The notes under the pieces are model-generated. The model worked only from the letters and a program-made list of their open reading frames with translations. It did not search any database and was not told the DNA's origin. A stretch of 64,000 nt of DNA. Origin: Podarcis cretensis. Lineage: Eukaryota. The position numbers were made by a program, and so were the translations under genes. Positions 1-64,000 of the stretch are shown here, in pieces. The stretch spans positions 48,608,001 to 48,672,000 of the forward strand of contig OX638151.1 of NCBI GenBank assembly GCA_951804945.1. Direction: 5' to 3'. Numbering within the stretch: the first letter of the stretch is position 1; the number at the start of each line of letters is the position of its first letter.

Positions 1-483
1 TTCAATAAATTAATTAATCCATCAAAACTTATTCAATTAATTAAGATATATTTAATTGGATGGCAGCCCTCATGTCAAGGGATTTATTCAAGAGACATTC
101 CTGATGGCTTGCATTCTGTGCCTGCAATGATTTCAGTTGATCACATGTACACGCACGTGTGGACATAATGTCAATCACAGCCTACAAGAACAAGTCATTC
201 ATTTTGAATTGCTTCCTGCTCCAGCGTAAAGAATCATTGCCCCACATATTCATTCCTGGCAGCTTGAGACAGAAAGAAAGAATCAAGATTCTAGTTACAT
301 AACCAGGATAAGTCAGGTCAGATCTCCAGAGCCTTCTCTCTCCTCCTCTCTTCCCACTGAGCTGCAAGCGCTGTGATATCCCCAAACTCTGAAGATACCA
401 GCAGGGTCTGTTTTTCTCCACCTCCTATTCCTCAAAGGTCCACCTAATAAGAACAATAACAAGTGTTTGGTTTTTGTGGTTTT

Positions 484-862
484 AGGGACGCAGGTGGCGC
501 AGGGACGCAGGTGGCGCTGTGGGTTAAAGCCTCAGCGCCTAGGACTTGCCGATCGAAAGGTCGGCGGTTCGAATCCCTGCGGCGGGGTGCGCTCCCGCTG
601 CTCGGTCCCAGTGCCTGCCAACCTAGCAGTTCGAAAGCACCTCCGGGTGCAAGTAGATAAATAGGGACCGCTTACCATCAGGAAGGTAAACGGCGTTTCC
701 GTGTGCGGCTCTGGCTCGCCAGAGCAGCGATGTCACGCTGGCCACGTGACCCGGAAGTGTCTCCGGACAGCGCTGGCCCCTGGCCTCTTAAGTGAGATGG
801 GCGCACAACCCCAGAGTCTGTCAAGACTGGCCCATACGGGCAGGGGTACCTTTACCTTTACC
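484..862 (+). mobile_element. Sauria SINE, full length, with duplicated 17-nt 5' end
   Basis: tRNA-like head gggacgcaggtggcgctgtgggttaaa with B box ggttcgaatcc; (ACCTTT)n tail. Confidence 0.9.
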
Positions 863-1916
863 TAGGGAACAGAAGCATTTTTACGTATGTGGCTATGAAT
901 GGGTAGGGGAAAGGCTAAAGTGAGTTGTACAAGGTGTTTATTTACTTGAGACAATTCTTGATTTTTTCAGGAAAGAGTTTCAGAATCTATTGTTCAGTGC
1001 CAGTAATTTTTAACACAACAGGGTGCAACTGTTCAACCCTAGAGAATGAGATGGCATCTTAGGCAAGGGTTAAGTTCTGGGCAGAGTGCATGCATGCAAA
1101 ATCGTGTATAGGCCAGAACCTCAGACTCCCTGGGATTGCCGCCCTCCAGTCCAGCCAGGGCCCTAGAAAACTGCCTCTCTCTTCCCCCTTTGGTAGCTCT
1201 TAAAGCTCACTGCAGGGCACTGCTTCTCTCCCACCTTCCAAATACAGATCAGGAGGTCTCCACTCCACTCGGATATTCCTTGAGAGCCTTTCTCCCTGGT
1301 TCCCCACTTGAGAGGTCTGTCCCCCAGAGGCTGCAGTCAAAAGCATAAAACTGCATCTGTGTTAAGATGCATGTAAGATGTGATCGCACTGTATACAAAG
1401 AACAGATGCATCCTCTGAGTACCAACGTTTTCATCGCCACAACAGCACCAATCACATACAAGTGGGAAGGATCAACATGATTGTCGAAATCCAAAGCTTT
1501 GCAGAGATGTAACAAATATTTAGGGAAAAAACTTAAGGGGGCAACCCCCTCCCCAAAAAACCCCAACCCAATGAGGACTGAGATGGAAGAGCCTCCATGC
1601 TTTCTTTACGGTAAAAATAAAAGCAAAGAGAGATGTGGTGAGGGACCCCTCATATCAAATCCACTTTAAGCCTGAAGGAAGAATCAGTTCCCAGTCTGAT
1701 ACTCCACAGAGTATCTAGCAATAAATGCGATACTTTGCCATGCTAGGTTGGTGAATTATGGACTTTAAAACATTATCTATAACCTTTCCAGGATTAATGA
1801 TAATCTTTATTCAGCAACATCATAGAATGATAAAGTTGGGAAGATAGTGATCTCATCTATCTGCTTTCTTCAAAACACAGAATCAATCTCTGTCCTCCCA
1901 GTGCATGCAGATAGAG

Positions 1917-2052
1917 CAGGCATAGGCAAACTCCGGCCCTCCAGATGTTTGGGACTACAATTCCTATCATCCCTAGCTAACAGGACCAGTGCTCAGGGAT
2001 GATGGGAATTGTAGTCCCAAACATCTGGAGGGCCGGAGTTTGCCTATGCCTG
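1917..2052. mobile_element. 136-bp hAT (Charlie-like) MITE
   Basis: Long near-perfect hairpin; 8-bp TSD agatagag. Confidence 0.88.
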
Positions 2053-3687
2053 AGATAGAGCATAGTGTGCCAGATCAGATGAAGCAGACTGGAATCTTCC
2101 ATCTCAGAAAATACCTGAAAAGAAATGGTTTCTGATGATTCCAAAAAGTGAGCCAAGCCAAGCCACACTTTGCAAGCAAATGCAACATTTTAGGAGTAGA
2201 CATAGAACCACAAATCTGCCATCTTAGACCACCCAGTTATGGGTGTCCAAGCACCCATAACTGTCACTGAATTTGCTTGGAGATAGAATCACTTGTTTCC
2301 CTTGCAGAACACCTGCATTTTAAATTTAGGCTTATTTTCTAAATGTTGCAGTCCTTGCAAAACGAACCAACAGCAAATACATTGTGCCCAAGAAATACAC
2401 CCAATGTTGGTCCCTTGTTGGTGATGAAATCATCCCCGAGTGGGAAAATGTTGTGATCTGTCATTAATTTCTCAGCACAGTCCCTTGACTGATCTAACTG
2501 GATTCTTGCTTTCTTCCTTCTCGTGCATTTAACATGAGCCCCACTCCCCTGCCCTCAGTTTGTTCTTGGCTTCTATTTTCATCTAGCTATTCCTTTTGTT
2601 TCCTTAATTTATTTTTATCCACATGCTGTTAAAGAATTTTCTCTTTTACGTCTGCTTTGATGTCAGCTTTTTATATTTTCTATTAAATTGTTCTTTGTTA
2701 TTTAATCATTTCCAGACTTGTTTAGCCACTTTTCTTCGCCACAATATGCTGCTCTACAGCATATGTAAAAATGGCCATGATCCAGTTTGCTGTGTGAGGG
2801 ACAGGATATGGAGGCCATATATGTGAAGCAGCCATATTCTGCAAGCCACTAGAAAAGAGATGTGTGGCGATGAGTGAGGCTTCTCTGTTCCTCCTCTTTT
2901 CTGTCACTTTTAGTTCCTGCTCAGCACTGTCAATCACAAGCTCAGCCAAAGCCCTCTGCTTCTTTCCATGTGGCACAGAAGAACACAGTGCCCATTCTTC
3001 GAATAGACTCTTGCTCTTGGAATAAGTGTCCTGAGATGGGTACCTAGATCAGTAGATGACCCCATGTAGCAAATGTAATGCTCATGGTGCAAGACACAAT
3101 TTAATTTCAACAACAGGACACTGCTGAATGAACTGGTGTAGATGATCCATGAGTCTTCTCCCGGGGTGAGGGGTGTGGGGTTTTTTTGTGGGAGCAGGAG
3201 ATGGAGACAAAGCTGTTTGTCCTACATAGAAAGCTAATTTCTATCCTGTTGGAGACTGTGCAAGTGAATGAGCCTTTAATGTCTGGGCAGATGTTGGGTC
3301 ATTTATCAGCACTGCTGAAGTATAGATGGGGACAGAGTTGGCAAATTAATTTGTTGCAGGGTCTGATTCTTCTGTTCCCACTCTCTCTCATAGGTTTGTT
3401 TGTTTGCTGTTGTCATTGCTAGTATTTACCTGTTTTATTTATGGATCAGCGTGTAAATAAGTCCATGCCTCATGCCCAAAACTTGTAAGGAATGACATAT
3501 CATTGTCCAGGACAGGCTTTAGATCCTTGATGATATGTTGGAGTGGAGTTGAAGGAGACAGCCAGTAGTGTGGTCCCCCCCCTCTTTGTTTTATGTTTCT
3601 GTCCCATGGTAGATTATTCCTAGGTTCCAGCCTGACCTTATTGAGCTGTTTTGTCACTTTATTGGGTGAGTACTATAGTTTAATAAA

Positions 3688-4022
3688 GACACGGGTGGCG
3701 CGGTGGTCTAAACCACAGAGCCTCTTGGGCTTGCCGATCAGAAGGTCAGTGGTTTGAATCCCCGCGATGGGGTGAGCTCCTGTTGCTCGGTCCCTGCTCC
3801 TGCCAACCTAGCAGTTCAAAAGCACGTCAGAGTGCAAGTGGATAAATAGGTACCGCTCCGGCAGGTAGGTAAATGGCATTTCTGTGTGCTGCTCTGGTTT
3901 TGCCAGAAGCAGCCTGTCTGTGGACAAACGCTGGCTCCCTTGGCCTATAAAATAAGATGAGCACCGCAACCCCAGAGTCGTCCGCGACTGGACCTAACGG
4001 TCAGGGGTACCTTTACCTTTAC
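3688..4022 (+). mobile_element. Sauria SINE
   Basis: Same head, body and tail as the other copies; 15-bp TSD ctatagtttaataaa (3673-3687 / 4023-4037). Confidence 0.9.
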
Positions 4023-4787
4023 CTATAGTTTAATAAAAGCCCAATGTCAGTCTTCAGTCCAATGAGCTGGAACAAATGTATTGTATTGGGGGGCTTTCAC
4101 AGGCAACACTGTTATAGGATTGTGCTTAATCCAGTAAGTGCTGGCTGGTGTTGTAACTAGGCAGTGTTTTCCTCAGGAATTGAAACTGGGAGCAGAGGAG
4201 ATGTTGGCTTTTCAAGGCAGTGAGACCCTCCACCCTTACTGAACATGGACTCAGGGTATGGGGCACCATAGTAAGAAATGTTTCACAGTCATGGCCGTTT
4301 TGCTAGATTTCACATACTTCTGTCTTCTTCCCATTGATGGCTACATCTTGGCTCAGATTCCTGTTTCATTTCTCTGGGAGTGAAGAACATTCTCCCCCCA
4401 TTTGCATGTACCCCCCATTTGCAGGATTACATCTGGGAACTATTTGTAAATATCTATGTTCTTAGTGCTTTCTTGAAGATGAACATATTGCTTCCTCACA
4501 GTTCCTCAGACGTTGCTTTGGGACATGATCATCACCTGCTATCACTTCGACACTGGCAAAATTACATGTCAAATTCAATTTTGGTTCAACATTTTCAAGA
4601 AAAACCTAAATGTCACTGTTTTCAGCTATAAAAGACTGCATCTAACTAGTTAAACTTGGGTAGGGGGAAGCTGAGCAGAAAATTTTGGGGGAGGGGAGGG
4701 GGAAGCAAACTTGTTACTGAGATAGTATCTTTAGCAGGACAATGTGACAAGGGTGACAAATAGACTAGGGCTGAGTCCTGGGGATTA

Positions 4788-5688
4788 CCGTATTTTTCGC
4801 TCCATAAGGTGCACCTGACCATAAGGCGCACCTAGTTTTTAGAGGGGGGATTCAAGGAAAAAAAATTATTTAAAGGGAGCTCTGAGCAGAGCCTGTATGC
4901 ATCCCAGGCTCTGCTCAGCGCTCCCTTTCACAAGCCGCGTGAAGTGTGTGTGTGGCTCTTGGGGGCTTTTCCCCCAGGAGGGAGAAGGGCAGCCCACTCT
5001 GCATGGCTCTTTAAAGGGAGCGCTGAGCGGGGCTCTTGGGGGCTTTTGTGGGAGGTGGGGGAAGTGAGAGAGTCTCGCTCTGTCACTTCCCCCTCCTCCC
5101 GCAAGAGCCACGTGCTCGGCTATCCCTGGCTTTTGCGGGAGGTGGGGGAAGGGGCAGAGCCGCGTGAAGCCTCCGCAGGGCAGCGGGATGAAGGCTCCCC
5201 GCTTTGCGCCACTAAGGCAAAAGCGAAAACAGCTAGAGGGAGTGCTGCGCAGCGCTCTCTCTAGCTGTTCTGGCTTCTGGGGTAGCTCGCGAAGCCTCCG
5301 CAGGGCAGCGGGGAGCCTTTATCCCACTGCCCTGCGGAGGCTTCACGGGCTACCCCAGAGCTGCTCAGGAGCTTGGCGGGGCTGGCAGGGGAAGCCTGGG
5401 TTCCCCAGCCCCAACAAGCTATGGGAGTATTCCCCACCTCCCGCAAAAGCCCGCAGGTGCCGCGCACCCTTTAAGAAGCGCGAGGCTCCTGTGGGCTTTT
5501 CTACGAGGAGGGAGAAGGGACTGACACGGTCCTGGGGGAAAGCCCGCAAGAGTCGCACAGAGCTTCTGTGCGGCTCTTGGGGGCTTTTCCCACCTGCCTC
5601 CCCCCTGCATTAGCTCCATAAGATGCACACACATTTCCCCTTACTTTTTAGGAGGGAAAAAGTCTGTCTTATGGAGCGAAAAATACGG
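4788..5688. mobile_element. Tc1/mariner (Tc2/pogo-like) MITE with GC-rich repetitive interior
   Basis: Perfect 21-bp TIR CCGTATTTTTCGCTCCATAAG with TA on both sides. Confidence 0.85.
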
Positions 5689-7461
5689 TACTTCATCTTT
5701 TCACACACATTCATGTTTTCTGCCTATATTGCCAGAGTGAAGCGGGAAGCTGCCACACAGAGGTAGCTCTCACACCACCTATATATGAATTGGCCTTATA
5801 CGAAGAGACTTTCATTATGAGCAATGGGAAGCTCTATGGCTGTTCCCCATTTACCTAGCACAGAGTGTTAAATTGGCTGTTGGTACCATGGAAGATCAAG
5901 CCAACTTAAACAGGTTTGGGCTGCTGATCTTCACTGTGATACTGTGAGTTTTCCTGCTATAAGCACTGCCATCATATTTTTATTTACAAAGCTCCTTAGA
6001 TGACTAAGTACCACACTATAAAAAAATTAAAATATAAATCCACGCCCACAGGCTCACAGTCTAAAACCGACTGATAAAATAGGTAAAGTAAGGGAGTGAC
6101 TGCGGAAAAGAGGCAAGAGAAAGGTGTCTTCTGTAAACATACATCACACATCGAAAGGAAACAAAGTCTCATTGTGGTACCTACTGAATTGTTCCATCTG
6201 TCTTGCCTCTTAGTAAGTGGCCACTATATAAACCAAACTCTGAACACTTCTTTGTTCCCTTAAAAAACAGCATCAGCCTTGAATCCAAGAGTCCCACGTT
6301 AGCATGTGTTCCTTCCCTTCCCCAGTATGGAGGCTGCTCTTTCCCCCTTATTTTTACAGCTGCTCAAATTATTACATCCTATAGGTAGGAGGAGTGAGAA
6401 GGAAATGGCAGTAAATCTCATTTAATGTGTGGACACTTGAAAGCTTCGGCTGTATGTTCAAAACCTGACCTTTCCCCGGCTTGCAAAGAAACCCCGAACA
6501 GAACAGTAGCGCTAGAATTATGCCTTTTATTATTTTGTCTCTTCTAAAAGTAACAAATTCAGCAGTGCAATAAGGTGATTTCTTTCTTTCTTACGGGTTT
6601 GCTGAACCCCACGGAACAGTAGGCTGCTGCCCAAGCTCTGCATCGTGAGTGTGATGCCTCTCAGCTGTGGAGCTGCCACCAGGAATCTTGCACTCTTCCT
6701 TTTCAAGCCTCTTTCTTGCTTCTCTCCTTCTTCCTGTTTCTAGTCTGTCCTTTCAAAAAGCATCTGTCAGTTTCTATTTTGGGGAATGGCACAGCTTGTG
6801 TTTGCTCTGGGGGTCTCCAGTGAATTGCTGCATAGTGTAACTAAATCAGTTAAGTGTCTCTAAAGAGGTTAGGATAGAGCTGCCAGTTTTCCGTGCGTCG
6901 CAGTCCCAGCTTTCTCGCTATATTGAGGAGAAAACTGTAACAGGCCTCCAGCTGTTCAGGCATGCCCCAAACATTCTCCCAGTAATTATGATCTCGAAAA
7001 CAGACACTCAGAATGGTGCACTCTTAGGCAAAAGTGGACGTGAAGCCTTTTACTTCTCCTTTTTCCACAAAGTTGACATTTGTTTTGTTCCGTTTTCCTG
7101 CTTTCCTCCCTGTGTTAGCAAAGTGGAGCAAAATTGCTGTGGCCAAGGTGGATCGCTCCTTGGGGCCAATTCAGAGTACCTCTTTCCTGGATTGTCTTTC
7201 GGCTCTGTCTTCCTGAATTGCATGGATACATGGTACATTGGCCAGATGCACACATTCAACATAGGAAGCTGCCTTAAACTGAGTCAGGCCAATGGACCAT
7301 TTTGCTCAGCATTGTCTACTCTATCTGGCAGCAGTGGCTGTCCAGGGTTTCTAGCAGGGGAACTTCCCAGCCTTACCTGGTGATTCCAGGGATCACACCT
7401 GGGCCTTCCAAGCCCCCATGCTTGACTCTTGTATGCTCAGCACTGAAACCACATGGGAAGC

Positions 7462-9591
7462 TGACTTCCGGGTTAGTGCCATCGGCAATGGCGGAATTCC
7501 TCTGATCCAGAGGAACCCGCTCCGCGAAAATTGGGTCTTGCCGCCGCGGCGAAGGTGGAGACCCTTTAAAAATCCCAGGCGGAGGAAGCCTGGGAACGTG
7601 GGATTCGGCTGACACCAGGAGCGCCCCCCCCTACACGCAAGGAAACCCCTTTTTCGGGGACCTGAAGCGACGTGGGATGAGCGGTGCGGTGTTTTGAATC
7701 AACCGCTATTTTTACGGAGTGAAGCCGCACAGCCATTGCCGGAGAGCGCTGACTTTTTCCTGGGGACAATTGGACTCTAAACAAGTACCCGTGAGTAGAA
7801 CGGAAAATTGGGCTAAGAAACACTTTAATTTGGCACTCAGTGGGAAGGTCCTAAACAGGAAGTCCGCCTTCCGCTTTTGTAAATAGTCTGAAGCAAAAAT
7901 CGTGCAAGCCAAAGTCTGGAAAGTTGTACATAAAGGTTTTAAATTCCTCCTGTTTTGATCATCTAAACCCCTCTTGGAAGCAGGAGTAAAGAGGGAAAAT
8001 TTGACTGTTCAAGCCTGCAGGAGAGAGAGTAAAGAAAGATAAATTTCCACCGTCTCAAACCTGGGAACGGGGTGTCAGAGACAGAGATTTTTGGTGAAGT
8101 TCATTGACTGTGAATGGAACATCTTTTGACAGTTAGTTGAAGAAGAGAAACAAATTAATTCCAATGTTGCCTTTTGCATTTAAAAGAAACAAAAAATCTG
8201 AAAAATGAAAGTAATTTTTTTTTGTTGGATCTGCTTTTAAAAGATGGATACAAATAGAAATTGCCTCCTCTAGAGGGAGCTTGTTAAATTGTTGCTGGAG
8301 TCATTCTGGGGATTTTACAGCTGTGGAGATTAGGATCGTGGGACCAGACTGTGACCTTGAACAAAAATGTGTTTGGAAGAAGTTTTGGTGCTTGCTTTTT
8401 GCAAGACAAGCACTTTGTTGGAGCAGATGCATGAGAAGATGGATTTGATGACTGTCGCAGTCAGAAACTTTGGACAAACAGTGAATATGTATACAAAAAC
8501 CATCCAGGAGCCAACTCAGGAATCTGTTTTGATAGAGCAAGTGCAAACGCAGAAGATAATGGAGGAGGCTGCTGTTGAACTTCAAGTAACACAAATAGAG
8601 AGGCCCGAGGCCCTACAGGAGCATAAGCTATTGTTGTTGAAGGCTGAATTTGAAGTGGGCCGGGGGGGTCTGGAGTTGTGGGGCCCCTTAAGTTTGGAGG
8701 GACTTTGAAACATGCTTTTAAATATTTTCTGGACTACACTGTTGACTGTGGGGAATGGGACTATGGGGAATGGGCTGATCTGCTGAGGAGAGATGGAGAT
8801 ATTTTTGAGTTGGAACATCCCCGAGACCTACTCCTCAATGAGAAAGGAAAGAAATTAAGAAAGAGATCTACAAAAGACAAGGTAAAGTGCAAGTACAAAC
8901 AAGAAGAAGACCTGCAGAAGGGACATGGAAAAGATTTAAGAGCCTCGGATATAAGATTACCAGGTTGATGGACTAGATGGAATGGACAGTAAGGACTGAC
9001 ATAACCCGAGACCAGGAAGAAGAGACGCTGGAGGAAGATTGGAAGAAAACTTTTAAAAATTTATTTTGGGAATTAGTGTAAAATTAATGAGTATTAGGAA
9101 ATATGTTGGAATGAAAATATTTGGCTTTAGCAGAAATGTTATAAGGAATTATGTATAAATAAATATTAAGTTTTAAGTCTTAAGGTATTTTTGGGAAGAT
9201 AAGGTTAAAATAAACTAAGGTAAACTGAATGACAGAATATAGTGAAAGATGGAAAGGATTTGCTGAGTTAATTAATAGGTTAGACTGTTAAGACAAACTA
9301 TTTAAAAAAATTGAGAAGGATGGAAAGAATTTGCTGAAATAAATAACTAAACTAGAATACAAAAAGGTAGGTGTGAGGAGGTTGATGAAACAAGTTAATG
9401 AAAGATAAAGATATGGAATATTGTGGTTTTTATTGTTATTGTTGTATTGATTTTTATGTTTTTTTTCTTTTTTTCCTTTTTTAAGTATTGTTATATATGC
9501 TTTGAAAATTTTCTTTTGTTGTTGTTGCTTTCTTCTTTTTTCTTTCTCTGTAATTTTTGAAACTTCTAATAAATATCATTTTTAAAAAAAA
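7462..9591 (+). mobile_element. Internally deleted L1-type element (5' UTR + ORF1 remnant + ORF2 tip + 3' UTR/poly(A)), copy 1
   Basis: 17-bp TSD gaaaccacatgggaagc (7445-7461 / 9592-9608); starts GACTTCCGGGTT; CpG-rich 5' UTR; coiled-coil ORF1-like frames 8367-8968; AATAAA followed by an A tail. Confidence 0.82.
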
Positions 9592-11979
9592 GAAACCACA
9601 TGGGAAGCCAGGTATCTGTACTGTCTGCACCATCTAGCCATGGAAATATGAAAACCTTTGCCATGCTTCTTCGTGGTTAACATCTTACCATGTGATGGCC
9701 AAAAGAAGTGTCATGCTACTACCACAGTGACTCAGAAATCCAGGAAAGTAGAGGGCAATGGCAATCCTCACTGAGCAGCTACAACAGGGAAACCTTTTTT
9801 CAGTTCAAGGGTCTAAAAGGTTACGCCAGGGCTACATGCAAGTGGTGGGCAAGGCAAGAGGCAAAAATTGGCACAGCAATGGATACAACTCTTACCTTTG
9901 TACAGTAGGCATGCAAGTCGGATGTTTCTACAGACATTGAGCCCACACAATAAGATGTCACCTAGGTACTATAATTTAAACATGAAGCTTTAGTATATGA
10001 GACGTACAGCTTCTGACAGGCCAAATGGCATGGCTCCATACTGATAATGCCACCCCTGTTGTGTGAACCAAAGGTACTGCATTTGAAGGCCTGGGCATCT
10101 GGTTCTTGCCTGGGCCCCTTGTGAGGCACTGCTTCTCTCCCTGCTACACTCTGGCCTCTGCAGGTCACGTGAGTCACCCCAGCCATCGAGAAGAAGTGCT
10201 AGTGAGCAACTTCTAGCTGCTGGTGGGCACCTTCAGGGTCCCTGGACTCTCTTCGTAGGGTTATCTTTAAACTGGACTGGGACTGGACACTGAAATAGAG
10301 GGCTGCCCTCTGCAAAGTGAGGCATGCGGCTGCCCTTTTCCTCCCCAGATAACCACAACTGTCTCCCATATTCTGTTGACTTAAATATCTGAGTTTTTAT
10401 CTGACATAGGACTAGATTTTTCTTTCTTCTCATCTATTTGGAGTGGCCTAAAATGAGCCTTGGGGAACAAGAATTACATTTTGGCTAGTGAAATAAAAAC
10501 GGGATGCACGGTATCGCCACAAGAAAACAAACATACTGATAAAATGATGTGATTACATACATGCTGAACCTTTTCTGATCGGCCTTCACAGGCATTTAAA
10601 GAGGAAGAGGAAGCAGTGAAGTCATTTTAACAATTTAGCAGAGTCTTTCAGAATTAGTTAGCTCCCTGCTGAAGAGACTCTCACAATTTTCACATGCTCC
10701 TCTGGGCAAGCTCCAGAGGACCTGCACTCGGTTTGTGAGGAATAAGGCCACTCAGGAAGAAATTCAATTACTGAGCTAATTATCACCCTGGCTGAGTGGT
10801 AAGAACAAAATTTTAAGTAAGAAGCCACTGGAGAAAAGCTCCCATTGCCCAGTAGTCTCAAAAGTTCATTTTTAAAAGAGATCCTAGCTGACAGCTGAAA
10901 GCCCAAGGGTGAATGTGCAGCTGAGTCTGGGATACAGGATATTAGAATTTTAATACTGTACAGATTCTTGGAGCTTTTATCAAGTTGCAGCAATTCAGCT
11001 GCCATAATTGTGTGGAGATTTTAAAGTCCAAAATAGACTTTGCGGATGTCCCTTGGCTAAATTACTTCTGATTTCCACAACTTTAGGAGTGAAATAGTTT
11101 CTCTGTACTTTGGTTTTGCAACAGCTGTGTCATTTTAAACAGTTTTGAGAAGGCTGGGCTTGTGATGCTTAGTTAAAGAGGCAGATAAGAGCAACGTTCT
11201 AGGGTTATCTCATGTGTTATTCTAAAACTTTACAAAGCAGTTGTGTGAAACTCTTTGGGCCAACACAGATGAATCTGCCAGGAGGAAAAACATGCTGTTT
11301 CTAATGGGTTTATGGTGGTATCTCTTTTGTTTCAGGAAAGCTACCCTATATATATTGGATTTCCAATGATGTGGGAAGCAAGACTATCAAATCTTTATAG
11401 ACAGAAACTTCAGATTGGCCATACCAGCATTTTAACCATCTCCTCTATATATGTGTGTGTAAAAGTTTATAAAGTAGTACAGAGCTCTGGATAATCCAGT
11501 ACTGTTTTTTTGGCAGCACATTCAAAATGCCCATGTCTTTTTCCTTCATGAATTGATGTGTCTTTATACAGAGGGTGTTTTAAAAGATGGTTTGTTTGGA
11601 GCAGATAGATATTTATTGTTTGAATGTGGAAAGCTGGGAATACATTTATTTCAAACTTACCCACATTAAGTTATGAGGAATATTTTGAAGATGCAGGTGT
11701 CAATAGCATAATTGTGGTCAGTATGAGATCTAGTGTTTTTGATGGTTCATTGCTTAAAATAGCTCGCTTTCTGGAACTGCCATCTGAAAGAACAAGGAAT
11801 TCAGTCAGCACAGAAAGCCAGCACTGTTGGTTGATGTTAGAAGAATTTGGGTTGTGTGCAAATGAAACACTGCACAATAATATTTTATGTGGACAAATTA
11901 AGCCAGATCAGGAATCAATCACTTGTACAGAATAGAAATAGAAGACAGGGATAAACTGTAGGTATCTGTTTATTTCCAG

Positions 11980-12038
11980 CACAAAACGAGTGGACCATTC
12001 CAACACGAGACTGGCACTTCAGATTGAAAAGGGTGCAG
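11980..12038 (+). CDS. PCNX2: PCNX2 coding exon (first in window); TKRVDHSNTRLALQIEKGA(G)
   Basis: tttccag|C acceptor and G|gtaggg donor; 59 nt. The peptide matches the pecanex RVDHSNTRL motif and joins the next exon in phase 1. Earlier exons were not found in the window. Confidence 0.9.
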
Positions 12039-12723
12039 GTAGGGGACAGAATTTATTTTGCTCAAATTTATAATGACTGATTGTTCAAAATACTGGATGT
12101 AATTGGGTTGGATCCAGGGAGACAACAGTAAATGAAATTCTGGCAGTGGTGCAAAATGTTGTGGAAGATCTGTCAGAAGATTTTGCACAACACGGACTGG
12201 GCACAAGCATCTTGAAATTGTGTAAAACCTTGTGCACTAAGGGAAACTTTCAGTCCTGTTTTGTCACATTAGAAACTTGTTCTAAGTTGGAAAAAGCCTT
12301 TCTTCCTCTGAAAGAGACGGTCCACTTTCAGAAGGGAACCTCTGGATCCAACCCATTCTGTTTGTAGTTCAAAGCATAATAATATTCTAATAGAAAGGGT
12401 TATTTCAGATTTTGAAATATTCGTGCTTTAAATAAGATTTTTGATGAATTTGTTTTCATTTTGTAAGATTTATTTATTTATTATTATTATTATTAAAAAG
12501 GGTTATCAAGCTGCAAATAAGCCTATTCACAGAAAACATTTTGGATGAGTATGTATAGTGTCATAGCCATCTATCAATTTTGCTGGTGCAGGGAAATCCT
12601 ATACTGATGTTATCTCTGTGCATCACCCCCTCACACCAAAATCAAGCTTGTGCCTAATCTTGATGCCTTAGAGTACATCCTTATGAAGCTACAGGTGCTC
12701 AGTGAAGTGCAGTAACTCTAGAG

Positions 12724-12859
12724 CAGGGTTTCCCATACCTGGGTCTTTAGCTATTATTGGACTACAACTCCCATCATCCCTAGCTAACAGGACCAGTGGT
12801 CAGAGATGACGGGAATTGTAGTCCAAAAACAGCTGGAGACCCAAATTTGGGAAATCCTG
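12724..12859. mobile_element. 136-bp hAT MITE (same core, different arms)
   Basis: TIR cagggtttccca / tgggaaatcctg; 8-bp TSD ctctagag. Confidence 0.85.
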
Positions 12860-13234
12860 CTCTAGAGCAACCAGCAGCTAGAACAGAGCATTTCAAGCTA
12901 TGGCTTGAACAGGGGGGCAAATGCAAAAATGGTAAGTCTCCAAGAAGAGGTGGTTTTGATGGATGAAACTTGCTGAACCCAGTGAAGAAGCTGTAACAAC
13001 CCCCTCATCTGCATGGCTATTAAAGACACAGGAGCCTTGTTGTCTTATGCTTCAGGTTATTATTGGCTGAATGAGAATCTGGCACAGATGATCCCTTCAT
13101 CACTGCTGTTCCATCCCCCCCCCCAGGAGTCTAATTTCAAGTGTGCCAATACAAAGGGAGGTGTTTTAAGAATCAGCACAGTTTTTGTGTGTGCCTCTTG
13201 CAGATTTTGTGTGTGATTCCTGTAGTCAGTTGTG

Positions 13235-13386
13235 NNNNNNNNNNNNNNNNNNNNNNNNNNNNNNNNNNNNNNNNNNNNNNNNNNNNNNNNNNNNNNNNNN
13301 NNNNNNNNNNNNNNNNNNNNNNNNNNNNNNNNNNNNNNNNNNNNNNNNNNNNNNNNNNNNNNNNNNNNNNNNNNNNNNNNNNNNNN
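13235..13386. other. Assembly gap (152 N)
   Basis: Run of N in a PCNX2 intron. Confidence 1.
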
Positions 13387-15269
13387 CCAGCAGCCCTATA
13401 ATCAGCCTTCAATGGGGATGTGCTGTGAGGATGTGCTGGAAAACCAGCTAATCCAGATACCTAACATTGCCCTGCACTCTTAATTCATGTTTGATCTTCA
13501 TCAGCATATTCAAAAGGGAACTTTGCTGAAAGTTTTTGACATCTACATTTCCAAGGACTTCAAGGACCTTGGGTAGCCTTTAAATAGAATATTTCGGTGG
13601 GCACTGATGCATGGGAGAAAATGGAAGCCCTGCCCGAGCCAAGCCATGTTAATTAGGCAAGAGAATTCAAGCTCACTGGCACTGTCAGTTAGACTGTGTG
13701 ACACTGTTTTGGCACACATGGAAGATTTTGCTTCATTTCATTAATCGTATTTAGTTTCTTGTTTTAATTTGCGTTTTAGCGCTCTGCATGCCACGAGTGC
13801 TTAGGTTTGCGAATTAGACTTCGCAATTCTCAAAGGACTGAACAGTCCAAAGTGTGGAGAAGCAGATGAGGAGTTGGACTTGGACCAGGGAAACCTAGGT
13901 TCAAAAATTCCTGCTTGGCCAAGAAACAAACTGGGTTGTTACAAGAATAACATGTCATAACTTGCAGGTCATATGCAAATAACTAAACCAACAATGCATT
14001 ATTTGCCACCTATTTCATCCACCTCCCTACTCAGGATGAGCCACACGCCTATTGCTTTGATACCCCAAAGTCGCTTCTGCATTAACTCCCCAGTCCAACC
14101 AGTCATGGTCAAAACAGGCCTACACGATCCCTTTAAGATGCTTCCTTCTGTCTGAGGGACATATGCTGAGGAATAGAAAAATATTGGCAAACTTAGTGTG
14201 GCATGTGAACACAGGTGAACACATCAGAACAGATTTCATAGTTGGTGTTGGGTGTGGTGCAATCAATTGGGGGGGGGACCCAAAATGGAAATAGCTTCAT
14301 TAGGACCCACCAAAAATCACATAGTAGTCAACTAGCATTTGGGTTTCACAAAATGCTTCCTCGGCCTTGTCTACAATTTGCTGCAGATGAGGTTTCAACA
14401 GTGCCTTCTAACAGTGACAACTTTTTCTTCTCTCCTTCTGGCTCCTGTATCCCCCACCTATTTTTAATGTTGAGCCTGAGGAAGATTTCTGTGATACCCA
14501 TAACCTAGCTCACTGTTGTGCGATTTCTGGTTGGTCTCAATAAAACTGCACAATACTGTTCCCATTTGAATTCAAGGTCTGTAATGTGACTTAAGGTTTT
14601 CTTCCAACTTATTAAGGCAGTGGTGCCTCTGGTTGGTTATCTGTGACTAACAAAACTGAAATAGTAGAATCTGAAAGCCAGAATATCTATTGCTTTATTC
14701 ATTGGCTTTTAACTGAAGCATTTATAGTCTGGTGGGTGCATGAAGTGCATTACATTTACTTATTAACTTTATTTTTCACAAGGTTACATCAGGGTCAAGC
14801 ATTCTCAGCTAATGTTACTTAAAGCAGGCAATTCATGAGAGAATCTGGAAGCTACAGTTGTTATATGAATCATAATGGCTGAGGTTCAAGACGCCAATGT
14901 GTCCATTGGCTTTGTTGTAGATCACTCTGCACAACACACTCTAACAAGGGAATAATTAAATAAATGTGGAGAGTACTAAGTAAGACTGGGAGTCTTATTC
15001 CCCATTTTGTAAGACAGTGCTCCTCATACAAACTGTAAAGCACAATTATGAATGGGGAGCTTTCTACTCCAGTGAAGCTGCCTTTTTCTCATCAAAGTCA
15101 CAACATTCAAAACTGAGCAACTGGGCTAAAATTATGGAGGGAAAGGCTCCTCATATTTACTTATCCTCTGTTCTTCCTTGAAAGAGTCCAGAGTGCCTTA
15201 CAGGTACGTGTGGTTCGCAGGCAGCTTATGGGACAGACCTGCAAACAGAGCAGTATCCTGTGCCTTCAG

Positions 15270-15475
15270 ACCATTTATTTATTTTACTTATATCCCACTT
15301 CTTTTTCTCCAAGGAGCTCCAGGTGGTGTACATGGTTTTTGCCCCTCCAGTTTATCCTCACAACAACCCTGTGAGGTAGGTTAGACTGAGAGGCAGGGAC
15401 TGGCCAAATGTCACCCAGTGAGCCACGTGGTTGAGTGGGCATTTGAACCCTGGTCTCTCAGGTCCTATTATTCCA
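15270..15475 (-). mobile_element. MIR-like/CORE-type SINE
   Basis: atcctcacaacaaccctgtgaggtaggttag...tttgaacc motif; similar copies at ~36925-37230 and ~61705-61885. Confidence 0.6.
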
Positions 15476-16259
15476 GAACCTAAGAAATATCCGGCGGTAG
15501 AAGCACACGTATGGTGACAATGATGGAGCTTTATTAAAGTTTTACCATATACAAACTGCCAATGCATTTTGGCGTTATTTCACTCTAATAATACAAACTT
15601 AAACATAAACAATAAAAATGAGACATCAAAAGCAGTTAAACATACATTCATAGACACAGTATACTACATATGCAATAAGAAATATTGTGTATATCATCTC
15701 TCTAAAACCTTGTCATACAGGAAGAGTTTTCATATCTAAATATCTGGCAATTAAGCTCCTCTTTTCTGTTTCATGGCACTCAAACCTCTGTTGAAGACCT
15801 CACTGTACAATGAATATAAATCATTACATATTGCAATCTTAGACATTATTATGATCTATAATTTTGTGGCTCGTATAACAACCGTGCATCCAAGCATTTC
15901 AAGAGAGGGCAGCCGTGATCACAATTGCTTGCATATTCAGTAAAACTAAAGCAAATGTCTGCAAGTGTATCTCTCATGCCCTGACTTCTCACTATTTTCA
16001 TCCCCCCCCCCCAAGACTCTTTGCCAAAGTTTCTGACATTGTTGTTCTTAATATAATTATTCAAATTTCTATCTGGCCCTTCCTTCTAAAGGAGCTTAGG
16101 ACAGCAAACAGCCAAGCAATAAAACAATACAAAATGAAATAAAAGTATATTTGAAACATTAAAAAAAAAATACAACCCAAAACAAACTTTAAAAGGCGTT
16201 CAGTGATACATGTGGTAAAGTGGGCCAACATTTAATGGTGCCATGTGCTTCCAATATGA

Positions 16260-16679
<420 letters not shown>

Positions 16680-18409
16680 TAGCAAGCCATGTGTGCATTG
16701 CAAATCTGAGTAGTGGCGTAAAATTCTCTATCTGGGTTGTTGCTACATCATCCAAAATTATTTGGGCACTGTTTCTGGGAAGAAAAGATGGTGTGTGTCC
16801 CCCACCATTGGTTTAGTACCACCTGGTTTCTGTTCTGGCCATGCCCACTGCCAACATGTGACACACACACCCAGGCAACAGATTGTCCCCATTTCGTCTC
16901 CAGCCCTTAACTGCTTTCTTTATAAGTTTACCTGCTGCGGTACTCATGACAAGAGATCTTAGCAAGATGTTCCCAGTTCTCTGCTTGTTGGAAGAGTAAT
17001 TTGTGGTATAGCAGTCAATCTTAATTGGTTAGAAAGAAAACAGTGTGAAGCTTAATGCTTTTTTGGTTCATGGAGGTCTGGGAAATTATATTTTGGTCTT
17101 GATGCACATGATACCTGCTGCTTTAGCCCCAAAAGCATAATTTGGAATTTAAATCAAAAAGCCAAACAGCAGACTTTTGCTTGCTAGCCTAAGTGCAGTT
17201 ATGCATTGCTATCATAGAAGAATTAGAGACAGAATGTGAAACTATTTATTAGTAAGTTGAATAAAACAATGTGGACTTTCCCCCCACCAAGTGCACAATA
17301 GACCAGTTTTAGTTAGTTAGTTAGTTTTGTTTTGTTTTAAAGGCCATAGGGTTGTATCCAATGCCACCTGTGCATCAGTGGAACAGACCTCCACTTGTGC
17401 ACTGGGGATTTGGGGACTCTCCAGAGAAGATTTTAATGGTGCAGAGGGAAGATTCAGGGAAGAGGAGTTACTGCTGGAGTTCCATTGTGTGGAACTCCAC
17501 ACAACTCATGCAAAATAGGATTCTACTCCTATTTGGCCCACTGGTACATAAGACTTCAGCAAAGCTCATGTTCCAGGCAGGCATTTCTGGGCCCTAGGGG
17601 AGTGAGCATCAGCCCCAGCAGACCAGAAGCAGGTACATGGCTGGGGACAAGGTCTTAAGTTCCTTCTCCCTTTTCCAAACTCATTCATAGGCTCTTCAAC
17701 CCTGTCTAGCACACCTGCCTCTTGGCATTTCTGATTTCATTCCAGGCAGGCAAAAGCACTCGCAGAGCAGAGCAGAGCAGGTAAGAAGCGTGGCATGAAG
17801 AAAGTAGGCATGGCCCAGAGATGTGCCAAGGGGTCCCCTAAGCCTGGGATTCCTGTTCTAAACACTGTGCTGTACTGACTCTCATATGTAGCCAAAACAG
17901 CTGCAGTACCCTATGGCTTGCTGCTAACTGAATTCCATTTATTACTTAGGTAGAGGGAAGTCTACAGTTAGCATGTTATTTATAACAAATCTTGACTTTT
18001 ATAGGCAAAGCGCTCTTACTTTTTGGGGGGGGAGGGTGTCCTGTTGCTGAACATGTTCCACCTGGGTATAACAGGTCTGTAAAAGCACAAAGAGCACTCT
18101 GGGTTTATCGTTTAGATATTCTTTCCGAAAGCAAAGACACTGGCATGCACTTCTAAATCCCTATCATTCTACAGTTAAGGTAAAGCATTTAGATATAATT
18201 AGGCTCCATATAATTTATGCCAGGCTGCCTAAAGCATAGAATTCAGCATATTTTACTTTATAAGGTGAAATCAACAGTCTGTACCTCACCACTCTCTCTC
18301 GAGCACAGATTAATTGGCACATTTTATTCCATGCTGGAGCTCTCCCCTCCACCCCCTCCCCTTTCCATTTGCCATTTATTAAGTATTTTAAAGGAGCACC
18401 AAGTATTAG

Positions 18410-18787
<378 letters not shown>

Positions 18788-18887
18788 TAATCTGGCAGCC
18801 CAAACCCTTATGTGAACCAGAAGCAAATAAGTTTTGGGGGCATTGGCCACTGCATAACTGCGACATCATGAATCACAACACTGTGCT

Positions 18888-19082
18888 CAGGGCCGGCCCA
18901 CCCATGAGGCAAAGTAAGGCCATTTCCTCAGGTGGCAGAATCCACAGGGGCAGCAGGTCCCAGTGTAGAACTTTATCCACCCCCCCTTGTTCCTGACATA
19001 GATCTTCACGGGGAGATGGCGTAGGAAGGGAGTGCCATTTTGTGGTTTGCCTCAGGTGGCAAAATGTCTTGGGCCGGCCCTG
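18888..19082. mobile_element. hAT MITE
   Basis: 13-bp TIR CAGGGCCGGCCCA; 8-bp TSD actgtgct. Confidence 0.85.
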
Positions 19083-20973
19083 ACTGTGCTACAACCTGTA
19101 TAACCAAAAAACAAACCAACACAACAACCTCAGAATATAAAAATCTTAAGTACAACCCTGCTGGATCAGACCAAAGGCCCATCTAGTCCAGAATTCTGTT
19201 CTCACAGGGGCCAACCAGATGTCTGGGGGAAGTCCACAAACAGTCCTGAAGGCAAAAGCACTCTCCCCGCATGTGATTCCAGCAAACCAGTATCCACAGA
19301 TGCACTGCCTCTGATGTGGAGGCAGAACACAGCCATTGATAGCTGTACCCTCCATGAACTGCTCTAATCAACAGACCCATCCCCTCGCTCCCATACAGGT
19401 GCAACACTGTGATGAGAAAAAAACATGGTTATTTTTTTCAAAACTGCAAAAGGCTTTCACTAAAACAGCACCCACACAGTGATGACCAGGCATTGTCACT
19501 GACCTGCCTTGCCAACACTTCCATCAAGGTCAAATGTCGGGCAATGGGCAGCAAACGCAGCAAATGCCAGGCTATCACATTAAGCTATTGATAAACGGGA
19601 TGCTGACAGGCATCTACAACAGCCATTTTCAATAGGATCAAGCAACTAGTCACAGATTTAGCAAAAGTAGTATTTGCAGATTAAGTCATCCCATTTTAGC
19701 TTTCAGTCATCATCTTTAAGAAAAGTGCTTGTGTTCCTTTCCTCTTAACCATGGAGAGAGTGAATGGAATTTATTGACTACTTTGATCAGTTGGTGATAT
19801 TGACTAACAAAGATGGACATCCAACTGTGTTGGAGATCCGTTTCTTTATTTCATAAAATAAATCCTTGAGATAAATCAAGCTTGTTGCAATGACTGCCAG
19901 AGAATGCATTGCTTCTTTCTCTGCGCCTGATGAATATTGAATTTAGTAAATGGGAGGCTGAGACTAAAATGAGGGATGTTTACAGTAATATCCTATGTGC
20001 ACTGGGGCATTGACCAATATGGTGAACAGGATGCTGGACTAGGTATTTGATCTGATCCAGCAGAGCAGTTCTTACGATCTTAAGGATGGAGGTCTGAAAA
20101 TAGCAGATACCAGACATTAATGTAAGTAATAGCATGCGGTCAGAATATAATATGCACAATTCACTCAATAACTGACATTAGGCAACTGCCATCACTGTAC
20201 CCTTTTAAGATGCTTACTGAAAACTTTTCTTTTTCAGCTGGCCTATTCAAACACATTATTTGGTTGCATCTGTTTTTAAATGTGTTTTAAAAAGTTTTGT
20301 GGTGTTTAATTGTTTTTAGATATTTGAACAGTTTTTAAATATTTTGAATTTTATTTTATTTTAATTGCATTTTTATTACAGATGTGTTTATTGGGTTCCT
20401 TTGGGAGGAAGGGTGGGATATAAATTAAATAAATAAATGAAGAATGGGAAGTAGCCATTTCTGCACCACCACTCCTCCCCAAATCATATTAAATGCCTTT
20501 ACACATGCATTCCTGAGTAATACTCCAGTTTTTACATGCAAAGCACTGGTGCATACAAACCCAAGACCAGGTCCTGTGCTCTACCTTATGTAAGAATTTT
20601 TCTTGGCCATCAACCTCTGAACCAGCCCTAAATTAGACTCTTACCTCAGTCATTTTTCAAAAATGAGCCCATGAAGAAACCAAACATTTGGATCAACATC
20701 TGTAGATGCACAGATTAGCTATTTTAGCTTTAACCTAATCCAGAGATCAACAAAGATTATAACATGTCTCATGGCCTTAATAAGCCACACAGACTACTTT
20801 TTGTTATGGGGGTGTGTGGGGGGAGTACAAATGTTTTTAATAAATAGCACTGATGCTGGCTGAGCTTTGCAAGGACCAGAGTCACCCCAAGGCTGCCAAG
20901 GCATTATCTTCCAGTGGCTCTAGCCTATTGAGAGAGCTGTCTAAAACTGTTAAAGGGCCCATAGCTTACACTA

Positions 20974-21336
20974 GGTAAAGGTAAAGGTACCCCTGCCCGT
21001 ACGGGCCAGTCTTGACAGACTCTGGGGTTGTGTGCCCATCTCACTTAAGAGGCCAGGGGCCAGCGCTGTCCGGAGACACTTCCGGGTCACGTGGCCAGCG
21101 TGACGAAGCTGCATCTGGCGAGCCAGAGCTGCACACGGAAACGCCGTTTACCTTCCCGCTGGTAAGCGGTCCCTATTTATCTACTTGCACCCGGAGGTGC
21201 TTTCGAACTGCTAGGTTGGCAGGCGCTGGGACCGAGCAGCAGGAGCGCACCCCGCCGCAGGGATTCGAACCGTCGACCTTTCGATCGGCAAGCCCTAGGC
21301 GCTGAGGCTTTAACCCACAGCGCCACCTGCGTCCCG
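20974..21336 (-). mobile_element. Sauria SINE, full length
   Basis: Reverse complement of the 501-862 copy; 13-bp TSD atagcttacacta (20961-20973 / 21337-21349). Confidence 0.92.
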
Positions 21337-22112
21337 ATAGCTTACACTACAGTGCAGTAATCATCCTCAGACTATGAGGATGTAGGGAGAGCCAGGTCTT
21401 CAGGCTGGGATGCTGCAGAAGGGTCTGCTGAGGGCTCCCACCCTCCCTCCAAGGTGGGATGACTTGTGCATCATCTGAATCTGAGCCCTCCACAGGATGA
21501 CACTGGTAACCTGACGGATATTGGAGTTAAGGATGAGACATCAGTACGATCTAAGACAAATGGAAAGTTTTCACTATTCTGCTTTTATCATTCTGAAGTG
21601 TAGGAACATGTTTATGCACAAGCTGTATTTAAAATTAATCAAGGAGGCTGGAATACATTGAATCAAAAGAGAAGGAGAATTGGAGGTTAAAGACCTAATA
21701 CTAGAAATCAAGAATTTCTTTTGAGGAAAGCATGCTGCTATGTAAACATGGTGGAATAGCAGAATTAGCATCTAGTTTCAAAATATTTAATTTTACATTA
21801 TCATATGCTTGAAGATTTCACATTTATCTTTTAAACAATGCTAGCAGTTGGCTTTTTGAATTGATTCTCTCTCTTTTTGTCCAACTTGCCATTCAGTTGA
21901 CAGCCGGGGGGAGGTGGAGGAGACTATTTCTCCACATAAAAAGAATTTTTGCTCTCCTCTAATAAAGTGGGTCAGTTCCTATAGCCTTTCTGCATATATT
22001 TGAAATAATTTCCTGCCTGGTTACTGCCGGTTATTTATTCCTCCAGTGCCTACACATTCTCTTTTCAATTTATTCCTTAAAAAAATATCTTTAAAGAATA
22101 AGTCTGCTGCGG

Positions 22113-22115
<3 letters not shown>

Positions 22116-22146
<31 letters not shown>
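22116..22146. repeat. (GT)n microsatellite
   Basis: ~15 GT units. Confidence 0.95.
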
Positions 22147-22149
<3 letters not shown>

Positions 22150-22652
22150 GAGTTCCATTTTTATGGCTCTTCTTAAAAGGTTCTGTGCTTATCAGGCTCG
22201 GCACAAAAAAAACCTGTCCTTGGTTTGTATCCATCACTCTGTTTTGTTTCTGTGCACTAAGTAGGGCCTATTTTCCACATTTACTTGCTAATTTGAATAT
22301 GCAACTGAGAGTGTGGCACCCATGAATTTAAAATAGGTAGAGTAATTGTGCTTGTTCTATTGTGGCCTCTTTACCTCCTAATTTTACTGTTGCTCTTTCC
22401 ATTCATTTATTGTGCACACTTGAAATACAGTCTCATCATCCCCATTGATTGATCATCATCATCAAAGTCCCAGGGGCATGTAAGACTGAAGGGGTCACAT
22501 AACTGCAATAAGATATTAGAGAATATCACTTTGTTCTCCTTAGATGGCTTGCCTCTCACCTTTGTAGTATTTAAATAACTTCTGGCTTCTTGTGTTATTA
22601 AAACAAGCAACATCATCTTCTTTCCTTTTTCCTTCTTTTTTTTTTTTTACAG

Positions 22653-22886
22653 AGCATTATATACTTTACTGCAAGCTCCCCCAAAATCCTACATTGGCTA
22701 AGAGATGAGTCGTTCCAAAAAACACTGCAGCCTTTCTCCAAGTGGCATTACATAGAGCGGGACCTTGCAATGTTCAATATTAACATTGACGATGACTATA
22801 TCCCTTGCCTTCAAGGAATCACCAGGGCAAGTTTCTGCAGTGTTTACTTGGACTGGATTCAGTTCTGTGCTGCAAAAAGAATGGAG
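22653..22886 (+). CDS. PCNX2: PCNX2 coding exon; SIIYFTASSPKILHWLRDE...LDWIQFCAAKRME
   Basis: Long poly-T tract plus acag| acceptor and GAG|gtacat donor; 234 nt (78 codons), open. Confidence 0.95.
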
Positions 22887-23305
22887 GTACATTTCGGTCT
22901 AACGCTGCTGATTTAATGGGGGTGGGACGGGTTCTCGCCTTTACTTGAATTCTTGTTAGGAACAGATGTTCCAAATCAAAACAAGGAAGTTTATTGGAGC
23001 GCAAGCCATCAGCAATACGTAGTGGTAAACATGGTACTCGTTTTCCAGTGAGATAAGAGGCTCTTGAGCTGACTCCAAAGAGCTCCTTCACTGAATTGGT
23101 TGTAAGAACTGGGGAGCAAAATGGAGGAGAAACATGATGGTAACACTTGAGAAAGCAGAAAGTGTTGGGAATAGAGAGAGCGTATGTATCTTGTTAGCTA
23201 CTGCGTATGACCTGCTGTGGAACTGATCTAGTGCACCTTACACTGATATGTTATGAAATTAAAGGACTTTAGTCACAAAGACAACAGTGGTACTTTTTGT
23301 GCATA

Positions 23306-24017
23306 CAGTGGTGCCCCGCAAGACGAACGCCTCGCAAGACGGAAAACCCACTAGACGAAAGGGTTTTCCGTTTTGGAGGCGCTTCGCAAAACGAATTTCC
23401 CTATGGGCTTCCTTCACAAGACGAAAGCCCATAGGGAAATCTCCGGGACAGCGGGGAAGCACAGCGCGTCTTTCCCACTGTCCTCGGACCTCCTCCGAAG
23501 GCTGCCGGTGGGGCGGAGAGACCTGCTCCGGCCGCCAGCCTTGGGATGGCTGCTCCGAAGACTGGCGGTGGGGCGGAGAGATCTGCTCCGGCCGCCAGCC
23601 TTGGGATGGCTGCTCCGAAGGCTGGCGGTGGGGCGGAGAGACCTTCTCCCCGCGCCAGCCTTCGGATGGCTGTCCTGAAGACTTGCGGTGGGAGGAGGGT
23701 TTTCCTTCCCACCGCCAACTTTCAGAATGCTGTTCTGAATGTTGGCGTGGGGAGGAAAAACCCTCCTCCCACCGCAAGCCCCGGGAACAGAGGAGAAGCG
23801 CTGCGCGCCTTCCCCTCTGTTCCCGTACCTGTCCTGAAGCCTTGCGGTGGGGAGAAAAGCCCTTCTCCGCACCGCCAGCCTGGCAAGCGGTCTCCATAGG
23901 AACGCATTAATTGATTTTCAATGCAATCCTATGGGAAACCGTGCTTCGCAAGACGAAAAACTCGCAAGAAGAAAAAACTTGCGGAACGAATTAATTTCGT
24001 CTTGCGAGGCACCACTG
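23306..24017. mobile_element. Tigger/pogo-like MITE with 60-bp GC-rich minisatellite
   Basis: TA|CAGTGGTGCCCCGCAAGACGAA ... TTCGTCTTGCGAGGCACCACTG|TA; ~3 tandem 60-bp units from ~23490, then degenerate units. Confidence 0.87.
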
Positions 24018-24083
24018 TATTTGCATTAAAGCACAATGGGTTGTTGCACTGGCAATGTCCCCCCCCCCTTTGGGATTAACTGA

Positions 24084-24209
<126 letters not shown>

Positions 24210-25964
24210 TAATTTTATTCCAATGCCATGGAAATTATGGATGTAATAGTTTGCTGGTTTTTCATTTGCCATTAAATTCTGCAGGGGTAGTGGAAGAAAG
24301 GAAAAACACAAGGGATAGGTGTAAAATCATTTGTAAAAAAAAAATGGTTACAGTTACAAATGGCAGCATTTGTTACTTAGTTGTCCCTAATGAAATACAA
24401 AACTTAATGATTATCTTGAGAGTTAATTTCACCAGTGAAACCAAAATAGAATTGGAAGAAGATTATGTACTTTTTGCTTTGGTGATTTACAGTGTAAATA
24501 TTGCATGTTGACCTGAAAAGTACATCCCACAGTGCTCAATGGAGCTTTCCCCCTAATAATAAGTGTGTAGCACTAAAAGATTTTCCCCTGTTGTGCAGTT
24601 GAGACCATCCCTCACTTCTGTTGTTCCAAGAAGACGTGGTTCGCAATATGGTGGTGGCATTTTTAATGAAAAATAGATAACTGGTTAAGTCATACTTTGC
24701 ACTCACCAACTGATCTAGTGTGCATTTGAAACACCCAAGTTTCCATCCACTATAAAAGAGAGAAAAGTGGCGGGCATTTTATACACCTCCCTTTTAATGT
24801 TTAATGTTTCTGCACAGGGGGGACAGGTTCCTTTAATTTAAACCTCTCTTCAAGAAACATGTTGAAGTAGCAGAAGCTCTTGGCTGCCATGGGTTAGTTC
24901 ACACATTTCCTTGACATGATCTGGGGTGCAATGGAACATGACGTGCACAGTGCAATGATATTCAGAACCACCACACTTTCCCTGAAGCTGAATTCTTCAA
25001 GAGAAGTTGTGTGCTTTAAATTTGGGGCAACTGTGGATGTGACATGGAAGGAAATGCTGCTGAATTTTCCCTCTTGGCTGTTGGGGAAGAGGAGGGGGAG
25101 CACATGATGAGTCAAAGGTTGACTAGGGCTTATTTGTACTCATGCACATTAATTAAAGCCCAGTCTAAGCTGCCAAGTATTCCTTTGTAGCCCTGCCCTA
25201 CATGCATGGCACTAGGTGGCCGTGCCTTCCCCACATGGCCTTCTGAGCCAAATAGGGAGGCTTGGCAGGCCAAATTTAGCCTATGGGCCAGAGGTTCCCC
25301 ATCCCTGCAATAAGCCATGGTTTCTCAGGAGATGTGGATGCAGCCAATACAATAATGCCATTTTGATGACTCTGCCATGCCTATGCTTCACATGTGTGTG
25401 GATGGGAGCTGGGAACTGCACATAGTAGAGGATCTCATCTGTCCCTTATCACGTTGGCATCAGGGCTGTGTATAAACCCATGACTCACTGCTAGGCCGTA
25501 TGCCAAGAAGAGAATGGTGTTATTATGCACAGTAAAGTTATGTAGGATTTAGCAGACAACAAGTAAGACCGGGCCTTTTATGTAGCTTGCTTCATGTTGA
25601 TGCTACATTCATTTAAAAGCCATTACCGTTTACAAGGCAAAATGCATATTTAGAGAGCAACGCTGAGCTGTATGCTACTACATACATAGTGAAGTTTACA
25701 TTATATATGTACGCTGGCAATTTGCATTCATTTACACATGAATTACCTTTAATCAATTAATGGGAGATTTTAATGGTAAACCATGAAGGTAAATATTCTC
25801 ATGCAATGTATGTAAATAACATTTCTGTTACCTGTCACTGTGAACGTCAGCAGAAGCCAAACATTATCTTTCAAATTATGCAGTACAGTTGCTAATTAAG
25901 AAGCACAGCATAGCTATAGAAAGGATGCATATCCTTCTAGCTAGACAGCCTCTTATATGACCCA

Positions 25965-25971
25965 GCTATTA

Positions 25972-26008
<37 letters not shown>

Positions 26009-26135
26009 TATTAATTATACCCCGCCCATCTGGCTAGGCTTCCCCAGCCACTCTGGGCGGCTTCCAACAAAAGTTAAAATACAGTAATCCATCAAACATT
26101 AAAAGCTGCCCTAAACAGGGATGCCTTCAGATGTC
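25965..26135 (-). mobile_element. LINE (L2-like) 3' end with (ATT)n microsatellite tail
   Basis: (ATT)n run at ~25967-26010 followed by taccccgcccatctggct...ctgggcggcttccaac. Confidence 0.55.
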
Positions 26136-28845
26136 TAGTTCCATTATTTTTATGGCTCAATTAATGGAGGCAGTTGTGATCAATGGTAATGGGGGGACGA
26201 CCAATGAAAAAGCACATGTTTTCAAGAGGATCTGTTTTACTGGATCCAATTTCTGTGTCCTATTCTCTCTCTCTTTTTTTTTACTCATTTGTCACCCCGT
26301 TTTCTTCCCATTGACCGTTTCATTTCCTTCGCCTACTTTCCCAGATTGCCCCTCTTTCCATCTTACCTCTCTGTCGCTCCTCTTTCAGTTCAGTTGCTCA
26401 GATGCCAATCTGAGGAACTCCAAAAAGGAAGTGGGAAGGAGTTCTGCTCTTCCTACTTCAGCTCTGTGCAGCTCTTAAAAGGGGGAAAGGTAGCCATCCT
26501 CACCACTTTATGATAAAGGGGGCAGTCGGGGGGTGGGCTAAGCTCAGAGTCTTTCTGGGCACCGTTGCCCCATGGGCATCACATTGGAGACCGCAACTTA
26601 AATTGGTGCAGAATGCAGTGTCTGGAACGCTTGCAGAGCTCGTGGTTTGCTCATATTACATCTACTCTTGGCCAATTACATTGGCTGCCTGTTTTCCCCA
26701 GGCCCAGTTTAAGGCATTAAACTTAAATGGTTTGAGACCAGGTTACCTGAAGGACCACCTGAACTCTGGTCCAGAGGTGAGAGCTTTCAGGTTAGTTAGT
26801 ATAAGGGACAGGCCCTTTCCTGTGGCGGCAGCTCCATATCTGTGAAATACCCCTCTGAAGGGAAATGTATATGGCTTTTTTTTTTGTTCACCTTTTATTT
26901 TATTCCAGTCTGTATTTAGTTAATTTTTAGTGCTGGGGTTTTATAATGGTTTTGTTTGCTACTGCTATTTTTAATGTTATTTTTATTTTATTGTACTTTA
27001 ATCATTTGGATTTTTCGTGTATTGTGAAAGTTACATGATTATGTTGTAAAGCACCTTGTGAGGATAAATATCCTGAGAAGAAGATTAAAAACCCATTAAA
27101 TAAAATAAAATAAATTGGCCAACAGGCCAGAAGAAGAAGAAGGGCCCTGAGGGAGGTTTTGAGATTAAGAAAGCTAGGGAAATTTCAATATAACCTTATT
27201 AAAGTCTTCCCAAGAATGCATGTTAAACTGAGGAAATGCAATAGATTTGAACTAATAGATCTGCCATACATCGAAAAGAGAAATTTAGACAGTTTCGAGT
27301 AACAGCTTTGGTACAGTCATAAAATTTGCATATTTTATTTCATCTCTGCTTTCATAACCTGATCTCATCATATGGCACTGAAAGACATATAAAATATTTA
27401 AAATAATGGAGCTGTGTAATTGTCTCCTACTATTTTGCTCCTAATGTGAATCTACTTTGCTGTTAAGAAGCTCAAGTTGCTGAACTGGCTGTTTGCATTT
27501 AGGCAGACTGAGCCCTCAATGCATTTCTATAATAAGCTGAATTATTCCCGGTAATTGTGAATGTGGGTCCAATAAAAGCTCTCACCCAGAGCTCTATTGT
27601 TGCAGCCAATGTCTTGTGCCACTGTTACCATAGCTGTTAATGTTATTAGTGAGATGATATTAAAATGCACGTTCCTTGGTAATAAATCCAAATCCCACTT
27701 TATAAAAACCCAGCAAATAAGCTGTTGCCTTCTCTGCGATCAGTAGCACATTTTCTTCTGGTCCTAGTACATCTGCAGATGGGCACAATATTTTAAGGGT
27801 CTTTGGATGCCCATGTTTCCACCACCACTCAGAACAATTGCTGGCTCATCCTCCTCCCCAAGCTCAGTGGTGGCATCACCGGCGGGGAAAATAGAAACAT
27901 TCTATGTTCAAATCAGAAGCCAGGAAGGCTTTCATAATTCTGGGAATGTTCCTGGAAAATTGGGGCGCTTACAGGGTATGCACAGTGCTGTCATGTGACT
28001 TGCATAGGAAAACAGGAAGCAGGCTTATACTGAGTCAGACAATTGGTCCCTCTAGGTTAGTATTATCTGCTCTGACTGGCTGGTTTCTGTCAGGAGCTTT
28101 TTCAGCCCTTCCTGGAGACACCTGGGACCTGCAGGCAAAGCAAATGTTTTGCCCCTGAACTATGGCCCTTCCTGACTTCCACAAACATTAAAGTTGTGTG
28201 AACACTCTGTTTGTTACTATGTGCTTATGTGCATTTGACACTCAAAAGCTTTGCCTGTGCCCAATATATGTGAGCTTTTCCATTCATGGTCAGTGCTGAA
28301 ATAGAGCAGTCTTTCAATAAGCTTTCCTCCTGCTGCTGTTTGTCAGTTTTAATAGTATGCTAGCAGAAACAAAAAATAGCAGCATTGTTTTGAAGCTCTG
28401 TAAGAAGAACAGAGAGTTTAAGAAAGTGCCCAGTCAAACCTCAGTTTCAATACAGCACTTCTACTTTTGGTCTATACACATTTTTTTCTACTCCTGAATA
28501 TAATTAAAAATGCTCTGCTATGTAGGCAGTTCACATTTTATTTAAATTGTATTTTTTTAAAAAAAAAGAAAGAAAGAGGAATGGTAATATATATATAAAA
28601 AAGAACTTCTAACATCCTCTCCAAGGACGCAATCAAAAATACGCTCTTGTAAAAATGGTAAAACCATGTCAGGTAGACGAAGCAACATCCTGTGGGGTTG
28701 AAACCAATGCTCCAAGGTCTAGTTCTGGTTTCCTGAAAAGCATAACCTAGTTTCCTGGAAAACATGCTTCAAGGCAACTGCATAAGTAGTTTTTACTTTT
28801 TTTAAGAATAATAAACTCATGCAAACATCTGTTCTTTGAGTCTGA

Positions 28846-29000
28846 GGGGGATTGTAGCTCAGCGGAAGAGCTCGCACTTTGCATAGGGAAGGTCCCAGCT
28901 TCAGTCTCTGGCATTTGCAATTATACAGATCGGGTAGAGGGGAACGGGACAGAAACTTGGGAGAATGGCCAGCGAGAGCAGGCAATGTTGGGGGTAGATT
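28846..29000 (+). mobile_element. Degenerate tRNA-headed SINE (tRNA-Cys-like)
   Basis: ggggattgtagctcagcggaagagc..ctttgcat..gaaggtcccagcttcagtc A/B-box remnants. Related - strand copies occur near 7260-7440 and 28000-28170. Confidence 0.5.
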
Positions 29001-29020
29001 GGCAAGGCGTCGGCACTAAA

Positions 29021-29165
29021 GCCAGAGATGTAGCTCAGCTGGTCGAGAGTGAGACTCTTAATCTCAGGGTTGGGGGGTTCAAGCCCCACATTGGGCAAAC
29101 AATTCCTGCATTTCAGGGGGGTTGGACTCAGTGGCACTTGTGGCCCCTTCCAACTCTATGGTTTG
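29021..29165 (+). mobile_element. tRNA-Lys(CTT)-derived SINE with CR1-like 3' tail
   Basis: tagctcag...gagactcttaatctcaggg...ggttcaagccccacattgggc closely follows tRNA-Lys-CTT; followed by ggttggact...cccttccaactctatg (CR1 3'-end-like). Confidence 0.75.
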
Positions 29166-29884
29166 AATACAAGGCAGCCATTTGTGAAGGGAAGGGTCTC
29201 CTCTGCTGCTATCAGGTCCTTAGAAGGTTGGCATTTTCTCACATATATAGGTCCCAGGCATTCAGGACTTTATATGTCAACGTAAGAACCTTAGATTGAG
29301 CCTGGTAACATCAGTGCAAATCCTGAAATATGGGTGCCAGTGGAGACTGGTCCGCTTGGACAAAAGGAGCACAGCACTGCCCCACCAGTCTCATTCTGCC
29401 CTCAGCCAGCCACCACTTGCCTTCCTGCCTTCTTACATCCAGTCCCGGGGGTGGTACTACCTGGGGGTGGTACCAGCTGTCAGCTTCTACTTCCTTAGTC
29501 TACATGCTGCTATTATAGAACTCAGCAGGGAAGAGGAAGAATGGGACAAGATGAGAATTAGCAGTGGTTCTGACTTCACTTAATATTGGTCTCCTTGCCC
29601 TACACTCTACCAGTTCCAATGGGCACCAGCCACCACTACCAGTCAGCAATCTAGTGACAGTATATGGCACTAGCTGCAGGTTTTTGGACCACCTTCAAGG
29701 GCAGCCCTACAGAGAGGACATTGCAGTAGTAGAATTAGGAAGTTACCACAGCATGCAAAACTGGCCTGGCTATCCTTGTGCAGGAAATGCCCTAGGTGGT
29801 GAACCAACTGGGCCACGAAAAAGATAAGCCCTGGCCACAGAAGCTGGTCCTCCAGTGACAGTGTTGTTGGGTGAAAGAGATTAA

Positions 29885-30145
<261 letters not shown>

Positions 30146-30727
30146 TAGCTGTAAAAAGGAGGCCCACAATTCTCTCAAATGGATCAATAAAACACAACAG
30201 TGCAGTTGTGGTTTTCTTAAACATTTTTTCTGTAGAACTAAAATGATTTCTCCTGTACTTCTTGAGCCTTCTGCCTACATGCAAACTCACCAGTTACTTT
30301 ACTTGTATAGTGAAATGGTGAGAATGTGTTATTAAAGCCAGTTCATTTTAGAGTGTGAATTGAGTTCAAGGTAGACTTGGATTACTGCCTATTAGTTTGC
30401 CACAGTTTGAGTCTCTGACTCAGAATAGATGTTCAGCCCATAAACTAATCAGATTTCCTTCTAAAGCTTTCAAGCGAAACTTTTCAGATCCATTTAAATC
30501 CTCAGGAGACTTCAATGGGTGTGGTTTCTGCTTTTTTCTGTGTGGTGGTAGCTGCTCTGAACTCCCTTTCCTCTAATCATGTTAATCTCCAATGAAGTCT
30601 TTTCTGACCTGAAGTAAACAGTTTTCTGGCAAATCTCATGGGGAGCAAGATTGCATACGCTGCTGCCAACAACCTCCATCTTCTTCACAGAACTTTTTGA
30701 TCATAGCAATGCCTTTTCATTTAATAA

Positions 30728-31030
<303 letters not shown>

Positions 31031-31821
31031 TAAATGAATAATGATTGCCTAAAAAGATGTCCTCTGTCATGGACACACCAATTAGGAAGGTCGACAAGAA
31101 TCATATTCTCTCTTTAAAAAAGAAAAAGAAAAGAAAATACATAGGAAATTCCCGACTGCTCAGATACAACTAAGTGCAGGGCCACCAAGAGACTTAACCA
31201 TATAGCGATACAAACCCACATGATCTGCACCTCTGGAGATTACTCCCTGTGCTTCAATAGAAAGCTAAGTATCTTGTGTTTCTTTCCTTCTTTATTTTAT
31301 TATTATAATAAGAAACAATGCAGGGGGGAAAAGATAAAACACAGCTTTAAAAAAAGAAAATTAACAATGTATCATCACACAAATAACAATATATGATTAA
31401 CATACTGTTGAAAGTCTACCTGTGATCATTTCATTTTTCCTGAATATTTTATTTATCACATTCTTGATAGTGCATGTGGTTGAAGTTTTTCTTGCATTCT
31501 GTTGCACCAATGCTTTACAGACATCAAGAAACAATCTGTTGATTTGTCTACCTTCCCTTGCCCTTCACTCTATGAGTAAATGTTACCATATACAAAGAGT
31601 TATAACTTTTCCCCAGTGAAGATGGGTGAGTATATGTACTGCAGTTAACAAATGGATTACCATATTATTACCGACACATATTATTTGTTCCGGTATGTAT
31701 CCTGTTGAGCCTTGTAGTTGTTAAATACCATCAAAAAACAAATGCATAAAGCTTTCCTTTAAAATTTGCGCTTAAGGTGTTTTGGGGAGCATGTTGGCAT
31801 ATCCATATGTTTGCTTTTTAG

Positions 31822-32097
<276 letters not shown>

Positions 32098-32485
32098 TAA
32101 GCTGGTGACACCGCAGCAGATGTTCAGTCACATCTGGAAATGAGTTTGTGTGTGTGCGTGTTCTTTTGTAGGGGGAGCAGTGCTCTCAAAATATATAAAT
32201 TGCTTGGGGACGTACAGCTTTTTCCTCTTAACGCCCTTCACTCCAGCCCAAGGTTTGTGTACACCTGAGTTGGGTCAGAAGAGAAAGTGTGCTGAGTGGC
32301 CAGCCTGCCCTCCCTTTAAACAAGTGTGAAGGCTCTGTGTGCGGAACTTCTTGTTCTGTTAAAACAAAATAGAGCATCTCCTTGTTGTATTTGCTGCTTT
32401 CCTGGAGCTCTTCCTTTCAGGAATCAAAGCACAGTGCAATCCACAGGGCCTTGTGTTTACTCTGCTGATAGTATTTATTTGCCAC

Positions 32486-32837
32486 CAAGTGGCACTGTGG
32501 GTTAAACCACAGAGCCTAGGACTTGCCGATCAGAAGGTCAGCGGTTCGAATCCCCGCGACGGGGTGAGCTCCCATTGCTCGGTCCCTGTTCCTGCCAATG
32601 TAGCAGTTCGAAAGCACGTCAAAGTGCAAGTAGATAAATAGGTACCGCTCCAGCAGGAAGGTAAACGGCGTTTCCGTGCGCTGCTCTGATTTGCCAGAAG
32701 CGGCTTAGTCATGCTGGCCACATGACCCGGAAGCTGTACGCCGGCTCCCTCAGCCAATAAAGCGAGATGATCGCCGCAACCCCAGAGTTGGTCATGACTG
32801 GACCTAATGGTCAGGGGGTACCTTTACCTTTACCTTT
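32486..32837 (+). mobile_element. Sauria SINE
   Basis: gtggcactgtgggttaaacc head, B box and (ACCTTT)3 tail; no clear TSD. Confidence 0.88.
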
Positions 32838-33344
32838 AAAGTTAACAGAAAAAGTAAAAAAAGTGGTACACACATATAAATGTTTGAATGCTAATGAAAC
32901 CATAAAATCTTACACAACATAAAACTCACAAACTGAAAGTAACAACCAGAAAACAGAAGTTGACAGCAGTACAGTGCCAAACTACAGAACTTACAAAAAG
33001 ATGTGGGTGGGGAAATAAAAAGTGCCTTCAGCTGGTGCCCCAAAGGCCAATGTCATCTGTGGAAGGCATTCTATTGCTGGGCTGCCACCACAGAAAGGGC
33101 CCTGTTTGACATCTGTTCCTCTGCTTCAGTGATTCTGGTCTTGAGTCATTGTTGCCTGCTGAATTCCTTGCATTTCCTATATTCAGGTAGCTGCTAACTG
33201 AGGGAGGCTTACTGTGACAAAGTGTCCTTCATGAACAATGGAAGACTTTCCCCCTCCTCACTGCTATGAGTCCTTTTTTATAGCCAGCTGTGGGTGCGCC
33301 TGACAATTTTGGGGTCCCTTTTTGTTCCCTTGTATTTTAAACAG

Positions 33345-33523
33345 GATGCGGAAAGACTGCCATCCAAGCCACAACAGTGGAGGAAACCTTGAGGAAGGAG
33401 CGAGTAGAAATGGATCTTCCAGCAGCAATCCAGTTAATAATTCAAGTCAGAGCAGCAGTGCCCAGCATACGAGGAACAGCACACCCCAGCTGCAGCCTTC
33501 TTTAAAAATTGCTCAGTTTTCAG
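33345..33523 (+). CDS. PCNX2: PCNX2 coding exon; MRKDCHPSHNSGGNLEEG...KIAQFS
   Basis: ttttaaacag|G acceptor and G|gtattt donor; 179 nt; phase 2 in and phase 1 out, consistent with neighbouring exons. Confidence 0.88.
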
Positions 33524-36500
33524 GTATTTACACTATTCATTTATTTTACTTTTTGCTTTACAATATCTATCAGCAGGAGTGCACCAAAGGTAAGATTCGG
33601 TTCAGGACACTCTTGGGTGCTTCAGAAAGTGGGCCAGTTCAACTTGGACTGCTTTCAGGAATGACCTGCTTCTCCCTGGATCCGAATCGGAACCTCATTT
33701 TGGAAAATCCGCAGTCTTTTATATCTCCTTATTGACTTACACAGGTGTCAGGTGTGGAGGTGGTTGCTCGTGAGTAACCAGGGAGGGTTCTGACCTGTCT
33801 TTTACAGGTTTTATTTGTGCAAACTATTTACAGTGCAGAACCCCAAAGTTCATGTCTGTCTCAGTCACTTGCAGATTCTGGGAGTGCCCCTTTCCAGTTT
33901 CTCCCCCAGCATAAGAACTTAGACACCCCAAATCTCCGCCTCCCCTCCTTACGTTTCACCCCTCTGCACAAGCAGGGAAATGGAAGCAGCATGGCTGCCT
34001 CCTGGCCGGCTGAGCTAGGTGAGGCACTTGGGCTCCCTGTCGCATCTTCGAGCCCTCCCGTCACCCGGCTACCCACCTCCCCCTCGGCTCCACTGGAGGT
34101 GTGGCTTTCTCCACTGCCAGACGAGGACCTGCTTCTCAGAATCACCGGAGGCTCTCTGTATCCCTCTGCGTCCCTCTCCCATCCTGATGGCAGTGCCCTG
34201 ACAGCAAGCAAATGAACAAATGGCTATAACTTTTTGACCAAACTGGGTGGCATTGGCTGGGGTACTAGTCATTTCTGAGCAGTTGAAGATGGCTAAAGAT
34301 CAGACAAATAGGTGCAGAAGTTTCTATGATACTTTCTATGAATATCTCTTTATGTGCCCTTGCAAGGATGAAATGGTCCAGTAGGAGATATTGGATTTGT
34401 TGAACCTTCAAGTTAGCTGCATTTGCTATATTTAGGTATAGATTATACAGCTGCTTGCTGAAACTTCAAGTCCTTGCCATTAGTAGGCAAGGCTGGAAAT
34501 GATCTTCCCGTAAATGAAAACTGCAAGATTAGAATTGCTGCTGCGTCTTCTAACTTGGCCTAACTGAACACATATGACTGTTTATTCTTGTAAACTAGTG
34601 CTGGAATAATTGGGAAGGCAGGCTTAATTGCAATATAATAATCATGAGATGCCCAAGTGGGTTTAAATGTTTCTTAATTTAATATTTAATTATATTGGCA
34701 TCCGCAAAATTCGGTTATAGTTGTTTTTTATGACCTGAGTAGAACCAGGCACAATGGGAGTGGGTTAGACGCCTCAAAAAAGTGTCTTAGGTGTATAGGG
34801 GAGCCTTTGTTTTCTAAATGTTTGCAGATATTTGGTTATTTATGTGCAAATATGGGTGGTCTACTGTACAGCACTGCAACCATTTAATTAAAAGACAAAT
34901 ATGCAATATTTCTGGACAGTGGTCAGCTTAGCTGCTGAAATTGTGAACAGATGTTTGGCCACACTTGATTCTGAACATCAGGGTACCAGATTCCCTTGTT
35001 TCACTTCCTAGCTGTAATTTTTTATATAAAGGTATTAACATTAAAATAATCAACAGACCCAGAAACAGAATTTAATCCAGACTCTGAGCTTGAAGAAGCG
35101 AATGTTCAAAATAAGGGTATTGTTGCAGCAGAAGTTTGCTGTGAAGGCCTGCATCTAATTACAGTTTAAAGTGGAAGATTCCCTCCAGTTCTCTTCCAAA
35201 CTGCAGCGCTATCTGAGGATGCATGTTCAAAGGTGTGCCAGATGATTAATAGCGTTGCGCCTCTTTAATAGGAACCACAGGGCTTAGACTCGGGGGCCAC
35301 CACAACCTGTCAGGCCAGCTCTGAAAATAGGCTGTTTGTTATTTTAAGCAGAAAAAGTAGAAATGCTTACTGGTGCATTGCTAATAGGTGAGCAAGATGC
35401 ACATCCAGTTCCGTATTGCTGATTTTAATGATTTTTTTAAAAAAATGTTTTAAATAGTTTGTCTTTACTGATAATTTTACTGTTTTATTATTTTTTGTAA
35501 GCTGCTTTGAGGGTTTTTTTTACAATCACTTAGTATATAAATTTTATGAGTAATGTATATACATTTACATCCCCCCCAAAAGTGGCTAGGCTACTCATTA
35601 AACAGGAACAGCGTTAACAGTATATGTTCATTACATTCCATCAGCATCCCACGAGGTTAAGTTCCCTGTTCCACTAGAGAATAGTGGGTTGGTTTTTATT
35701 TACCAGGAGATGACCTCACATTTGCGATGACAGCATGTAGCTTGTTTTGCTACTAGTCATGTCGAAAGCCCTAAAGGGGGTTGATTCTTTCTCAGCTTAA
35801 GCATATAACCATGACCATTGGTTCAATTCCAGTTAGTGTGAATGATTTATAGATTTTGCTATTACTGGAATATTTTAATTTTAATAACACAGAATCGCCA
35901 AGTGGCCTGCATTACTTGCATATTATTATATTGCAATGTGAACCAGTCTCTCCTTTTGACTGCTGCTACTTTTTACTATCCAAGAACTCCTTCTCATGAC
36001 AGCAGGGAAGATTTCCAATTGCACCTGAGCCTCTGAAGTCATTTGCTCCAACCCAGTCCTTTGAGTTTCTATACTAGTAATGTTAAATCAGGATGCTTCA
36101 GCAGGTGCCCTTGTGCTGGTATTGCAAGCTGATCCAGGTACTCTGATGCAATTGTATATCTCAGTGTCCTGAATTAGAGCTGCATCACGAGAGCATCTCA
36201 CACAAACCCTTTGCATGGCACACAGTTAAGGACCGGCTGTGTCTGCGCTGCATCGTCAGAGCAACTCCAGGTGACTCAGAGTTAGCGGTGCTCTTTTGTT
36301 AGGAGTTTCACCATCATCATCATTTTATTTGAATACCGCCTTTCCATAGTTGAAACTGTGCTCAAGGTGGCTTATGACATGACAAGATTTACATAATTAC
36401 AAACATGACAGAAGTCATAAACAATAAAGAAAACATCAAAAAGTACACAACCAAACGGAAACAATTTCCACGTAAATCATAAGATCTAAAACTAAAGATG

Positions 36501-37005
36501 CAACAATAATATCAATAAACAATACTCCAGCCCAAGAATTTGTTCAACAGCTTCAGCTTTTGTAGCTGGAGTCAGTCAGCATTCCACTCTCCCAGGCCAG
36601 GTGGGAAAGGGTCAGCAAGGCAGGGTGCAGATCTTCCAGGGCTCACAGCCAAGATGGTCTCATTTAAAACAACACAGATTAAAATTAAAAACAATTTAAA
36701 AGCAGCTGCAGTCCTTGTGAAGTCTGTCAAGCCCTGCTCTAAGCCAGGTGGAAAGAGGCAAGGACAGGGTTCTTTGGGCCCTCAGCAGGCAGTCCTCCTA
36801 GGTAGCAGCAGCAGTCCTTAAGAGCCTGAGTTTGCTGTGCACAAGGTATCTGTGGAGCTGTTGCTTTGTTGGGTTTGTTTGCTTCCCTTCCTCCAAAAAG
36901 CTCCAAGCAGCAACTGTCAGGTTTGTCAACTTTTATTCCCACACAACAGCCCTGTAAAATAGGTTAAGCAGACAGACAGACACACACACACACCCTACCT
37001 GAACT

Positions 37006-37152
37006 CAGTGGCGTAGCGTGGGGGGTGCAGGGGGGGCCGGCCGCACCGGGCGCAACATCTGGGGGTTAGGGTTAGGGGGCGCAAATCCATGGGTTAGGGG
37101 GCGCAAATTACTTGCCTTGCCCCGGGTGCTGACAACCCAAGCTACGCCGCTG
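37006..37152. mobile_element. hAT (Tip100-like) MITE containing TTAGGG units, inserted in a MIR-like SINE
   Basis: TIR cagtggcgtagc / gctacgccgctg; 8-bp TSD cctgaact. Confidence 0.85.
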
Positions 37153-38873
37153 CCTGAACTTAAAGGCTGAGTCAGTGTGAACCCAAGTCTCACCCATTAA
37201 AGTCCAGCACTTGTGTTCCTGCACTAGACTGGTTTTCAGTGTCCCTCCAAGCCCCTATGCACATATACCTAGAGGATGGGGGCTTCAAGAGGTGCATAGG
37301 ATTGAAAATTTATTTCTTGCAGGATTGCTGAGCAAAACTTGCTGTTCTTGTGCAGAGAAGCAAAAGATGATCCATAAGAGTTCCTAGGAACCTAATGACT
37401 ATTACATGCAACAGGGATAAGGAAATGTTGCACTCCAGATTCAGTTAGACTCCAGTTCCCATCAGCCCCAGTCAGCACAGCTAACAGTGGGGGCAGAGGC
37501 AATTCTAGGGTGGTGCGACTGGTGTGGCAGCACCGGGTGCTGCTCTGCAGAGGGTGCAACAGAAATGCTGTAGAGCAGAGCACAAGAGAATTTTAGCGTT
37601 ACGCAGGGCACCACTGAAATTAGAGGGCCCAAAGTCTGCCACTGGTGGGGGATAATCGGAATTATGGTTCAGCAACATGTTGGTTCCCTGTCCGTGTCTT
37701 GCAAATCTGCTAGTCCATGGTAATGGCTGTGACATCAAAAGATTTGGGCGGCAAACATTTTAATTTATTTGAATAACAGAGCCAATGTTCAGTGTTGCTT
37801 TCAAAACACAGGTATAAAAGCAGCATGGGGAAGCCACAAATGGCACATGTAAGATCCCTGCTGTTAATGTTACAGAGACATTTGCTCAAGCAGATGTTCT
37901 GGGCATTCAGGACTTGTTTGTTTCTTGTCTCAACAACTCATATGGAAGAGGCGAAAAGAAACCTAGATATTACTTCCACTGTTAAATTACTCCTGCTGCT
38001 CAGTTAACCTCTTCCCAATTCAGCGAGTACAGCCAAGGCACTCCAAGGGGAAATCTTGGCTTCTCCACAGTTGTAAGGACAATTAATGTGAAGAGCAGGG
38101 GGCGGCGGTTCAAATAGGTCAACTCAGTACTGCTTTCTGATATCAACAATAAAGATTCACCACATTCTCAGGTCTCTCTGTTCAGAGATCCAGCGTCATT
38201 CTGCTCAACCTTCTCTTGTTTCATGGTCTTATGCCTATAGTCATTGTATTGGTAATGTTTGCACTGGTGCTTTCTGTCCACTTTTGGTGACCCTTCCCTG
38301 CTTCCACTCTGCTCCCAATACTTTCCTCTTGCTCTCCTCTCATTCCATGTTTGACACTGATCAAGACAGCAGATGGGCAATCGCATCTAAAATCTGTAAG
38401 GTAGAGTTATGCTTGCACAAGCCCACTTCCGAGGTAAGTCCCAACCCATTCAGAGCCAAGGGATTGTGTGTTGGATTGTGACCATTGCTTATAAGACTGT
38501 TCCTGCGCCAAAGCTGGAATCCTAAAGATACTTGGAGACTTGGAAGTGAGTCTCATTGCAATCTGTGGGATTTACTTTCAATAAAGCACAGTTAAGAACT
38601 GCTGTAAAAGTCTTGGATATTTTGCCATGGAATTGCATTGGAATGGATGCATAGTTTGGATGATGTCACCGACTAGTTGGCCAGATTGCCAGTAGCACTA
38701 TAATTTTCTGTATCCCTAAAGCTCTCTGGGATTTTCAGGATAAAAAACTGTTAATTGTTATCCTTTGTACTTCCTACTGTGCACTAATTGGATCGAGGCG
38801 GTACGTTTTGAAGGCTATTGCTGGAGCTGTCATTTCCCAAAATAATCCTTTCTTCTCTCCCTCTCTCTCACAG

Positions 38874-39334
38874 GCAGAAGAAAGTTCAGGAGCCAGTCTG
38901 TTCAGACACATGCTGCCTTAAACCAAAGGCCCCCTCGTTCGAGTCATTCTGGTCCCATCGTAGACAGCCACCAGCCATTCATCCAGACTTCCACTTCTGC
39001 TCATGAAATTGCCCAAGGGCTTTCTGGCAGCCAGCTGTCCTTCCACAATTCAGCAACTTCCGTCTTCTCCCAGACTCCTGCCATCCCTACCCTGGGCCAG
39101 CTCACTGTGCAGGAGAGAGCTGGCGCGATGCTCCGCTCAAGCCTGGCTTCTTCCACCAGTTCAACGCTCAGCCTTTTATTTGGCAAGAGAAGCTTTTCGA
39201 GCGCTTTGGTTATTTCAGGGCTCTCGGCTGCCGATGGAGGAAACACCACAGACACCCAGTCGTCCAGCAGTGTTAACATCGCAATGGGACCGTCTGCCAG
39301 AGCAGCAAGCCGTACTATGCAAGAGACCACGCGG
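38874..39334 (+). CDS. PCNX2: PCNX2 penultimate coding exon; RRKFRSQSVQ...SSTSSTLSLLFGKRSFSSALVISGLSAADGGN...ETTR
   Basis: Strong pyrimidine tract plus cacag| acceptor and CGG|gtaaga donor; 461 nt, open; matches the recalled PCNX2-specific Ser-rich tail. Confidence 0.92.
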
Positions 39335-40189
39335 GTAAGAAAAGGCTACCAGAAATGCCACTGGCGGATATTTTTCTATTGACTCATTCACCCCAGTGCC
39401 CCACTTAGTCCACGCAAGCCTCCTCCTCGCTATGTGGAGTGTGAAAGCAATAAGGATTTTGATAGAGAGCTGTTGAGCAACTCCCTCTCTGTTGGGAACA
39501 GAGCACTACTCGTATTAATATCACATCATCTGAGATTACCAGATGGAGACAAAGTAGTGGAGTATTCTAAAAGGATAATGGAGGTCTCAGAGCTGTCATG
39601 TCAAATAAGGCATGGGATGCTTTCCTCAGGAATAGATTGGCATCCTAATACTACAAGTCTGCTGTAAATTTGGCAAGCTGGCTGGCACTGTGACATTCTC
39701 GCTCCGCTTTTCCAGTCAGAAGCAACCCAAAACCCGTTTGCTAAATATGGTATTAGGACTTAATAAGCTAGTGATTTAAGGGATCCTTGCCAATACTGCC
39801 TCTTTCTCTGCTTTGTCTCGGCAAAAGCCGTATCAAATACTGTACTGCAACAGGCCTTCCCTCAGTGATTGCTCTACTGTGGCTGAGGTAAAATCCCAGC
39901 CCAGAATTTACATCTTGGCCAGGATCTAAACATGAGCTTATCTAAGATGCTTCCAGGGGTGCACACGGATGCAACTGATTTTCCATTCTTCCTCCCACCC
40001 TCTGTGTGCTCCTGTGGATGGACTCTGACATCTCCAAGAACAGCTTTTTTTATTAAATTATTTATTAATTCCAATTATTTATATCCCATTCTTTAGCTCC
40101 CAGAGTGGCTTACAAAGCAATGCAACACAGAGGCATTTGGGGGGACGGGACCAAGGTGAAAACACAGACCTAGACATCCTTGGTGCCTA

Positions 40190-40810
40190 TTATATATTTA
40201 TATACTGTCCTATACCTGGAGGTCTCAGGGCAGTTCACAAAAAAGATATCTCTCCCCCCCCTCTCTCTCTATATATAAAACAATAACCCAATAATACCTC
40301 CCCCCAAAAAAAGAGCCACATTTTAAAAGGGTATAGGATGTTGATCAGGTCAGCCAAAGGCCTGGTTAAAAAGGAACATTTTTGCCTGATGCCTAAAGCT
40401 GTATAATGAAGGCTCCAGGCAAACATCCCTGGGGAGAGCATTCCACAGATGGGGAGCCACTGCAGAGAAGGCCCTGTTCTTGTGTGGCCACCTTCCAGAC
40501 CTCTCGAGGAGAAGGCACACAAAGGAGGGCCTCAGGAGTTGATCTCAAGGTCCAGGTAGGTTCATATGGAAAGAGGTGGCTCTTGAGGTATTGCGGTCCT
40601 GAGCATAGCTGTCAATGTTTCCCTTTTTTAAAGGGAAATTCCCTTAGTCTGAATAGGATTCCTCACAAGAAAATGGAAAAGTTGACAGCTATGTTCCTGA
40701 GCTGTTTAAGGCTTTATAGATCAAAACCAGCACTTTGAATTGGGCCTGGAAACTAATTGGTAGCTAGTGCAGTCAGACCAGGATCAGTGTAATATGCTCA
40801 AACTGCCCAT
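40190..40810 (-). mobile_element. L2-like LINE 3' fragment
   Basis: Typical reverse L2 3' motifs (gggagagcattccacagatggggagccac...gagaaggccc; accagcactttgaattgggcc). Similar decayed pieces lie at ~26560-27115 and ~45640-46260. Confidence 0.55.
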
Positions 40811-40899
40811 GCAGAAGAGTGCATGCCAACTGTTCTAAAATACCATTTCAAAGGTTACTTAAGACACTGCTGACACAATCTCCTTTTCTCTTTTAAAAG

Positions 40900-41073
40900 C
40901 AATCGTCTGAGGATTATGAAGCAACTGACACAAGTGAATCCAGACAGCGAAGAGATCTGGGTGCTGCGCATGCTCTTCTGATGAGCCACATGCTGGAATG
41001 TAGGAGAGCCAGCCAAGAGGACATGGCATTGGAAGACACAGGTTCCCAACACAGTCTTTCAGAAGAGCAGTAA
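40900..41073 (+). CDS. PCNX2: PCNX2 last coding exon; QSSEDYEATD...CRRASQEDMALEDTGSQHSLSEEQ*
   Basis: ctcttttaaaag|CAA acceptor, in frame to TAA at 41071-41073; the C-terminus resembles recalled mammalian PCNX2 (CRRASQEDM...SDEQ). Confidence 0.88.
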   Translation, partial: QSSEDYEATDTSESRQRRDLGAAHALLMSHMLECRRASQEDMALEDTGSQHSLSEEQ

Positions 41074-42049
41074 AAAATCCACTTGCACCAAGGGCTAATG
41101 CTCTGCACATGACATCAAAACACATCTAGCTTCACGTCCCAGACAAAATGTTAAGGTTATTCCAAGTATAACAAAAAGCAAACAAACACAACACAAAATG
41201 TAAAGTATCTGTTTTTTTAATTCTTCAGTGAAAAATGTTACAATATAGAAGCAGGATGTTCTACGATTGGCATTTAGTGCTATCCAAAAGCGCTGGGCGA
41301 CATCATCTCAAGTTCATGAAAATTCAGGTGCGATCTGGAAAAAAACATCAACAACTTGTCTTGACTTTCCTTACCCCGAAGTGCTAATATTTTTCAGATG
41401 GAACTTGGAAAAGATTTGAGGAGGGAGCGAGAACACACATACGTGGAACTAAGACTGAAAGCAACAGAAACTCTGACCGCATCTCCGTGAAAAAGCACAT
41501 CAACATCTGTCTCTAGTTGTAACCAAACAGATGATTGCATGCTAAATAACTGGCATTTTATACATAATGCATCAGAAACAATTGTTTTTTTTAATGGAAG
41601 CAATGAATATGTAATAGAAGAGAAAACTGCATACCCCAACATTAGTATGCAGAATCTTTTTTTTTTAAAAAAAAAGGAAAGTCAAAAGGAAGGCCTCATT
41701 CTTCTGTTTGTTTGAAGTGTTATGCAGCTGACAATTATGTGCCGCAACATATTAATCCAGAAGGTGGCCCACTGCATGCAGTCATAATGAAATAGTATAT
41801 GAAAGTGCCAGGCTGCACATTGCCGTAAACCAAATATAGCCAATGCATGAAAAGCCTTCACAAAGCCAATGGTGCTCCTTATTTGCAAACAAAGCTGCTT
41901 TTTCTAAAAGGGCTGCATAGTCTTGCAGTCCTGATTTGGTTGGCAGAAATTCATGCCTATTTCTGAAACCAAGAGACTCAAAAGCACTACGATGCTCTTT
42001 CACATACACAAACACAGACAAAGATGTTGAATTATTATTATTTTTTGTA

Positions 42050-42055
42050 ATTAAA
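42050..42055 (+). terminator. Candidate PCNX2 poly(A) signal (ATTAAA)
   Basis: ATTAAA ~1 kb after the stop codon, U-rich upstream, with a GU-rich tract (gtgtctggttctgctgttgttgtttg) ~15-40 nt downstream. Confidence 0.45.
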
Positions 42056-43139
42056 GACTTTACAACTACCAGTGTCTGGTTCTGCTGTTGTTGTTTGACT
42101 ATCTCCGGAAGGACGCACAACATTTCTGCTCTTCATGGTTATGGTCTATTAGTGAAATTATCAGGAACTAAGACAAGGAGTTGATTCACAGCCAGGCAGG
42201 GGCAAAACTAGGTTTTATTTCACCCAGGTCAAACACTCAGTTTGACACACCATGCATACACAGGCTGGGTGCCTCAATGGCGCCCCTGTGGAGGCTTCAA
42301 CAAGGACAAAAACCAAAACACCTCAGGTAGTGCCCCCGCAGCTACAGCTCTGCAGCCAGAGATGATTGGAAATGTTTTGTGAGTAGGGGACAAGTATTCA
42401 CATTGCTTGAAAGTAAAAATGTATGTTGTGGGATACATGAACAAAGCCTTGGTGTGCAAGTAAGGCAGTCATATAATCATGTTTATTGGGCTTCTGCTGC
42501 ATCACAATGGCTTGCAACATTTGGTCCACCAGGATTCCTACAATACTCACCCAAAATTAATCCCCTTACAATTTTTGTGGAATTCTGAGGGCCATGTTTA
42601 TCACCTCTTTTACTATCCTATAACTCTGCGCCCCAAACAATACAAACTATGCATCAAAGCTGACAGGAAACTCTGCGTGGAGGTTGAGGTTGGGCCTCTT
42701 TAAGTATTCAAGACACAGACCCAAGCGGAGCCTGCAGGCCCAATTGGTTCTGCCCCTTGAGCATTGCCTGCTCCTGAGGCTGCCTGACATTGGCTGAATA
42801 TGCAGGCAATCAGGATTCTCTTCCCTGGTGGGCAAGGAGACCTCTGGGTGCCCTGCTGACCTTGAGAAGCCTCCAAGCAGCTTCCCCTGTCAGGTAAGTG
42901 CTTGGGGCAGAGGCGGGCGGCCCACAACGCCATCATTACCCAAGAAAGGTGAGCAAACTTATGCATCAAATTCCAAGTAGGCATTTGGGACACAGGAACT
43001 TGGTCTCTTGCATGCTGTGAACTGCCCTGAAATCTTCAGATGAAGGGTGGTATATAAATTTAATAAATAATATTTTCCAATAATATTATTCCAATGTGAA
43101 GACTAGGGTGGAAATGTGCTGTTTCTCGGGGGGGGGGGA

Positions 43140-43200
43140 GAAGAAGAGAAGAAGAAGAAGAAGAAGAAGAAGAAGAAGAAGAAGAAGAAGAAGAAGAAGA
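43140..43200. repeat. (AAG)n microsatellite preceded by a poly-G run
   Basis: ~20 AAG units with one interruption. Confidence 0.95.
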
Positions 43201-43418
43201 CTCTAAAATCTCAAAGATTTGTACTGAATTTACTTGGGGTGGAGGAGAAAATGCTGCCAAGGATTGTATGGATGCAGAGAGATGGCCAAAGAGATGGCCG
43301 GCTGCTGCTCTTCATTTTGGGGAGAAAGACAGCAGAAGTTTCCATGGTTTTGAGCCCCTGTAGCAGAATTAGCTTCTACTTACCTCCCTTTTCGGTGGCT
43401 GTCAGTGAAGCACACAGC

Positions 43419-44120
43419 CAGTGCCGGATTTACGTATAAGCTAACAAGCTATAACTCAGGGCCCCACTCTCTTGGGGACCCCAAAATTTTTTAAAGAAAA
43501 AACAATTGGATGTACATTTCCAAAATATAAGATAAAAAACAGACAGAATTAAACCTACATACAGTGTTTTGTGTTGTGTAGGCTCCTATTTGTTATGTGC
43601 AAATGGCTTTAGATACCTATTAGGTCTATAAATTACCATATATTCAACACAAAAAACAGTGACAATTTGTTTTTGTTTTTTTGTTTTTTTAATATAATAT
43701 TTATTAATAGTTTTTTTAAAAAATTTTAACATAATAAACGAAACATACAAAAAAACATCACATTTCATAACATATTTTCTTATCCTTTTTGGACTTCCTC
43801 ACATCTCCCTCTCCTACGTTCCAAAATATAAAAATTAATACAGCAATTTATCACCTTGTCCCCACCTTATCTAATTTTCCAATGTTATATCTTAAATTTT
43901 AGATATATTCATTTGACTTTTTAAAACTTTTTAGTTTAGCCTAATCATTATCTAAAAGTTGATTTTTTCCTAAATTTAGCTTATCTTCATAGTTCAGTTT
44001 ATCTAATTCAATGGTGCAAAAACAGTGACAATTTGTTGTTGACAAAGGACAGCTGGACATATAAAGGGCCCAATTACCTCCAGTAGCTTAGGGCCTCATC
44101 AAACCCCAAATCTGGCCCTG
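43419..44120. mobile_element. hAT-like non-autonomous DNA element (interrupted)
   Basis: Imperfect terminal inverted repeats (TIRs) cagtgccggattt / aaatctggccctg, flanked on both sides by cacagc. Confidence 0.65.
43672..44017 (-). mobile_element. L1 3' UTR fragment nested in a hAT-like element
   Basis: 20-bp TSD aaaaacagtgacaatttgtt (43652-43671 / 44018-44037); T-rich head with AATAAA on the - strand. Confidence 0.75.
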
Positions 44121-45288
44121 CACAGCTATAAGAAATAAACCACAACAGCTCCCAATACCCATTCAGCTGCAAGCTCCTCTTCCCTTGCACCGGACTGCGT
44201 TTTGCAGAAGACTACTGGAAAGGAGCACAAGGCACCTCTGCATGGGGCTTTCTGGCAGTTCCAGCTGCTTTTCCCCTCCACTTCAGAAGAGCCCCACTGG
44301 ATCACACTAAGGCCAAGCTAGCACAGCATCCCATTTGCCTCTGGGAAGCCCCCAAGCAGGACATGAGCCACTGTTTGTTCCCCAGCAAAGACTTTTTGTG
44401 GCTCAGCTTTTGTTTTTTTAATCAGGCCATGCCTAGCACAAAACTTCTGGCACATCTTTAGTTCAGTTCTGCAGAATTCCCGCAAATAGGTGATTGGAGC
44501 CTGGCCTCTGCCAATCCTCACATGCCTGCAGAGCAATCTCTAGCCCTATTTGCTGTAGTAATTCCTCAATAATTGCTTTTACCACACCTGTGTATATGTT
44601 TTAGTTCTTTTTTCTCTAGAAGCGAAAGAGCTTGGTGAGTTAGGAAATGTTGCATAATCTCATTTAAGCCTTTGTTTTTAAATCTATTCATCACATCCCT
44701 GCATCGCAGAAATTTCCGTGTGAATACAAAAATCTTACTCTGCATTGGATCAAATGCAGTCCAGGCTAATGTACAGCTTCTGTAAACAAATGCTCCATGA
44801 TTAATCACAGGGCAGCTGCATTATGAGATGAGCACAAATATTCATGGGCAAAAGCTTTGATGCCTTTCATATGATAATTGCAGCCAACACATGAGCCGCT
44901 TTTTTACGGTGTTACAAGGATCACTTTCTTCTGCCAGGCAATTCTGTAATAGTTGGGAGGCAAACTGGAAAATGATACACCTGTCACATATTCTCTCCGA
45001 TTTTAAACTATTTGTGCAAACTCTCATTGTGTTTGCTTCTCATTTTCCTGGAATGAATTCAAGTCATCTTTCATTCCCAGATGCACAGCTGTTGATTTTG
45101 AGGGCATTGTTTACAGAAGTCACAAGCTGAAAAGCGCACGGGGGGGCGGGTGGAGTTGCTGCTGGAAAGGATTTTAAGGTGAAGGCTGCACCAAACCCAT
45201 TTTGTCAAAATCTGCATTGTTTAGCTCTGCACTGCTCCAGTACTAATCTTTACGCATTTCCTATGCCTATGTGTTTTGCAGCCCCATA

Positions 45289-45510
45289 CAGTGGTACCTC
45301 GGGTTAAGAACTTAATTCGTTCTGGAGGTCCATTCTTAACCTGAAACTGTTCTTAACCTGAGGTACCACTTTAGCTAATGGGGCCTCCCACTGCCACCAC
45401 GCGATTTCTGTTGTCATCCTGAGGTAAAGTTCTTAACCCGAGGTACTATTTCTGGGTTAGAGGAGTCTGTAACCTGAAGCGTCTGTAACCTGTAACCCAA
45501 GGTACCATTG
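45289..45510. mobile_element. Tigger-like MITE
   Basis: TA|CAGTGGTACCTCGGGTTA ... TAACCCAAGGTACCATTG|TA. Confidence 0.8.
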
Positions 45511-48500
45511 TAATTGCAAACATGGGTTTCCTCCTTATATATATCAATCACCTCTCAGCCAATTCACTTAAGGCAGTTATTGGTAGAATGGCTTCCAGTA
45601 TAATAGACATGATAACTGGCTGCCCATATGCTAAGTTCTTATATTCATTTACAAGGCTATTGACAACTTGGGTCCAGGATACCTCAAACACCACCTGATA
45701 CCTTATATCCCTGCTAAATCACTAAGGTCTTGGAGGGGGGGTCACTGTTAGTGGTCCTCCCCCTGACTCAGGTGCATAGCTCATCCACCAGAAGCCATGC
45801 ATTCAGTAACATGGGCCTGATTTAATGTAACTCCCAGGTGAGGTCAAACAGTTAAAGAGGAGAAATCATGGTGGGGAGCCCATGGCACAGGCATTTTAGT
45901 TTCATTTCTTTAAAATTGTTTTCTACTGCTTGGTGTTAATCTTTATTTTTTCCCCTTTCTGTGGTTGCTCTGCTTAGGAGGCAAGTCTTTCTAAAAGAAA
46001 CCTTCTCATTACTGGATCTCCTTTAAAACCTCTGCTTTTTAAACTTGTTATTGACAGTTCTCCAGACTGTATTCCATCTGATATTCTTTTAAATGTGTTG
46101 TGGGAGGGGGGATTATTGGTTTGCTTTTGTTCTTATTTGTATTCTGTACTCTGTCTTTTTTATATAGAACTTTTTTGTTGTGAACCAGCCTGAGATCTAC
46201 AGATGAAGGATAGTATACAAATGTAATAAATTACTATTATTATTATTATTATTATTATTACACAGCCAGAACTAGCTTGAGGGAGGGTAGTATTCACAGC
46301 AGAAACCACTCAGAAGTCAGTCTCACGATACTGAACGTCAAGCCATAGCACAGCAAGTCACTACTAATGCTGGCCAGATCAATTTTCAATTTATTGTGTT
46401 AGTGCAAGATGTTATCACTCTGCTTGTACTGGTGAAATCACTTGAGACTCCATTGCACCCAGCAGGTGTTCCTTCACTTGAACAGCTGCTGTATTGGCTC
46501 CCGTCACCCCTCATTCCATGCACAGATGTGCTGCTTCTATGGGAACAGAAGCCAGTGTAGAAAAAAGCCAGAGAGAACTTCATCCATTCTTGGTTCTTTA
46601 TAGAGGCTCCGAAAACACTATAAGTTAACTGTGAAGGTTAGTCTTCCCATTGTTTAGATGGAGAACTGAGGCAGACAGAAAACACTTCCTGTAAAATCAC
46701 TGAGTGGTCATTGTTGACGTGTAGCCATTCCTCGCCAATTTCTGCTTCTCTTTTCTTTCTGAAGCAGGTAAAACGCAATACCCAGGCACAAAAGTAGAGG
46801 AGCTAAGGAAAGCTGTGTTCAGTGGGCTTCTGCTTCAACAGTCAGAATTCTTAAAAGATGGAATTGTTCTTTTCCCTCCTCCTAGGTCCTTAATGAAATA
46901 GCGCTGTTTGCATTTTCACCACTAAATCTCCCTAAAAATCTCATGTTACCGCCTTTGAACTTCTGCAAACGTTACAAAATTCTTTCTTCGGAAATCCTGA
47001 GTGCAAAATAAATACATAATAGACCCAACACAAGTTGAACAAAACAGCCTTTGTTACTCCATCTGGATACTTTTTCTTGGCTTGAATTGCTACAAACATA
47101 CGTGCTGAATGGCCTTGATGCATAGGCCCATGGAGAAGATCAAGCACAAATTATGCTCTCCCTGTTATACCAATTAAAATCCACAGGTGCAACACAACTT
47201 TAATCAGAGCTCTGCAAGATACACCATGTGCCGTGGAGACCAGACTCACAAATTATTTGCTGTAGGGCTGCTTCTTGTATCATAGTGCTCTTGGACCTTC
47301 CAAAAGCAGATAATGTACTATTGTCAACATAAGGTCTCATGAAACAAAAACAGAGTGGGAAACTTGCTCATTAAGGCTACCCGCAAACCACTGGGTTCAT
47401 TCTCCTAATCCAGTTTCTTCCTTTATTGATACACGTTTGAAATAGTCACGCTGCATTCGTGGGATACTGATGTCTTAAAATGATATCGGTATGACGCACA
47501 GAACACCTGCAATAGCAAGAAATGACTCTCAAGGGAACTGGGACACACATTGCAAGGAAAGGTGAAAAAACCTTGTCAGTTCTACTTGGGGAAAGTTCTT
47601 TCGTGATGCCAAATATAATGATCAGAGATATCGTCTATGAAACAGGGCTGCCAGTTTCCCACTTCCAGCTCACTCTCAATATTAAGTGGTGAGAAAATTG
47701 AGTGAGGTCATAATATTGTAGGAGTCTAGTAGCAGACTGCAGTTATAAGAAGCCTTTGCCACAAGTATACGGGGCAGGGGAGACTCGTTCATTACTGTCA
47801 AGTCCATGGGCAGACTTCTAAGCACCTTCAATAAGGTAGAGCTGGTAACAGGATAGTCCTATGGGGAAAACGTGCACCCACTGTCTTTTTGCTATTGTAG
47901 ACAGATTCTAACCTGGTATCCATATAAATGGCTTTGAAGTCAATGCGGGTTTCCATATTGCATTAACCAAGGGATGTCTTGATTCAATATTTGTTACACT
48001 TCACACATGCAGGGCAGAGGAAGAAAAGGGCTAAATTCCTTTACAAATTTTGCTATAGCCAAGGAACACCACACAATGCATGAAAACAAATGTGCACCTG
48101 GCTGGGAATTTAGCTTTCATGACATGCAGAACTGATTAAGTGGTAAACACTTTTCCTGAACACCATTCATAGGTCTTGTGGGACACAAGCTGTGCCACAG
48201 TAATTTATACAGGTAGTTCCTTTATTAACGAAACGGTGCGAAACAAAACAAAAATGGTTAAGCATTAGTGGACACTAATTGTTTAACTAGCACCACCAGA
48301 AGTCAAGCTGAGTTATAGAAAAATGTTGGCTTACATGAGAAATATTACAGTTTAATGAATGAAATACCTACCAGAGATCTGGAAACTGAAGAGCTAGCAA
48401 TCAAACAACTGAAAAACTTGGCAGAATCCTGATCAAATATCACACCAGCGGAATAAAGTTAGGCTTGTTTTTTTAACCCCAAAAGAACACTAGAAAGATG

Positions 48501-48818
48501 AGTAGGAGTGTCCCTTGGATCCCAGATCATATTTTTCTTCTTCACTTACACTGAGAGATAAGTCGAGATGATATATCTGTGTTTCTTAACTGATTTGCCT
48601 AAAGAGCATTCCATGTGCAACTCAGGTATGTGCCTACTGTACATCTGTGTACAGGGCATGGGTAGAAACAGGATGCAAACTGTTTGCAAGGATTTATATC
48701 AAGATAAATTTCTCCAATTCCACCACAATACTACAGCTGAAAACATCTGAACCTATTTCTACTAATTTTGATATGGGACGGTGTCAAATTGGTTCACTAC
48801 TCATGTAGACCAAAGTTA

Positions 48819-49173
48819 AAGGTAAAGGTAAAGGGACCCCTGACCATTAGGTCCAGTCGTGACCGACTCTGGGGTTGTGGCACTCATCTCGCTTTATTGG
48901 CCAAGGGAACCGGCGTTTGTCCGCAGACAGCTTCCGGGTCATGTGGCCAGCATGACTAAACCACTTCTGGCGAAGCAGAGCAGCACACGGATACGCTGTT
49001 TACCTTCCCGCTGGAGCGGTACCTATTTATCTACTTGCACTTCCTGCTTTCAAACTGCTAGGTTGGCAGGAGCTGGGACCAAACAACGGGAGCTCACCCT
49101 GTCGCGGGGATTCGAACCACTGATCGGCAAGTCCTAGGCTCTGTGGTTTAACCCACAGCGCCACCCGCGTCCC
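48819..49173 (-). mobile_element. Sauria SINE
   Basis: Full head to tail on the - strand; 12-bp TSD agaccaaagtta (48807-48818 / 49174-49185). Confidence 0.9.
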
Positions 49174-49396
49174 AGACCAAAGTTAGGTACAACTCAACTC
49201 AGAGTCTGGCCTCCCATCAGTATTGCAAAGCTAATAATCCAACAGCTTTACTTTCAGGTCTTAAGATTAATTTGCTGGCTCTTATTTTAACTGCAAATGA
49301 ACCAAGTCTGATTTGAAAATAAATGGCAAGCAACAAATGTGAAACATCATAATTCACACCTGCATATTCAAAGACAGTAGAGTTTCAAAGATGGAG

Positions 49397-50029
49397 GTTG
49401 CCCCACCTACTCTCAGCAGCCAGAAACATCATTGCCAGACACTGGAGGGACCTGTCAGAAATAAACATGGAACACTGGTATCAAGTAGTATGGGAAACAG
49501 CCTTACTAGAAAAGCTAACCAATAGACTGAAACTGACATGGGGACAAATAGAAGAGGATGCCTTCACTCTGGTATGCCTCCCCTTTATCATATCACAGCC
49601 CAACAAGGCAACAACATGAACCCACTGACAGCATACGATTCAAAATGGCTAACTTAACCAAACAACTCTCTCCCCCCCCACACACAAACAAATCCCACTG
49701 CAGTCAACCAAAGACAATCAACCACACCCTAGGCCACACCAACCTCTCTCACTACCAAGGAAACATAACAAGAAAATAAAAAGAGAACCTACCCAAGTGA
49801 CGCTGACACAAAAACCCCACACATACACTAAGTAAATGAACATAAGCTTTACCACTCCACCCCCTTCTCCCATTACCCCCTCTTTTCTTCCCAACCCTAA
49901 ACTGCATATAACACCTATGTCTCATGACAAATGCAACTGATCTGCAGAAAACGCAACCTGAAGAAAGAGGCAATGCACGTGCTTTTGTAAACGAGGAAAA
50001 TCTTTAATAAACATTATTTTGAAAAAGAA
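49397..50029 (+). mobile_element. 5'-truncated L1 fragment in the NTPCR 3' region
   Basis: 10-bp TSD aaagatggag (49387-49396 / 50030-50039); L1 ORF2 C-terminus-like peptide HLLSAARNIIARHW...LEKLT; AATAAA and A-rich end. Confidence 0.8.
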
Positions 50030-50078
50030 AAAGATGGAGTTTGCACTGGGATGGAAAGAACACATAAAATGGTGTGCA

Positions 50079-50147
50079 TCATTTTAGGCAGCTCTGCACA
50101 GCTGCCACAATATCTTGCAAAATGCTGTCTCTATTCTCCTTTGTAAT
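50079..50147 (-). CDS. NTPCR: NTPCR exon 5 (coding part); ITKENRDSILQDIVAAVQSCLK*
   Basis: gattctag| acceptor and TGA stop. Exon lengths 34+163+97+210+69 = 573 nt = 190 aa plus stop. Confidence 0.93.
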   Translation of the reverse strand: MTKENRDSILQDIVAAVQSCLK

Positions 50148-50499
50148 CTAGAATCAGAAAAAAATATGGATTAGTTAACGTTGCTGGCCATTTATTGTGA
50201 CCAGTGTTAGAAACTGAGATATGAAAGCTAGGAGCTAAATAGTACCTTAAACCTAGGTTATGGGCACATCAGGGGGAATGTCTAGGTGTGCTTTTTTATA
50301 GCAAGAATACAAAGCTGAAAATGAATGAACTGCAGCTAAAATATTATGTTCATTTTTCATATTGTCTAGTCCTTTCCCTGCCCACCCCCCTAATATTCTT
50401 AAGAGGGTCTCTTCTCCAGTCTTCAGAGAGTAGCTGGAAGTAGAGAGGCAGAAAAAGGTTCTCCTTTCCTTCCACTCTGCAATTTTAATCTGAAATCTT

Positions 50500-53039
50500 G
50501 ACTTCCGGGTTGGCGTCTCTGGTAATGGCGGAATTCCTCTGATCGGGAGGAATTTGTCTTGTGGAAATCTGGGTCTGGCCGCCACGGCAAAGGCGGAGAC
50601 CCACTAAAAATCACAGGCGGGTGAAGCCTGTGAACATGGGATTTGGCTGGCACCTTTTGCACCTCCCCCACTCGCGGGGAAACCCAGTTTTGGGGTTCCG
50701 GAGCGACGTGGTGTGAGTGACGCAGTGCTTCGAATTGACTACTTCTTCCATGGAGCGAAGCCGCATAGCTGTTGCCGGAGAGCGCTGACTTTTTCCTGTG
50801 GACAATTTGATCTTAAAGCAACTACCTGTGAGTAGAGCGAAGAATTGGATTTTCAAACGTCTTAATTTGGCACCGAAATGGGGAGGTTCAAAACAGGAAG
50901 TCCGCCTTCCCCTTTTGTAAATAGACTGAAGCAAAGAGACTGTAAGCTAAAGTCTTGGAAAGCCTACTGTAAAGGACTAAATTTCCATCGGTAGAAAACA
51001 TTAAACCCCCCTTGGAAGCAGAAGAGGGGGGAAGTTTTGGATTGTGTGTGCCTGCAGGAGAGAGCAAAGAAAGTTAAAATACCACCGCTCCAAACCTGGA
51101 AACGGGCTGCTAGTAAGACTGACGTTTTTGGATTGTTCATTGATAGTGAATAGAACGTTTGCTGACAGCTAGCTAAATAAGAGAGATACATTGTTTCCAT
51201 GCTCTCCGTCTGCTCTTAAAAAGGAGTAAAAGTAACTGAAAATTGAAACTAACTTTATTGTTTGAACTGTGTTTAAAAGGACTAATACAAATAGAAACTG
51301 TTTCCCTCTAGAGGAAACCTCTGAAACTGTTATAAGAGCTGAGCTGGGGGAATTTCCAGCTGTAAGATAAAAAGCTGTGAGATTCTGGGACTGACCTTGA
51401 ATCGGTCAAGAATGTTGACAGAAGAGGCCTTAGTGGCTGCATTATGTAAGATAAATGACTCACTGGAACAGCTTCACAAGAAGCTGGATTTAAATATAGA
51501 AAGTATAAATAATTTGGGACAAAAGGTGAACATCAATACAGAAACTATCCAGAAATTGACACAGGAATCTACTTTGACATGGCAAACTGCGGAGAAGGCT
51601 AGGGAGAAAGCTGTTGCCGTTGAACCTAAAGTAACACAATTGGAGAGAGAAAGACGCAACTTGATGATCATAAGTTGATGCCTGTCATGATTGAATCTAA
51701 AGAAAAACAGATTTTGAGGATCAGAGCCCTGCTTGAACTGGATTTGATGGACTTCCTCACACAGGAATTTGCTGTTTCTTGGGACCTGGACTTGGGTCAA
51801 GAAGAGACTAAAATTGTGAGGGCCTTCAGACTTGGAAGAGGAGGGAAAAAAGAGAAGAACAAAATAAGAGACTGTTGGAACTACCAGAAGAACTTAGAAG
51901 AACAACAGTCAAGAGAGGAAATTTTTAAAGACGTCCTGAAATAACTTTTGGATCTTAGGTCTAACTATGGAGATTTGGTTGCCCTGTCGAGAAGGAATAA
52001 AATCATCTTTAGGAGGGAGTTTCCCCAAGATCTACTCTTCAGCCTCAAAGGAAGGAAAATAAAAATAAGATCAGTAGAAGACAAAGCAAAGTTCTTGTAC
52101 AGTGGTGTCTCGCAAGACAAAAAGAATCCGTTCCGCGAGTCTCTTCGTCTAGCGGTTTTTTCGTCTTGCGAAGCAATCCCATTGATGGCTTAGCGGCTTA
52201 GCGCTATTAGCGGCTTTTAGCGGCTTATCGGCTTAGTGGATAAGCAGATAAGCGGCTTAGCGGCTTAGAAAAAGGGGGGGAGGGGAAAAACCCGCAGGAA
52301 CTCGCAAGACATTTTCGTCTTGCGAAGCAAGCCCATAGGAAATTCGTTTTGCGAAGCACCTCCAAAACGGAAAACTCTTCCGTCTAGCGAGTTTTCCGTC
52401 TTGTGAGGCATTCGTCTTGCAGGGCACCACTGTATAAGCACAAAGAAGACTTGCAGAAGGGACTTGGAAAAGAGTTAAGAGCTTCGGACAGAAGATCACC
52501 AGGTTGATGGACTATATGGAATTGGCGGAAAGGTCTGGCAGAATCCGAGACCAGGGAGAAGAGACGGTGGAAGAAGATTGGAAAAAGTTTAAAGACTATT
52601 TATAGAAATAATGTAAAATTAATGAGTATTAGAAAAATGTTGGAATGAAGTTATATGGCTTTAGTAGAAATGTTATAAGGAATTAAGTATAAATAGATTA
52701 TTAGAGTATTAAAGGGAAAATAAGGTTAAAATATGTTAAGATAATTATATGACAGAAAATAGAGGAAGATGGAAAGGATTTGCTGAAACAATTTATAGAA
52801 GTGGAATACGAAAAGGGAGGTGTGAGGAGGTCGTTGAAACAAGTGAATGAAAGATAAGATATTGAAATGGTAAGATGTGTGTTTTGAATTGTTTTTGTTT
52901 GGTTTTGTTAAGTTTATTGTGTTAGTGTTGTGTTGTGTAATGTTTATACATTGTATTGTATTGTTTTCTTTTTTTCTTCTTTTCTCTTTCCCCTTTTTTT
53001 GTAGTGTTTAAAAGTAATAAATATTATTTTAAAATAAAA
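50500..53039 (+). mobile_element. Internally deleted L1-type element, copy 2 (in NTPCR intron 4, antisense to the gene)
   Basis: 21-bp TSD gcaattttaatctgaaatctt (50479-50499 / 53040-53060); same 5' end as copy 1; ORF1p-like LRIRAL..IVRAFRLG and IFRREFPQDLLFSLKG; ORF2-like C-terminus LMDYMELAE...EDWKKFKDYL; AATAAA tail. Confidence 0.85.
52100..52432. mobile_element. Tigger/pogo-like MITE nested in L1-type copy 2
   Basis: TA TSD; same TIR family as 23306-24017 in opposite orientation; (TAGCGGCT)n-like core; interrupts the ORF1 remnant. Confidence 0.87.
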
Positions 53040-53133
53040 GCAATTTTAATCTGAAATCTTAGGTGCAGTACAGCGCCCAGAGTTCAGAAACTGCTCACGC
53101 TAATGAAATTCCCTGTCCCAAAGGCGCATAGAA

Positions 53134-53269
53134 CAGGCATAGGCAAACTCAGCCCTCCAGATCTTTTGGGACTACAACTCCCATCATCCCTAGCTAACAG
53201 GACCAGTGGTCAGGGATTATGGGAATTGTAGTCCCAAAACATCTGGAGGGCCGAGTTTTCCTATGCCTG
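53134..53269. mobile_element. 136-bp hAT MITE (same family as 1917-2052)
   Basis: TIR caggcatagg; 8-bp TSD gcatagaa. Confidence 0.88.
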
Positions 53270-54600
53270 GCATAGAACAATGGAAGTTTCGAACACTGAT
53301 TGTGACAGTTGTCAATATGGAAGGCTGAGGAAGTGGATAATTTCTTCACTGTAATTCCCCCATGGGAGAAATTTTCTTTCTGGCCCCAAGGTATCCACCT
53401 CCAAATTACCCGATTTGTATGTTAACTGCTTTACAGCAATCAGGTTCAATAGACTGCATGTGCTGCTGCAGATGTGAAAATATGCAACCAGGTGCAGTGA
53501 GTGTCGATGGCATATTACCAAACTAGCAAAGAGAGGCAAGACGTGTAAATTATGAATGAGTGAACTATATATGCCATGTTTGCAGAGAAAAAGAGGGCCC
53601 TGGAAAGGATAGGAGGCACAACAATCCTCCTTCCAGAGGGCTGAAAGCTTTTATAGGCAAAACACTACGAGCATCCCAAGCATGCATGACCTAAATTAGC
53701 AAGAGCTATATTGGACAATTTAAAGTGGGGGGAAACCAAAGAAGTTTGTGCAAAAATCAACTTGCAGAATCAATCTGGGGATGGAGCTGCTGATGAGATG
53801 CGGGGGGGGGAGTGGAACTATAAATCCATATTCTTAGAAGATTCTATCAAACTAAATTGACACAAATGAATCAAGAACATCTTGGGCATTTGCCTGCATT
53901 GATTTTGTGTCTGGTACTTCTGGTTTCGTGAGGTGCAATCTAAAGAGGCCTTGACATGTTGTTACCAGGTGCCAGAAACAAACATGAGGAAGAGCTATTA
54001 TGCAGGGAGACAAATTAAAAGGTCTTCCGACACAAACAAGCAACAAGAGAGCAATGTGGTGGAAAGTGGTAGGCTTTGTGGACACTTCTGATGCTATTGC
54101 TGGTCCCAAGGACTCTGAAATGTTTTCCTATCTCTAGTGCCAAGCAAAAAAGAAAAAGTGTGTTGCATTTGTTTTAAGGTCTTCCCTTAAAATATCTAAT
54201 GGACTGAGGGACTTCAAAAGGGCAAGAACTCAAGTTAATTGACCAGACTAGGCCCCTGGTGCACCCATGAACAGAGGTCTCTGTAGCCAGCCACTTTCAT
54301 TAGCTGAACGCCATAGCTAACGTTTACATATGACTATAACCGAGTGCATGAGGACACACCATCCTGTTGGCAGAGGACATGCTTAGCCCACAGAAGATCC
54401 CAAGATCAATCCCCATCATCTCTAGTGACAAAGATAGAACTATGAGCCCCTCACAAGCAGGAAACCTATTCCTCCAAAGGGCATGCAATCCTGTCCAGAA
54501 CACAAACCAAATGGTGGTAAGAGCTGATTGCTAAAACTGGGCTAGACTTCACAATGGGCAAAAGATGAAAACTTGCTCAGTGGACCTTCAGCCTACTTAC

Positions 54601-54810
54601 ATTGAAGACCTTCACCTCCTTTCTACTTCTGATCTCCTCCACAAGCCCCAAGGGCTTTCCTTTAGGCACTGGGATCGTTCCAAGAATCACAGTTCCTGAT
54701 CCAGTCAGAATTTGACGGACAGCTTGAATAAAGGACTGGCTGAAGAGCTCCATTTTACCGATCTCGTCAATTATGCAGACCTTTTTCGCTGTGCTACTGG
54801 CAAGATCAGG
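54601..54810 (-). CDS. NTPCR: NTPCR exon 4; PDLASSTAKKVCIIDEIGKMELFS...EVKVFN
   Basis: ccttatag| acceptor and |gtaagt donor; 210 nt; Walker B motif IIDEIGKME. Confidence 0.96.
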
Positions 54811-56418
54811 CTATAAGGAAAATATAGGTATCTGATTGAAGCCACCAGTAAGAAAATTTAGTAGATTAAGTCAATTTATTACTGTCAATAGGCCAGAAAT
54901 AAAATTAAAACATACACAGTACATCAGAATCTTAGAGCAAAACTTATTCAGAAGTGCGACATAATAACCTCTGCTTGGCCCCTGGAAATAGTCCTTCCAG
55001 ATTCAGATGGCGAGTTATTCTCTTGTTTTCCCTGCTACTGATAGAAATTTAGTCACTATCAGGGATATCCTCAGGATTTTATCTTCCATTAAATATTAAA
55101 CGTTAAACTGATCTGACCTCCCTGGTAATTTGGTCAGTAAAGGGCCAACTGTATGCTTCCAAATTCCAGCATAAAAAATACAGAACAAAAGGATGTGTTC
55201 TATAGATTCTACCTCATGTGTGTTACAGGGGCAGACCCTTGGGGCTTTTACTTCTGAGAAAAAAAGTTGTGTAACTGCAATGCATCGTTATAACAGGGCA
55301 ATTCTATGAGTGCTTCCTTGGAAGTAAGTAATACTGAGTTCAAAGGGCCTTACTCCCAGGTTAAATGTGTACTGGACTGCAGCTTAAGATTCAAGTCATA
55401 CAACAAAGAACCCAGCAGGTTGCTCAGATCACCTATTTCTTTAACAAACTATAGTTTTACATTACTTCGCCATGCCTTTTTGTTCCTGTGTGTCCTTCTT
55501 TATTTGCCTGCCCACCTGGTGCTCCCCATCCTCCCCCCCCCAAAAAAAAAAATCATTTTTAAAATTATTGTTATGTTGGTCTGACTACATATATGGTCCT
55601 GCACCTACTGAAATAACAGTTGACAGAAACTAGCTAAAGGGGTGTTATTTCACCCTCTGGGGTTCATTGTACTGTCCAAGCCACTTATTACCCTGCTGCT
55701 AAATACTCTATAAAAGAAAAGGAAAATGACAAGAAATGCCTTTGTACTTTCCTAAAATGAGGCATATCTGTATTAAACGCTTTGTGTTTGGATAAGCTCC
55801 GCGGGATAAACGAGTTATGGTAGAGCATATAGTTTGTCAGCATCGTTCCTGGAGAATTTTCAGGATACTAAGTGTTTTCTAATTTGTTTAGTGATCACAT
55901 CGCTGATTTATCTTGGAATTGCATTTACCAATCCTAAATGGTGCTGAATAAGAGCAGTTATACAGTCACCCACACAGTTGCAAATTTCTCCAGTAGCATT
56001 TTAGCTTCCCACTAGTCCTGTAAGCCATGTGTTGAGAATCATTTGTTCCTTTTTGCAACTGAACAGAAATCTGAACCTGTAAACCAAATGTGAGAACTGG
56101 GAGGAAGGGGACTCCAAACACTGTGTGTCCACTCTTACACTGCACACCAGAACTCTGGGTAACACACCATCTTCCATGGAGTGCAAGAGGACGGGGTGGG
56201 GAGAGACAGACAGACAGACATGTAGGAAGCTGTGGGTGCAGAGGGACAGGAGGATGGTGGGAGCTGGGAAAACTCATAAATGGAGCTGACAATGGAAAGG
56301 GGTGCTGGATCTAAGCTCTACCAAGATAGAAGAGTACAAGACATTTCACTATAAACTCCTCATCATGTTTTATTCATTTATTCATATTGTTCTCCAGAAA
56401 TTCCAAAATATTACTCAC

Positions 56419-56515
56419 ATTTCTCAACAAAGGAAGAGCCAACTGTTCAAATGACATTAGATCCACTACATACTGGCCAACACGGTATTCACGCCTTGCT
56501 GTGGAAGGACCAGAG
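56419..56515 (-). CDS. NTPCR: NTPCR exon 3; SGPSTARREYRVGQYVVDLMSFEQLALPLLRN
   Basis: ccttcag| acceptor and |gtgagt donor; 97 nt; VGQYVVD motif. Confidence 0.95.
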
Positions 56516-57199
56516 CTGAAGGAAGGAAGAAAATACCCAACACAGTGAACAATAAAGCATTCTAGAACCCTGTTCCTTAGCAGATAACCCTCAGACTATG
56601 TGAAGCATGTCAAAATTTTCACATGCCCTTGCAGTGCCCCTTTAGTCACATTAGAATGTCCTCCCACCTTTCTTAGATGCCCCAGATGGTTGCTAATATT
56701 GCAATCCTGGTGGGATATATGCACAATATCACAATGAAACACATCAACTGGAACCAGAAAGTGGCAGCTACTAAGAACAGAATTCTACAAAAACTGGTAA
56801 CTACCCTGGGGTGATATAAAAAGGGCGTGGGATTGGCTCAACACCCATATAATTGTTCCAGAAACTTGCTGTAAATTTTAACTGGGAGTACAGCTGCTCG
56901 TCATTTGCACTGCACATCATTCTGGTGGACGCTAACTATCCCTGTGCCTGTTGCCTCTCATTTATTGCATGCCCTGATACTTTGCTTGGTTTCTGTAACA
57001 AGAGTTTTTTGCCGTTTGGCAGCAACAAGTCAACACTAAAGATCAGCACAGCGACTTCACAATCTTATTCACCACTTCAACGTTTCATCTGATTCCAGCT
57101 ACCCTTGAATGAGCAGCACAGGAGCTTCAAAGGGCAGTTGTGCATTCTACAAAGGCATTCCCAGATTAGGTGTCAGAATGTGAATTTAAAACGTCATAC

Positions 57200-57362
57200 C
57201 CAACTCTAGACAAAATTCCTCTTCTTCCACTCAGAGTGACAACATCAAATCCTATTCTCCTGCCACCTTCTCTCACTTCTTCTGTATAAAATCCATCAAT
57301 AGGGATACCGGATGATTTTAAAACTTCAGTGACTTTTTGGATCAGCGTTGTTTTCCCAATTC
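57200..57362 (-). CDS. NTPCR: NTPCR exon 2; [45 protein letters not shown]...SRV
   Basis: ttgttatag| acceptor and GG|gtatga donor on the - strand; 163 nt; THEP1/NTPase_1 GFYTEEVR motif. Confidence 0.96.
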
Positions 57363-58570
57363 CTATAACAAGAAGAGTGTTTTTTAAGCCTTGTTTTCAG
57401 TATAATGGATGTGCAACAAAACAAATACACATATGTATTTCTGGACTCTTTTGGCTCCTTCCTCCTAACTGAAGCACACATTGCCCTTGCAATGGATGCT
57501 TCATCCAAATTGGCCTCCAGTTGTGGCAGCCTGCACTGCAAGTTATGCTGAGAAGAATTCACCATGCACATCAGAGTCATCATTATTGTAAGTCTTTGTG
57601 CCCCTTATCATGGCAAAAATATGAGATGGAAACATGAAGACATAACACAATGGGTCTGGTCTACCGGGCACATGATCCTACACACTGTGATCAGATTGTT
57701 CCCCATTTGTTTCAGGGGGAGAATGGTCAAGGCTGTGCCGTTTGCATTTTGGAGCTCCCAGGCAAGTAACACATTAGGTCATTGCATATATATCCATTGT
57801 CTTTTTTGGATACATTCCCAAGTGTCAGTTTTTAAGAGAGAGGGACAGTCTAAAAAAATGGAAGAGCATCTGCTTAGGTATTTTGTAGCCCTCTCTATTA
57901 CAAATATCCCCAGTGACAAATATCCCCAGAAGTGATAAATGAGGGCCATCATCTCAATTTCTGCATCTTCTAGAATGCTACACGATAAAAGAGTTTTGCT
58001 TATTAATGTAACATCCACCCACCCCAAGCTCTATTGCAGTCATCTTGTATAATCATATTAACATCCACTGATAAATGACTGTTTCCTTGGCTCATAATTT
58101 AAATTTTCAGGAATCCAATTTACTCCAATAAAAGAGGAGGACAGTGATAATTGTATATTATTTAGAGCTGATGTACTAAATCATTTTTTAATAATTAAGT
58201 CACACAAACTAAATGTTAATGGGAAGAACGGGTGCTTGCACTTTAACTGATGGGCAGATAGAGTTTCAAAAACCTGCAAGGATCAAAAATGTGGCATGAG
58301 TTATAAGGAAAGAAAAAGAAATTAACTTTAATAACAATAGCAATATGTGAGATCTGTAAAATATTTAAATGTGTTTTGTCAGATAAATCCAATTCCATAT
58401 TTCTTCTGTAAATTACAAACAACTGTGTGTTTTCATGGAGTAACAGAATAGATACTATAGCACAATACTATGCATACTTATTCAGAAGTAGACCACACTC
58501 TGTGTGCACAGTGCTGCAGTTTTGAGTGGAAAACGTTTAAATGCTAAGTTTTGATATTATCATTATTGTA

Positions 58571-58794
58571 CAGTGGTACCTCAGTTTACGAACTGAATCC
58601 GTTCTGGAAGTCCATCTTAAACCAAAGCCATTCTTAAACCAAGGTGCGCTTTCCCTAATGAGGCCTCCCACCGCCAGTGCCCTTCCACCATTCATAGACC
58701 GAGGTAAAGTTCGCTAACCGGAACACTACTTCTGGTTTTGCTGAGTTTGTATACTGAATAGTTCATAAACAGGGCTTAAACCGAGGTACCACTA
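58571..58794. mobile_element. Tigger-like MITE (related to 45289-45510)
   Basis: TA|CAGTGGTACCTCAGTTTA ... TAAACCGAGGTACCACTA|TA. Confidence 0.78.
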
Positions 58795-59292
58795 TATTAT
58801 TTACAGAGAAAAGGACATACCTATTTGCAACCTACAATACTAAGACAACAGAAACCTGGTTTAATTCAAACACTATGCTGTGTGTGGGGGGTGTCTTTCT
58901 GGAATACTTTTCAGAAGACATACTTGGATCTGGAACAAAAGAGATAATGGGGCTCAGAAGCAATGTGGAAAGCGGAGGCGGAATTCCAAATATCTTAAGT
59001 AATCAGGCCATTTTCTTAGCCGCAGGTGTCTAGTAAAGATGATAAAATGAGTTATGTGCTGTTACATAGATAAATATTACCAGAGAGAAGCGTCTCTCAC
59101 AAACAGTGCAAATGACTTCCTTTATTTAGTACTGGCATTTAAAGCAGAACAGGCTTACAACCAATCCTAACTATGCCTTCTACACTGGGGCTAAATTATG
59201 TCAGGCTGCAATCCTGCGCCTGCTTCCCTGGGATTAAACTTCGCTGAATGCAGTAGCACTCACTTCTGAATAAGCATGCATAGTATTGCACT

Positions 59293-60331
59293 GTTGTTGT
59301 TTAGTCGTGTCCGACTCTTCGTGACCCCATGGACCAGAGAACGCCAGGCACTCCTGTCTTCCACTGCCTCCCGCAGTTTGGTCAGACTCATGTTTGTAGC
59401 TTCGAGAACACTGTCCAACCATCTCGTCCTCTTGTGCACTCCATCTTTCCCAACATCAGGGTCTTTTCCAGGGAGTCTTCTCTTCTCATGAGGTGACCAA
59501 AGTATTGGAGCCTCAGCTTCACAATCTGCCCTTCCAGTGAGCACTCAGGGCTGATTTCCTTAAGAATGGATGCGTTTGATCTTCTTGCAGTCCATGGGAC
59601 TCTCAAGAGTATCCTCCAGCACCATAATTCAAAAGCATCAATTCTTTGGCGATCAGCCTTCTTTATGGTCCAGCTCTCACTTCCATACATCACTACTGGG
59701 AAAACCATGGCTTTAACTATACGGACCTTTGTTGGTAAGGTGATGTCTCTACTTTTTAAGATGCTGTCTAGGTTTGTCATTGCTTTTCTCCCAAGAAGCA
59801 GGCGTCTTTTAATTTTGTGGCTGCTGTCACCATCTGCAGTGATCATGGAGCCCAAGAAAGTAAAATCTCTCACTTCCTCCATTTCTTCCCCTTCTATTTG
59901 CCAGGAGGTGATGGGACCAGTGGCCATGATCTTTGTTTTTTTGATGTTGAGCTTCAGACCATATTTTGCGCTCTCCTCTTTCACCCTCATTAAAAGGTTC
60001 TTTAATTCCTCCTCACTTTCTGCCATCAAGGTTGTGTCATCTGCATATCTGAGGTTGTTGATATTTCTTCCGGCGATCTTAATTCCGGCTTGGGATTCAT
60101 CCAGCCCAGCCTTTCACATGATGAATTCTGCATATAAGTTAAATAAGCAGGGAGACAATATACAGCCTTGTCGTACTCCTTTCCCAATTTTGAACCAGTC
60201 AGTTGTTCCATATCCAGTTCTAACTGTAGCTTCTTGTCCCACATAGAGATTTCTCAGGAGACAGATGAGGTGATCAGGCACTCCCATTTCTTTAAGAACT
60301 TGCCATAGTTTGCTGTGGTCGACACAGTCAA
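59293..60331 (-). mobile_element. BovB (RTE-clade LINE), 5'-truncated, RT C-terminal half plus 3' end
   Basis: GVRQGCILSP, LRYADD and GLKLNIKKTKIM...DAFELWCWR motifs; (CAA)n tail; 11-bp TSD agtattgcact (59282-59292 / 60332-60342); one premature TGA at 60114-60116. Confidence 0.95.
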
Positions 60332-60829
60332 AGTATTGCACTACAAGGCTGTAATTCTATATGTAGTTACTTCACAATAACCCCACTGAACTCAACAAGG
60401 TTTATTTCAGAGTGTAAATAATTGCAGGTTTATAGTCCAAGCAGGGCAGACAAGCTGAAGCCTGGGGACCAAGCATTTTGGAACTTCCTCCTTGCGTGTG
60501 CAGCATTGAGCTCTCATAATGCCTCTGGCTTCCAGGACAGAGACGGATGCACAAGCACCAGTGCAGACTTTAGCCTGGTGTGCAAAACTGCAAATCTGCA
60601 TTCATTGCTCTGTCCACTTTTGCACCTGGCATGTACCAAAGAAAGGTCGTCCAGATGGGAGTGAAGCCTTCTGGCCGAAAAGGGTTCCCCGCCCCAGCTA
60701 CACACTATTACCACTCAGATTTTATTTTCTTGTAAATTTCACCGGGTTCAATGGAGCTTCTTGTCAAGTTAAGTGGGTGCACCTAGGATTGCAGCCTAAG
60801 CGCTTAAACGCAAACCTTTCCAGTTTAAA

Positions 60830-61510
60830 AAGGTTTCGGGATAGAAACCACACCGTGCAGGCGACTCAAAACATGCCAGGGAAGGGCGATCGTGGGAATG
60901 GGCGGGGGAGCGTGAGGCCCTAAGCACGTTTACTCGGAAGTAAGTTCGCCCCTGGCAGGCAGGAAGGAGCCGAGGCACGGCTCCGCTTTCTGCCCGGGAG
61001 GAGGCGGCGGAAGAGGAGGCCTGGGTTCAGCCGAGCTCTGCCTCCGCCTTCCCTTCCTGAAGTCTCGCAGCACCGGGCCGCTGCCCAGGCAGGGCCTCCC
61101 GCCCTCCTTCCTTCCACTCCGCTTCCGCAGGGTTGGGTTACCTGGCGGTCCCGTCAGGAAAACGTGCTTGGCCATGGCGGGGGCCTCCGTCCGGGTAGCG
61201 GCGGGGAAGCGGCCTGCCGTAGCGGGAGCCCTCGCGCTCCCTTCCTCCCTCCCTCCCTCCAGCCGCGCGCTCTCGGCAGCGGGGAAAAGAGCCCGCGGTG
61301 CTTCGGCTGCCAGCCTCTCTCTCCCCTTTCTTCGTCTCTGCTGCTTCCAAGTCCGGCAGCTCCGTTGCCCGCTTTGCGATGGACAGCTGCTCGCTCTTTT
61401 TCGCAGGCTTGGGCTGCGACGACCCCACGGTCACTTACTCGGGAGTAAGTTCCACCGAACACAGTGGGACCTGCTTCTGAGGAAGCATGCATCGCTTAAA
61501 GCGAGTCCCC
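60830..61510 (-). promoter_or_regulatory. CpG island / NTPCR promoter and 5' region
   Basis: Abrupt GC- and CpG-rich stretch surrounding exon 1, with GC boxes (gggcgg/ccgccc) and ETS-like cggaag sites; no obvious TATA box. Confidence 0.8.
61142..61175 (-). CDS. NTPCR: NTPCR exon 1 (coding part); MAKHVFLTGPP(G)
   Basis: Strong Kozak context (cccgccATGG) and G|gtaacc donor; forms the Walker A motif GPPGIGKT with exon 2. Confidence 0.95.
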
Positions 61511-62135
61511 TCCTGGCCTCTTAAAGTCTATCAACATTATTATGGCTTAATTTTATTCACTTATTTATGGCACTTATTTCTCGCTCAAATCATGAACCCC
61601 TCTGTCGAAGGTGTCATGGGCGCTGTAACTCCACAGCGGTTTGACTATACACGGAAGGTGCACGCTTCCATTGTCCCCTGAGACAGGTGGAGGCCAACCC
61701 GTATTATGTTTTTCTCCAAGAAGCTCAAGGCGGCCTACACGGCTCTTCCCCTCCTCCGTTAATCCGCACAACAAACCTGTGAGGTAGGTTAGGCTGAGAG
61801 GCAGTGACCCAGTGTGCCTTGTGTCCAAGATGGGATCTGAGCCCAGGTTTCCTATTCAGACACTAACCACTATATAACACTGGATCTTTCATGGACTACA
61901 ATCCACTTCATAAAGTGTTAGCCTGAAAAATGGGCTTGTACATATATGCATCTGATTAAGCGGACTGTAACGCACCAAAGCTTGTAACATCATAAATTTA
62001 AGGGACAACTGGGCTCTGATGTTTGCTCTGCAAGAGAGATAACATGCATGAGAACAACTTGTTTAAGGCAGGAATCACCACTTCTGTGTACACACACATC
62101 CCCACTTTCCTCTCTGGTGAACAGGTTTTTGCATT

Positions 62136-62285
62136 CAAAACAAAATAAATTTTTTTTTTCTTCCAGTAGCACCTTAAAGACCAACTAAGTCTTTAAAGAC
62201 TTAGTTGGTCTTTAAGGTGCTACTGGAAGAAAAAAAAAATTTGTTTTGTTTTGACTATGGCAGACCAACACGGCTACCTATCTGT
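62136..62285. mobile_element. Penelope-like insertion forming a long palindrome
   Basis: 16-bp direct repeat aacaggtttttgcatt (62120-62135 / 62286-62301). ccagtagcaccttaaagaccaac and cagaccaacacggctacc resemble reptile Penelope termini as recalled. Confidence 0.7.
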
Positions 62286-64000
62286 AACAGGTTTTTGCAT
62301 TGTTTCAAAAGCCTATGTACCCAGAGTTGAGAGAGAGATACAAACGGGATGGGTGTACATCATGGGAAGCAAAGCCTCATCACTTTCAGTTTTGTTTGGA
62401 CACTTGCCTGCCTCTCCCACAAGTAAGCAGCTGCTAGGCTGTGGAGAAGTACTAAGCTGTGAGAATTACCATTTTTTAGGTGATCGCTCCTAAATGGCCC
62501 TAGAAATCTGTCATGCTCTGTCCAAACTATTAACTTATTATTTCCTAATGTTCATATCCTGTCTTTCCTCCATCATGGACCCCATGGTGGGTACACATTC
62601 CCAGGTAGTCACTCATCCACACACTGACCAGTTTAAGACCTGATCAGCTTCAACAAGATGGTAGCCTCGTGCCTTCGGACCATACCCGACGAGAGTGGTA
62701 TTAACCACATTATTTGCATGCAGCTTGTCAGTCCCATACACCGGTGCTCTGTGGAACATAACAGGAGCCCCAGTTCAAATCCTCCCCCTCCTGTTGGTAT
62801 GGCTACTGGGATGCATTCAGCATTTCAAACTAAAAGAAAATCAATTTATGATTCTGAGTCAAAATGGCAGTAAAACAATGGAAACCACATGGGAAATCAG
62901 TGGTACAATTGAAGACTGAGCAAGATATAAGGGAAAGATGAAGGACAGGAAGACTGACCTGGGAGCAAAGTCAGTTGTTAACAGATTACCAAACAGAGCA
63001 ATAACCCCTTCCCATACAATGAATAGCCTTGTACCCTGAGCCAGGGACACAGGGACATGCAGTTATCTATGGCCAGAAGAGTGGGTCTTTATTGCCTTTG
63101 CAAAGTTTTAAAATAAAAATTGCATTTTAAAAATAAAAATTGCAGCAGCAAATTGGGGTTTGAATCCTGGAAGCTTGTGATTTCCACACAACAGAAGCAA
63201 TTTCTTCAGTAAAAGATCATGTGGATCCTGCACTACAAAGTGCCTACTAATATGTGATTCATTGGTTTGATTAATTGAATTAAAACTTGTAATCAAATAA
63301 AAAGGTGCCACCAATTAATCAGGCAACAGATTTATATTATAATTATTGATAATATATAACAACTACAGATGGGAAACATAATCTCAAAAGAAGCATTTGG
63401 CTTTCTGTGTTGCAAACTGGAAGAGGTTATTCTTCTAAGATTATGACTGATTGACACACGTCCATAATCTAGAAACAAAGACAGTATGCATGCTGCTTGT
63501 TCTGTTTTTACTCATGTGTATGGGTTTAATCGACTTAAATCCATACAGTTAATTGACTAACATTGTAGGTGGCAGTCTTAATCATTGCACAAAAGCCTTA
63601 CCTGCAAAGCCTCTTGATGGTTCCTCATACCTTCTGCCCACACCAGGAAATGTTTGCTTTTAAAACAAACTTCTAAAATACAACTTTCCCTGGGCTCAAT
63701 TCTACTTGCTTGAATTTTTCTTTAAAATAAAAAATTTAAAAAATCACCTAATAATCTCACATGGGGGATTTGCTGTGGTGAACCCTGTGGCAGGCGTACT
63801 TTGCATATGCTCAGAGACATCTCTTTTCCAGCCATCTCAAAGGGGGGAAAGGGTCTAATAATAAGGTATTAGAAGCAAAATTAGCTACCAAAAAGGCTTT
63901 ATGTTCCCAACATTGGAAAGCTCCCATTCAAATTAATCAGAGGAAGAACACAGCTTCACTCCCCTCCAGACACACTTATCAGATAGTGTAAATCAAATAG

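Follow-up and report, generated by a model that had tools for sequence, protein, structure and literature searches.

The L1 proteins of mammals show a strong cis preference. Passenger sequences such as SVA and processed pseudogenes are Pol II-transcribed polyadenylated non-coding RNAs, which are copied in trans by L1 ORF2p. The half-L1 elements (HAL1) of mammals consist of a 5′ part with ORF1 joined to an L1 3′ end, have lost the ORF2 enzyme domains, are multi-copy and are presumably mobilised in trans by L1. According to PMC5753468, citing Smit 1999 and Bao & Jurka 2010, HAL1s reportedly arose independently several times. The SpIREs of humans feature a precise internal gap between full 5′ and 3′ ends, are flanked by target-site duplications (TSDs) and in some cases rely on trans-supplied proteins; their splices lie inside the 5′ UTR or lead out of it into ORF1, and such copies have been described as evolutionary dead ends (PMC5860796). 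In lizards, many divergent L1 lineages coexist and are active together (PMC5381506, PMC3787681).

The window (the whole 64-kb stretch of wall lizard DNA that was analysed) contains two separate insertions, copies A and B, of a LINE-1 derivative of 2.1–2.2 kb in which nearly all of ORF2 is gone and ORF1 has decayed. Both are very probably members of a non-autonomous LINE-1 deletion-derivative family that is mobilised in trans in the wall lizard. The half-L1-like (HAL1-like) kind is already known, so far described mainly in mammals, and the lizard family is an added member. Its lacertid host sets it apart from the mammalian family and indicates an independent origin; as HAL1s reportedly arose several times, another such origin in a lizard fits the pattern. 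HAL1 is defined by encoding ORF1p, whereas ORF1 is broken in both lizard copies and one sublineage is devoid of the RRM. Unlike in HAL1, the lizard deletion also removes the C-terminal tail of ORF1p and leaves about 40 ORF2 codons.

The lizard elements share with SpIREs the precise gap, the complete ends and the TSDs, but their gap leads from ORF1 to the end of ORF2 and leaves the 5′ UTR untouched, and this form seems to have propagated and diversified. The ORF1p type, the ORF2p C-terminus, the poly(A) end and the long TSDs are those of autonomous Podarcis and Anolis L1s, and the presence of many divergent lineages active side by side agrees with what is reported for lizards; in contrast to these elements of about 6 kb, the derivative measures 2.1 kb and lacks the endonuclease, the reverse transcriptase and the Cys-rich domain. 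The sublineage of copy A resembles SVA-type passengers in having no coding capacity of its own and in its presumed copying in trans, but the lizard element stems wholly from L1 itself, whose 3′ UTR and putative promoter region it retains.

Layout and termini of the two copies

The loci of copies A and B are 43 kb apart and have the same architecture. The outer features are as follows.

7462..9591, + strand: copy A, whole element; 2130 bp, defined by alignments and by contigs of two other organisms that join 7444 to 9592
50500..53039, + strand: copy B, whole element; 2540 bp, or 2205 bp without the nested MITE, defined by alignments
7445..7461, + strand: 5′ TSD of copy A, 17 bp, identical to 9592–9608; the X3 and X6 empty-site contigs have exactly 17 letters in common where they join
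9592..9608, + strand: 3′ TSD of copy A, GAAACCACATGGGAAGC, a perfect pair with 7445–7461
50479..50499, + strand: 5′ TSD of copy B, 21 bp, identical to 53040–53060
53040..53060, + strand: 3′ TSD of copy B, GCAATTTTAATCTGAAATCTT, a perfect pair with 50479–50499
7462..8366, + strand: 5′ UTR of copy A, starting with (T)GACTTCCGGGTT; the first ~450 nt are CpG-island-like; 76% identical to the 5′ UTR of copy B
50500..51411, + strand: 5′ UTR of copy B, from the alignment to A; CpG observed/expected ratio of 0.79 in the first 450 nt
9082..9591, + strand: 3′ UTR of copy A; AATAAA at 9568–9573, A8 at 9584–9591, internal duplication of ~71 nt (9236–9275 / 9307–9346)
52606..53039, + strand: 3′ UTR of copy B; AATAAA at 53016–53021, tail AAAATAAAA
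52100..52432, + strand: MITE nested in ORF1 of copy B and foreign to the family, 333 bp, flanked by a TA duplication, terminal inverted repeats CAGTGGTG...

The initial annotation had described two copies of ~2.1–2.2 kb without the MITE, each with its own TSD (17 and 21 bp), a common start, a CpG-rich 5′ UTR, an ORF1-like region, AATAAA and an A tail. All of this is borne out, with sizes of 2130 bp (A) and 2205 bp (B) and with both TSD pairs perfect. The starting motif GACTTCCGGGTT was found in the window only at 7463 and 50500 (0.14 occurrences expected by chance), and copy A has one additional T (7462) before it. The CpG observed/expected ratio of the first 450 nt is 0.93 in copy A (7462–7911) and 0.79 in copy B, versus 0.31 for the whole window. 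In X15, only guessed to be an RNA run, a contig enters the element out of an unrelated flank and begins to match precisely at 7462. Both copies display the hallmarks of L1-type retroposition, namely AATAAA, a short A tail (A8 in copy A, AAAATAAAA in copy B) and TSDs of variable length, about 7–20 bp being typical of target-primed reverse transcription. The duplication in the 3′ UTR of copy A is missing from other contigs, which have the joint 9266→9361.

With an overall identity of just 65–83%, A and B are not close copies. The identity is 76% in the 5′ UTR, 65% in ORF1 and 83% over the end of ORF1, the ORF2 tail and the 3′ UTR; the cis parts (UTRs, ORF1 end and ORF2 tail) are better conserved between the copies than ORF1. 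Tandem repeats inside the element are trivial, and the Rfam scan of the window revealed no RNA family. Relatives of the nested MITE are located at 23296–24020 of the same window.

ORF1 remnants, ORF2 tail and the deletion junction

The inner features of the copies are listed below.

8367..8968, + strand: ORF1 remnant of copy A (tblastn, alignments, ORF list), stop at 8966–8968
51412..52507, + strand: ORF1 remnant of copy B (tblastn with P0004, P0003 and others; frames; alignment)
8965..9081, + strand: ORF2 tail of copy A, approximately the last 40 codons of L1 ORF2; in-frame TAG at 8974–8976, natural stop at 9079–9081
52504..52605, + strand: ORF2 tail of copy B, the last ~33–43 codons; LMDYMELAE...EEDWKKFKDYL, then a stop
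8959..8975, + strand: ORF1/ORF2-tail junction of copy A, 17-mer ACCAGGTTGATGGACTA; break within about 8960–8965
52498..52514, + strand: ORF1/ORF2-tail junction of copy B, with the 17-mer of copy A

The region ahead of the junction had been annotated as L1 ORF1, and tblastn, HMMER, the alignment and a fold match of P0004 all agree with this. Podarcis ORF1p-like proteins matched copy B at 51412–52097 (E to 1e-46) and copy A at 8403–8654 and 8720–8965 (E 1e-5 to 1e-10). HMMER with the RRM piece of copy B as a query retrieved intact Podarcis proteins of 344–362 aa, and one relative bears the UniRef name “L1 transposable element RRM domain-containing”. For the AlphaFold model of P0004, the top 10 Foldseek matches were the human L1 ORF1p trimer entries 2YKQ/2YKP/2YKO and 2LDY, and the RRM entry 2W7A gave a TM of 0.70. 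The Podarcis ORF1p family matched by the remnants is therefore predicted to have the fold of human L1 ORF1p. Homology begins at the Met of 51412 in copy B and of 8367 in copy A, with no ORF1p N-terminal residues found 5′ of the ORF1 Met.

A comparison of the ORF1 remnants with the Transposase_22 profile had been suggested as a check, and there the expected match did not appear: Pfam assigned no L1 family, Transposase_22 included, to any of seven ORF pieces. The same profile was also silent on the intact relatives P0004, P0007, P0009 and P0063. It seems to be blind to this lizard ORF1p branch, while fold and context still indicate L1. Searches of the copy B RRM piece against PDB sequences and in a word-index protein search returned no match, with the length window probably to blame, and when PDB sequences were searched with an intact-ORF1p profile, coiled-coil proteins were the only matches.

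The reading frames were analysed as they stand in the two copies. In copy A, the coiled-coil part (8367–8654) and the C-terminal domain part (8720–8965) of ORF1 are kept, the RRM is mostly gone and a frameshift occurs near the G run 8655–8661. In copy B, ORF1 is frameshifted near 51650, has lost ~18 RRM codons in frame, contains a stop at 51942–51944 and is interrupted by the MITE, which makes four lesions; it ends in ...RRSPG, followed by TGA at 52505–52507. Hence, neither copy possesses the intact ORF1p of a HAL1, owing to frameshifts, stops and deletions.

The tail past the ORF1 stop is the C-terminus of ORF2, as annotated initially. The Podarcis ORF2p C-terminus matched copy B at 52498–52626 with 65–77% identity (E about 1e-14) and copy A at 8959–9048 with up to 60% identity (E 2e-4); the tail of copy B corresponds to residues 1203–1245 of a 1245-aa Podarcis ORF2p. 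In tblastn, the rest of Podarcis ORF2p gave no match to either copy beyond the last ~43 residues, and no endonuclease, reverse transcriptase or Cys-rich domain was found. The copies thus show the HAL1 arrangement of 5′ UTR, ORF1 and 3′ end with the ORF2 endonuclease and reverse transcriptase absent. Residues 4–1206 of the Podarcis ORF2p P0035 align to human L1 ORF2p (E 5e-174), and it contains the domains Exo_endo_phos and RVT_1. An extension of the ORF2 match upstream to 52411 was rejected, since it enters the MITE and covers DNA that aligns colinearly with ORF1p (75% identity).

A deletion junction common to A and B had been proposed, and the two independent insertions indeed carry an identical 17-mer, ACCAGGTTGATGGACTA, which occurs exactly twice in the window (8959 and 52498; 0.01 expected). 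Intact ORF1p relatives run ~45 residues further past ...RRSP, and the deletion takes away the conserved C-terminal tail of ORF1p (...LGAVGG). An exact scan of metagenome contigs for the junction pattern found nothing, and among the contig pieces listed no outside copy crosses the junction, as those pieces end before it.

Recent insertion, repetition and origin

In X3 and X6, contigs pass from 7444 straight to 9592 at single-copy depth, skipping 2147 bases and sharing 17 letters; in X1 the site of copy A is filled. The flanks of the empty-site genomes differ by only about 1.5%. With its exact empty site preserved in two other organisms, the insertion of copy A is recent. Three runs gave 6640, 6608 and 3062 contig pieces on the stretch. 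The summed contig depth reaches ~300–6000× that of the flanks, which is not a copy number and includes autonomous L1s sharing the 5′ UTR, ORF1 end and 3′ end. In three genomes the element is thus highly repetitive, on the order of hundreds to thousands by a depth to which autonomous L1s contribute. The family is probably multi-copy and recently mobile in the wall-lizard genome. Contigs of X1, X3 and X6 cross the two RRM deletion points of copy A without gaps; the RRM loss of copy A predates its insertion, and the RRM-less form is itself multi-copy. Therefore, at least the sublineage of copy A spreads as a non-coding RNA. The label “ORF1-only” given earlier overstates the coding state: with ORF1 defective in A and B alike, and in the lineage of A already so before insertion, these copies are non-coding. 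The earlier notion of an amplified family has in its favour two independent insertions with the same junction, A-like internal structure in contigs and the very high depth, but no listed contig piece from outside crosses the junction.

In the ORF1 tree, A and B are sisters (support 84/90) and adjoin the ORF1 part of P0003 (82/96). The branch of copy A is very long (2.3 changes per site), which makes its position uncertain; copy B is 77% identical to P0003 ORF1 over 129 columns, with a branch of 0.17. In the otherwise invariant FPQGLSF motif, both copies have G→D and S→L. These derived changes were scored against 26 other aligned ORF1p sequences, none of which has them. The sister position and the derived changes at invariant positions suggest that the deletion in A and B had one origin.

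The proposed course of events would begin with one ancestral deletion that took out the last ~45 ORF1 codons, ORF2 from codon 1 up to about codon 1202, and whatever spacer lay between the two. What was left, a unit of ~2.1 kb, would lead from the L1 5′ UTR through most of ORF1 into about 40 codons of ORF2 and on to the 3′ UTR with its poly(A) signal. The CpG-rich 5′ UTR is a putative internal Pol II promoter, from which transcripts would start at GACTTCCGG and be polyadenylated past AATAAA. Autonomous L1s resident in this genome would provide ORF2p, and probably ORF1p too, in trans for target-primed reverse transcription, which would generate the A tail and the 17–21-bp TSDs. Mobilisation in trans by autonomous L1 is suggested by the absence of the endonuclease and reverse transcriptase combined with the recent insertion. 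The lineage would then have split into sublineages 65–83% identical, and it was active recently.

Copies of this kind could also be produced recurrently, if full-length RNAs of different L1 families were repeatedly spliced or template-jumped between the same two sites, one at the end of ORF1 and the other ~40 codons short of the ORF2 end, each giving a dead-end insertion like human SpIREs. Spliced L1 RNAs do retrotranspose in humans (PMC5860796), the junction ...CCAG|GTTG... looks like an exon–exon joint, and the 65–83% identity of A and B is as expected of different L1 families. However, copy A inserted recently yet lacks the RRM and sits on a branch of 2.3 changes per site, and hence cannot derive from a working L1; its RRM-less structure also occurs in other contigs, and the derived ORF1 changes, absent from the 26 other ORF1p, and the sister position in the tree are at odds with separate sources. 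Furthermore, judging from protein sequences only, splicing to a CAG|TTG acceptor (the Q-L codons of most ORF2p) would give a product without the extra G of the junction. We consider recurrent production quite improbable. Segmental duplication, or two retrocopies of an ORF1-derived host gene, was rejected and is extremely improbable: in spite of the identical architecture 43 kb apart, the copies have different TSDs and flanks and are just 65–83% identical, an ORF2 C-terminal remnant is present, the frames are broken and the element is highly repeated.

The masters of the family may, on the other hand, encode a working, C-terminally shortened ORF1p, as in a true HAL1-type family, with A and B as decayed offspring. 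The closeness of copy B to the intact-looking P0003 ORF1 points in this direction, as does the coiled coil, where A and B differ somewhat more often at third positions (36 vs 22 and 22). This excess is, however, non-significant and is not seen in the C-terminal domain, none of 24 ORF1p cluster representatives ends at ...RRSPG, and the sublineage of A was RRM-less before insertion, in a form that is multi-copy; coding masters are thus rather unlikely. Tentatively, the family could instead be a long-lived L1-derived lineage in which both ORFs are non-coding and the own Pol II promoter and the L1 3′ end are retained, with sublineages ~20–35% apart and still inserting in living wall lizards.

Implications for lizard L1 biology

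Units of 2.1 kb and ORF1 pieces are also present inside predicted lizard gene models (TRIM39-like and vomeronasal-receptor-like), and genome annotators should watch for pieces of the element in predicted lizard “genes”. The insertion of copy A is polymorphic (filled in one organism, empty in two) and is a possible population marker.

If the present reading is true, a mobile ORF2-less family in lizards extends the HAL1 phenomenon past mammals. Non-autonomous derivatives with a LINE's own promoter and 3′ end are a gauge of the preference of its proteins for their own RNA, and the sublineage without the RNA-binding domain of ORF1 provides a natural test of the need for ORF1p in cis. Should the tentatively proposed long-lived non-coding lineage be real, lizard L1 proteins would act in trans far more readily than those of mammalian L1, and selection would be on the UTRs of the passenger and not on its ORF.

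Architecture of copies A and B

Copies A and B, two ORF2-deficient L1 derivatives, are delimited by perfect target site duplications (TSDs), and a MITE is nested in the ORF1 of copy B.

Features of the two copies (positions within the window)
7445–7461 and 9592–9608: TSD of copy A, GAAACCACATGGGAAGC, 17 bp, perfect
7462–9591: copy A, 2130 bp, element between TSDs
50479–50499 and 53040–53060: TSD of copy B, GCAATTTTAATCTGAAATCTT, 21 bp, perfect
50500–53039: copy B, 2205 bp once the MITE is removed
52100–52432: MITE in copy B ORF1, 333 bp, with a TA duplication and imperfect CAGTGGTG... terminal inverted repeats

Both copies start with the 12-mer GACTTCCGGGTT, which has no other occurrence within the window and is preceded in copy A by one additional T, and both end in AATAAA and a short A-rich tail. 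The CpG o/e of the first 450 nt is CpG-island-like (0.93 in copy A and 0.79 in copy B, against 0.31 for the window). The initial annotation had described TSDs of 17 and 21 bp, a common start, a CpG-rich 5′ UTR, a terminal AATAAA with an A tail and a length of about 2.1–2.2 kb after subtraction of the MITE, and all of these points were borne out. The start motif carries CCGGAAGT on the opposite strand, and the A/B alignment features a second conserved CAGGAAGT about 395 nt into the element; we take both to resemble ETS-type sites, as leads only.

The identity of A to B is 76% in the 5′ UTR, about 65% in ORF1 and about 83% from the end of ORF1 through the 3′ end. Within-window comparison revealed no third copy. 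The 3′ UTR of copy A contains an internal duplication of about 71 nt (9236–9275 / 9307–9346) not present in copy B; several contigs from three sequencing runs join 9266 to 9361 with about 24 other letters in its place. Relatives of the MITE, 85–90% identical, lie on the opposite strand at 23296–24020, where long ORFs on both strands gave no Pfam match. At 13235–13386 the window reads 152 consecutive N, either an assembly gap or a masked segment.

ORF1 remnants, ORF2 tail and the junction

None of the ORF pieces was recognised by Pfam. An exhaustive HMMER search with the RRM-like piece of copy B (51630–51941) found intact proteins of 344–362 aa from Podarcis muralis and P. lilfordi, with E-values down to 4.5e-16. 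In tblastn, these relatives matched copy B at 51412–52097 (E to 1e-46) and copy A more weakly, in a coiled-coil part (8403–8654) and a C-terminal domain part (8720–8965). The AlphaFold model of one intact relative, P0004 (7 input sequences, mean pLDDT 65), features a long helix, a beta-alpha-beta-beta-alpha-beta unit and a small alpha/beta domain. When this model was compared with the PDB by Foldseek, the top ten matches were all human L1 ORF1p (2YKQ, 2YKP, 2YKO and 2LDY; E 2e-6 to 2e-5), and the isolated RRM entry 2W7A was matched with a TM of 0.70 and an rmsd of 3.1. The UniRef name of one relative is "L1 transposable element RRM domain-containing". The Pfam L1 ORF1p profile, proposed in the initial annotation as a check of the ORF1 remnants, matched neither these nor the intact lizard proteins P0004, P0007, P0009 and P0063. 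The region described there as ORF1p-like is nevertheless L1 ORF1, since the protein matches, the predicted fold of P0004 and the UniRef name agree despite the profile missing the whole branch.

The term "ORF1-only" claims too much coding capacity, as ORF1 is broken in both copies. In copy B it is disrupted four times: by a frameshift near 51650, by a deletion in the RRM that removes about 18 codons in frame, by a stop at 51942 and by the MITE. Copy A lacks two RRM blocks (about 90 nt after 8654 and 69 nt after 8713), and has a frameshift at the G run 8655–8661 and an in-frame stop within the ORF2 tail. Third codon positions are not clearly over-represented among the A/B differences.

The ORF2 tail was studied using 45 Podarcis and Anolis RT proteins gathered with the ORF2 portion of P0003, a chimeric gene model, as query. 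One of them, P0035 (1246 aa), possesses endonuclease and RT domains and aligns over residues 4–1206 with human L1 ORF2p (E 5e-174). Within A and B, only the extreme C-termini of these proteins match in tblastn, so the reading of the tail as an ORF2-like C-terminus was correct: residues ~1203–1245 (...QLMDYMELAEMTGRIRD..EEDWKKFKEYL...) match B 52498–52626 with 65–77% identity (E about 1e-14) and A 8959–9048 with up to 60% identity (E 2e-4). Likewise, the endonuclease, RT and Cys-domain gave no tblastn signal in either copy, in agreement with the described lack of endonuclease and RT. Some alignments extended an ORF2 match upstream of the junction; this was discounted, as the extension enters the MITE and the DNA concerned also aligns collinearly with ORF1p (75% identity). 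An RT fragment at 59580–60332 on the minus strand (23–36% identity to Podarcis L1 ORF2p, weak RVT_1 match) probably derives from a different LINE clade.

The claim of one common junction was confirmed by the 17-mer ACCAGGTTGATGGACTA, identical at 8959 in copy A and 52498 in copy B, with 0.01 occurrences expected by chance. The intact ORF1p relatives have about 45 further residues past ...EDLQK.LGKELRA.DRRSP and end in ...EEEQ.LGAVGGK; in A and B, the ORF1 stop directly follows RRSPG / IRLPG, and the ORF2 frame then reads LMDY... in both. The event thus took away the end of ORF1, some 1200 codons of ORF2 and whatever spacer lay between. Some master copies may still encode a shortened ORF1p; among the 24 representatives of ORF1p clusters, no protein has its end at the junction. 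In most Podarcis ORF1p (P0002–P0076), a conserved ...EE(E/Q)xLGA(V/T)GG end stands behind a variable linker; this motif was lost at the junction in both copies. Several Podarcis gene models (P0002/P0071, P0008, P0003 and P0033) fuse L1 ORF1p to a TRIM39-like RING/B-box protein, a vomeronasal type-2 receptor or ORF2 pieces, and may be either chimeric annotations or pieces of L1 that have been exonised.

Insertion age and multiplicity of copy A

Logan contigs from sequencing runs were matched to a 3.2-kb stretch around copy A at 85% likeness, giving 6640, 6608 and 3062 contig pieces in three runs. Runs X3 (organism B) and X6 (organism C) each contain one contig, at the run's single-copy depth, that joins 7444 directly to 9592, skipping 2147 bases with 17 letters in common, which is exactly the element plus one TSD. 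A filled site in X1 (organism A) is indicated by a 1736-nt contig that covers the final 26 nt of the element and continues into the 3′ flank. Flank divergence from the window is about 1.5% in X3 and X6 but only about 0.5% in X1. With an empty site in X3 and X6 at so small a divergence, copy A must have inserted recently.

By order of magnitude, X1 depth says that related pieces number hundreds to thousands; summed contig depth is not copy number, and the 5′ UTR and 3′ parts are surely common to autonomous L1s.

Summed contig depth in X1
Flanks: about 80
5′ UTR: 165,000–397,000
ORF1 part: 25,000–43,000
ORF1 end through 3′ UTR: 170,000–500,000

Contigs of X1, X3 and X6 span the two RRM deletion points of copy A without gaps, so the RRM-less form is multi-copy and predates copy A. 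In X15, a contig match begins exactly at 7462, preceded by 257 unrelated letters, and points to a further copy, sharing this 5′ end, in a fourth organism; that X15 is RNA is a guess, so its contig is no proof of transcription. Beside copy A, 7221–7327 and 9789–10002 reach about 25–500 times the flank depth and represent other high-copy repeats, and 107 loose contig ends fall at 7258.

Probable origin of the two copies

The tree of ORF1 groups A and B as sister sequences (support 84/90) that adjoin the ORF1 part of P0003 (82/96); the branch of A is long (2.3 changes per site vs. 0.17 for B), which makes its placement uncertain. A and B also have in common G→D and S→L in FPQGLSF, a motif invariant in all other aligned sequences. 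The break at the junction may have arisen by splicing or by deletion/template switch. The main rival explanation, that full-length L1 RNAs were spliced repeatedly as in SpIREs, appears improbable, being hard to square with a recently inserted copy A whose ORF1 is long dead, with a multi-copy RRM-less form and with the derived ORF1 changes common to both copies.

The two copies likely belong to a non-autonomous family of L1 deletion derivatives with one origin, in which RNA would be transcribed from the 5′ UTR of the element itself and the proteins of autonomous L1s would copy it in trans. HAL1 is described (PMC5753468) as a non-autonomous derivative of L1 with ORF1p as its only product and with several origins in mammals; unlike HAL1, copies A and B have a broken ORF1. 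No lizard elements of this kind were found described in the papers searched. That the UTRs and the tail are better conserved than ORF1 would fit selection on those parts of the source elements that act in cis. Profile-based annotation of transposable elements will under-call ORF1 in these lizard genomes.
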